From Malacoraja senta (lineage: Eukaryota), in NCBI GenBank assembly GCA_038087875.1, contig CM075990.1:2668001-2732000 (forward strand): a stretch of 64,000 nucleotides of DNA, in the 5' to 3' direction. The notes under the pieces were generated by a model. That model was not told the origin of the DNA and made no database searches. It was given only the letters and a program-made list of their open reading frames with translations. This document shows positions 1 through 64,000 of the stretch, piece after piece (the first letter of the stretch is position 1; each line of letters opens with the position of its first letter). The translations under genes and the position numbers were made by a program.

Positions 1-929
1 ATTGTGTGAATGTTATTTGGACACTTAGGCTATTTAAAAATGTTAATCTATTCTTAAGAAATTGATAGATGTTTAGATCTAGTAATTGAATTTTGTAATT
101 AGCTACAATTAGGTAACTAACTAATTATATGCTTTACTTTCATGTCTTCTAAGTAAGATTGTTTCATATTTGTTTCAGAATGCTTCAATCTATAATAACT
201 GAAAATTTCTTTCAGTTATCTCAATTTTTAAGAAAGTTATGGGCTTTTAACTGTCCTCGATCACAGCTTTTGTGTTAAGTCAATGGAAAAGCAATAGGGA
301 ACAAGATGCTAATTTCCGAGTATGAAAATGGCCATAACTTCTTTAATACTGAAGATATGAAAGTGAATTAGGTGTCAAATTAAACTTCTTTTTATGCTTT
401 ATCTGATGGGATAAATGGCAGACTTTATTTTTAAAATCTCAAAATTTTGTAACTTTGCTACACATACTAGAGATAATTTACATTTATACCAAGCCAATTA
501 TTCTACAACCCGGGTCTCTGGCGCTGTGAGGCAGCAACTCTACCGCTGCACCACCGTGCCGCTCTCATGCCTCTTCATTGTTCATGAATTTAATTGTTCC
601 ATTTTGGTACATTTGACAATCAAACAATCTTGTCTCTTGTACTGTTGCAATGAAGGCCGAGTGAAGCTTGAAGAACAACCCCTCATCTTTTGCCTTGACC
701 TTGACAGCTTGCAACCTTTGGGACTCAGTATCAAGTTCTCCAATTTTAGGCAGCACACTCTATATCAGCCCATATATCACAGGGGGCGGCACAGTGACTC
801 AGTGGTAGAGCTGCTGCCTTACATTGCCAGAGCCCCGGGTTCGATCCTTCTGCAGATGCGCTGTAGAAAGCATTTTATCACGATGCATCACAGCACAGTT
901 TGGGAACAGCTCTATCCAAGATCACAAGA

Positions 930-1530
930 AATTGCAGAGAATTGTGGACGCAGCCCAGACCATCACACAAACCAACATCCCATCCATTGAGTAAGAAGGA
1001 ACTGCAGATAGACACAACAAGCTGGAGTAACTCAGCAGGACAGGCAGCATCTCTTGAGAGAAGGAATGCTGCCTGTCCCGCTGAGTTACTCCAGCTTGTT
1101 GTGTCTATCTCCCTTCTATAGACTCAATTTACACCTCACGTTGCCTCGGCAAGGCCAGCAGCATAATCAAGAACCAGTCTCACCCCGGTCACTCCCTCTT
1201 CTCCCCTCTCCCATCGGATAAAATGTATAGAAGTGTGAAAACGCAGACCTCCATATTCAGGGACAGTTTCTTCCCAGATGTTATCAGGCAACTGAATCAT
1301 CCTTCCAACAACTGGAGAGAAGTCCTGAGCTACTATCTACCTCATTGGAGACTCTCAGACTTTCGTTGATCGGACGTTACTGGACTTTATCTTGCACAAA
1401 ACATTATTTTCATTATTCCCTTTATCATGTATCAGTACACTGTGGGTGGCTTGATTGTAATCATGTATTGTCTTTCCGCTGGCTGGTTAGCAGGCAACAA
1501 ATGTTTTTCACTGTACACGTGACAATAAGC
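930..1530 (+). mobile_element. Rex1/Babar LINE 3' fragment, interrupted by a Penelope palindrome remnant
   Basis: LQRIVDAAQTITQTN..RCLGKASSIIK..HPGHSLFSPLPS motif and ttcactgtac...gtgacaataa tail. Confidence 0.8.
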
Positions 1531-1544
1531 ACTTGCCTCAACTA

Positions 1545-2475
1545 GGAGGAGGAGCCATCTTGGGGGAACGGCTGCTAACCAGCAGCTGTCCGTTAAATTC
1601 ACTTTTTTTTTTAGTTTTTAGTGAATTCTGTCTATGTTTGCTGGGGAATTTGACTTTTCATGTGGGGGGGTAATGGGGGAAACTATTTTCTAGGTCCCTA
1701 CCTGGTCGGTGAGGCAGCTTTTTCTCCGGGCTGTCCCGTCGGCCCGTCCTTGCGGCCTACCAGCGGGCCTGGAGCGGCGTTCCCTGGCGGGGACCGCCCA
1801 GCACCTTCAGCTTCGGTGGCGGCACAGCGCTGGAGCGCTATCGCGGAGTGGAGCGGGCGATGCATTGCCTGGGTCGCCGCGCTGGATCGACGCGCTGGAG
1901 CTCCAGTGAGCTGTGACCGGCGAGTTCAACACCTCCGGGCTGCGGGACTGCGGAGCGGCCAGCCGCGGGCGGCGGCACCGACTCTAACATCGGGAGCCTC
2001 GGAGCTCCTTGTCGGCTTCAGGGACCACGGACTCCGGTAGGGAATCGGCCGTTCCAGCCGTCCCAGCCTCTGTGAGGACTCTCCCGACGCCGGGGCAACT
2101 GCACCCGGCCAGAACGGCCAGGAGCATCGGGCCTCCGTAGAGGCAACTGTGGAGGCCTCAATCATCCCCCCACAGTGGTAATCATTGTGGGGGGATGATT
2201 TTTGTGTGTAAATGATTGTTTTATTCTGTCCAAGATGGCTGCCGGAAGGGAGAGTGGACGCTGGCGCGTTTTAGCTGCCGCTGCTCTCTCTTTCATATTG
2301 TGTTTTTGATTTGTGTTTTCGGATTGAATTCTGTCTTTAATTTGTGTACTCGTGATGTCTTTACTATTTATTTTATTCTGCTTACATGTTTTTACACTAT
2401 TTGTTAAACTTTGTAAGGTGTCCTTGAGACTTTTGAAAGGCGCCCATAAATAAAATTTATTATTATTATTATTAA
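1545..2475 (+). mobile_element. GC-rich non-autonomous retroelement with L2-type tail
   Basis: Ends gtaaggtgtccttgag...gaaaggcgcccataaataaaa(tta)n; no credible ORF; 5' module shared with the 24007 element. Confidence 0.65.
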
Positions 2476-2540
2476 TAAACTAAAAATGAATAAAACTGAA
2501 CTCAAGCGCAATGCTTGAGATCGCTGCACATACGAAGCTG

Positions 2541-2863
2541 CAGTCAACCACTGATTTTCCGGCACCTTCTGTTCCAGAGCCTTGCCGGACCAACAAAGAT
2601 CACGGCCTCGGAAGTCGGTTATGGGAACGGATCTGCCGGCTCCGGGCCGGGCCGGAGTTCCAGAGCCGCGGCCGTAGGGGGCTAATTCGACCCGCCGATC
2701 GGCCGCGGAAGTCCCGCTGAGGTCGAGATCGGCCGCCTCACCCGGCCTAGGCACCATATTTTCGGGGGGACTTCCGGGAGGATTTCAAGAGCGTTCTCCT
2801 AATTTTATCTGGATTAAAGGAGGTGCTGGATCACCGGTTGCCAGAAAATCAGTGGTGGAAGTG
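2541..2863. mobile_element. Tc1/mariner-pogo (Tigger-like) MITE
   Basis: Imperfect TIRs cagtcaaccactgattttccggca / tgccagaaaatcagtggtggaagtg, with TA on the right and TG on the left; GC-rich non-coding interior. Confidence 0.6.
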
Positions 2864-3057
2864 TACCAGCCTTCGGGCAAATCCAGCATTCAATGGCACC
2901 ATTTGAAAGAAGAACAAGGGAAATCGCCCGAGAATTCTTGGTCAATTCACTCCTCCGTCACATGGCTGAACCACTATTCTTGGGCCAGTGGTGTGATAAA
3001 TGTCGTAAATTACAACAGTGCCTATATTGAAAATCTATTTTTCAACCTATTTTGTAA

Positions 3058-3705
3058 TGTGGCACGGTGGCGCAGTGGTAGAGCTACTGCCTTAAGGGTC
3101 TGTCCCACTTTCCCGAGTTACTCACGAATTCTCCCAAGTTTTCCCCTTGATTCAAACTCGGAGAATGGTCGTAACGAGTCCGTAGGAGTCTGCGGATATA
3201 TCGTAGCGGCTCGTTATGCCAGTGGTAGGTACTCGGGGCATCAGGTCATTTGGGACGTTTTTTCGGCCTGATGAAAAATGTCCATGAGTAAATAAAAAGC
3301 CCCGATTACCTACGGCTGGCAGAATGAGCCGCTACGATATATCCACAGACTCCTACGGCCTCCTACAGACATTCTCCGAGTTTGAATCAAGGGGAAAACT
3401 CGGGAGAATTTGTAAGTAACTGGGGAAAGTGGGACAGGCCCTTTACAGCGCCAGAGACCCGCGTTCGATCACGACTACAGGTGCTGTCTGTACGGAGTTT
3501 GTATGTTCTCCCCGTCACCTGTGTGGGTTTTTCTCCATGGTGTACAGGTTTTGTAGGTTTATTGGTTTGGTATAAATGTAAAAATTGCCCCTGGAGTGTG
3601 TAGGATAGTGTTAGCGTGCGGGGATCGCTGGGCGGTGCGGACTCGGTGGGCCATGGAGCCTGTTTCCGCGCTGCATCTCTAAACTAAACTAAACTAAACT
3701 AAACT
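3058..3705 (+). mobile_element. tRNA-derived V-SINE (HE1-like), interrupted by a MITE
   Basis: A box tggcgcagtgg, B box gttcgatc, V-domain ggagtttgtatgttctccccgt, CR1-type tail plus (ctaaa)n. Confidence 0.85.
3095..3442. mobile_element. PIF/Harbinger-type MITE
   Basis: TIRs agggtctgtcccacttt / aaagtgggacaggccct with TTA duplicated on both sides; splits a SINE head at ctgcc-tta-cagcgcc. Confidence 0.88.
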
Positions 3706-3971
3706 GTCAAAGTTGGGAGCGATACATAGAATACAAAACATAGAACATAGAACAGAACCGCACAAGAGCAGGCCCATCAACCCATAAACACACTAAAATC
3801 TATCTTCTCCAGATACTAGATACCCATATACTAACGCCGCCAGACAAGGATGATCTCTGTATGATTATCTATCCCCAGTTCTTCCCCATGACCTTAACTA
3901 ACCCACCATTCATCACCTTAATCCACCTTAAGTCTGGAGTTTCTAGCCCACAAAGACCTGTTTATGTTTAA

Positions 3972-4209
3972 AGGGCCTGTCCCACTTTCACGACCTAATT
4001 CACGACCTTTTTTACTCGTGGACATTTTTCATCGGGCTAGAAAAAACGCCCCGACCTACTTGATGCCACGAGTACCTACGACCAGCATCACGACCTGCTA
4101 CGACCTCCCTACGACCTCCTACGACCTCGTGACGACCATGCTGCGAGTATGAGTCAAGGGCAAACTCGTCAGAGGTCGTGAATTAGGTCGTGAAAGTGGG
4201 ACAGGCCCT
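3972..4209. mobile_element. PIF/Harbinger-type MITE
   Basis: Long TIR agggcctgtcccactttcacgacctaattcacgacct with a TAA TSD; internal acgacc repeats. Confidence 0.9.
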
Positions 4210-5915
4210 TAAGAAGGAACTGCAGATGCTGGAAAATCGAAGGTAGACAAAAATGCTGCAGAAACTCAGCAGGTGAGGCAGCATCTATGGAGCGAAGGAA
4301 ATAGGCGACCTTTCGGGTCGAAACCCTTCTCATGTTCCTTTGGCCTTCTTCAAAATGCTGAAGATGACTTTTTCCAAATTTGACATCTGGCATGGCTCTT
4401 AATTGCTTCTTTTCAGACCTTTCCTCACTCTTTCAAAAGTGTTTCTGAGCGAAGATCAACGTGCTGGAGTAACTGGGTGGGTTGGGCAGCGTCAGTGGCG
4501 CATATGGATGGACAACGTTTCATGTCAGGGCTTTTCTTCAGTCCGAAGAAGGGTTCTGACACAAACCATCATCTGTCCATTCCAATGAGTCAATAATTCA
4601 ACGATTCAATGATAATATATTGTTACCTGTACCCAGGTACAGTGAGATTCTTTGCTTTTGCGTCTAATCTGGTAAAATCATACAGCGGACCTCACCAAGA
4701 TAGTACACAAAGAGTCGCCACGTGACTATTGCCGACAAAGTTATAAACAGTTTAGTGAACAGTCTATATTTCCTTGCAGTGACGAACCTGGCATGAGATA
4801 GCAGGCCGGCCCCTCACCAGGTTCCCCTTTGATCTCGGCTTCCCCCTCGCTGGGTCCCCCTTCATTCTCGGCCATCTGTTGATCCCTCCACAGACGCTGC
4901 CTGACCGGCTGAGTTCATCCAGCAATAGGCACAAAAAGCTGGAGTAACTCAGCGGGACAGGCAGCATCTCTGGGTGGTAGGAATGGGTGACGTTTCGGGC
5001 CGAGACCCTTCTTCAGGCTGAGAGTCAGGGGAGAGGGAGATACAGAGGTAAGGAAGTGTAAGGTGTGAAAACGAGACAAAGGGGATGGAGATCAAGGAAA
5101 ATGCAGCAAACAGAGATAAAATGTAAACGAGGACGGTCAGACTAGTCGGAGAAATGGGAAGGGGGGGAGGGATGGAGAGAGAGAGGGAAGGCAAAAGTTA
5201 CATGAAGTTAGAGAAGTCAATATTCATACAGCTGAGGTGTAAGTTCCTCCGGCACTTTGTTTGATACTCACTTTCCAGCATCTATAGTTTCCTGTCTCTC
5301 CCCGCATCTAAACAGAATTGCATTTCACCTGCATTAATTTTCGCGTCGTCCCAAATTCCATTGTCCAACTCTCACACTATTTTCCGTCTTGCTCTGTTAA
5401 TTAAGATATCCATTGTGCTCCTGCCTTAGGCTTGCCCTGTTTGAAGTCTCCCACAATGTATGCTTTAAGAATAAGGGATAAGCCATTTAGAACGGAGATG
5501 AGGAAAAATCTTTTCACACAGAGGGTTGTGAATCTGTGGAATTCTCTGCCTTAGAAGGCTGTGGAGGCCAATTCTCCTGATGCTTTTAAGAGAGAGTTAG
5601 ATAGAGCTCTTAAAGATAGCGGAGTCAGGGGAGTTTCTCCAGCATTTTTTGTCTACTACTGATTGTGGATGATCAGCCATGATCACAGCGAATGGCGGTG
5701 CTGGATTGAAGGGCCGAATGGCCTACTCCTGCACCTATTCTCTATTGTCTGTTCTATGTGCATCAGAGTCTCCCTTCTGATCCTCACCAACTCTGAGAAC
5801 AGTTCCATTTCTTCTCCAGGGTCTGCCTTTTGTGATCCATCATGGTGGCGCAGCGGTAGAGTTGCTGCCTTCCACGCTGTAACACTAAACTAAACCAAAC
5901 TAAATATTGAGTCTG

Positions 5916-6130
5916 TGTAGGAAGGAACTGCAGATGCTGGTTGAAAGACACAAAATGCTGGAGTAACTCAGCAGGATTGGCAGCATCTCTGGAGAGAAGG
6001 AATGGGTGACATTTTGGATCGAGACCCTTCTCCAGTCTGAAGTACGATCTCGAATCGAAATGTCACCCATTCTTTCTCTCCAGAGATGCTGCCTGACCTG
6101 CTGAGTTACTCCAGCATTTTGTGTCTATCT
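5916..6130. repeat. Penelope-pLTR-derived palindromic cassette
   Basis: agacacaaaatgctggagtaactcagcagg...cagtctg...cctgctgagttactccagcattttgtgtct; arms about 90 bp. Confidence 0.8.
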
Positions 6131-6142
6131 GGAAATTGAGTC

Positions 6143-6652
6143 AATAGACAATAGACAATAGGTGCAGGAGTAGGCCATTTGGCCCTTCAATGTGATCATG
6201 GCTGATCATCCCCAATCAGTACCGCGTTCCTGCCTTCTCCCCATATCCCCTGACTCCGCTATTTTTAAGAGCCCTATCTAGCTCTCTCTTGAAAGCATCC
6301 AGAGAACCTGCTTCCACCGCCCTCTGAGGAAGAGAATTCCACAGACTCACCACTCTCTGTGTGAAAAAGTGTTTCCTCGTCTCTGTTCTAAATGGCTTAT
6401 TCCTTATTCTTAAACTGTGGCCCCTGGTTCTGGACTCCCCCAACATCGGGAACATGTTTCCTGCCTCTAGCGTGTCCAAGCCTTTAACAATCTTATATGG
6501 TTCAATGAGATGCCCTCTCATCCTTCTAAACTCCAGAGTGTACAAGCCCAGCTGCTCCATTCTCTCAGCATATGACAGTCCCGCCATCCCGGGAATTAAC
6601 CTTGTAAACCTACGCTGCACTCCCTCAATAGCAAGAATGTCCTTCCTGAAAT
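6143..6652 (-). mobile_element. CR1 (HER1-like) LINE 3' end
   Basis: RKDILAIEGVQRRFTRLIPGMAGLSY...LYTLEFRRMRG...SRTRGHSLRI...FFTQRVVSLWNSLP, then 3' UTR with (attgtct)n tail. Confidence 0.92.
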
Positions 6653-7029
6653 TAGATCTGATCAGTATGGTTTCACAATGTAGAAATCCTTCAAACTCAT
6701 GCGTTTTCACCAGTAGTCTCTCCACAGTACCCCTCCTCCTGCCAAAATGACCCCAGCAACAACTCATACCTAACTCCTGCTCTTCCTCAGTGATTTCATC
6801 TGTTGGATTTCCATTTATATGCTGAAAACTCCCAACTCCAGCCATCCACTCTAAGACCACAACAATGTCCGCCCAACATTACTTTGTGGATAAACCAATA
6901 TTTCCTCTGATTGACAATGGAAAGACTAACAGCAATAACAAGGAACTGCCAATGCTGGTTTATACCAAAGATAGACACAAAATACTGGAATAATTCAGCG
7001 TGACAGGCAGCATCACTGGAGAAAATGGT

Positions 7030-7205
7030 CCCGAACATGGACGTTACAGTTTTCAGGCTCCTGTACCTTCTTCCCGATGGCAGGGGTGAAATGAGTGCGT
7101 GGCCAGGGTGGTGTGGCTCTCTGATGCTGCTGGCTGCCTTTGTGAGGCAGCGACTCCTGTAGATCCCTTCGATGGTGGGGAGGTCAGTACCCGTGATGGA
7201 CCGGA
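7030..7205 (-). mobile_element. Rex1/Babar LINE fragment
   Basis: SITGTDLPTIEGIYRSRCLTKAASSIREPHHPGHALISPLPSGRRYRSLKT; same family at about 32870-33070 and 54320-54975. Confidence 0.78.
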
Positions 7206-7847
7206 GCAGTGAGCACCACTTTTTTGCAGTCTTCTTCATTCCTGTATGTTTGAGGGTGGAGATGGCTTTTTGCAAACATCGGCGTTTTCAAACTGACCAG
7301 TTACATTAATGAGCCATTGCATTGAACTTTAATAGAAATATGCATTTAAGCTAAAAACAAAACATATCTGGTTACAAATTTAAACTTTAAATGATGATTT
7401 TGGTCTTTTCACAGACTTAAGTACAGCACAGATTCAAAAAAGTGCAGGAGCACTAATTTCTAATAACTTCAATACTGTCATAGAAATCCATTCGCTTTAT
7501 TTTCCTCTTGGAAATCTGTCGCATTCATTTTTGTCACCAGACACTTTCATATTGTCTGACTTTCTCACCTAACTGCTTAGCAAACAGTTCAAGTCAGACA
7601 AGTTGCAAACCAAAATAGTTCTCACAGTGAGGTCAAACGCAAATTGGAGGAACAGCACAGCAGCACGGTGGCGCAACGGTAGAGTTGCTGCCTTACAGTG
7701 CTCGCAGCACCGGAGACCCGGGTTCAATCCCGACCACGGGTGCTGTCTGTACGGAGTTAGTACATTCTTCCCGTGACCTGCGTGGGTTGTCTCCGGGTGC
7801 TCTAATTTCCTCCCACCCTCCGAAGACGAACAGGTATATAGGTAAAT

Positions 7848-8268
7848 TTCGCCGAACACCTCCGCTCGGTCCGCATTAACCAACCTGATCTCCCGGTGGC
7901 TCAGCACTTCAACTCCCCCTCCATTCCGAATCCGACCTCTCTGTCCTGGGCCTCCTCCATGGGCAGAGTGAGCACCACCGGAAATTGGAGGAGCAGCACC
8001 TCATATTCCGCTTGGGCAGTCTGCACCCTTGCGGCATAAATATTTAATTCTCCAATTTCCGGTAGCCCTTGCTGTCTCCTCCCCTTCTCAGCTCTCCCTC
8101 AGCCCTCGAGCTCCTCCTCTTCCATTTTCCTTTCTTCTCCCCCCCCCCATCCCCCCCCCCCCACCCTGCATCAGTCTGAAGAAGGGTTTCGGCCCGAAAC
8201 GTTGCCTATTTCCTTCGCTCCATAGATGCTGCTGGACCCGCTGAGTTTCTCCAGCACTTTTGTCTACC
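7848..8268 (+). mobile_element. Penelope-like element 3' end (GIY-YIG C-terminus plus pLTR with hammerhead motif)
   Basis: FAEHLRSVRINQPDLPVAQHFNSPSHSESDLSVLGLLHGQSEHHRKLEEQHLIFRLGSLHP, followed by ctgaagaagggtttcggcccgaaacgtt at 8176-8203. Confidence 0.88.
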
Positions 8269-8669
8269 TAAAATTCTTAAGGGATTGGATAGGCTAGATG
8301 CAGGAAAAATGTTCCCGATGTTGGGGGAGTCCAGAACCAAGGGTCACAGTGTAAGAATAAAGGGTAGGCCATTTGGGACTGAGATGAGGAAAAGCTTTTT
8401 CACCCATGGAATTGTGAATTTGTTGAATTATTTGCCAGAAGGCAGTGAAGGCCAATTCACTGGATGTATTCAAGAAAGTTAGATTTAGCTCTTGGGGCTA
8501 ACGGAATCAAGGGATCTGGGGAGAAAGCAGGAACGGGGTACTGATTTTGGATGATCAGCCATGATCATATTGAATGGTGAAGCTGGCTCGAAGGGCCGAA
8601 TGTCCTACTCCTGCACCTATTTTCTATGTTTCTATGCTGCCTAACCTACCGAGTATTACCTCCGTTTTC

Positions 8670-9390
8670 TGTTGTTAGGTTCATAATTTTTTTTAATCTT
8701 AACCGTCGGTCCATGGCTATCCCCCGGCAACAGGCCTGGCTCGCCAGCCGCGGAACCGGGAAACCCACCTGGAGAGGGAATCCGCCGAGCCCGGCCCTTG
8801 CTCGAACCCTGAGGACCGGAGAACCAGAGAGGTGGGTGGACGGTGTTGGCGACGGCAGTGGATGCAAGAACAAAGGGCCAGTGAGAGGGAACCGAGGGTC
8901 TCACGTTCTGCGGCCTCACGGTGGGCTGCGGGAGGCGCCCCTCCCTCCCCTGGGCCGCAAAGGCTGAAGGAGGCCGGGCGAGGAGAGGGACGATGGTTCA
9001 CTGGACGATCCAGATGGAGGCGACGGATGGAGGCCCTGCAGCAGCCTGGGGCTCGCCTGGATCGGGACCCGCTCCAGGAGACCCAGCGAGCGGACCGGAC
9101 GCGGCCTGCAGCGTCACGGAGCGGTGGAGGATGACTACAGCCTCACTTGGCCAGGCCGTCCCTGCAATGCCGCCAGGACAACAGGCCCTTATGGCCAGTT
9201 GCAGCTCAGACTTTGTAAATGGCACCAAAAGCAGGTGACTTGTCCAAGGTCCCAGTTGGCTATTTCTATAAACTTTGTACTTAATCAGGGATTGTGCTTA
9301 TGTATAGTAATAATTTACTGAACTGTATGCAATAAAAATAATTTCACTGTACCACGGTACATGTGATGATAAAGAACCATTGAACCATTG
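8670..9390 (+). mobile_element. GC-rich non-autonomous retroelement with Rex1-type tail
   Basis: Ends atttcactgtaccacggtacatgtgatgataaag(aaccattg)n; related piece at about 56200-56520 on the minus strand. Confidence 0.55.
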
Positions 9391-9729
9391 GGCCTTTGCT
9401 CACCTAAGTCTGGCTATTAGCAGTCCAAAACACAAAGTGCTTGAGTAACACTGGAGATCATCGATGGATATGCTCTCTGACCCGCTGAGTTCCTCCAACA
9501 CTTTGTGTTTTGGTAAAGGCTGGGGCAGCACGGTGGCGCAGCGGTAGAGTTGCTTCCTTACAGTGCCAGAGACGTGGGTTAAATCCTGACCTCAGCTGCT
9601 GTCTGTATGGAGTTTGAACATTCTCCCAGTGACCACGTGGGTTATATTCTAAATTCTCACTTACTCCAAAGACGCGGAGGTTTGTAGGTTAATTGGCTTC
9701 CATAAACAAATTGTAAATTGTCGCTGGTG

Positions 9730-10315
9730 GGAGGTAATGCTGAGGCTCTATAAGGCACTGGTCAGGCCGTATTTGGAGTATTGTGAGCAATTCTGGGCAC
9801 CATATCTGAGGAAGTATGTGCTGGCTCTAGAGAGGGTCCAGAGGACGTTTATGAGAATGATGCCAGGAATGAGTGGGTTAACATATAATGAGCGTTTGAC
9901 AGCACTGGGCCTGTACTCGCTGGAGTTTAGGAGGATGAGGGGGACCTCATTGAAACTTACCGAACAGTGAAAGGCCTGGATAGAGTGGATGAGGAGAGGA
10001 TGTTTCCACTAGTGGGAGAGTCCAGGACTAGATGTCATGGCCTCAGAATTAAAGGACGTTCCTTTAGGAAGGAGATGAGGAGGAATTTCTTTAATCAGAG
10101 GGTGGTGATCCTATAGAATTCTTTGTCACAGAAGGCTGTCAATGGATATTTTTATGGCAGGGATAGATAAATTCTTGATTAGTACGGGTGTCAGGGGTTA
10201 TGGGGAGAAGGCAGGAGAATGGGGTTAGGAGGGAAAGATAGATCAGCCATGATTGAATGTTGGAGTAGACGATGGGCTAAATGGCCAAATTCTGCTCCTA
10301 TCACATAATCTTCTG
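9730..10315 (+). mobile_element. CR1 LINE 3' end
   Basis: MLRLYKALVRPYLEYCEQFWAPYLRK..LALERVQR...LYSLEFRRMRG plus 3' UTR. Confidence 0.9.
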
Positions 10316-10429
10316 ACCTTAGTCTGTCGTCATATTGCTTAGTAGGACTGGATGTTACAATCCCTAAGGTTCGTCACCACAACTGACACCCGGTATTCTT
10401 GCGGGTAACCACTAGGTGATTTTGCTACC

Positions 10430-10955
10430 AATCAGACACATCTTCAGTTGTGTACCTCAACGTCACTGGGTGTTTCGGCCTTTTATCACAAGACACCCTC
10501 AGTTGAGGCAGGCCCACCGCAGGGTGATCAGCCCTGGGTGTGTGTCTTATGGTTAGCCTCTAGATGGTCACGTGGCAGCCCAGACACCATCTTTTCTCTT
10601 CAGCCACAGCCAGTGACTGCTCCATTCTGCTTTTTTCCTTCCATCTTCCTCTCTACCGCTGACTGTGGCTGGTTGGGCTCTGGACCCGTGTCTGTTGGTG
10701 GGACAGTACTTGGTTGAGCTTCTCCTGGGATGCTGATACCCTGTGGACTGTGGTGGTTAACTTGCCACTGGGCTTCACTCGACTGATTTGGCCTACCTCT
10801 TAGAAGGTAATGGTAAATGCGAGGTGTGGTGGTTAACCTTCTGTGGCCCAAAGCAGCCTCTAATGCCTCAGCCACCTTTACCGGTGGCAAATTCAATACC
10901 ATCTTCTCTAGCCCCAGCTAGTCGTCAGATACTTGGCTAATGGTCCAGGCAAGCC
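10430..10955 (-). mobile_element. HERO-like (R2-group) non-LTR retrotransposon remnant
   Basis: 10568-10630 encodes AEWSSHWLWLKRKDGVWAAT*, then ...gagggtgtcttgtgataaaaggccgaaacaccca...actgaagatgtgtc. Both resemble the HERO C-terminus and 3' UTR as I recall them. The left boundary is better defined than the right. Confidence 0.62.
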
Positions 10956-12332
10956 TTCAATATCAAGATACAAGTGTCTCAGGTGCTGCTTTACAACAAA
11001 GGTGCTGGAGTAAGTTCATAAGCTCGTAAGACATAGGCCCAGAATTGGTCCATTCGGCCCATCAAATCTGCTCCGACATTCAATCATGTCTGATATACTA
11101 TGCCCTCTCAACCCCATGCTCCCCTTCCACACCCGTATTAATCAAGAACGTATCAATCTCCGCTTTAACTCAGCGGGTCAGGCAGCTTTCTTGGATACAG
11201 CCGATGTTTCAGGTCTGGACTCTTCTCCAGAACTGCAGTAACCCTGCCTTAAGGTTAAGATTATGGCGGCACGGTGGTGCAGTGACAGAGTTGCATCCTC
11301 ACAGCGCCAGAGACTCGGGTTCAATTCTGACTAGGGGTGCTGTCTGTACGGAGTTTGTACGTTCTCCCCGTGACCTGCGTGGGTTTCCTCCCTCACGCAA
11401 AGACGTCCAGATTTGAAGGCTAATTGGCTTGGTATCATTGTAAATTATCCCTAGTGTGCATAGGATGGTGTTAGTGTGCGGGGATCGCTGATCGGCGCAG
11501 ACTTGGTGGGCCGAAGGGCCTGTTTCCGCGCTGTATCTCTAAACTAAACTAAAAGTTGGTTTTCATTTTAGGTGGCAATGGCAACACTTTGAGGTGGCCG
11601 GTATGTTGCAATGAGCTGGAAAGGAGAATACAGGATGTCATCCCTGTTTAAACTAAACTAAACTAAACTAAACTAAATTAACCCCCTTGATTAACCCTGC
11701 CTAAATGTAACTGTTTCTGCCCTGTTTCACCAAGGCACACTTGGATAAGGTAACTCACATTATCACCCTGTTCCTCCTTGCACAAAAGCATGCACTACCG
11801 CCCTACTGAAATCTTTTAGACAGTCAGATAGAGAATATCGACAGCTCTTGTTATAAATTAACTTGTTACGATGCAGTTAGTTGTGTAACATTATTGAACA
11901 GTCTCGGCAATAGAACCGTCAATTGTATCACCAAATGGTGTTCTGTGCCAGCTCAGTGTGTACTTATCCATATTAGCTGGCTAATACTATTAACACATAT
12001 GTATCAGCGAAAATGAATCACATGGCTGTAACTACACTTTGGAATTACCGCATTAAACACAATATTCAATACCCCATACCCTGGGAAGGCTGCAAACTAT
12101 GTCATGGTTGGGAGCTTCCAATATTTGCAGTGAGTATTTGGAGGTAACAAATGGGTTGGTTTGTGCAGAATATTCAAGCCCTTTTAAACATAACCAAGAT
12201 TCAATTTAAATTACTGATAACTTCCAAATCCAATTTCCCTCCCTGACCCAAGTCGTTGTACCAGCGTCAAAGTGGTCTTGTTGAGTCTCATTGCCTGTAA
12301 CTCGTTTTCACCTAGTCCCTAGCTAACGATGG

Positions 12333-12532
12333 TAGACAAAAATGCTGTAGAAACTCAGCGGGTGAGGCAGCATCAATGGAGCGAAGGAAATAGGCGACGT
12401 TTCGGGTCAAGGCCCTTCTTCAGTCTGAAGAAGGGTTTCGATCCGAAATGTTGTCTATTTCCTTCGCTCCATAGATGCTGCCTCACCCGCTGAGTTTCTC
12501 CAGCATTTTTGCTACCTTTGATTTTCCAGCAT
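12333..12532. repeat. Penelope-pLTR-derived palindromic cassette (second subfamily)
   Basis: caaaaatgctgtagaaactcagcgggtgaggcagcatc...cccttcttcagtctgaagaaggg...gatgctgcctcacccgctgagtttctccagcatttttg. Confidence 0.82.
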
Positions 12533-13934
12533 CCTTCTTCAACACCCTAGCTAACAATGGCCTGTTTCCTTTATCATCGTCACTTTTTTTGCATATCTTT
12601 CATTCATTTGTTCTATATCTCTCTATATCACTGTCTATATCTCTCGTTTCACTCTCCCCTGACTCTCAGTCTTGGCCCAAAACGTCACCTGACCCTGTTG
12701 CTCCACAGATGCTGTCTGACCCGCAGAGTTACTCCAGCTTTTTGTGCCTATCGGCAATTTCCCCAAAGGTGTTTTCAATGAAATTCATTGCCACAGACGT
12801 CTATGGGGGCCGAGTCAATGGATAGTTTTAAGTTGGAGATTGACCGATTCTTGATTAGTACGGGCGTCAGAAGTTATGGGAAGAAGGCAGGAGAATGGAG
12901 TAAGGAGGGAGAGATAGATCAGCCATGATTGAATGGCGGAGTAGACTTGATGGGACGAATGGCCTAATGCTGCTCCTAGAATTTTATGAACATGAAAAAA
13001 ATCACCAAAAGTTTATTGTTTAAAAATCAAAGTGATATAAATCCAAGCACCAATAAAGTGATGAAATTCCCCAAGAACTGGTGAAATTTGCTTTCACAGG
13101 TAAACTCATGTTGAGATAGGCACAAAGTGCTGGAGTAACTCAGCGGATCAGGTAGCATATCTGGAGGAATAGGATGGGTGACGTTTTGGGTCGGGACCCT
13201 TCTTCCGAATCATTTTTCTCCAGTGATGCTGCCTGACCCACTGAGTGACTCCAGCACTTTGTGTCTATCTTTGGTATAAACCAACATCTGCAGTTATCTT
13301 TCTTCATCTCATGTTAATCTATTCTTTTTTGCTATGTAGTGGTGACACTGTGAGATGATTTACCGTCCCACCAAACGCATGGTCTCTGCAGACATGCAAT
13401 GTAAAGACACTGTCGTGTTGTCACTACATTTGATTCTGACCCCACTCCAGGGTCATTTTCCTCCCTCAACCCAAAGGCGTATGCGTTTGTAGATTAATGG
13501 ACCTCTGTAAATTGTCTCTCATGTGTTGGAATTGAATGTGAGTGTGGGATAGCATAGAACTAGTGTGAATGATGATCAATGGTCAGCATGGACTCGGTAG
13601 GTCAAATGGCCTGTTCTCAAGGTCGGTGCAGTGGTGCAGCGGGTAGAGTTGCTGCCTTACAGGACCAGAGACCCGGGTTCAATCCTGACTATGGGTGTAA
13701 GAAGAACTGCAGATGCTGGTTTAAACTGTAGATGGACACAAAAAGCTGGAGATAGACTGTCTGTATGAAGTTTTCACCTTCTCCCTGGGACCGCGTGGGT
13801 TTTCTCCGGGTGTTCCTGTTTGCTCCCACACTCCAAAGGCTTGCAGGTTTGTAAGTTAATTGGCTGCTGTAAATTGTCCTTAGTGCGTAGGATAGTGCTA
13901 GTGTGCAGGGTGATCCCTGGTCAGCACAGACTCA

Positions 13935-14507
13935 ATAGACAATAGACAATAGGTGCAGGAGTAGGCCATTCGGCCCTTCGAGCCAGCACCGCCATTCAAT
14001 GTGATCATGGCTGATCATCCCCAATCAGTACCCCGTTCCTGCCTTCTCCCCATATCCCCTGACTCTGCTATCTTTAAGAGCCCCATCTAACTCTCTCTTG
14101 AAAGTATCCATAGAACCGGCCTCCACTGCCCTCCGAGGCAGAGAATTCCACAGACTCACAACTCTCTGTGAGAAAAAAATGCTTTTCCTCGTCTCTGTTC
14201 TAAATGGCTTACTCCTTATTCTTAAACTGTGGCCCCTGGTTCTGGACTCCCCCAACATCGGGAACATGTTTCCTGCCTCTAGCGTGTCCAAACCCTTAAC
14301 AATCTTATATGTTTCAATAAGATACCCTCTCATCCTTCTAAACTCCAGAGTATACAAGCTCAGCCGCTCCATTCTCTCAGCATATGACAGTCCCGCCATC
14401 CCGGGAATTAACCTACGCTGCACTCCCTCAATAGCAAGAATGTCCTTCCTCAAATTAGGGGACCAAAACTGCACACAATACTCCAGATGTGGTCTCACTA
14501 AGGCCCG
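13935..14507 (-). mobile_element. CR1 (HER1-like) LINE 3' end
   Basis: YRALVRPHLEYCVQFWSPNLRKDILAIEGVQRR...VSLWNSLP plus tail. Confidence 0.92.
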
Positions 14508-14781
14508 ATACAACACGGTGGGCCAAAGGGCCTGTTTCCATGCTGTATCTTTAAAGTCTAGCCTAAAGTCCATGCTGTATCTTTCAATATTTCTACCCAT
14601 CAAAATACCCGAACACATTACAATTTCCCTCTTTATAATTTTTTTAGTCATCCATTGTTGTTTTCTAAAACATTTCCAATCTCTCCGGAGATGCTGCCTG
14701 TCCTGCTGAGTTACCACACCATTTTGTGTCTACCATTTCTCAGGATCTCCTGTGCTACAATCAAGTCACTCTCACTCTTTA

Positions 14782-15016
14782 AGGGCCTGTCCCACTCGGG
14801 TGTCATTTGCGCGTCACGCAGGTGGCGCGCGAAGATTTCGTGAATCCCCAAATCCTGGGGCGCCGCGCGCGACCGCACGTCACCGCCTACGCCACCACGT
14901 CTCACCACACGCCATGCGCGCGTAATGTACGCCATGCGCGCGTCACGTGCACGTCACGACGTACACGTGACACGTAAATTATGTCGCGCAAATAACTCCC
15001 AAGTGGGACAGGCCCT
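14782..15016. mobile_element. PIF/Harbinger-type MITE (CpG-rich subfamily)
   Basis: TIRs agggcctgtcccact / agtgggacaggccct with a TTA TSD; interior related to the 25197 and 29358 copies. Confidence 0.9.
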
Positions 15017-15885
15017 TTACACTTTTACTTTGGACTTTGGAGATACAGCGTGGAAACAGGCCATTGAAACAAAGTGTTTCAATGCACCTGTGAGTCAATG
15101 GTGCAGCCTTGTCCCTTAGAACAGAAAACAGTACAGCATAGGCCCTTCGGCCCATTATGTCCATGCTGAACACGAGGCCAGGTTAAACTAATCTCCTCTG
15201 CCATCCCCTCTCCCTGCCTCTCTGTGTGCCTATTTAAAAGCTTCTTAGACACCACAATCTTATCTGCCTCCACTCCACCCTCGGCAGCATGTTCCTGTCA
15301 CCCATTACTCTGTGTGTGAAGAACCTGCCTTACACATCTCCTTTAAACTTTCCCCCTTTCACTTTAAAGAAGTCTTTCACATTTCCAACCTGGGATATAA
15401 ATATCTTATCTGTGCCTCTCATAGTTCTATATACTTTTGCAGTATCTCATTAATCTCCAATGCTCTAGAGGAAATAAGTCTACCTTTTCAGCAACTTTAG
15501 GCCATACGCTCGGAATAAAACCGTGAAAAGAATAAGTAGAGTGAAAACGAAGGAAAATGAGAAATATATTTAATAAAGATGACACTACGATAGCTGGGGT
15601 CGCGAACTGTGAGGAAGGCTGTCCAGGACTACAGCGGGATATCGAACAGCTACAGAAATGGGCATAGAAATGGCAGATGCAGTTAATCAGGGCAAGTGTG
15701 AGGTGGCCAAATAAGCAATTCATGTTGTGATCCTCAACAGCATTGTCGATATACTGGTGCAGAAGGCATATGGTATGCTTGACCTCATAGTTCAGGGCAC
15801 TGAGCATAAGAGTCAGGAGGTCATGATGCAGCTCTGTAGGACTTCAGTTAGGCCGCATTTGGAACACTGCAGCGTTCTGGTCACC

Positions 15886-16228
15886 CTCAGGTTGGCCGAC
15901 TTGGGGTTACTGACCATCCCGCTGTCTAGGCATAAGCTCAGGGGCGACCGCGCTTTTGCGGTTGCAGCACTTAGACTGTGGAACAGCATCCCCCTTCCCA
16001 TCAGAACTGCCCCCTCCATCGACTCCTTTAAGTCTAGACTTAAAACTTATTTCTACTCACAAGCGTTTCTTGAGGTCCTCCGAGGGAGCGCTGTATGTAT
16101 GTATTTATGTATGTATTGTTGATCTATGTACCACTGTATGTAGCATGTTAGTACCTGCACTGATGTAAAGCACTTTGTTCAACGAGAGTTGATTTTAAAT
16201 GTGCTATAGAAATAAAATTGACTTGACT
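15886..16228 (+). mobile_element. L2 LINE 3' end nested in CR1
   Basis: LLTIPLSRHKLRGDRAFAVAALRLWNSIPLPIRTAPSIDSFKSRLKTYFYSQAF, then gtaaagcacttt...aaatgtgctatagaaataaa and a (ttgac)n tail. Confidence 0.88.
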
Positions 16229-16310
16229 ATAGGATGTGGAGGTTGTGGAAGGGATGCAGAGGTTTGCAGAATTATGCCTGGATCGCGGGGTATTAGCTAC
16301 ATGGAGGGGT

Positions 16311-16446
16311 GGAAGATTGCAACCTTCACGTGGTCTGCCCTGTTTCGACGAATGCAATCAACCCAACGTGCACAATCAAATAAGATCAAATAGAACAAGT
16401 TGTCCTACAACTTTAGGCTGTGCACGCCATACGCAAGAAGAAGAGA
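16311..16446 (+). mobile_element. Short retro-insertion with (AAG)n tail and 16-bp TSD (possibly Vingi-like 3' end)
   Basis: Flanked by agctacatggagRggt at 16295-16310 and 16447-16462; ends ccatacgcaagaagaag. Family assignment is tentative. Confidence 0.7.
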
Positions 16447-16602
16447 AGCTACATGGAGAGGTTGGAAAGACTTGGATTGTTTTCACGTGAACACCGAAGT
16501 TTGCTGGGAGATCGCGTAGGCCTGGGCCGACACATTAACATGGGTTAGTAACATGGTTACAAAAACACCACGATGAGAAAATATCTGCCAACACAGGCAG
16601 GG

Positions 16603-16917
16603 TGGCACGGTGGCGCAGTGGTAGAGTTGCTGCCTCACAGCGCTTGCAGCACTGGGGACCCAGGTTCGATACTGACTACGGGTGCTGTCTGTACGGAGTT
16701 TGTACGTTCTCCCCGTCACCCACGTGGGTTTTCCCCCCCGAGACCTTCGGTTTCCTCCCACACTCCAAAAACGTACAGGTGTGTAGGTTAATTGGCTTGG
16801 TGTAAATGTGAAAATTATCCCTAGTGTGTGCAGGATAGTGATAATATGCGGGGATCGCTGGTCAGCGCGGACCCGGTGGGGCGAAGGGCCTGATTCCGCG
16901 CTGTATCTCTCAACTAA
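16603..16917 (+). mobile_element. tRNA-derived V-SINE (HE1-like), full length
   Basis: A/B boxes, V-domain and CR1-type tail. Representative of roughly 40 full or partial copies in the window. Confidence 0.88.
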
Positions 16918-17162
16918 ATGAAACGATGTTGTCGTTTGGACGCAGACTAAATTCAAAGGTATCAACACACCCCTTGAAATCCACACTTTCATTTGCAAAG
17001 CTCTGAGGATTTGCCTCATAATTCCCCAGCTAATTGTAGAAGTTCTCTATTTTTTGAGATCCAGCTGACACCTGACAGGGAAGCGGGGAGTAATTACTGT
17101 TGTGGCAATTAGATACAAGAGGTTCTTGACAGGAGGCATTTGAAATTCCGAAAGATGGGAAT

Positions 17163-17210
17163 GGGGGGGGTGGGGAGTGGGGGGTGGGGAGGGGGGGTGG
17201 GGGAGCGGGG
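17163..17210 (+). other. G-run tract (potential G-quadruplex)
   Basis: Seven runs of 4 or more G separated by 1-3 nt. Confidence 0.6.
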
Positions 17211-17854
17211 TTGATATGCCACTGGGAAAGGTCTCGGAAAAGAGCAGATTGTCAGGGATTATGACACTGCCAAAACAGGTCTGAATCCTCTGTGAATGAG
17301 ATCAGAGAGCAGTATTAGTAAAGGCCCAACACAGGATTAGTTTCATTTAACACTAAAAGCTGAGGTAATACTCAGCGGGTATAGTATTTTTTAGAGATAC
17401 AGCACAGAAACAGGTCCTTCGGCCCACCGAGTCCGCACCGACCAGCGATCCCAGCACCCTAACACTATCCTACACACGCTAGGGAAATTTACAACTTTAC
17501 CAAGCCAATTAACTTACAAACCTGTGCGTCTTTGGAGTGTGGGAGGAAACTGAAGATCTCGAAGAAAATGCACACACACCACGGGGAGAAGGTACAAACT
17601 CCATACAGACAAACACCTGTAGTCAGGATTGAACCCGGGTCTCTGGCGCTGTAAGGCAGCAACTCTACCGCTGCACCACCGGGCCCCCCCCATTGCTCGG
17701 GGTACTGAGTACAAGAGTGGGAATGTCATGTTGCACCCTTGTAGGACTTTGGTTAGGTTGCGTTTGGGGTATTATGTGAGGTTCTGGTCGCCCCATTACA
17801 GGAAGGATGAGGAAGCTATGGAGAGGGTGCAGAAGAGGTTTACCGGAGTACATG

Positions 17855-18305
17855 CAGAGAATTGTGGAAGCAGCCCTGTCCATCACACAAACCAACCCAA
17901 TTTCCATTGACTCCATCCTCGGCAAGGCCAGCAGCATAATCAAAGACCAGTCTCACCTCAAACACTCCCTCTTCTCCCCTCTCCCATCAGGCAAGAGGTA
18001 CAGAAGTGTGAAAACGGACACCTCCAGATTCAGGGACAGTTTCTTCCCGGCTGTTATCAGGCAACTGAACCATCCAATCACCAACTGGAGAGTAGTGCTA
18101 AGCTTCTATCTACTTCATTGGAGACATTTGGACTATCTTTAATTGGACTATACTGGACTTTATCTTGCACTAAACATTATTCCCTTTATCCTGTATCCGT
18201 ACACTGTGGACGGCTCGATTGTAAGTATATATAGTCTTTCCGCTGACTGGTTAGCACGCAACAAAATGTTTTCACTGTACCTCAGTACACGTGACAATAA
18301 ACTCA
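17855..18305 (+). mobile_element. Rex1/Babar LINE 3' fragment
   Basis: QRIVEAALSITQTN...SLFSPLPSGKRYRSVKTDTSRFRDSFFPAVIRQLN plus 3' UTR. Confidence 0.85.
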
Positions 18306-19984
18306 ACTAGAATAGCTATAGGGTGAAGATGGACAAACTTGGATTGTTTCTCTGGAACGTCGGTGGCAGATAGAAGTTCGTAAAGTAAGAGATGCATAGA
18401 TAGTGTAGACAGTCAGAATTTTTGTCCTTGGATCAAAATGTCAACGTCTAGAGAGCCTAGCTTTAAGATGAAAGGGACAAAGTTTAAAGGAGATGTAATA
18501 AAAGTCCGAAGAAGGGTTCCGACCCGAAGCGTCACCTGTCCATTTTCTCCAGAGATGATGCCTGACCCACTGAGTTCCTCCAGTAGTTTATGTCTATCTT
18601 TGAAGAAAATGTGCTGGGCAGGTATTTTACACAGTGGGTGCCTGCTACAAACTGCCAGGGATATTATAATGTAGGCAGCTGCAACAGTGGCGTTTTGGAA
18701 GCTTTTAGATACGTAGATGGATACACAGGAAATAGTGTGATGTGGATCACTTGCAGGCAGAAGAGATTAGTTTAACTCGGAAGCAAGTTTGGTGCAGACA
18801 TTGTGGGCTGAAGGGGCTGTTCCTCTGTTGTGTTCTTCTATGTTCTAACCTTGTCCTGACCAAACCGCTACATTTTGAGGATGAACAGAGTGATGTTCTG
18901 TCCATTGTCTGAAGAATGGTCTCGACCCTAAATCATCATCTGTTGTATCGGCCCGTGTTCTCCAGGGATCCTGCCTGACCTGCTGAGTCACTCTAGCAAT
19001 CGCGGTGTCACGGTGGCACAGCGGTAGAGTCGCTGCCATATAGCGCCAGAGACAAGGGTTCGATCCTAATTACAGGTGCTGTCTGTACGGAGTTTGTACG
19101 TTCTCCCTGTGACCACGTGGACTTTCTCCCAGTGCTCCAGTCTCCTCCCACACTCCAAAGACGTGCAGGATTGTAGGTTTATTGGCCACGGTAAAAAATT
19201 GTAAATTGTCCCAAGTGTGTAGGACAGTGCTAGTATACGGGGTGATCGCTGGTCAGCACGGACTCAGTGGGCCGAAGGGCCTGTTTCCGCGCTGCTTCTC
19301 TACAGTCTAAATTCTACGGCCACTCTGTGTTGTGGAGTGGCTTTCAAACAATGTTCTTCTGAGTGAGGACATAGGTTTAAGGTGAAGGGGGGAAAGATTT
19401 AAGAGGAACCTGAGGGGTAACTTTTTCATGCAAAGGATGGGAGGTGTATGGAACAAGCTGCCGAAGAAGGTAGTTGAGGCAGGGACTATCGTTACATTGA
19501 AGAAACATTTAGACAGGTACATGGATAGGATAAGTTTAGAGGGATATGGGCCAAATGCAGGCAGGTGGGACTAATGTAGATGGGACATGTTGGGCGGTTG
19601 TGGGCAAATTGGACCCAAGGGCGCATTTCCACTCTGTATCACTGTGACTCTATGCCTCCATGTGAGCCTTACTGAATCCATTCTTACCCCTAAACGTGGC
19701 AATGTTAATATCAGGGAAAGTCCTTCTGGCCCTCAGAAGGATATTGTTTAAATAACCAAAGAATATAGTTCAGTTTAGAGATACAGCGAGGAACAGGCCT
19801 TTCGGCCCACCGAGTCCGTGCAGCCCCGCGATCGCCGCACATGAACACTATCCTACACACACTAGGGACAATTTACATTTGTCCCTTCTTTAGTCAAAGG
19901 GTGGTGAATCTGTGGAATTCTTTCCCACAGAAGGCTGTGGAGGCCAAGTCAGTGGATATATTTAATGCATATATATATATGTTG

Positions 19985-20192
19985 ATATATATATATATAT
20001 ATATATCAACATTTTTTAAACACTAATAACTCTTTTATTTTTCATCGATGGGAAAAATCCTCGTCCTGCGCAGCGGAGGGGGACTCTGATTAAGATGGCC
20101 AAAAATCACAGCCGTAAGTGGCAGCGTTTTTTCTAAAATCAATATACAGAACAACAGGAAGTGGTCAAGATCAGACTTTTAGTAATATAGAG
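19985..20192. mobile_element. Unclassified insertion, possibly a non-autonomous Helentron/DINE-like end
   Basis: About 190 bp interrupting a CR1 3' end, next to (TA)n, ending ttttagtaatataga. Classification is from memory only. Confidence 0.35.
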
Positions 20193-21345
20193 ATATAGAT
20201 AGATAGATTCTGGATTAGTACGGGTGTCAGAGGCTATGGGGAGAAGGCAGGAGAATGGGGTTAGGAGGGAGAAATACTTCAGCCATGAGTGAATGGCGAA
20301 GTAGATTTGATGGGCTGAATGGCCTAATTTGGCTCCTATCTCTTAAGATCTTATGATCATGATCCCAAGCCAATTAACTTATAAACCTGTACGTGTTTGG
20401 AGTGTGGGAGGAAGCCCACAGCACCCGGGGAAAACCCACGCAGGTCACGGGGAGAACAGTGCAAACTCCATTACAGACAGCACCCGTAGTCAGGATCGAA
20501 CCCGGGTCTCTGGCCCTATAAGCACGATATGGCAACAACTTTACCGCTGCACCACCATGTCACATCAATATACTGATGTGTTAATTAAATTCAACCTTTA
20601 AATAGCCTTAAAATTGTTTGTTAATTACACATGATGGGTTTTACTGAACAATTTAGTGATCTCCTGTAGCAGGGAGCAGTGCAGTGCACATATTTAGTTT
20701 CATTATATGTACAAGCCATCCAATTTGGACACACTGACTGCTTTTAATTGTGCTATTCTGTAGGATGAATGGTCCATTAGTTAATTGACCTAAAATTGTC
20801 TAATTGGCCAAAACTTTTAGAAAAGTCTACACTTCCTAAGTTTGTTTGTAGTTTTACTCACACTATTGTGGCACCTCTGGGATTTTCCCTGCAGGGACTC
20901 GCCAATAACGCTGGAATAATAAGAAAGCAACTCGTGTTCGGAGATCTGGCTGTGGATTAGTGTAGAGATTCAGTGTGGAAACAGGCCACTCAGCCCACCG
21001 AGCCCACACCGACCTGAATACTGCACAATAAGGCCAATTTTACAGAGGCCAATTAACCTAGAAACCTGCCCATCGTTGCAATGTGGGAGGAAACCAGAGC
21101 AGCCGGAGAAAACCCAGGCGGTCACAGGGAGAATGCACAAACTCCATACAGACAGCACCCGTAGTTGAGATGGAATCTGGGTCTCTTGCGCCATAAGGCA
21201 GCAACTCTACCACTGCGCCACCGTGCCACCGCTGTGCGTTCTGTCACCGCTTGTTGGAGGTATGTCTAACTTAGAACTACAATAAAGCAGATGAGATTGA
21301 ATCAAGCATCTGTGGCAGAGTTGAACATACAAAGTGTTGGAGTAA

Positions 21346-22024
21346 AGGGCCTGTCCCACTTACGTGTCCTTGGCATGCAAATTACGCGACCTCGTGGTCG
21401 CGTTGAGCCGAGATGGTCGAGCGAAGGTCGCGCGCGATTTCATGCGTTCGCCCAGCCGTCTGGAGCGCGTGACGTCATTTGAAGATGGACACAAAATGCT
21501 GGAGTAACTCAGCGGGACCGGCAGTATCTCTGGAGAGAAGCAATGGGTGATGTTTCGTGTCGAGACTCTTCTTCAGTCTGAAAAGAAGGGTCTTGACCCT
21601 AAACGTCACCCATTGCTTCTCTCCAGAGATGCTGCCGGTCCCGCTGAGTTACTCCAGCATTTTGTGTCCATCTTTAATTTTCTTGACCCCGCTCTGGGAG
21701 TAGAAGTGGGTGGGGATCCGGACCGCAACGGCCGTGAGCCCCAGGCCGAGCTCGGCGATCGTTCGCCTGCTTCTGCTGCTGTTGAAGGTGAGACGTTGCG
21801 TCGCGCCAGGGTCTTGGGCCTGTCCCACTTTGGCCGTCAGTTCCGCGACAGGCCGTTGGCGCGTGAAGATTTTGTTCACTACAAAAATGTCGCGCACAAC
21901 TACATACCCCTCCGCGCTTCTAAGTGGGACCGGCCCCGCGCGGCCATATGATGCCCATATGCCTCAACGCAACCACGAGGTCGCGTAATTTGCGTGCGAA
22001 GGACACGTAAGTGGGACAGGCCCT
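21346..22024. mobile_element. Composite PIF/Harbinger-type MITE carrying captured sequence
   Basis: About 60-bp TIRs (agggcctgtcccacttacgtgtcctt...gcgttgag) with a TAA TSD. Contains a Penelope-derived palindrome (21481-21674) and an inner TIR pair (21816-21936). Confidence 0.9.
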
Positions 22025-23863
22025 TAACTCATCAGGTCTGGCAACATTTCAAGTCGGGACCTTTCTTCAGGCTGAATGTAATAGTTTAGTTTAGTTGAGT
22101 TTAGTTTAATTCAGTTTAGTTCAGTTTTGCTTATTGTTAAATGTACCGAGATACAGTGTAAAGCTTTTGTTGTGTGTTGACCGATCAGCGGCAAGACAAT
22201 ACATGATTACAATCGAGCCGTCCACACTGTACAGATACAGGATAAAGGGAATAACATGAATAACGTTTAGTGCGAGATAAAGCCAAGTAAATCCAGTCCA
22301 ATCAATGATAGAATGTTCCAGAAGGAACTGCAGATGCTGGAGGAGAAGGGTCTCGACCCGAAACGCTGCCTATTTCCTTCGCTCCATAGACGCTGAGTTT
22401 CTCCAGCACTTTTGTCTACCTCCGATCAATGATAGTCCGAGGCTGTCCAACGAGATGTATAGTAGCTCAGGACCGCTCTCCAGTTGTTGGTTCAGTTGCC
22501 TGATAACAGCTGGGAAGAAAGAACAACTGATTAGTTGCAGTGAATTAAATAACCACAATAATAATTGGTGGCAGCATAGCGGTAGAGTTGCTGCCTCACA
22601 GCACCAGAGTCCTGGGTTCGATCCTGACTACGGGTGCTGTCTGTATGGAGTTTGTACGTTCTCCCTGTGACCTGCCTGGGTTTTCTCCGAGATCATCTGT
22701 TTCCTCCCACACTCCAAAGACATACAGGGTTGTGTGTGGGATAGTGTTAGTGCACGGGGATCGCTGGTTGGCGCGGACTCGGTGGGCTGAAGGGTCTGTC
22801 TCCGCGCTGTATCTCCAAGCTAAACTAAACTGAAAACAAAATCTTTCTGGAAACCCACAGCTAAGGGAGGGGACGGACGCAGGGAGTGTTTTGGGAGGGT
22901 GGTGAATGACAGGTGGACAGTGTAATGCGTTACTGATGAACACCGATCAGCAGAACCCTCTCTGCCTCCTTGTCATCTGGCGCTCTCGTTCAAGACGAAT
23001 TTGATCGACACCTGCATCAAGGTCACAGTTTATTGGTTTCCGCAAAAGAGGCAGAACTGCCAATTTAGACAGGGAGTGACAAAAAGTTCCCATCTAAATG
23101 GAATAATTTCACCACAGGGAATTCTAGGCCAAGGAGGAACGGAGGCAGCGTTTTTAACAATGGTTGAATGACAAACATACACGACACTGAAAGGATGACA
23201 GAACATCGACTTTGACACTTCACCAGGGAGCTATGAAATAAACAATAGTGAGAGAATTGCATTACAATCAGAGAGGAACATACACTAAAGAAGGGATTGG
23301 TGCAAGGCAGACAGCCTCAAGTATGAACAAATAAGTCAGCCTTAACATCAAGTAGAATTTTTTTTTGTTAACTTTCCCACCGCTATTCCACACGGACTTT
23401 CCACCAGACATTAGCAGTGATGTTTATCATCTTCCCACCACCATGTACACTAGATAATAGGCCCCAGTGTTACTGACAATTGCTCACTTTAAAATGAAAC
23501 ATTTGTTCAGGCACTTACTTATTCCCCGAGTGTTCGGGGATTGCTAAATAAAAATGATTGGATAAATTGTCTGTTTTTGGTCACTAGACCAGCATAACAC
23601 ACGTTCCCTGACAAAATCCCTACAGCCATTCGGCTATTAAACACTCAAAAAATTATACAACCTCAAATAAGCTCTGAACTACATATACTATTATAGTTAT
23701 TATTGCACTGTTATTTGGTGTGTACGTATGTGTGCGTGTGTGTATATATGATCTATACACTCACACACACATATATATATATGTATGTGTGTATTTGCGA
23801 ATGTAGACACAAAAAGCTGGAGTAATTCAGCGGGACAGGCAGCATCTCTGGAGAGAAGGAATG

Positions 23864-23897
23864 GGTGACGTTTCGGGTCGAGACCCTTCTTCAGACC
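23864..23897 (-). ncRNA. Minimal type I hammerhead ribozyme motif (Penelope pLTR), Pax-sense strand
   Basis: Reverse complement is ggtctgaagaagggtctcgacccgaaacgtcacc, identical to the 40393 copy. Confidence 0.7.
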
Positions 23898-24006
23898 TAC
23901 TTCAGTGTATGTATATATAGATATTCACAGAACTTTTTTTTCTCTCTCTCGTTTATTATATTGTTTACAGCGTACTATGTTTACATATTCTGTTGTGCTG
24001 CTGCAA

Positions 24007-24850
24007 GGGCGGTGCCATCGCAGTGGCTGCCTCGCCAACAGTCTGTCTGTCCCCTCTCTGTTTTATTATTTTAATTGTGTTTTAAAAGTATGTATTAGTG
24101 TTTCTTGGTCTGTTTTATGTGGGGGTGGGGGTGGGGGAGGGGGGGAATTGGGGAAAACCTTTTTCAATCACTTACCTCGATGGAGATGTGATTTTTCTCC
24201 GTATTGTATCTCCGTCCACCCTACGACTTAACAATGTGGGGTGGTGCGGCCTTTCCTGAAGACCGGCCCGGCGCTTCAAGCCGCAGGCGGGCGGACTTTG
24301 TCATCAAAGGAACCTGTGATCCTTTGCTGAGGATCGACTGTGACGATCTCCGACCGCGGGGCCTGTGGACTTTAACACCATGAAGCCCGCGGTCTCCGGT
24401 AAGAAGAGGCCGACTCGGGAGCTCCATGCTGCGGAGTGTTCCAATTCATCCCGACATGAGGGCTTCGGACATCGGACCGTCGGCAGTGGCGACTGCGGAG
24501 GGTTCAACAGTCCCGACCACCGGTGAACAAAGAGGAAGATGATTGAACTTTATTACCTTCCATCACAGTGAGGACTGTGGATTCCGCTGTGGTGGATGTT
24601 TATGTTAAATTTTATTTAATATGGCCATGTGTATTGTTGCTTTTCACTTAGTATGGCTGTATGGTAACCAAATAACACAGGGGTATGGGGAGAAGGCAGG
24701 AACGGGGTACTGATTGGGGATGATCAGCCATGATCTCATTGAATGGCGGTGCTGGCTCGAAGGGCCAAATGGCCTACTCCTGCACCTATTGTCTATTGTC
24801 TATTGGACCTTAATTGGTGCAAGTGACAATAAATTTGAACTTGAAGAACT
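24007..24850 (+). mobile_element. GC-rich non-autonomous retroelement with Rex1-type tail (CR1 piece nested at about 24680-24803)
   Basis: Interrupts ctgctgcaag|taagaatttcatt of a Rex1 3' UTR; ends gtgacaataaatttgaacttga. Confidence 0.6.
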
Positions 24851-25129
24851 TGAAGTAAGAATTTCATTATTCCATCTGGGACAGATGACAATAAAACACT
24901 CTTGACTCTTGACTTTAAAGTTACAGGTGAGAAAGGAGCGGCAGTTTAAAAGAACGTTGGCAAGATTACAGGAATTAATTGTGCTCTTGATTTTTAGAGA
25001 GAGAAAAAAAGTGGGTAGACGTGTAAAGTTTTACAAATGATTTTGGACAAGGTCAACAAGAAACTGTACAATAGTCACCAAGCAATGGCAGATAATTGCT
25101 CTGTCTGTGTGTGTAAATGAGGAGTAAGA

Positions 25130-25990
25130 GTTTGAGTTCTGTTTATTTTTTGTCACGTGTACCTAGGTACAGTGAAAAGCTTTTGTTGCGTGCTAAAGGG
25201 CCTGTCCCACTTGGGTGTTATTTGCGCGTTTTTTACGCTACATCATTTACGCATCACGACGCACGACGCGACATCATTTAGGCATCACGCGCGCGCCGTG
25301 ATGCACATGTGATGCGCGCATGGCATGCATTAAGCGCGCATGGTGCGTGGTGAGACGTGGTGGCGTAGGCAGTGACGCACGGTCGCGCATGACGTCCCAG
25401 GATTTTGGGATTCACAAAATTTTTGCGCGCAACCTGCGTGATGCGCAAATGACGCCCAAGTGGGACAGGCCCCTTAAGCAGACAGTGGAAAGACAGTACA
25501 TTGTTATAAACAAGCCATCCACAATGTACAGTACATGATACAGGGAATAACATGAATAGCGTTTAGTGCAAGACAATGTCCACTGAAGTCTGATCAAAGG
25601 TAGTCCAATGAGGATTAGATTATCCTCATCTACAATGAGGTAGATAGTAGCTCAGGGTTGTTCTCTAGTTGTGGTAGGATGGTTCAGTTGCCTGATAACA
25701 GCTGGGATGAAACTGTCCATGAATCTGGTGGTGAGCATTTTCACACTTATGTACCTTTCGCCTGATGGGAGAGGGAAGAAGAGGGAGTGGCCGGGGTGTG
25801 ACTCGTCCTTGATTACGCTGCTGGCCTTGCCGAGGCAGCGTGAGGTATAAATGGAGTCAGTAGAAGGGAGGTTGATTTGTGTGATGATCTGGGCTGCGTC
25901 CACAATTCGCTGCAACTTCTTGCGGACTTGGATGGAGCTGTTCCCAAACCAAGTTGTGATGCATCCTGATAAAATGCTTTCTCCGGCGCA
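25130..25990 (-). mobile_element. Rex1/Babar LINE 3' fragment (hosts a MITE)
   Basis: ESILSGCITTWFGNSSIQVRKKLQRIVDAAQ...FIPAVIRQLN plus tail. Confidence 0.85.
25197..25474. mobile_element. PIF/Harbinger-type MITE (CpG-rich subfamily)
   Basis: Same TIR with a TAA TSD; inserted in a Rex1-type 3' UTR, in the opposite orientation to the 14782 copy. Confidence 0.88.
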
Positions 25991-27803
25991 ACTCCTGTCA
26001 GAAGGTTTCATCTTCAAGACTCATATCAGAGACTAAATCAGTTTTCCACTTATGAAATGATAAACGCAGGACCTGCTGGATGAGATGATATTAGCTTTAA
26101 GGAGAGGTGCGGGGGGGGGATCAAACAGATTGTTTTCTCTGGAGCATTGGAGGCCAAGGGGAGACCTGATCGAAGTATATTAAATTATGAGAGGCATGGA
26201 TAGGGTAGACAGTCAAAACATTTTCCCTGGGGGTAATTATCAATATTAAGGTGAAATAGGCAAAGTTATAGGTGATGTGCAGGACATGTTTTATGAACAA
26301 GGGTGGTGTGTGCCTGCAACACGCTGCCGGGGATGGTGGTTGAAGCAGATACATTAATAGCCTTTAGGAGATATTTGGATAGATAGGTTATGATTTTGGC
26401 ATCAGGTTTGGTTTGGTGGTGGAGATACGATAGTGGCATTTAAGAGACATTTAGGTAGGCACATGGTAGGCACAGGGAATGGAGGGATATGGATCACTTA
26501 TAAGTTCATAAGTGAAAAGGCAACTATTAGTCCATTCGACCCATCGTCTACTCTGCCATTCAATCATGGCTGATCTATCTGTCCCTCTCAACCCCATTCT
26601 TCTATCTTCTCTCCATAACCCCTGACGCCCTTACTAATCAAGAATCTGTCAATCTCCAACTTTAAAACACCTAATGGCCTCCACAGCTGTCTGTGGCAAT
26701 GAATTCCACAGATTCACCACCACCTGACTAGAGAAATTGCTCCTCATCTCCTTTCTAAAGGTACGTTCTTTTATTGTGAGGCTGTGGCCTCTGGTCCTAG
26801 ACTCTCCCACTAGTGGAAACATCCTCTCCACATCCACTCTATCCAGGCCTTTCACTATTCAGTAAGTTTGATGAGGTCCCGCCTCACTGATGTGTCGGCA
26901 GAGGAGATGAGATTAACTTGGTGTCATGTACAGCACAGACATTGTGGGCTGAAGGGCCTGTTCCTGTGCTGTACTGTTCTATGTTCTATGTTCTATATAA
27001 TACATCCTCTCAGATGAACATCACATTTCTGGGCAATGTTACAATGAGGATGGGTTTTGATCTTGTTGGGTCCTGGCTGATAAATTGCCGTCCATCAGTA
27101 TATCTTACAAACCTGTTCTGATCATTATTATACTGCTATTTTTGAGAGCTTATTACATATAAAGTGGCTGTTCCATTTCCCATATTATAATATCACTGCA
27201 CCAAAAGGTATGTAAAAGAAAGACACAAATATGTGGACTAAATCAGTGGGTCAGGCCTTATCACTGGAGAACATGGATAGTTCAGATACAGTATATAGTG
27301 TGGAAACAAGCCCATGGGCCCACGATGGCCAGATATTTCCTTACACTGGTTCTATCCCACACACTAGGGACAATTTACAGAAGCAAACTAACCTACAAAC
27401 CAGTACGTCTTTGGAGTGTGGGAGGAAATCGGAGCACCGGAGAAAACCGACGCGGTCACAGGGAGAACGTACAAACTCCATGCAGGCGTCACCCGTGGTC
27501 AGGATCGAACCCGGGTCTCTGGTGCTGTGAGGCGGCTACTCTACTGCCGCCCTTGTACCATCCATGCACCACTGCACGCAGCCACAGACAAAACTGTCAA
27601 GGTAATCATGGCCCATTTGCACCACAGACATTCCCTCTCCCGTCAGGCAGCAGATACAGATGTTTAAAAGCACGTGCCACCAGATTTAGGAACATTTTCT
27701 TCCCCATCAGCTGTCTGTGGCAATGAATTCCACAGATTCACCCCCCTCTGACTAAAGAAATTCCTCCTCATCTCCTTCCTAAAGCTACGTCCTTTTATTC
27801 TTA

Positions 27804-28120
27804 TAGCCCTGCCCTACTGTACGAGTTCATTGAAGAGATCGCCCGAGTTTGCCCTGATTCGAACTCGGAGATTTACGGTAATGGCCGTTCGCAGGTACTC
27901 GGGGCTCTCGTGGACATTTTTCAACATGTTGAAAAATCTTCACGAGTCTTCCCGAGCCCACCGCGTTTCCCGAGTACCTGCCGTTAGCGTTATGAGCCGC
28001 TAAGAGACGTCCCCGAGCTCCGACGTACCCGATACGTTCATTCTACGTGCTTACCACGAGATTGATTTTTTTTTAAACTCGGGAGAGCTCTTGAATGAAC
28101 TCGTACAGTGGGACAGGGCT
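27804..28120. mobile_element. PIF/Harbinger-type MITE (agccctgtcccac TIR variant)
   Basis: Ends agccctgccctactgtacgagttcatt / aatgaactcgtacagtgggacagggct with TTA flanks; interrupts a CR1 fragment. Interior resembles the 3095 copy. Confidence 0.82.
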
Positions 28121-28563
28121 TTAAGGCTGTGCCCTCTGGCCCTTGACTCTCCCACTGGTGGAAACATCCTAGTCTCCACGTCCACTCTGTCCGGGCCTTT
28201 CACTATTCAGTGGGTTTCAATGAGGATCCCCCTCATCCTTCTAAACTCCAGCGAGTACAGGCCCAGCGACGTCAAACGCTCATCATATGTTAACCCAATC
28301 ATCCCTGGGATCATTCTCGTAAACCTCCTCTAGACCCCGTTCAATGCCATTTGTTTCAGTTGATCTACCATACTGAAATTTATTGCTAGGTAAAACTTGA
28401 CCAGTGACGGCAAATTTATGACTTAAGAACACCAAAAAGGTGAAAGCCTTTTTCAGAAGAGACGTATTTTTACTTATAGATTTGAACATAGAGCATTATA
28501 AATCACAAAGAAAGGTTTGTTCCAGTATTGGAAGCTTAAATCACCAAGGTTTACAAATACTAT

Positions 28564-29207
28564 GGAGTGTACCTGAACAGTAAACTGGACTGGTCCAGGA
28601 ACGCTGAGGCCCTGTACAAGAATGGACAGAACCGGCTGTACTTTTTGAGAAGGCTCCGCTCCTTCAACATCTGCAGTAAGATGCTGCAGATGTTCTACCA
28701 ATTGGTGGTAGCCAGTGCCATCTTCTTCACTGCCGTGTGCTGGGGCAGCAGGGCGAAGGCCACGGACGCCAATAGGATCAACAAGCTCATCAGGAAGGCT
28801 GGCTCCGTCCTGGGGGCGGAGTTGGATTCACGGGAGGTTGGTCTTGGAGGGGAGGATGCTCCTCAAACTGCGGAGCATCCTGGACAATACAGCTCACCCC
28901 CTCCATGACACACTGGTCAACCTGAGGAGCACCTTCAGCAACAGACTGGTTCCACCAAGATGCAGGACAGAACGCCACAGGAGATCCTTCTATCAAAATG
29001 TACAACTCCTCCCCCTTCTGTTGTGGGGTAGACTGAGACTGACTCCCCCTCCCCACCTCCTCCTCCCTTCCCAATGTTTTCACATCCCCAATCCTTTCCA
29101 CTCATCACTTTAATTTCATGTTTCATGTATTTTGCATTTCATTACTGTTGGCAGATGAATTTCATCTCATGGGATAAATAACGTTCTATCGTATCGTATT
29201 GTATCGT
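28564..29207 (+). mobile_element. Rex1/Babar LINE 3' fragment
   Basis: GVYLNSKLDWSRNAEALYKNGQNRLYFLRRLRSFNICSKMLQMFYQ...HPLH.., followed by a 3' UTR and (tcgta)n tail. Confidence 0.85.
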
Positions 29208-29357
29208 AGTTGATGGTTTCCTGATCTTTCTCTCTGAAAGTTATATAATTCCTACTAATAGGTTCTAACTAACACCAATGAATGTCTCCCATTCATGCAG
29301 CCTGAAAACCGAACTGCACAATTCCTTTCATTGAGATCCCCAATAAATTGTGACTTA

Positions 29358-29978
29358 AGGGCCTGTCACACTTGGGCGTCATTTGCGCGTCATTTACGCG
29401 ACAGGCCGTGACTGTCGCGTGAAAATCGTCTAGCATTACGACAGTCGCGCGCCAAGTGCTCTTGAGGGCCCTGCTTCTTTTGGGAGCCGTTTGCGATGTC
29501 GTTCGTACTTAGTCCGATCTCAGTGGCAAGGATTTTCCCAGTGAAAATCGTTCAAAACCACATGCGCTTTATACCTGGGTGGTCACGTGGTGCGGTGCTC
29601 AAATGATGCGCAACTGCCGCGCCGACGGCATACGGGCGGCGTATGGTTACGGACGTTAACGCACGGTGACGCATAATAAATTAGCATAGGCAATGTTCGT
29701 GCGTCACCGTGCGGAACCATGCGTCACCACGCGGCTACACGTACGGCGTCAGCATGTCAGCGTACACCATCAGTACGTCAGCGTGCGCAAGGGATTCGTC
29801 ATGCAGGTGGCGCACGAGGATTTTGAGCATTACAAAATCCTGGGGCGCTGCGCGTTACAGCGTCACTGCATACGCCACCACGCCGCACCACGCGCCATGC
29901 ACGCGTCACGATGCGCCAACCAATTTTTAGGTTGTCGCGTAAATGACGCGCAAATGACGCCCAAGTGGGACAGGCCCT
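29358..29978. mobile_element. PIF/Harbinger-type MITE, long form (621 bp)
   Basis: About 45-bp TIR agggcctgtcacacttgggcgtcatttgcgcgtcatttacgcgaca with a TTA TSD. Confidence 0.9.
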
Positions 29979-31799
29979 TTACACAGCACCAGAGACCCGG
30001 GTTCAATCCTGACTACGGGTGCTGTCTGTATCGAGTCTGTACATTCTCCCTGTGACCGCGTGGGTTTTCACTGGGTGCTCTGGTTTCTCCCACACTCCAA
30101 AGACGTGCAGGCTTATAGGTTACAGTATCTGTAAATTGTCCCTTCTGTGTGGGATAGAACTAGCGTGTGGGGTGATGATTGGTCGGTGGGCCGAAGGGCC
30201 TGTTTTCACACTGTATCTCTAAAATGAACTAAATACGGTGATTGTTTTTGAGTTTCAAACTGACATCTAAGAGCTGTAAATATTAATTGAAAATCATGAA
30301 AGAACTTTTGATGAAAGGCCACAAACCGGAAATATTAACCATGTTTCATTGCCATTCTTACTGTAGCAAATACCTTATTCAGAGATGACATGGTATATTA
30401 AACTTTCCAGCTCAATGCAGCATCCTGGCCACCTCAAAGGGTTGTCACCTAAAGTGAAAATCACATTTTACTTTAGTTTATAGATGCAGCGTGGAAACAG
30501 GCCCTTCAGCCCACCGAGTTCTCACTGACCAGCGATCCCTGTACACTAACACTATCCCACACAATTTACTATTTACTATTCTACCAAAGCAATTTGCTAT
30601 TTACTATTTTACCGGAGCATCTGGAGAAAAACCACGCAGGTTAAAGGGAGAACGTACAAACTCCATACAGACAGCACCCGAGGTCAGGATCGAACCGGGG
30701 TCTCTGGCGCTCTAAGGCAGCAACTCTACCGCTGCGCCACCATGCTGTTCCGCGACTCTCATATGTTTCACAGCAACCAATTAATAATTCTCCCTCCACT
30801 GAAAATCCTTGCCCATCCTGCTGGCACAGAAACGATGGGCTGAATGGCCTCCTACAATGCTGTACGAACTAGCAATTTCTGACCTTCGTACTCTTTATCC
30901 ACACTGAAGTGTTTTAAAGTGCAGTCAATATCGTAAATAAAGATGGCATGAACACCTCACTACCACTAACACCATGGGAAATCTTTCATTTGCAGTATAA
31001 ATTCCTAATTTCAATTCATATTAGTCAGAATTAAAGAAATACATAGCATGGTAATAGTCTGTGGATTAGTTGATAATAATGTAGGCATTTCAATATGGTC
31101 TCCTATAATAAAACCTGTTTCAGCTCTTAAAAGATTTAAATTGAATGTTCCTCTTGAGCCTGTTGGGTGAACTAATGCAAATTGTGTCTGGAAAAATTCA
31201 ACAAAGGTTGTAACAGAATGGTGTTATGGAAATGAGAGAAGGGTGGCATGCCTGGACTGACTGATATATTCACTGACTGTCTTGACGCAAGCTGGAATCA
31301 TTCCAATTCATTAGTTTACTTCAGAGATGCAGCGCGGAAACAGGCCCTTTGGCCCACCAAGTCCGCGCCGACCAGTGATCCCCGCACACTCGCACTATTC
31401 TACACACACTACGGACAATTTACAATTTACAGAAGCCAATTTAGCTACAAACCTGCATGTCTTTGGAGTGTGGGAGGAAACCGGAGAACTAGGGGAAAAT
31501 CAACGCAGGTCACAGGGAGAACGTACCAACTCCGTACAGACAGCACCCATAGTCAGTATTGTACCCGGGTCTCTGGGGGCAGTAGGGCAGCAACTCTACC
31601 GCTGCGCCACCGTGCCATCTCCACATTTGAGAAGAAATCAGTTTGTAGTCTGAAGAAGGGTCTCAACCCCAAAAGTCACCCATTCCTTCTCTCCAGAGAT
31701 GCTGCCTGTCCCTCTGAGTTACTCCAGTATTTTGTGTCTATCTTCTGTGTAAATCTGCATTTGCAGTTCCTTCCTACACATTAGTTTAGTTTAGTTTAG

Positions 31800-32027
31800 T
31801 TTTTTTTTTTTTTTTTTTTTGAAAATATTTTTAATTGGAGAAAAGTACACAACCTATTAACATCATTACAGTCTTACATTTTTAAATTGATAATATTATC
31901 AATTATTATTACATTGTCTCCAATACCTTTTGCCTTTTTTTTTAAAAACTAGATAGAACTAAAAAGATAGATGAAGTAAAGAAAGAAAAGAGTGAGAAGA
32001 AAAAGAGAAAAATAAAAACAAAAAAAC

Positions 32028-32058
<31 letters not shown>

Positions 32059-32102
32059 AAAAGATGGTTAAAGAAGAATGGAAAAATTTATTAAAATAAA
32101 AA
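31800..32102 (-). mobile_element. Poly(A)-tailed L1-like 3' UTR inserted in a SINE (tttag)n tail
   Basis: Uninterrupted T run of about 21 nt; agtttagtttagtttt on both flanks; composition resembles the other L1 3' UTRs. Confidence 0.6.
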
Positions 32103-33660
32103 AGTTTAGTTTAGTTTTGAGATACAGCATGGAAAAAGGCCCTTCGGCCCACCGAGTCCATGCCACCAGTGATCATCCCATACACTATCACTATCCTACT
32201 CACTAGGGACAATTTATTTTCCAATCATTTTACCAAAGTCAATTAACCTACAAACTTGTACATCTTTGGAGCATGGGAGGAAACCGGAGCGCCCGGAGAA
32301 AACCCACTTGGTCACCTTTCTAGGGTGGAGAATTTCCATTGACTTGTTCCACACCTAGTCAATGGAACCAAGGGTAGTCACGGTGGCGCAGCGGTAGAGT
32401 TGCTGCCTTACAGCGAATGCAGCGCCGGAGACCCGGTTCGTTTCCGATTACGGGTGCTGTCTGTACGGAGTTTTGTACATTCTCCCCGTGACCTGCGTGG
32501 GATTTCTCCGAGATCTTCGGTTTCCTCCCACATACCCTACACCTAGTGGGTGTAGGGTAGTGTTAATGTGTGGGGATCGCTGGTCGGCGCGGACCCGGTG
32601 GGCTGAAGGGCCTGTTTCCGTGCTGTATCTGTAAACTAAACTAAACTATGTACCTTTGGTACCTTTGGTTCTTACGCATCTGTCCACCTTTTCACCTTTA
32701 CATCATTCCATCACGGGTATTGTTCCATCACACAACGTTTAAGAAACATTTAGACAGCTACAGGGAGAGGGCAGGTTTAGAGTGATATGGGCCAAATGCA
32801 GGCAGGTGGGACATGTTGGCCAGTACGGGCAATTTGGGCCGAAGGGCCTGTTTCCACGCTGTATGACTATGACTCTGCTGACCATCAAAGGGATCTACAG
32901 AAGTCGCTCTCAAAAAGGCAGCCAGCATCATCAGAGACCCACACCACCCTGGCCACGCTCTCATCTCCCCACTGCCATCGGGAAGAAGGTACAGGAGCCT
33001 GAAAACTGTAACGTCCAGGTTCACGAGCAGCTTCTTCCCAACAACGATTAGGCTATTAATCACCCCAACCTCCAAAAAGACTAAAATATGTAGATGGAGG
33101 CATTGTTTTTTACTTTGCACCTCACCTCAATAGCGGCACGGTAGAGTAGCCGCAGATCGACTGCCTTACAGCGCCAGGGAACTGAGTTCGATCCTGACTA
33201 CAGTCGCTGTCTGCACGGAGTTTGCACGTTCTCCCCATGACCTGCGTGGGTTTTCTCTGAGATCTTCAGTTTCCTCGCACACTCCAAAGACATACAGGCT
33301 TGTAGGTTAATTGGCTTGATATAGATGTAAAATTGGCCCTAGTGTGTGTAGGATAGTGTTAATGCACGGGGGTCGCGGGCCGGTACGGACTCGGTGCGTC
33401 AAATGGGCCTGTTTCCACACTGTACCTCTAAATGAAACGAAACCATTAAAAAAAAAAATTGGCATATATTTTTTAATATACACTGAACTTTTTTTTGTTA
33501 TTATGGGTTTTTCAGAGTACTATGTTTACAAACCTGTTGTGCTGCAGCAAGTAAGAATGTCATTGTTCTATCTGGGACACATGACAATAAAACACTCTTG
33601 ATTCTTGATTGCCTGAATAGCTTGGTGCATTTGCACCAGTATATTGTGGATTAACTTTTA

Positions 33661-34030
33661 GCAGTCCCACTTAGGAGACCTAAACAGCAACCTCTGGTGA
33701 CCTTGCCCGCCAGGTCGAGGTGACCTGCAACCTCCTACCACCTCCCACGCATATGTTGAAAACCTTCCTCGACTATGAAGAAAACCGGCTTCGACTAGAC
33801 CTGCGACTAAAAAATGATCGATTTTTAAAACGGCAACCTATTTTTAGTCGAGGCCAGTTTTAATCATGATGAAAAAATAGCAGCAACCGAGATGAAGCCT
33901 CGACCACGTGGAAACCACTTTCGACCATTAGGGAGAGTGACCAAAACCTCTGGTGACCTCATGGAAACCTTGGGTGGCAGGCAAGGTCACAAGAGGGTGC
34001 TGTTTAGGTCTCCTAAGTGGGACAGGGGCT
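33661..34030. mobile_element. PIF/Harbinger-type MITE with damaged left end
   Basis: gtcccacttaggagacctaaacagca pairs with tgctgtttaggtctcctaagtgggac; the right end is followed by TTA. Confidence 0.8.
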
Positions 34031-35087
34031 TTACTTTCTACCTGTCTTTGCATTCTGGGTTCCTCTAAAGGAGTAAAAAATACATGTGAGATTATTTGAT
34101 AATCTGAAAAGTATTCTGCTGACTGAATGGTTAGTCCAGATAGGCGGTAGACACTGAGGAGATCAACAGAGACAGTTTGTGTAGGAAGGAACTGCAGATG
34201 CAGGTTTAAACTGAAGATAGACACAAAATGCTGGAGTAACTCAGCAGGACAGACAGCATCTCTGGAGAGAAGGAATGGGTGACGTTTCGGGTTGAGACCC
34301 TTCTTCAGACTGTAAGCCTAACCATAATACACCTTGGTCTCTCTGACAAAAGGTTATTGTGGCTCAGCATAGGGATCAGTGCTGGCACCTTTAACTCATG
34401 CACAATGACTTGGATGAAGGCACTAAAAGCATGCAGGCTAAAGAAACAGAGAGGTGGTGCTGCGGTAGAGTTGCTGCCTTACAGCGCCAGAGACCCGGGT
34501 TCGATCCTGACTACAGGTGTTGTCTGTGCGGAGTTTGTACGTTCTCACCGTGACCGCGTGAGTTTTCTCCGGGTGCTCCGGTTTCCTCCCACACTCCAAA
34601 AGACCTACAGGTTTGTAGGCAAATTGGCTTTAGTAAAAATTGTAAATTGTCCCAAGTGTGTAGGATAGTGTTAGTGTGTGGGGATCACTGTTCAGCGTCG
34701 GCTCATTGGGCCGCAGGGCCTGTTTCCGTGCTGTATGTCCAAAACTGAAAGTAAAACTGATCGTATAGGAGCGGATGGAAATATAAGCTGTGTGGGAGGT
34801 TATAAATGCACATAGAAGGGTTAAGTGAATAGTGTTAAGCTCTGCAAAATGGAATATAATGTGGGAAAATGAGAAATAATTTATTTGGTTAGAAAAGCAT
34901 GGAGTCTAAATGGTGAGAGATTACAGAGCTCAAAGATACAAAGGGCCTTGGGTATTCTAGTAACCGGCCAATCTAAAGGTACAACAAGCAGTTAGGAAAG
35001 CCCGTCAGTGATATTGCTAGTTTCCAAAAGAAATGAATGTAAAAGTACAAACACTTTTTAAGGCCATTGGTGAGACCCCATCTCATG

Positions 35088-35292
35088 CCTTAACGATTAT
35101 CGTCCAATGGCATTGACATCCACCATCAAGAAGTGCTTTGAGAAGCTAATTATGGAATGCATTAAATCCAGTCTACCCAGCAACCTTGATCCATTGCAGT
35201 TCACCTACCGCCACAACAGGTCCATGGATGATGCCATCTCCCTGGCCCTACACTCATCCCTGGAACACCTGGATAAGAGAGACACCTACGTC
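35088..35292 (+). mobile_element. Rex1/Babar LINE reverse-transcriptase fragment
   Basis: [21 protein letters not shown]...[30 protein letters not shown]. Confidence 0.88.
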
Positions 35293-35403
35293 TTTGTAAT
35301 TGCTCAGGTGTGTTTAATTGCCTCCTTAATGCAGGTAGAAGAGACCTCTCAGCACCTAGTCTTTCCTCCAGTCTTTCCATCACCTTTATTGCTGTTTATC
35401 AAC

Positions 35404-35811
35404 ATGAGGACCAAAGTTGTGCCAATGAAAGTCAAAGAAGCCATTATAAGACTGAGAAACAAGAAAAAAAACTGTTAGAGACATCAGCCAAACCGTAGGC
35501 TTACCAAAATCAACTGTTTGGATATTATTAAGAAGAAAGAGAGTTTACTAATCGCAAAGGGACTGGCAGGCCAAGGAAGACCTCCACAGCTGATAACAGA
35601 AGAATTCTCTCTGTAATAAAGAAAAATCCCCAAACACCTGTCCGACAGATCAGAAACACTGTTCATGAGTCAGGTGTGGATTTGTCAATGACCACTGTCC
35701 ACAGAAGACTTCATGAACAGAAATACAGAGGCTACACTGCAAGATGCAAACCACTGGTTAGCCGCAAAAATAGGATGGCCAGGTTACAGTTTGCCAAGAT
35801 GTACTTAAAAG
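35404..35811 (+). pseudogene. Tc1-family transposase N-terminal fragment (paired-like/HTH DNA-binding domain), frameshifted
   Basis: Across frameshifts reads [48 protein letters not shown]...TTVHRRLHEQKYRGYTARCKPLVSRKNRMARLQFAK. Has the GRPR AT-hook and the KPL..RLxFA motif; the DDE domain is absent. Confidence 0.88.
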
Positions 35812-36246
35812 ATTCGATTCATAGACTACAGCTTTACTTTTCATCGATTCGTAGACTACAGCTTTACATTTAACACCATTATCCCATCAAAACTTATCAC
35901 CAAAATTACCGAATAGTGAAAGGCCTGGATAGAGTGGATGTGGAGAGGAGTCGAAGACCAGAGGGCACAGCCTCAGAACAAAAGGACGTACAGTACCTTT
36001 AGAATGGAGATGAAGGGGAATTTCTTTAGTCAGAGGGTGGTGAATCTGTGGAATTCATTGCCACAGAAGGCTGTGGAGGCCAAGTCAATGGATATTTCTG
36101 GTGGAGATTGATAGATTCTCGATGTTTACAGGTGTCAGTGGTCTTGGGGAGATGGCAGGAGAATGGGGTTGAGAGGGAGATATAGATTAGCCATGATTGA
36201 ATGGCGGAGTGGATACGATGGGCCGAATGGCCTAATGCTGCTCCTA

Positions 36247-36446
36247 NNNNNNNNNNNNNNNNNNNNNNNNNNNNNNNNNNNNNNNNNNNNNNNNNNNNNN
36301 NNNNNNNNNNNNNNNNNNNNNNNNNNNNNNNNNNNNNNNNNNNNNNNNNNNNNNNNNNNNNNNNNNNNNNNNNNNNNNNNNNNNNNNNNNNNNNNNNNNN
36401 NNNNNNNNNNNNNNNNNNNNNNNNNNNNNNNNNNNNNNNNNNNNNN
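36247..36446. other. Assembly/scaffold gap (200 N)
   Basis: Run of exactly 200 N; true gap size unknown. Confidence 1.
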
Positions 36447-37389
36447 GCTTCAGGGGTGTTATGTGAAACGAGATTGAGCTATTACAACCTGGTGAGAGCA
36501 CAGTTCACAATACCCAGTCAAAGATGGTGCTTCCACAAAGACAAAGTGGAGTACAAAATTGATGCAGCTGCTCTTTTGAGACAAGGGCCAATAGTAGTGG
36601 GAATGTTCCTTGTGTAGGGTACCAAATATTCTGGACACCAGTCACAGAGGAGTTACCTTCACTGACAATTCATTCAAGAAGAAGCATCAACAGGAGAATA
36701 GAAGTCACATTCTTTGCATGCATAACCTTATCATTGTTAAATTGCTAATTCCAGTGGAAAATTGTGTGTAAGTTTAAGACAAAGTATAAACAAAAGAATT
36801 CTGAACGGACCTTCCATAAGCTAGGGTGCTTTCCGATTCACCTCTACCCCATTGCGGACATTGGACTTTGTCAATTGAACTGATGTGCTACAATGCTGAG
36901 AATTATGAGAGAGCCACAGAGTGCTGGAGTAACTCAACGGGTCAAGCAGCTTCTCGGGAGAAAATGGATGGGTGACATTTCAGGTGGAGAAATTCTTTAT
37001 CTCCCAGAGATGCTGACTGACTCGCTGAGTTAGTCCAGCACTTTGTGTCTATTTTCAGTATAACCCAGCATCTGCAGTTCCTATTTACATGCTGAGAACT
37101 CTGCACTCTGTATTTTCCCCATTGCTATATCTATTGTGCTTGAGTTTGAACTGATTGTGTCTGGGTGTGGTAAATCTGATCTGTTTGGATTGCATGCAAA
37201 CAAAGCTTTTCACTGTACCTCAGTACACGTGATAATAATAAACCTAAGCCTAAGCCTCAACTAAAACCTATCACTGGTCAGATTGGGTAGTGTTTCACAG
37301 TTAAATATATATATTGGGTTAGAGACTGGTCATGATGAAAACTGTCTGTCTATTCATACGTGGGGGCCACCTTGCTTCACAAAGAGAGA

Positions 37390-37601
37390 AACACACACAC
37401 GCTCGCGCACACACACACACATACAGGCATGCACAAACATATGGACACACCACACATATGTACACATGCACACTCACACTACATTGACACACACACACGG
37501 CATGGACACACACACACACACACACACAACACATGGACAGATACACAGACACATGCGCGCACACACACACCACACACACACACACACACCACACACACAC
37601 A

Positions 37602-37632
<31 letters not shown>

Positions 37633-37671
37633 CACAACACATGGACAGATACACAGACACATGCGCGCACA

Positions 37672-37739
<68 letters not shown>

Positions 37740-37762
37740 ACACATGGACAGATACACAGACA

Positions 37763-37801
<39 letters not shown>

Positions 37802-37873
37802 CACATGGACAGATACACAGACACATGCGCACACACACACACCACACACACACACACACACCACACACACACA

Positions 37874-37904
<31 letters not shown>

Positions 37905-38115
37905 ACACATGGACAGATACACAGACACATGCGCGCACACACACACCACACACACACACACACACGCGCACACACGCGTACACACACATGGTCAGACCGA
38001 ATGCAACACAGGCATGCGTACACGCATACGGACAACCACACGCATACATGCACACACACGGACAGTCACACACATGGATACGCACAAACACACACACCAC
38101 ACACGCACACACAGA
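37390..38115. repeat. (CA)n array with a higher-order repeat unit
   Basis: Unit aacacatggacagatacacagacacatgcgc recurs 5 times, separated by variable CA runs. Confidence 0.97.
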
Positions 38116-38351
38116 CATTATCAGCAGGGTCATGAGGATGTGGGAGACCTGGGCTACTCTGGCAACTCACAGTTACTGAAAGTAGTCATATTCTCGTCAA
38201 CATCCAACCCGGCTGCCAGTGTGTGGGATCATCTAACTCAGCAAGACCAAGGCCCTGAACCTGTGATTTGTCTGAAACTTCCCTGCACTTCACGGTGCTC
38301 TCAGTTACTGATCCATCAAGTGAAATTCAAATGTGTAGGAAGGAACTGCAG

Positions 38352-38697
38352 GCGGTACCGTGGCTCAGCGGTAGAGTTGCTGCCTTACAGAGCTTGCAGC
38401 GCCAGAGACCCGGGTCCGATCCTGACTACGGGTGCTGTCTGTACGGAGTTTGTACGTTCTCCCCGTGACCTGTGTGGGTTTTCTCAGAGATATTATGTTT
38501 CCTCCTACACTCCAAAGATGTACAAGTTTGTAGGTTAATTGGCTTGGTGTAAGTGTAAATTGTCCCTGGTGTGTGTAGGATAGTATTAATGTGCGGGGAT
38601 CACTGGTCAGCGCAGACTCGGTGGGCTGAATGGCCTGCTTCTGCGCTGTATCTCTAAACTAAACTAAATTAAACTAAACTAAACTAAACTAAACTCA
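38352..38697 (+). mobile_element. tRNA-derived V-SINE (HE1-like), full length
   Basis: Same consensus with a long (ctaaa)n tail. Confidence 0.88.
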
Positions 38698-39116
38698 ATA
38701 TACCTGGTAGTTTGTAAGTTGATAGACACAAAATGCTGGAGTAACTCACCGGGACAGGCAGCATCTATGGATGGAAGAAATGGGTGACATTCCGGCTCAT
38801 GGCCCTTCTTCAGACCTAATCCTTTCATATCTCTATGTCTTCCCTGAAGAAGGGTCCCGACCCGAAACGTCACCCATTCCTTCTCTCCAGAGACGCTGCC
38901 TGTCCTGCTGAGTTGCTCCGACATTTTGGTCTATCTTAAGTGAAATTCAAATACAATTCCACGCAGGAATTCAAAGAGACCTTCAATTCTACAATGTGCC
39001 TGTACAAAGGTGAATCACACCTTAGTGCAAAATACTACCTATTAATAATAAAATTAATTACTAACAGTTGTATACAGTAAAATATTACTTAATGCCACTA
39101 GGAAAACTCATTATGT

Positions 39117-39320
39117 CTAGGAAGGAACTGCAGATGCCAGGTTTAAACTGAAGATAGACACAGAAAGCTGGAGTAACTCAGTGTATCAGGCAGCATCTCT
39201 GGGGATAAGGAATGGGTGACGTTTCGGGTCTGAAGAAGGGTCTCGACCTGAAATGTCACCTATTCCTTTTCTCCGGAGAAGCTGTCTGAACTGCTGAGTT
39301 ACTCCTGTTTTTGTGTCTCT
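39117..39320. repeat. Penelope-pLTR-derived palindromic cassette beginning about 50 bp past the Pax exon donor
   Basis: gctggagtaactcag...gggtgacgtttcgggtctgaagaagggtctcgacc...ctgagttactcc. Confidence 0.75.
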
Positions 39321-39370
39321 CTTAGGAAAACTCATTAAGCAAGTAGCTATAAAGACACAGGAATACTCAC

Positions 39371-39457
39371 TTAGTAATCCCGGGTTGGTGAAACGCCAGG
39401 CTTCATTGTAGGTTGTGTATTGTGGATGAGTGTAAGGATTCCCAGAAAATTCGCTGC
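39371..39457 (-). CDS. pax2: Pax2/5/8-family penultimate coding exon (87 bp, phase 1-1)
   Basis: Minus strand reads tatttccttcctcag|GCAGCGAATTT...GGATTACTAA|gtgagt and translates (G)[28 protein letters not shown]. It splices in frame with the 102-bp exon across a 9336-bp intron. GNPY, NEAW and a split codon starting with A (Ser, rather than the Gly of Pax5) favour Pax2. Confidence 0.93.
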
Positions 39458-40392
39458 CTGAGGAAGGAAATACAGAAGACAATGTTTAATACAATGGTAA
39501 GTCGAGAACAAGCTGATGCGTAGTGAATATTGACTTCTCTAACTTCCAGTAACCCTTGCTTTCCCTCTCTTCATAGAAGGCTGTGGAGGCCAAGTCAGTC
39601 GATACTTTTAAGGCAGAGATAGATAGATTTTTGTGTAGGAAGGAACACATTTGAGAGTTTAGGTTAAAGATACATGGAAAAAGACCCTTCGGCTCACCAA
39701 GTCCAGGCCGGCCATCGATCACCCATTCACACTAGTTCTATGTTATCCCGCTTTCGCATCTGCTCCTTACACGTTGTGCAGGAAGGAACTGCAGATGCTG
39801 GTTTACACCGAAGGTAGACACAAAACGCTGGAGTAAATCAGCAGGTCAGGCAGCATCTCTGGTGAGAAGGAATGGGTGACGGTTCGGGTTGTGACCCTTG
39901 ATTAGTACGGGTATCAGGGGTTATGGGGAGAAGGCAGGGGAATGGGGTTAGGAGAGAGAGATAGATCAGCCATGATTGAATGGTGGAGTAGACTTGATGG
40001 GCCAAATGGCCTAATTCAGCTCCTATCACTTATGACCTTATGAACTTATGACCTCTCCATCCCTCCCCCATCCTAGTCCTCTGACTAGTTTGACTGTCCT
40101 CCTGATCAAATTTTACTTTATATTGCCTCGTTATCAACTTCCCCTCAGCTAACGCTGATCTATGTGTAGAAACCAACCGCAGATGCTAGTTTAAATCAAA
40201 GTTGGACACAAAATGCTAGAGTAACAGCAGGGCAGGCAGCATCTCTGGAGAGAAGGAATGGGTGACATTTCAGATCGAGACCCTCTTCACACTAACAATG
40301 ATCTATTCTGCATTTTCCTTAAACTTCTTCCACTTTGATCTCCCATTTTCACACCTCTTCCATATGTCTCCTTTCCCTTTCTCCTGACTCTC

Positions 40393-40426
40393 GGTCTGAA
40401 GAAGGGTCTCGACCCGAAACGTCACC
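40393..40426 (+). ncRNA. Minimal type I hammerhead ribozyme motif (Penelope pLTR)
   Basis: ggt-CTGAAGA-a-gggtc(tc)gaccc-GAAA-cg-TC-acc: core boxes, stem II, palindromic ACGT stem III and a 3-bp stem I. Predicted cut after C40423. Activity untested. Confidence 0.7.
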
Positions 40427-40769
40427 CATTCCTTCTATCCAGAAACGCTGCCTGTCCCGCTGCCTGTCCTGCTGCCTATCTTCTGATGCTTTCAATTGTT
40501 TTGGATGCGATGTAAGCTCCAAGGTAAATCATTCACCACTGTGGTTTATTGCTACATTGAATTACCATCAGAAATATTCTGAAATCAAGAAGGCAGTGCC
40601 TGAAATCTAGCATTAAGTATTTATACCGAGGAGAGGCTTGATAATGCTGGGAATAGTAAATATACACAAGTAAACAAAGTGATGATTATTCACTCCATGT
40701 ATCCACTGAACAGTCAGTGTGACAATGATTAGCATCTCAAATGTGAAATGACAGCACAGTTACTCATAG

Positions 40770-41088
40770 AGTTTAGTTCAGTTTAGTTTAGAGCTACAGC
40801 GCGGAAACAGGCCCTCCGGCCCACCGAGTTCGCGCCCACCAGCGATTCACGCTCACTAACGCTACCCTAACACACTAGGGCTGATTTACAATTGTACCAA
40901 GCCAATTGACCTACAAACCTGTACGTCTTTGGAGTGTGGGAGGAAACTGAAGATCATGGAGGAAACCCACGCAGGTCACGGGGAGAGCGTACAACTCCGT
41001 ATAGACAGCACCCGTAATCAGGATCGAACCCGGGACTCTGGCGCTGTGAGCGCTGTCAGGCAGCCACTGTACCACTGCGCCACCGTGT
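40770..41088 (-). mobile_element. tRNA-derived V-SINE (HE1-like), full length
   Basis: Reverse-complement copy within the Pax intron. Confidence 0.88.
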
Positions 41089-41785
41089 CGCCCGAAGTGC
41101 TGGAGGAGCTCCAGCGGGTCAGACAACGTCTCTGGAGAACAGGGATAGACGATGTTTTGGGTTCGGGACCCATCGTCTGACTGTAGCAGATGGAAAAAGT
41201 TGGAAGAGATGTTGGGAGCAAAGGTGGAGATACTCTGCAGAAGGATCTCAGCCCGAAATGTCACCGTTCCATGTTCTCCAGAGATGTTGCCTGAACCGCT
41301 GAGTTACTCCAGCACTTTGTGTCCCTTTTATTCTGGTAAGTGATAGGTGGATTCAGGTGATGAGGGTTTTCAACTGGCAGATAGTTGAGCAAAATCCAAT
41401 GATGTAAAGACAGAAAATGTGAGACAAGGAGACAAGGATGGAAGCAATGTAAACATTGAAGCCAGAGGAAGGAAAATACATGAAGGCGGATGTGGACTGG
41501 GTTGGGGCGGGGGGGGGGGGGGTTGGGGAAAGACATGTTAGTAAATGACACACATTCCAGATTGGATACAGGGAAGAGAGGGGGGAGGGCGGGTGGTGGA
41601 AGTGGGGAGGGGATCTTTGTCGGTTAGTTACATAAAACAGAGATGAACTTTGCACAGTTCAGGGAAAGGAATGGCGTGATGAAAATGGCCATTGGTCTTG
41701 GGCATAGAAAGATTGAGATCGCCAAAGGCAAATTGTGGAAGCATTACACAAATGAAGGTTTTTTTTGAGGGGGGGGTTTTGAATA

Positions 41786-42690
41786 TTTTTTTTAGAAGCA
41801 AGTACATATCATAATAAGAACATTTCATGTATATCAGTCTTACATTGCTAATATTATCAGTTGTATATTGATTCAGCTTCTAGTTTTTTTTTTATAGATA
41901 GGGAATAAGAAAGAAAAAAAAAAGCATGATAAAGAAGACTGGAATAATTTACTAATAATACAACATTGGAGATAGGTTTGTAAATTATAAAGTATAACTT
42001 CTCATCTAATCCTGAGTTTGAGCTTCAGTCAGGTTCCCGTGCTGAACCGATCTACCCCTTCAAATAGTCAATAAATGGAGACCATATTCTGACAACAAGT
42101 TCTTGTTTGTCCATTAAGACAAGTCTAGTTCTTTTCAAATGTAGGGTCTCCGACATTTCCATAATCCACATTTTAATTGTAGGGGTTATAGGGCCTTTCC
42201 AAAATTTTAATATTAATTTTTTCCCGGTTATTATACTATAGTCGAGAAAATTTCTTTGGCTTGTAGTAAGTGTTAGGGTTTGTTCTGATATCCCTAGTAT
42301 CATTAGTTTTGAGTCGGGATCCAATTTGGTGTTGACAACTTCAGAAATTATTCTAAAAATGTCCGTCCCAAATTTTTTAATTTTTATACAATTTAAGTTA
42401 GCCTCTAAATGCTGACATTTATCACAAATAGGAGAGATATGTGGGATGATTCTATTTAATTTTGTTTTAGAGTAATGTAATCTATGTAATACTTTAAATT
42501 GTATTTAAGAATGTCTGGCATTTAACGAGCATTGATGTATATGTTGTAAACTTTCGTCCCAAATATCTTTCATTATTGGTTGGCCTAGTTCATTTTCGCA
42601 TGTTTGCCTATATAATTCTGTCAGTGGTGCCTCACTGTGTAATAGGATATTATAAATATGAGATATTAATTTATCTGTATTAGGATGTTT
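41786..42690 (-). mobile_element. L1-clade LINE ORF2 C-terminus and 3' UTR
   Basis: WDESLQHIHQCSLNARH..IQFKVLHRLHYSKTKL..CDKC...KKLILKFWK..PTIKMW...RIWSPFIDYL, with stops and frameshifts. Confidence 0.85.
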
Positions 42691-44009
42691 ATTCAAACAT
42701 TCATCAAGAGTTTCTGGGTCACTAGTTCTGTAGTCTTGTGCATTGAAGGTTTAAGACACAACAAACTGCAGATGCTGGAAACTTGAGCAAAAGGCAAAGT
42801 GCTGGAGGAAATGGGCAGCACAGTGACACACAGCGGTAGAGTTGCTGCCTTTCTGCACCAGAGACCCGGGTTTGACCCTGACTGCGGGTGCTGTTTATAC
42901 GGAGTTTGCACGTTCTCCCTGTGACCATGTGGGTTTTCTTCGGGTGCTCTGGGTTACTCCCACACTCCAAAGATGTGCAGAATCGCAGGTTAATTGGCTT
43001 TGATTAAAATTGGTCATAGGTACATAAGTAATAGAAGCAGAATTAAGCCATTCGGCCCATCAAGTCTAATCTGCCATTCAATCATGGCTGATCTATCTCT
43101 CCCTCCGAACCCCATTCTCCTACCTTCTCCACATAACCCCTGATGCCCGTACTAATCACAAGTCTATCTATCTCTACCATAAAAATATCCATTGACTTGT
43201 CCTCCACAGCCTTTTGTGCCAATTGTAATTTGTCCCGTGTGGGTAGGATAGTGAGTGTATGAATGAAGACATTGCTGGTCGGAGTGAACACGGTGGGCCA
43301 AAGGGCCTGTTTCCACACTGTATAGATTCTTAGATTCATAGTCATACAGCATAGAAACAGGCCTTTCTGCCCAACTTGCCCACACAAACCAACGTCCCAT
43401 TTACATTAGTCCTTCCTGCTTGTATTTGGCCCTTATCCCTCTAAACCTGTCCTATCCATGTACCTATATAAATGTTTCATGAACGTTGCCATAGTACCTG
43501 CCTCAAATACCTCCTCTGGCAGCATGTTCCATACACTACTCTAAAGTCTAATGTCTAAAAAAGATGTTAATTTAAGTACACCCAATGTTGACACATGTAA
43601 AATGGAATGGACTTTAAATTGGGCTGGTTAAATCTACTGGTGAATCGCAAGGTTCATGATATCCAAGCTTATCAAGTTAATCAGACCAATTGCCAATGTT
43701 TGTTTCCCACACGGACCTTCCTGCTGCAATTGATTTTTAATTTAGTTTAGAGATACAGCTCGGAAACAGGCCCTTCGGCCCACCGAGTCCACACTGACCA
43801 GCGATCCTCACATACTAACACCATCCTACACACACTCGGGACAATTTACATTTACACCAAGCCAATTAACCGACAATCCTGCACGTCTTTGGAGTGTGGG
43901 AGGAAACTGAAGATCTCGGCGAAAACCCACGTAGGTCGCGGGGAGAACGTTCAAACTACGAACAGAGAGCGCCCGTGCTTGGGATTGAACCGAGTTCACA
44001 CTAATAAAC

Positions 44010-44586
44010 AGATACATGCTCGCAAACTCACACATACACACGCATGTACTCATGCTCACGCTGATAATCAGATGCACACTCACACACACATGTGTGCACA
44101 CACACACACGTGCAAATGGACATGCTCATACTCACAATCAGGTACACACCCGCCACACACATTCACGCACACATGCACACACACACACACACACACATGC
44201 TCACTCATTAACAAATACACACACCCGCACACTCACACACACACACACACACTCATATTCATACTCACAATCAGATACACAACTCACACAAACATACACA
44301 TCCATGCACATACACGTACATGCACACACATATGCACACACGCACCCATGCACTCACACTCACACTCATAATCAGATGTACACCTATGCACGCACATGTG
44401 CACACATATGCACGCTTGCACACATGCTCACTCTCATAATCAGATGTACACTCACGCATACACATAATCAGATACACACACTCGCACATACACATGCACA
44501 CACACATGCACACACACACAAGCACACACACACACATATGCTCACACTTGTAATCAGATACACACACACACACACACACACACACT
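44010..44586. repeat. Degenerate CA-rich array
   Basis: CA/CATG-rich, with a recurring ctcaYaatcagatRcac unit. Confidence 0.92.
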
Positions 44587-45039
44587 CCACTATCTTCCTC
44601 TAGTCTCTCTTCCTCGTTTCAATTAGAAACATTTCAACATTGATTCAATTCACTCTTGAAGAGTTATCTAGTTCATCAGCAAAGCTGACAATATTAAGGG
44701 GAGGTATGGGTTAATACAAAGTAAGGTTTTCTCTATTGAGTCGACCATCACCAGCTCCACTGAAAGTCCATTGACCACTCTGTGAACTCAAAGGTTTGCC
44801 TTTCTCCAAACCTTTCAGATTTAATACACCTCTCCAGTTATTACTTAAGTTAAATAAAGCGCTTACATGTTCAGAATTCATGCTATCAATGTTTCACGTT
44901 TAGGGCTCATTTGCTCCTTAAACTTCCTTTTCAATAAAGAGATCTTGTTCAATAATGTTCGCTCATCATCACTGTAATGTGTTCTTTGTTCCCAGCCCTG
45001 AAGCCACATTCATGCAGTAATGATATTTTTATGCTGTTT

Positions 45040-45347
45040 TTAGTTTAGTTTGGAGAAACAGTGCCGAAACAAGCCCTTCAGCCCACTGAGTCCACACTGA
45101 CCAGCGATCACCGGACACTAACACTATCCTACACACACAAGGGACAATTTACATTTACACCAAGCCAATTAACCTACAAACCTGCACGTCTTTAGAGTGT
45201 GGGAGGAAAATGAAGATCTCGGAGAATACCCACGCAGGTCACGGGGAGAACGTACAAACTCCGTACAGACAGCACCTGTAGTCAGGATCGAACCTGGGTG
45301 TCTGGTGCTGTGAGGTAGCAACTCTACCGATGCACCACTTTGCCGCC
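45040..45347 (-). mobile_element. tRNA-derived V-SINE (HE1-like)
   Basis: Head-to-head with a plus-strand copy at about 45440-45735. Confidence 0.85.
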
Positions 45348-45754
45348 CTTTTTAGTTATAAGTTTATTAAATTAGAAGCTGAATATTAAGCAATAATAAA
45401 CTAAACTGAACTAAAATCAAAGAGGCTACACAATAGGCTATAGAGTTGCTGCCTTACAGCGCCAGAGACCCGGGTTCGATCCTGACTATGGGCGCTGTCT
45501 GTATAGAGTTTGTACGCTCTCCCCGTGACCTGCGTGGGTTTTCTCCGAGATCTTCGGTTTCCTCCCACACTCCAAAGACGTACAGGTTTTATAGGCTATT
45601 TGGCTTGGTATGAATGTAAAATTGTCCCCAGAGTGTATAGGGTTCTGTATAGGGTTTGTGCGGGGATCGCTGGTTGGTGCGGACACGGTGGGCTGAAGGG
45701 CCTGTTTCCGTGCTGTATCTCAAATCTAAAATCTACTACTGGTCAAATACGTCC

Positions 45755-46125
45755 TCTTTGCCTAAGGTCTCTCCACCATCCACAAGGCATATGATAAAAG
45801 TGTGATGGAGTATTCTGCACTTGCCTGCACGAGGGGGAAGCCAACATCTCTCAAGGACTTCAGTATCACTGAGAAACAAACAGCTTACTTGACTGATAAC
45901 CCACCCACCACGACCAAAGTTCACTCTCTCCACTGCTGGCACATCGTAACGGCGTCACCCACAAACCATACCTCAGTTACTTACTCGGACTGCCCAACAA
46001 GCACCTCCCAAACCTTGTCCGAAGAAGGGTCTCGACCCGAAACGTCATCTATTCCTTTTCTCCAGAGATACTGCCTGACTATCTCCCAAACCCAACTCTA
46101 CCAGCAAGAAGCCAGAGGGCAGAAG
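45755..46125 (+). mobile_element. Old, highly diverged CR1-group LINE fragment
   Basis: LSTIHKAYDKSVMEYSALAC...KVHSLHCWHIVTA resembles the YKAQVRSVMEY...HSLHHRR C-terminal region of CR1-group RTs; interrupted by a Penelope remnant. Confidence 0.6.
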
Positions 46126-48185
46126 GGCCTGAGGTGAATAGATCGGGTGAACGCACAGAGTCTCTTTTATCCTCCCATGGACGAATCAAGAACTGCGGTC
46201 ACGGTGCCTTACAGCGAATGCAGCGCCGGAGACCCGGGTTCGATCCCGACTACCGGTGCTGTCTGTACGGAGTTTGTACGTTCTTCCCGTGACCTGCGTG
46301 GGTTTTCTCCAAGATCTTTGGTTTCCGCCCACATTCCAAAGATGTACAGGTTTGTAGGTTAATTGGCTTGGTAAATGTAAAAATTGTCCCTAGTGGGTGT
46401 AGGATAGTGTTAATGTGCGGTGATCGCTGGTCGCTGGTTGGCGCGGACCAGTTGGGCTGAAGGACCTGTTTCTGCGCTGGATCTCTAACTAGAGGGCCTA
46501 GGTTTAAGAGGAGAAGACATAGATTTAATAAGAACCTGAGGGGGCATTGTATTTTCACACAGACGGTAGACACAAAAAGCTGGAGTAACTCAGCGGGACA
46601 GGCAGCATCTCTGGAGAGAAGGAATGGGTGACGTTTCGGGTTTGAGACCCTGGCTGAGGACAACATCACAGTACATGGGGGGATTGTAGACATGCCAGCT
46701 GCTGTGATGTTTGTTTAGTCTGAAGAAGACAGCACAGTGCTGCAGCTGGTAGAGCCGTCACCGCACAACGCCAGAGACCCGGGTTCAATCCAGATCTCGG
46801 GTGCTGTCTGCGTGGAGTCTGCACATGTGGAGGAATTTCTTTAGTTAGAGGGTGGTGAACCTGTGGAATTCTTTGCCACAGTCGGCTGTGGAGGCCAAGT
46901 CAATGGATATTTTTAAGGCAGTGATAGATAGATCCTTGATTAGTACAGGTGTCAGGAATTATGGGGAGAAGGCAGGAGAATGGGGTTAGGAGGGAGAGAT
47001 AGTTCAGCCATGATTGAATGGCGGAGTAGACTTGATGGGCCAAATGGCCTTATTCTGCTTCTATCACTTATGAACTTATTCTGAAGGACAATAAAAACAT
47101 TGGGCCTTCTCAGCTATGGCCAAATCACAAAATGACTAAAAGACAATAAATAATCCAGTATTTACAAAAGGATCGTTAAACCATTTTTGGCGGTTAATAA
47201 CAAAAGGTGCCTGTGATTAATGGGTTTTGAAACAATAAATGAATAAATGGTTATCCCATTCTGAGTTTTCTGCGCCTCCTGTCCTCAGCCAAGCGCAATT
47301 GCTATCATGGGGCGGCGGGTGGAGCTGCTGCCTCACAGCGCCAGAGATCCGGGTTCAATCCTGACCAGGTGCTGTCTGTGTGGAGTTTGCACGTTCTCCC
47401 TGTGACCGAGTGGCTTTCCTCCAGGCGCTCTGGTTTCCTCCCACATCCCAAAGACGTGTGGGTTTGCAGATTAATTGGCTTCTGTAAATTGCCCCTAGTG
47501 TGTAGGTAGTGGATGGGAAAGTGGGATAACTTAGAACTAGTGTGAACGGCTGTCGATGGTTGGCGTGGACTCAATAGGCCATAGGGCCTGTTTCCATTCT
47601 GTATCTCTAAACTAAACTAAACTAAACTACATATCGATACAAGAAACTGCAGATACTATTTACCAAAAAAGATACAAAGTGCTCAGGCATTATCTCCGGG
47701 GAACATAGATAGGTGACATTTCGGGTCGGGGGTCTCCTTCACTCTACTGTGTTTCAAGGCAGGACACTTATCTACAACAGGAAAACCAGCCCTTCGGCCC
47801 ATCGAGTCCATTCCGACCTTCAATCACCCATCCACGCTAGTTCTATGTTATCCCGACTTTCACATCGTCTCACACTAGGGGCAATATACTGAGGCCAATT
47901 AACCTGCAAACCCACACGCCTTTGGCTTGTGGGAAGAAACTGGAGCACCTGGAGGAAACCCATGCGGTCACAGGGAGAACGTGCAGACTCCACGCAGACA
48001 GCATCCAATATTAGGATTGAACCTGGGTCTCTGGCGCTGTTAGGCAGTGGCTCTACCGCCACTGCCTAACAGCGCCACTGTACCACCTTCTTCACACTAA
48101 ATCAACATAGCACCAGCTGGCAAGTCTACAATCCGCCATGTACTCCGATGTTGTCTTCTACTACCAGCCCCAGATACCACAACAG

Positions 48186-48505
48186 GGCGGCACGTTGGCG
48201 CAGCGGTAGAGTTGCTGCCTTACAGCCCCAGAGACCCAGGTTCGATCCTGACCACGAGTGCTGTCTGTACAGAGTTGGTACGTTCGCCTTGTGACCACAT
48301 GGGTTTTCTCCGGGTGCTCCGGTTCACTCCCACTCTCCAAAGACTTACAGGTTTGAAGTATAATTGGGTTCGGCAAAAATAGTAAGTTGTCCCTAGTATG
48401 TGTTGGATAACGTTAGTGTGCGGGGTAGTCGCTGGTCGGCGCGGACTCGGTGGGTCGAGGGGACTGTTTCCATTTTGTATCTCTAAACTAAGCTAAACAA
48501 AGCTA
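48186..48505 (+). mobile_element. tRNA-derived V-SINE (HE1-like), full length
   Basis: A/B boxes, V-domain and tail. Confidence 0.88.
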
Positions 48506-48578
48506 AGGGAGTGAACCCGGGTCGCTGGCGTTGTGAGGTGACGGCTCTACCAGTTGCGGCACTGTGCTGTCTTCTTCA

Positions 48579-49142
<564 letters not shown>

Positions 49143-49145
49143 TAA

Positions 49146-49469
49146 GGTGGTCACGGTGGCACAGCAGTAGAGTTGCAGCCTTACAGCAAATTCACCGCCG
49201 GAGATCCGGGTTTGATCCCGACTACGGGTGCTGTCTGTACGGAGTTTGTACATTCTCCCCGTGACCTGCGTGAATTTTCTCCGAGATCTTCGGTTTCCTC
49301 CCACATTCCAAAGACTTACAGGTTATAGGTTAATTGGCTTGGTAAATGTGTAAATTGTCCCTAGTGGATGTAGGATTGTGTTAATGTGCGGGGATCGCTG
49401 GTCGGCGCGGACCCGGTGGGCTGAAGGGCCTGTTTCCGCGCTGTATCTCTAAACTAAACTAAACTAAAC
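49146..49469 (+). mobile_element. tRNA-derived V-SINE inserted in the expanded tail of an opposite-strand SINE (about 49500-49814)
   Basis: Full consensus; tagact-type repeats on both sides. Confidence 0.85.
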
Positions 49470-51914
49470 AATATACTTCAGATTTTGGACTATATGCTTT
49501 GGACTTTAGACTTTAGATTTTATAGATACAGCAAGGAAACAGACCCTTCAGCCCCCTGAGTCTGCACTGACCAGTAATCATCTGTACACGAGCAATATCC
49601 TACACACTAGGGACAATTTACAAATAACTGAAGCCATTTAACCTACAAACCCGCACATCTTTGGAGTGTGGGAGGAAACCGGAGCACCCGGAGAAAACCA
49701 TTTAGTCACAGGGAGAATATGTACAAACTCCGTACTGACAGCACCCGTAGTCAGGATCGAACCCAGTTCTCTGGCGCAGTGTGGCAGCAACTCTACTGCT
49801 GCGTCACTATGCCGTCTCCAGTGTAAGTGAGGTGCACTGTGGCACGTGAGAGAACAAACAGTCTAATGAACAATGATGTGAGGGTATGTTTATAGAAACA
49901 TAGAAACATGGAAAATAGGTGCAGGGGTAGGCCATTCGGCCCTTCGAGCCAGCACCGCCATTCAAGATGATCATGGCTGATCATCCAAAATAAGTTCCCT
50001 GTTCCTGTTTGTTCCCCATAATCCCTTGATTCCATTAGTCCTAAGAGCTATATCTAACTCTCTTGAATACATCCAGAAAATTGGCCTCCACTGCCTTCTG
50101 TGGCAGAGAATTCTACCGAGTTAGTAGGTGAGTGTTTGAGTGACTGAGATCGAATAAGAGGACAGCGCAGTGGCGTAGTGGTGGAGTTGCTACCTTAGTT
50201 GTGAACTGAAGGACCCGTTTACACGCAGCATCTTTAAAGTCTTAAGAGTGTGTTTATATACTTGGGCAGTGATTTCTGTTTTGTGACGCAGTGTGGCAGC
50301 ATCACAGCTTAAGGATAAGGAGGAAATCCTTTAAGACCGAGATGAGAAAAAACTTTTTCACACAGAGAGTGGTGAATCTCTGGAACTCTCTGCCACAGAG
50401 GGTAGTTGAGGCCAGTTCATTGGCTATATTTAAGAGGGAGTTAGATGTGGCCCTTGTGGCTAAAGGGATCAGGGGGTATGGAGAGAAGGCAGGTACGGGA
50501 TACTGAGTTGGATGATCAGCCATGATCATATTGAATGGCGGTGCAGGCTCGAAGGGCCGAATGGCCTACTCCTGCACCTATTTTCTATGTATCTATGTAT
50601 CTATGTGACACGACGCTTCCAAAGACTGAAAAAGTAGATTTTCAATTATTTTAGCATTTAATTTTAGCATTAAAGATTTTTTTATTTAGATATAGAGCAT
50701 AGAAACAGGCCCTTCAGCCCATCCAGTCCACGTCAAACTCTAGTTCTATCCCACACACTGGGGACAATTTAGTCAATTAACCGACAAACTCGCACATTTT
50801 TAGAATGTGCAAGGAAACTGGAGCACCCGGAGAAACGTCACGCAGGTCACGGGGAGAACGTACAAACTCCATACAGACAGCACCCGTAGTCAGGATCGAA
50901 CCCGGGCATCTGGTGCTGTGAGGCAGCAACCCTACCGTTGTGCCACCGTGCCGACCTTTTTAGTTAGAAGTGTATTAAATTAGAAGGTGAATGGTCACTG
51001 TGAATGGCGCGATTGTAATCATGTACTGTCTTTCCGCTGACTGGTTAGCACGCAACAAAATGTCTTCACTGTACCTCGGTACATGTGACAATAAACTAAA
51101 CTAAACTCAACTCAAAACGGAAGAGAATTTGTTGGGTGTAAATGTCAAAGACTAGAGGCCATAGCTTTGAGGTGAGAGGGAGAAGGTTCAAAGGAGATGT
51201 GTTTTTGCAGAGTGGTGGTTGCTTGGACCCCACTGCCGGGGTGGTGTTGGAGGCAGTGACCATAATAGCATTGGAGAGGCTTTTAGATAGGCACATGGAT
51301 AAGCAGGGAATGGAGGGATATGGATCATGTGAGGCAGAGGAGATTAGTTCAACTTGGCATCATGTTCGGAACAGATATAGAAACATGGAAAATAGGTGCA
51401 GGAGTAGGCCATTCGGCCCTTCGAGTCAGAACCATCATTCAATATGATCATGGCTGATCATCCAAAATCAGTACCCCGCTCCTGCTTTCTCTCCATATCC
51501 CTTGATTCCATTAGCCTAAAGAGCTAAAACTTACTCTCGCTTGAAAACATCCAGTGAATTGGCCTCCACTGCCTTCTGTGGCAGAGAATTGCACAGATTC
51601 ACAACTCTCTGGGTGAAACATTGTGGGCTGAAAGGTCTACCCCCTGTCCTGAACTGTTCTGTGTATGATGTAGATGTGTCCGAGTGTGTGTCTCTGTTTG
51701 CTATGTGCAGGAAGGAACTGCAGATGCTGGTTTACACCGAAGATAGACACAAAATGCTGGAACAACTCAGCGGGACAGGCAGCATCTCTGGAGAGAAGGA
51801 ATGGGTGACGTTTCGTTGCGTCTCGACCTAAAATGTCTCCCATTCTTTCCATCCAGAGATGCTGCGTGTCCCGCTGAGTTACTCCAGCATTTTGTGTCTA
51901 TCTCGACTCGATTC

Positions 51915-52870
<956 letters not shown>

Positions 52871-55800
52871 ATCTACAGAATATCTATCAGGAGCCCAGCC
52901 AGCACGTACGTCAGGAATAATGAGACAAGAAAACAAGCTACTGGAAGAATTCTGTGGGTCAGGCAGCATCTGTGGAGGGAAGTGGATCACCAATGTTTTG
53001 GTTTGGGACCCTCCTTCCTATTGATGCTGCCTAACCCAGAGTCTCTTCAGTCTGTTTTGTGCTCGGGATTCCAACAGCTGTAGGCCCTTGTGTTTCAAAG
53101 AATAATCAGACTTATCTTTAACTAAAATATTTGAAATATCATTTGTTTTGAAATGCACAAAATTTGTGAAGTGATTTTAGGACATTCACAGAATATTACT
53201 TTGTTTAATAGTTTATTTAATTTCTAAACTAACTAATTGTCAGCTAAACCCTTTTGTTTCATACCTGCTTGTCATCTCTGGCTTTTGTCCAACCATCTGC
53301 CCAACAACTCCCCCACCTGTGTTCACCTGCCACACTTTGTCATTCCTCTCCTCTCATCTATCTCCCAATCCCCCACAATCAGTCTGAAGAAGGGTCCCAA
53401 CCCAAAACATGACCTATCCATGTTCTCCAGAGTTGCTGCCTGACCCACTGCGTTACTTCATCACTGTATCTTTTATTTGAAAACCAACATTTGAAGTTCC
53501 TTGTTTCCACAACTTAAACTTTGCTCCTCTGACCTCAATGTTATGCCCTCTAATCTTTGACATTTCCACTCTGTGAAAAAGGTTCTCGACTGTCAACCCA
53601 ATCTACGCAAATCTCATAATTGTATATACTTCTATCAGGTCTCCGCTCAACATTCAGTGTAATTTAAAAACAAATAAATCTAATTTAATTTTAAATAGTG
53701 CAGTTGCTTGTATTGCAGGACATGTTTCGAAGGCAAAGCGATGGACAACACGGTGGCGCTGCGGCAGAGATGCTGCCTCACAGCGCCAGAGACCCGGGTT
53801 CCATCCTGACTACGGGTGCTGTCTGTATGGAGTTTGCACCTTTTCCCCTTGACCTGCGTGGCTTTTATCCGGGTGCTCCGGTTTCCTCCCACACTCCAAA
53901 GACATGCAGGTTTGTAAGTTGAAAATGTAAATTGACCCTAGTGTGTGTAGGATAGTGTTAGTGTTCGGGGATCGCTGGTCTGCGTTGACTCGGTGGGCTG
54001 AAGGGCCTGTTTCCGCGCTGTATCTCCAAACTAAAGCAAACTAAACTCAAGCAGTTAGTTCTGAAAGAGTTGTTGGTGGCTGGATCATGCGAATCACCCA
54101 CTTGAAGGAAGGAGTGAATACATAATGAGGAGATCAGAGTCACATCTACGTAAATCTTGCACAGAATGATGAGGAAAGCAGCAGATGGAGTGTGGAATGG
54201 AAAAGAGTGGGACAGAGAGAAACAGCCAGCTGTTACTGCATTGAAAGGAGACAGAATTAGTTTAGTTCAACTAAACTAAACTAAACTAAACTAAACTAAA
54301 CTAAACTAAAAGTTTGATGTCTCAAAAAGGCAGCCAGCATCATCAGCGACCCACACCACCCTGGCCACACTCTCAATTCACTCCTGCCATCGGGAAGAAG
54401 GTACAGGAGCCTGAAAACTGTAACATCCAGGTTCAGAAACATTCTTCCCTCCAGCCATCAGGCTATTAAACACTACAACCTCAAATAAGCTCTGAACTAC
54501 ACAAACCTTCAGTCTGAAGAAGGGTTTCGGCCCGAAACGTTGCCTATTTCCTTCGCTCCATAGATGCTGCTGCACCCGCTGAGTTTCTCCAGCACTTTTG
54601 TCTACCTTCGATTTTCCAGCATCTGCAGTTCCCTCTTAAACTCTTATAGACTTTTACTGTTATTGTTGCACTATTATTGTTTGCTGTGTGTATGTGTGTA
54701 CATGTGTGTATGTGTATATATATATATTACATAATCTATATATGTGTGTATTTGTGAGTATGTGTATATATCATCATCATCAACGTTGAAAACATCAAGG
54801 GGCACGGTGCCTTACAATGCTATGCACGACAACTTCTACTGAAGAAATGAGTATATATATATATACACACACTGAACTCTCTCGTTTATTATATAGTATA
54901 CAGTGTACTATGTTTACATATTCTGTTGTGCTGCTGCAAGTAAGAATTTCATTGTTCTATCTGGGACACATGACAATAAAACACTCTTGACTTGACCCTC
55001 TTGACACTAAACTAAAGTAAACTAAACTAAAGCAAGCTAAGCTCTCCACAGCCTGACCCTATCTATCGCTGTAGCTTCCTCCAGCACAAAACCCTCCGGG
55101 ATCTCCGAGCTGCCTCAATTCTGGCTCTTTGCGGGGACGGACCACGTGGAAGTGAGGACGCCGCTGCCGGGGGGAGGAACAAAGAGAGGACCCGGTGTGA
55201 GAGGACCACCGTGAGCGAGGGGGAGGGGGAGGGAGAACAATGGTGATCCGGCACGGAGGTACTTTATAACTTTGTAAGTGCCCTTTATATAGCGAGTATT
55301 TGCATACCTTGCAAAGAATTCCACCATGACTTATAGACAATAGACAATAGACAATAGGTGCAGGAGTAGGCCATTCGGCCCTGCGAGCCAGCACCACCAT
55401 TCAATGTGATCATGGCTGATCATCCACAATCAGTAACCCGTTCCTGCCTTTTCCCCATATCCCCTGACTCCGCTATCTTTAAGAGCCCTATCTAGTTCTC
55501 TCTTGAAAGCCTCCAGAGAACCTGCCTCCACCGCCCTCTGAGGCAGAGAATTCCACAGACTCACCACATGTGATAATAAAGTATTCATTCTTTGTTCACG
55601 CCCAGCTTTCCTCAGCCTGCCAGTGGCAGCCCTGCCTTCCGCCGTCTATAAAGTGTTATACTGGCAAGTGTTGCAGCGCAGAGTTGCGCAGTAATCCCAG
55701 TGTAAACGGGATACTAAGTGCGTCGTATTGGGCCCCCGGGGGCAAAGTTCCCGAAGAGGCGTGACGGAAAATGGACGACAATCTAAAGAAAGATTTGGGG

Positions 55801-58219
55801 CCTGTGACCAAAGGATTACTGTGGAAGCCCTCATCTTTTCACCACGAACGTTGGGTTTAGGTATCATCCTCCTGTGCCTTTTAGCTGCCAATTCCAAGCC
55901 AACCCCACCATTTAACCCTGTCTGCTAACACCATGCAACAGAGGTGAGTGGGTTCCCTCTCCCTCACATTCCCCAACACAGGATGTCAACACAGGATGGG
56001 AACATCACTGGCTTTAATCTTAAAAGCTTCAGTGGAATCCTTGTTTACAAGTTTGTTTTTACTGAAACCAAAGATGGTTCTCTGTCATCGCTGGTCGATC
56101 CCGGTTATTTTAGTTTAATCCACCGTCTCTTCTTTAATCTCCACTAATGTTAGGAGGCCCACCATGAGATGAGCTATTAGCTTCTCCACGGTGGATGGAG
56201 TTTCTCACGTATACAACTAACTGTACAGTGAAATTATTGTTGCATATATTGCACATGTGGGCGCCGCCATTTTTGGCGCCATTATTCAGCGTCCAAGGTC
56301 CGGTCGAAGATGTACTGGAGCAGTTCCCCACCAACCGACGTCCCTCTCCTCTCCTCTCCTCGCCCGGCCATCTCTGTGTCACGGGGGCGCCTCCTGCAGC
56401 CGACCTTGAAGGCGCTGGAGGCATTACTCCGGTCCACCCTCCTGCCGGCTCCTCGCGTCCGAGATCTCCAGTTACTAGGTCAGGCGCTGACCGACAAGCC
56501 TTATTGAACCATTGAACTATATAGCGCTGGGCTGGGCTCAAGTATTGTAACACAATATTCCTGTTGTCGCAAACCATCAAACTCTTCGAATTAATTTTGC
56601 TCTGTTCAGATACCAGACTCTACACCAGAGTGGCACGGTGGTGCAGCGTTAAAGTTGCTGCCTTCCAGCACCAGAGACCCCGGTTCAATCCTGACTAGAA
56701 GTGCTATCTGTACGGAGTTTGTACATTCTCCCTGTGACCACGTGGGTTTTCTCCGGGTGCTCCGGTTTCCTTCCACGCTCTAATGACGTCTCTAGAGTGT
56801 TGGATAGAACTTGTGTATGGGTGATCGCTGGTCGGCACAGACTTGGCGGGCCTGTTTCCATGCTGTATCTCGAAAGTCTAAAGTCTAAAGTATACAATGG
56901 GATATTAGTTTGGCTTCACAAAAATGTAATAACTGCTATCCATGTGTGACTTGGCAACCAGTTCTGATTTATCAGAGTCGGGTTTGGAGTACACTATTGT
57001 AGCTATTAACATTCCAGCTTCTGGATGGAATCTTACGCAATGCTCACAACACGATTTGACTGAAAGCTTCCAAACGTATTTGATTTTACAGCAAAACTGA
57101 TTTTAAATGCACGCACAAGAACTGTGGCACAGAGCTACGACGGTAGAGTTGCTGAATTACAGCGCCAGAGACCCGGGTTCGATCCAGACTACGGGTGCTG
57201 CCTGTACGGAGTTTGTACCTTCTCCCCGTGACCTGCGTGGGTTTTACTCCGAGATCTTCGGTTTCCTCCCACACTCCAAAGACGCAGGTTAATTGGTTCG
57301 GTGTAAATGTAAATTGGCCCTAGTGCGTGTAGAGTAATGTTAGTGTGCAGGGATCGCTGGTCGGTGTGGACTCGGTGGGCCGAAGGGCCTGTTTCCGTGC
57401 TGTATCTCTAAATTAAACTAAAACTAAACAGTTCTCTTTGCTTTAAAAAAATTAATAATCGCAGTCACGAAACAGATACATTCATTTTAAAGGGTCAGAG
57501 TTAACAAAGGGAGGAGAAAAGAATTTACAGTGATAACAGTAGCTAAAAGAAATGGAATGGTTAAAAGACAGATGGAGGCCATTTGGCCCTTTGGATCCAT
57601 GCTAGCAAGTAGAACAAACATATCAGTTCCATGTAGGATGGAACTGCAGATGCTGGTTTAAATCGAAGATAGACACTGAAGAAGGGTCTCGACCCAAAAC
57701 GTCACCCATTCCTTCTCTCCAGAGATGCTGCTGCCTGTCCCGCTGAGTTACTCCAGCATTTTGTGTCTATCTTCAGTCATATCTGTCCCATTCCTCCTCT
57801 CCCTAGCAATAACTTCTCTCTCACACCAATCGGCTGCCTCATAATGCAACTTACTTATAATAAGGAATAATTTAGTTTAGCATAGAAACAGGCCATTCGG
57901 CCCACCCTGTCCATGCCAACTATCTATCACCCGAATACCAGGAATGATGGGTTAACATATGACGGCATTGGAATTTACTCACTGAAAAGTACTGAATAGC
58001 GAAAAGCCTGGATAGAGTGAATGTGGAGAGGATGTTTCCACTAGTGGGAGAGTCAAGGACCAGAGGCCACAGCCTCAGAATAAAAGGCCATACCTTCAGA
58101 AAGGAGATGAGGAGGAATTTCTTTGGTCAGAGGGTGGTGAATCTGTGGAATTCATTAACATCGAAGGTTGTGGAGGCCAAGTCAATGGATATTTTTAAGG
58201 TGAAGATTGACACATTCTT

Positions 58220-58648
58220 TCCTCTTAGCAGGTAAACCAGACCAATTCCAAAAGATATGGTCTCCATTTATCGACTTATTACAAACATAGGGTGCAACAA
58301 AATGTTGATAATAAATGGTTTCAGGACCTGGCGAGGGGTGAGTAAAGATATGAAGTAATTACATCCCTTTCATATTGTCCTATCTTATCTTATTTTTTAT
58401 TTTTTATTTTTCCTCCTTTTGGTTTTTCTCTTTTTTTTAAAACTATTTCTTGTGGTTTAGGTCCATATGGGTGTTCCTGGACCACTCTTTCAATCACTCG
58501 CTTACTATCTTTACTAACTCTTTCTATCCTTTTCTCTTATTAAAGTTTAAAATAAGAAGTGGTACAAGAAAAGTATAAACACGTTATTGCAGATTACTGT
58601 AATGTACAATACTTCTAATAAAATAAAAAATATAAAAAATTTAAAATA
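58220..58648 (+). mobile_element. 5'-truncated L1-clade insertion with 17-bp TSD inside CR1
   Basis: LLAGKPDQFQKIWSPFIDLL*, A-rich tail; TSD aagattgacaSattctt at 58203-58219 and 58649-58665. Confidence 0.85.
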
Positions 58649-58752
58649 AAGATTGACAGATTCTTGATTCGTACGGGTGTCAGGGATTATGGGAAGAAGG
58701 CATGAGATTGGGATTAGGAGGGAGAGATAGATCAGCCAGTATTGAATTGCGG

Positions 58753-59058
58753 TTATCAACACCGTAAATTGGAGGAAATGCACCTCATATTCCGCTTGGG
58801 CAGTCTACATCCTGGGGGCTTGAACATTGAATTCTCCCAATTCTGCTAGCCCTTGCTGTCCCCTCCCCTTCATCAGCCATCTGGTTGTCTCCTCCCCTCC
58901 CCCAGCCCTCGGGCTCCTCCTCCGCCTTTTTCCTTTTTTCCTTTCTTCTCACCACCCTCTATCAGTCTGAAGAAGGGTTTCGGCCCGAAACGTTACCTAT
59001 TTCCTTCGCTCCATAGATGCTGCTGCACCCGCTGAGTTTCTCCAGCATTTTTGTGTAC
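58753..59058 (+). mobile_element. Penelope-like element 3' end with apparent TSD
   Basis: RKLEEMHLIFRLGSLHPGGLNIEFSQF* plus hammerhead motif; flanked by cagccaKtattgaat at 58733 and 59059. Confidence 0.82.
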
Positions 59059-59791
59059 CAGCCATTATTGAATGGTGGAGCAGACTTGATGGGCCGAATG
59101 GTCAAATTCTGCTCCTATCACATAAGCTTATTAACATGATATTTTTAAAGCAGGGATTGACAGATTCTTAATTTTTAAGGGAGTCAGGGGTTATGGGGAG
59201 AAGGCAGGAGAATGGGGTTGAGAGGGAAAGATAGATCAGCCTAGATTGAAAGGCAGAGTAAACTCGATGGGCCGAATGGCCTAATTCTGCTCCTAGAACA
59301 TATAAACTTATGAACCTCCTGTGCTGTATTTTTCCATGTTCTATGTTCTATGAACAATTAAATCATCTGAACTGTAACTGAACATCCATACACTGCATCC
59401 TGGCCCCCTCAATACAAATCTAAAATTCGCCCTCCTTACGATTTAATATTGTATTAACATATTATTTTCTCCCGTGTATGCTTGCTTAGCAACGGCGAGA
59501 GTTCCCGCTGTCGAACATTTAGACAGCCTAATTGTTTCAGCCCAGCCGTGTTGTCAGAAAACAAAACCTAGGCTCCCCTGCTGAACATATATTGAAAATT
59601 GTTTCTCCGTTTTATACACGCTGTATTGAGCTCATGTGGTGCGAAACAAAATGTCAATTATGCTGCAAATTCTAGAGTTCTGGGCCTTCGTAGCAACAAT
59701 AACAAACAGTTCATGAGTCATTCATTTTCAATAGATCGTGCAAAGAAAAATCTACCCACGCAAAGAAAAATCTACAAAATCAATAACTTTA

Positions 59792-60113
59792 GCGGCAGCA
59801 CGGTGGCGCAGCGGTAGAGTTGCTGCCTCACAGCACCAGAGACCGGGTTCCATCCTAACTATGGGTGCTGTCTGTACGGAATTTGCACGTTCTCCCTGTG
59901 ACCGTGTGGGTTTCACCCGGGTGCTCCGGTTTCCACCCACACTACAAAGAAGTACAGGCTTGGAGGTAAATAGTCTTTGGTAAAATTGTAAATTGTAAAT
60001 TGTCCCTGGTATGTAGAATAGTGCTAGTGTACGGGATCGCTGGGCCACGCGGACGCGATGGGCCGAAGGGCCTGTTTCTGCGCTGTATCTCTAAAATAAA
60101 CTAAACTAAACTT
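59792..60113 (+). mobile_element. tRNA-derived V-SINE (HE1-like), full length
   Basis: Same consensus. Other copies start near 11265, 17390, 19005, 22567, 30470, 31313, 32376, 33133, 34452, 43740, 46195, 47309, 50685, 53745, 56630, 57124, 61660 and 62405. Confidence 0.85.
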
Positions 60114-62919
60114 TAGATAGACACAAAAATCCGGATGTCAGACAGCATCTCTGGTGAAAAGGTGACGTTTCGGGTCGAGACCCTTCCTCAGACTGAGAAT
60201 CAAAGGGAAAGGAGAGATATTTACGGCGATATAGAGAGATATAGGACAAATTAATGGAAGATTAAGCAAAAAAGTAACCATAAAGGGAACAGGCTGTTGT
60301 TAGCTGTGGGCTGGGTGAAAAAGAGTTACAGACAATAACAAGAGACTTAACAAGATGACTTTGACGCTAGTACGACTTGGGTGGGGGGAGGGAAGGAGAG
60401 AGAGGGGATGCAAGGGTTACTTGAAGTTAGAAGTGACAATTAATATATTTTTAGCAGGGAATGAGCTCAGCACCTCTGACAATAATGAATCCAGGAGTTT
60501 GAGGTGATCAGGGTTGTCGCTTGTATGATGTCACGACTCCACCAAGGGGGCAACGTTTCACATGGGGTCCCATTTGTAAAATAAATGACATAAAGTTAGA
60601 CAGAGAGAACCAGCTCTGAAACATAGTGACACGTCGTGAGAGGCAGTGAGGGATACAAGGAACTGCAGATGCCGGCTTATGAAAAAAAAAGTCACAAAGT
60701 GCTGGAGTAACATGCAGAATCTCTGGAGAACATGGATAGGCAACGTTTTGAAATGGCGTCCAAAGCAGGGCCCAACTCAAAATGTCGCCCATTCATGTTC
60801 TCCAGACATGGCGCCTGACCTAGTGAGTTACTCAATAACTTTGTGTCTTCTAGGTCATATTTTCATAAGTTCATAAATGATAGGAGCAGAATTAGGCCAA
60901 TCGGCCCATCAAAACTAATCCGCCATTCAATAACGGCTGATCTATCTGTCCCTCTCAACCCCATTCTCCTGCCTTCTCCTTGTAACCCCTGACACATGCA
61001 CTAATCAACAATCTATCCATCTCTGCCTTAAAAATATCCATTGACTTGGCCTCCACAGCCTACTGTGGCAAATAATTCCACAGATTCACCACCACTTGAG
61101 AAATTCCTCCTCATTTCCTTCTTAAAGGAATGTCCTTTAATTCTGAGGCTGTGCGTTCCCTCTGGTCAGAGACTCTCCCACTAGTGGAAACATCCTCTCC
61201 ACATCCGCTATATCCAGGCCCTTCACCAGGTCAGTGTTGGTTGGCATTGTTGCAGCATTAGGGAGCTGAGTCGGTCATAAGCAATGCTGGTTGTCGTTCA
61301 CTGGCCCCCCTGTTACAGAGCCCACTGTTCATTCACAAACACCAAGGGTCATTGCCAAGTTGGAGTCCCTGATACCAAATGTGCCACAAGCATTGGAGCC
61401 ATAGCACTCAAGAACGAGGAAAATATTGCTGACCATAAAGCTTGAGATAGACACAAAATAACTCAGCGGGACAGGCAGCATCTCTGGAGAGAAGGCCTGG
61501 GTGACATTTCGGGTCGAGACCCTTCTTCAGACCGAAGAGGCCTGACTGAAGATGTTCTTCTGCTCAACCAAAAACATCACCCATTCCTTCTCTCCCGAGA
61601 TGCTGCCTGTCCCGCTGAGTTCCTCCGACTTTTTGTGTCTATGCTGGAGGAAAGATCCTTTAGACTTTAGAGAAGCAGCGCGGAAACAGGTCCTTCGGCC
61701 CACAGAGTCCGTGCCGACCAGCGATCCCCCATAAACTAGTTCTATCCAACACACGAGGGACAATTCACAGAAGCCAATTTCACCTACAAACCCGCATGTC
61801 TTTGGGACGTGGAAGGAAACCGGAGCACCCGGAGAAAACCCACGCAGTCACAGGGAGAACGTACAAACTCCGTACAGGCAGGATCGAAGCCGGGACTCTG
61901 GTGCTGTAAGGCAGCAACTCTACTGCTGCGCCACCGTGTCACTCCATGAGAAGACCAAATGAGTGTTGTCCAGGTAGAAGCCTTTAAAGGGGCGAAGGAA
62001 TGATGAGGAAATGGACGTCACGGCACATCACCTAGTGAGCAGGGAGGAGGAAGGAGGGAGATGTCTTGTGTCCTGAAGACTGCACTTGGGGATGGAGTGG
62101 CAGAGTCTTGAACAACAGGCACCAAATACAATGACTCTCCTAAGCCAGCCTGACTGAGAGGTGTAAACATTATCCTGTCTGGATTGTGTCTGCTGCTTGT
62201 ACTACGAAGTTCCCACCCTCTGGAGGGAGGATGACGCAGGGCTCACAGCTACTGAACAATTTCACAATTAGTTACGGTTCTTTAAGCTGCTCATTGGATT
62301 GAGAATGTACTCATACAGTGCGCTTTGGAGAGCTGGAGGGGGTGCTATCGGAAAGGAAAGGCTCATACTCAATGTATACGACAGATCTGGCTACTGTCTT
62401 GCAACGGCCAGAGACCCGGGTTCGATCCTGACTACGGGTGCTGTCTGTACGGAGTTTGTATGTTCTCCCCGTGACCTGCGTGGGTTTTCTCCAAGATCTT
62501 CAGTTTCCTCCCACATTCCAAAGACGTACAGGTTTGTAGGTTAATTGGCTTGGTATAAAACAATGTAAGTTGTCTCTCGTGTGTGTAAGATAGTGTAAGT
62601 GTGTGGGGATCACTGGTCAGTGTGGACTCGGTTGGCCTTAGGGCCTGATTCCACACTGTATCTCTAAACTAGACTAAAACCACATACTAAATGTACAGAG
62701 AAAACATTCAGGTTTTCTCCACAAGCAACTTCCAACCTGTGACCTGTGTCAGCAAGGGCAATAGACAATAGACAATAGACAATAGACAATTGGTGCAGGA
62801 GGAGGCCATTCGGCCCTTCGAGCGTGCACCGCCATTCACTGTGAACATGGCTGATCATCCACAATCAGTACCCCGTTCCTGCCTTCTCCCCATATCCCTT
62901 CAGTCCTCTATCTTTAAGA

Positions 62920-63470
62920 GGACCCATATCTGAGGAAGGATGTGCTGGCTCTGGAGAGGGTCCAGAGGGAGTTTACAAGAATGATCCCAGGAATGAGTGG
63001 GTTAGTGTACGACGAGTGTTTGACGGCACTGGGCCTGTACTCGCTGGAGTTTAGAAGGTTGAGGGGGGACATCATTGAAACTTACAGAATAATGAAAGGC
63101 ATAGATAGAGTGGATGTGGAAAGGATGTTTCCACTGGTGGGAGAGTCTAGGACTAGAGGTCACAGCCTCAGAATTAAAGAGCGTTCTTTTAGAAAGGAGG
63201 TGAGGAGGAACTTCTTTAGTCAGAGGGTAGTTAATCTGTGGAACTCATTGCCACAGAGGGCTGTGGAGGCCAAGACAGTGGATATTTTTAAGGCAGAGAT
63301 AGACAAATTCTTGGTTAGAACGGGGGTCTCAAGGGTTATGGGGAGAAGGCAGGAAAATGGGATTAGGAGGCAGAGATCAGCCATGATTGAATGGCGAAGT
63401 GGACTAGATGGACCGAATGGTCTAATTCTGCTCCTATAACATATTCTGCTCCTATAACATTGTGAACTTG
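62920..63470 (+). mobile_element. CR1 LINE 3' end
   Basis: LALERVQREFTRMIPGMSGL...FFSQRVVNLWNSLPQRAVEA. Further CR1 pieces at about 5466-5757, 8270-8635, 15577-15880, 26500-26890, 27710-28345, 35905-36246, 50300-50605, 55330-55567, 60870-61228 and 63570-63920. Confidence 0.9.
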
Positions 63471-64000
63471 TGACCAGGGTGACAGGTGTATTCATTTACC
63501 ACCATCTGTAAATTCCACTTCAACGCCATCCTGACACATTGCCAATCCTTCACCTTCTTGCACTAAGGAGGCGGATGAGGGGTGATGGTATCGAGGTGTA
63601 TAAAATCATGAGAGGAATAGATCGGGTCTCTTGCCCCGAATAGGGGAATCGAGGACCAGAGGACATGGGTTCATGGTGAATAGGAATCTGAGGGGTAACT
63701 TTTTGACACAGAGGGTGGTGGGGTTATGGGATAAACTGCCAGAGGAGGTAGTTGAGGCTGGGACTATCCCAATTTTTAAGAAACAGTTAGACAGGTACAT
63801 GGATGGGACAGGTTTGGAGGGATTTGGGGCAAACACAGGCAGGTGGGACTAGTGTAGATGCGACATGTTGGTCGGTGTGGGCAAGGTGGGCCAAAGGGCC
63901 TATTTCCATGCTATATCATATGCTATGATTCTTTTATCCTTTATCTGCACACTGTGTTCGGTAACTATACCGTTGCGCCACCCTGCCACTCCGGTCCTGA

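What the first reader, a model, noticed from the sequence alone, without database searches (positions are those of the whole stretch)
12333..12532. Recurrent ~200-bp palindromes centred between two back-to-back hammerhead ribozyme motifs
Seen: many cassettes are two inverted copies of the Penelope pLTR end (5916, 12333, 21481, 39117, 61445; remnants at 980, 13117, 36912, 38722, 51703, 54506, 60655). In the best-preserved ones the axis is at the same place, cccttcttcag-t-ctgaagaaggg, the 5' edge of the CUGAAGA box. This holds in two sequence subfamilies. Known: Penelope-like elements carry minimal hammerheads in their pLTRs and often insert with an inverted pLTR. Inference: a fixed inversion point suggests either a self-propagating non-autonomous palindromic element or a ribozyme-defined template switch. 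A transcript from either strand would contain a ribozyme paired with its own antisense arm, forming a self-inhibited hairpin and potential dsRNA source.
Basis: partly seen in the sequence, partly recalled or inferred. Interest (0 to 1): 0.7.

Follow-up and report, generated by a model that had tools for sequence, protein, structure and literature searches.

The report
Mirror-image Penelope run-off insertion, skate-like genome
This 212-base mirror-image insert is a decayed scrap of a known kind of jumping gene (Penelope-like) in a cartilaginous fish, likely made when the element copied only the first 95-130 letters of its RNA onto both cut ends of the target DNA, so it is probably not a new ribozyme element but a footprint that could help explain how these elements build their inverted ends.

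Summary
The palindrome is real: 12333-12544, two head-to-head copies of a Penelope-like pLTR end, a tail on one arm only, and a 16-bp target-site duplication whose empty site survives in a paralogue. The window holds 59 arm matches and 15 head-to-head pairs. The exact symmetric axis occurs in only 4 of 15 pairs (three subfamilies), but 11 of 15 have at least one arm starting there. Single arms start at the same edge too, in the window and in thousands of reads from other runs. So the fixed point belongs to the template, not to palindromes. It lies 28 nt upstream of the predicted hammerhead cut, where no step in coverage is seen. Best reading (inferred): both DNA nicks prime short cDNAs from two internal start sites, these run off the RNA's 5' end (an initiator-like TCAGTCT), and they join through a self-complementary 5-mer. 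A self-propagating palindrome or a cleavage-defined switch is not supported. The layout is published; the fixed edge was not found in seven literature searches. The scan already reported this in eight other shark or skate windows, with the same idea.

The parts
12317..12332 (+). left copy of 16-bp target-site duplication
   Evidence: p=0.004 against random flank pairs; single copy in the paralogue upstream of 60191
12333..12423 (-). left arm: pLTR end, arm positions 1-91, subfamily B, no tail
12396..12423 (-). minimal hammerhead core, left arm (helix II 3 bp, helix I 0 bp, GUC triplet)
12420..12428 (.). axis TCAG-T-CTGA, centre 12424; also the native pLTR sequence (initiator-like, and acceptor-like CAG)
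12425..12517 (+). right arm: pLTR end, subfamily B
12425..12452 (+). minimal hammerhead core, right arm (helix I 2 bp, palindromic CG decayed to TG, GUU triplet)
12518..12544 (+). tail on the right arm only, with an internal deletion of about 8 nt
12545..12560 (+). right copy of target-site duplication
12230..12760 (+). older Penelope-like 3' UTR and degenerate arm (12669-12760) into which the palindrome inserted
5914..6130 (.). symmetric palindrome, subfamily A, tail on left arm, 8-bp duplication
21483..21673 (.). symmetric palindrome, subfamily A, no tail, arms share 3 rare variants
39114..39322 (.). asymmetric pair, one arm starts at the fixed edge, tail on one arm, 15-bp duplication
40163..40293 (-). 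single arm from -3 to tail end with 15-bp duplication (2 mismatches), inserted antisense in a Penelope 3' UTR; shows one arm is a unit of insertion
7855..8269 (+). 5'-truncated parent-type copy: broken GIY-YIG C-terminus, pyrimidine-rich 3' UTR, arm
58733..59060 (+). 5'-truncated parent-type copy with ORF end and 15-bp duplication

Best explanation
The palindrome is one old insertion of two head-to-head ends of a Penelope-like retroelement between duplicated target DNA, likely built at insertion when both cut strands primed short cDNAs that ran off the 5' end of the element's RNA and were joined through a self-complementary 5-mer. Steps: (1) shown: arms derive from the pLTR that follows a GIY-YIG ORF. 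(2) shown: arms end at two fixed 3' points (about 94 and 131), and most begin at -2 to -4 before CUGA. (3) inferred from PMC11167929: the two 3' points are internal reverse-transcription start sites, and both strands are nicked and extended. (4) inferred: the fixed 5' point is the RNA start, at the A of an initiator-like TCAGTCT. (5) inferred: two cDNAs ending in AGACT pair with each other across a central A-A mismatch, which gives exactly the observed axis. Asymmetric pairs arise when one cDNA stops early, or by later central deletion. The ribozyme is a passenger and the insert is predicted to be a dead end.
For: ORF end upstream of arms matches RT+GIY-YIG proteins. 16-bp duplication with empty paralogous site; 6 of 16 pairs tested have an abutting duplication of 8-16 bp, each p<=0.022. 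35 of 59 arms start at -4..+1; 27 of those 35 lack the native pyrimidine-rich upstream. A single arm from -3 to 131 sits directly between 15-bp duplications. Reads: loose ends pile up at -2, -3, -4 (RNA run X23: 935, 972, 2280 reads; X1: 1687, 1583, 2930 contigs) with consensus agreement only 0.31-0.42, and at 3' positions about 90-95 and 131; tandem joints link the same 5' edge to the same 3' points. With native upstream as reference, depth falls from about 5850 to 840 across the edge. Tail on one arm in 10 of 15 pairs, on both in 0. The axis 9-mer is native, self-complementary sequence. Both-strand extension, two start sites and a predicted dimer are published for an anole element (PMC11167929).
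Against: No direct evidence that -3 is a transcription start: no CAGE or 5' RACE, and a cap-derived G at -4 is seen in 0 of 7 window arms starting AG (read by eye). The same bases are an equally good splice acceptor and the 5' strand of helix I. Tail asymmetry is not significant (p=0.10; 9 of 14 after removing 40163, about 0.15 by hand). Arms share rare variants slightly more than shuffled partners (9 against 4.6, p=0.046), which also fits fold-back. No symmetric-axis joint appears among the 15 of 675 joints displayed. 9 of 11 single arms tested had no detectable duplication. At 38720 one arm carries about 25 nt of native upstream, so not every cDNA came from an RNA starting at -3. The read runs are not known to be this species.
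Confidence: 0.58

Rival explanations
1. Self-priming fold-back (proposed in PMC3846280): one cDNA or antisense template folds back at the TCAG-T-CTGA palindrome and copies itself.
For: Published for palindromes at head-to-head junctions. Arms are always of one subfamily and share rare variants at p=0.046; in 2 of 14 pairs the partner is the nearest arm.
Against: A fold-back copy has no reason to stop at position 94 or 131, yet outer ends of both arms mostly fall there. A 1-nt loop is sterically poor (own knowledge). It does not explain single arms with the same edge.
Confidence: 0.15
2. Two-sided priming as above, but the fixed edge is set by something other than the transcription start: the splice acceptor (pyrimidine tract + CAG), a stall at the ribozyme's helix I, or an endonuclease cut.
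For: 8 of 35 arms keep an upstream tract of 70-90% pyrimidine, mostly ending in CAG. In D. virilis the intron ends at the 5' end of helix I (PMC4209133), and its transcription start lies 46 bp before a 75-bp intron (PMC2377424). The edge coincides with the G-U of helix I.
Against: No common exon 1 upstream in thousands of loose ends (agreement 0.31-0.36 at -2 and -3). Ends at -1 are not among the top loose ends. RNA and DNA runs show similar proportions.
Confidence: 0.17
3. A self-propagating non-autonomous palindromic element (MITE-like or retro-mobilised).
For: 4 of 15 pairs share the exact axis; duplications flank whole cassettes.
Against: Those four belong to three subfamilies; the termini are unequal; duplications vary from 8 to 16 bp; the centre base faces opposite ways relative to the tail at 5916 and 12333; arms mostly decay independently.
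Confidence: 0.05
4. Hammerhead cleavage defines the inversion point.
For: Core motif present on both arms; 14 intact cores in the window.
Against: The axis is 28 nt from the cut. Depth falls only about 5% across the cut (12,365 to 11,794 in X23) with no loose-end peak shown. In the anole element ribozyme mutants still insert and no reads end at the cut.
Confidence: 0.03

Closest known systems
EN+ Penelope-like insertions with inverted pLTR, one-sided tail and TSD (Pen2a_Av and relatives, PMC3846280; general scheme in PMC8557442 Fig. 2 legend)
   Same: Head-to-head inverted pLTR, 30-40 bp tail at one end only, short duplication, palindrome at the inverted junction.
   Different: No ORF between the arms; about 200 bp in all; the junction recurs at one base, the hammerhead's 5' edge; duplications up to 16 bp (8-10 bp reported there).
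Anole Poseidon element PAc in vitro (PMC11167929)
   Same: Two 3' ends about 37 nt apart some 90-130 nt downstream of the hammerhead; ribozyme cut not seen in ends.
   Different: The relatives here carry the CX4CxxC linker of Neptune type; the parts read do not address inverted products or a fixed 5' end.
Minimal type I hammerheads of PLE pLTRs (PMC4209133)
   Same: CUGAAGA + extra A + 4-bp helix II + GAAA-C-G-U-H; 2-bp helix I as in D. virilis, Culex, Oikopleura; dual motifs on opposite strands 100-700 bp apart were noted in Schistosoma.
   Different: No cartilaginous fish found in the one supplementary file that could be searched; here the two motifs touch at the axis.
Non-LTR retrozymes (bioRxiv 10.64898/2026.07.22.740005)
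   Same: ORF-less, hammerhead-bearing derivatives of PLE pLTRs, reported in one chondrichthyan.
   Different: Retrozymes are head-to-tail tandems; this is head-to-head. 'Palindrom' occurs 0 times in that text.
LINE-1 twin priming and retroviral strong-stop DNA (recalled, no call)
   Same: Two primers from one staggered cut; a short run-off cDNA from an internal start to the RNA 5' end.
   Different: L1 twin priming inverts non-overlapping segments; here the same segment is copied twice.

Membership tests
EN+ Penelope-like element | pLTR follows an ORF ending in a GIY-YIG endonuclease | tested here: met
   ORF end at 7916-8044 hits P0001 (81%); P0001's C-terminus hits RT+GIY-YIG proteins; direct match to P0006 E 7e-7. 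The 43-aa piece alone has no Pfam hit.
EN+ Penelope-like element | Inverted 5'-truncated pLTR and tail at one end | tested here: met
EN+ Penelope-like element | Short variable target-site duplication | tested here: met
   16 bp at the finding; 6 of 16 pairs
EN+ Penelope-like element | Full RT-EN ORF of the parent, telomerase-like RT | not testable with these tools
   No genome held; only C-terminal remnants in the window
Neptune clade | CX2-5CxxC linker before the endonuclease | tested here: inconclusive
   Present in shark relatives P0002, P0003 and in P0006; the window's fragments do not reach it; no tree built
Minimal PLE hammerhead | CUGANGA, extra base, G10.1-C11.1 helix II, GAAA, palindromic 15.2-16.2, NUH | tested here: met
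   Both arms fit the core pattern (right arm lost the palindromic CG); helix II 90.6% paired in 24 copies. No Rfam hit at gathering score.
Minimal PLE hammerhead | Helix I | tested here: inconclusive
   2 bp in native context, 0 bp in the left arm; 2 bp is within the published range
Minimal PLE hammerhead | Compensatory changes in helices | tested here: not met
   Covariation score 0.125 against shuffled 0.131, 345 of 500 shuffles as high; decayed copies of close subfamilies give little power
Minimal PLE hammerhead | Self-cleavage | not testable with these tools
   needs an assay
Non-LTR retrozyme | Two or more head-to-tail units each with a hammerhead | tested here: not met
   1 tandem adjacency against 15 head-to-head in 59 hits; tandem joints do exist in other runs
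MITE | Terminal inverted repeats with fixed termini and fixed-length duplication | tested here: not met
   Tail on one end; duplications 8-16 bp

The most novel reading that the evidence does not exclude
Penelope-like elements make an obligatory run-off cDNA from their RNA's 5' end, like retroviral strong-stop DNA but primed on the second nick. It captures the other cDNA through a self-complementary RNA start (AGUCU), and this is the general way inverted pLTRs arise. Shark and skate genomes would then hold a base-precise record of the intermediate in very many copies, including self-targeting to one spot in the element's own 3' UTR.
Probability: 0.3. Interest if true: 0.65.

Novelty: new variant of a known kind. 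Interest (0 to 1): 0.36.

Why it matters
How Penelope-like elements form inverted pLTRs and tails is still open (PMC8557442 calls for mechanistic work; PMC3846280 proposes self-priming). These minimal palindromes fix all four ends of the two cDNAs to within a few bases, so they give predictions that the existing anole in vitro system can test. As objects they are decayed fossils. The arm is abundant in one polyA run of another cartilaginous fish (21,560 of 7,335,232 reads, both strands about equally), so a passive double-stranded RNA load is plausible but unshown.

Tried and rejected
No genome is held, so no genome-wide breakpoint plot or tree. Pattern scans found 0 matches in viral, metagenome and prokaryote contigs. 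Rfam: 0 hits. Runs X21 and X22 gave no test (39 low-complexity reads and 0 reads). The first lay used a reference with a private variant at 4974-4978 that broke alignments. Neither lay showed the symmetric joint; only 15 joints are displayed, and perfect hairpins assemble and amplify poorly (own knowledge), so I draw nothing from that about frequency. Editing: strand differences also affect changes that editing cannot make, and no matched DNA exists, so inconclusive. The 51703 and 61445 'duplications' were rejected because they do not abut the ends; the 23894 one is a microsatellite. The pair at 40205 was dropped from the pair count after searches showed a nested single-arm insertion; 41095 may be nested too but was kept. 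'TAGGT' before two arms (23894, 38813), which would lengthen helix I as a spliced form might, shares no further sequence and is left unexplained. A TATA box or correctly spaced downstream promoter element was looked for by eye and not found. Literature: seven searches gave no paper on ORF-less hammerhead-edge palindromes or on twin priming in Penelope elements. Repbase, Dfam and most subscription journals were not searchable, so the family may be catalogued there.

Full report
Numbering. Arm position 1 is the C of CUGAAGA; -1 to -5 are the bases before it (native T, G, A, C, T).

Observation. The arms at 12337-12423 and 12425-12511 are 90% complementary with one base between them. They differ at 8 substitutions and 1 gap in 91 positions. 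The transcript folds as one hairpin at -152.5 kcal/mol, with 0 of 200 shuffles as good. The insert runs from 12333 to 12544: the right arm continues into a tail with a small deletion. It is flanked by a 16-bp duplication with one mismatch, p=0.004 against random flank pairs. The flanks join into the 3' UTR of an older copy of the same element class, and the paralogous UTR upstream of 60191 carries the target once.

Family in the window. A profile built from window copies finds 59 arms. Fifteen adjacent pairs are head-to-head, one tail-to-tail and one tandem; random placement gives 2.6 head-to-head on average and at most 8 in 5000 trials. With one more pair from BLAST (9430) I examined 16 pairs. 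One (40205) proved to be a nested single-arm insertion, leaving 15. Four of the 15 have the exact symmetric axis (4448, 5916, 12333, 21481), in three subfamilies. Eleven of the 15 have at least one arm starting between -4 and +1; four have neither (980, 9430, 36912, 51703). Several asymmetric junctions, such as 39117, could be later deletions from a symmetric palindrome; those with spacers (38722, 41095, 61445) cannot. Six of the 16 pairs have an abutting duplication of 8, 8, 10, 14, 15 or 16 bp. The tail is on one arm in 10 of the 15 profile-detected pairs, on neither in 5 and on both in none; this is not significant (p=0.10).

Identity. Upstream of the arms at 8176 and 58967 lies an ORF end. 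The 43-residue piece matches a skate protein at 81%. That protein's C-terminal 102 residues match shark and ray proteins at 59-67% and a 902-residue protein at 49%, which carry RT and GIY-YIG domains and a CX4CxxC linker. PMC8557442 (passages) assigns that linker to Neptune-type elements. So the arms are pLTR ends of an endonuclease-bearing Penelope-like element, probably Neptune-type, in a cartilaginous fish. The clade rests on relatives, not on the window.

The fixed edge is not special to palindromes. Thirty-five of 59 arms begin at -4 to +1. The profile starts at -4, so arms with native upstream fall in this class by construction, but only 8 of the 35 have the native pyrimidine-rich upstream. 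The single arm at 40163-40293 spans -3 to 131 directly between 15-bp duplications. In reads and contigs from runs not known to be this species, loose ends pile up at -2, -3 and -4 (X23: 935, 972, 2280; X1: 1687, 1583, 2930) with consensus agreement of 0.31-0.42. The -4 class includes native upstream. 3' loose ends pile up at about 90-95 and at 131, and tandem joints connect the same 5' edge to the same 3' points. Against a reference with native upstream, depth in X23 falls from about 5850 to 840 across the edge; 1693 reads leave there with unrelated sequence and 722 leave five bases on with another subfamily's tract. Against this: 9 of 11 single arms tested had no detectable duplication, and neither lay displayed the symmetric joint (15 of 675 joints shown).

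The ribozyme. Fourteen cores pass a minimal pattern, including both arms of the finding. They fit the published minimal type: extra base after CUGAAGA, G-C first pair, palindromic C-G, NUH (PMC4209133, text parts 1-3 of 4; supplement file 2 searched and part 2 of 3 read, file 1 unavailable). Helix II is 90.6% paired in 24 copies, but covariation does not exceed shuffles. Helix I is 2 bp natively, as in D. virilis, and 0 bp in the left arm. In the palindrome all ribozyme pairs have probability 0.0; helix II is also below 0.005 in five of six single-arm sequences. The predicted cut is after position 28, and depth falls only about 5% there. In the anole element, core mutants still insert and no RNA reads end at the cut (PMC11167929, parts 1-2 of 4; its supplements gave no text hits, and may hold figures that bear on 5' ends).

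Mechanism. Published in vitro: a Penelope-like protein nicks and extends both strands, starts internally at two sites that bound the tail, and is predicted to be a dimer. Inferred here: positions about 94 and 131 are those two sites. A cDNA started in the first pLTR of the RNA runs off after 95-135 nt, which explains the excess of short arms with one 5' edge. The native TCAGTCT fits the initiator consensus YYANWYY (recalled) with its A at -3. Two such cDNAs both end in AGACT, which pairs with itself around a central mismatch and yields exactly the observed axis. The 9-mer is native and self-complementary. I give this 0.58. The edge could instead come from the acceptor-like CAG, a stall or a cut (0.17): in D. 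virilis the intron ends at helix I and transcription starts about 120 nt earlier (PMC2377424, passages). Fold-back self-priming (PMC3846280, passages) gets 0.15: partners share 9 rare variants against 4.6 shuffled (p=0.046), mostly from two pairs, but fold-back does not explain fixed outer ends. Self-propagation (0.05) and cleavage-defined switching (0.03) fail on the evidence above.

What is known. Inverted pLTR, one-sided tail, duplication and junction palindromes are described (PMC8969392 passages). Retrozymes are tandem derivatives (bioRxiv 10.64898/2026.07.22.740005, part 1 of 5 and passages; supplements closed). Seven searches found no description of ORF-less palindromes joined at the hammerhead edge; repeat databases were not searchable. 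Eight earlier scan notes on other shark or skate genomes report the same objects and mostly the same model. I had stated the run-off and microhomology reading before seeing them. They are not independent evidence; they pointed me to PMC3846280 and to long duplications. Look-ups for this genome and for relatives of the locus returned nothing.

Verdict. Real and abundant, a miniature variant of a known insertion layout, and not shown to be a new ribozyme system. Its value is as a precise footprint of an unresolved mechanism. Interest 0.36.

Noticed in passing
window 12317-12560 and 40149-40306: Two independent insertions (the finding and the single arm at 40163) hit overlapping positions of the homologous Penelope 3' UTR (shared CTAAC core). 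Possible self-targeting hot spot; n=2.
   Followed up: partly
window 23894(-) and 38813(-): Both arms are preceded by TAGGT instead of native TCAGT, which lengthens helix I as a spliced form might; no further shared upstream sequence.
   Followed up: partly
runs X1, X4, X15 laid on 34175-34330: The best-supported joints are opposite-strand joins of a tail end (131) to a short end (about 91-96), and 98- or 135-nt tandems joining the 5' edge to the 3' ends. Retrozyme-like units may exist in these genomes.
   Followed up: no
run X23 laid on 4926-5260: The arm is read about 1:1 on both strands, but the native upstream tract about 1.4-2.8 times more on one mate direction, suggesting depletion of sense RNA there.
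   Followed up: no
window 3096-3441, 3973-4208, 14783-15015, 21347-22023, 25198-25472, 29359-29977: A separate family with inverted termini GGGCCTGTCCCACTT, 14 matches against 0 expected; looks like a Harbinger-type MITE (label recalled).
   Followed up: partly
window 35532-35873 (+): Tc1-type transposase fragment (PF01498, E 4e-20).
   Followed up: partly
window 35074-35478 (+), 28540-28908 (+), 14025-14729 (-), 6216-6878 (-), 62918-63439 (+): LINE remnants: RVT_1 E 1.6e-4 at 35074; ALKBH8_N E 5.8e-10 at 28540; the others resemble CR1-like 3' ends by eye, and 14025 had no Pfam hit.
   Followed up: partly
window 36247-36446: Assembly gap of 200 N.
   Followed up: no
window 45178-45589, 47895-48367, 49323-49648: Longer inverted repeats not belonging to the Penelope arm family; probably inverted pairs of other repeats.
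   Followed up: no
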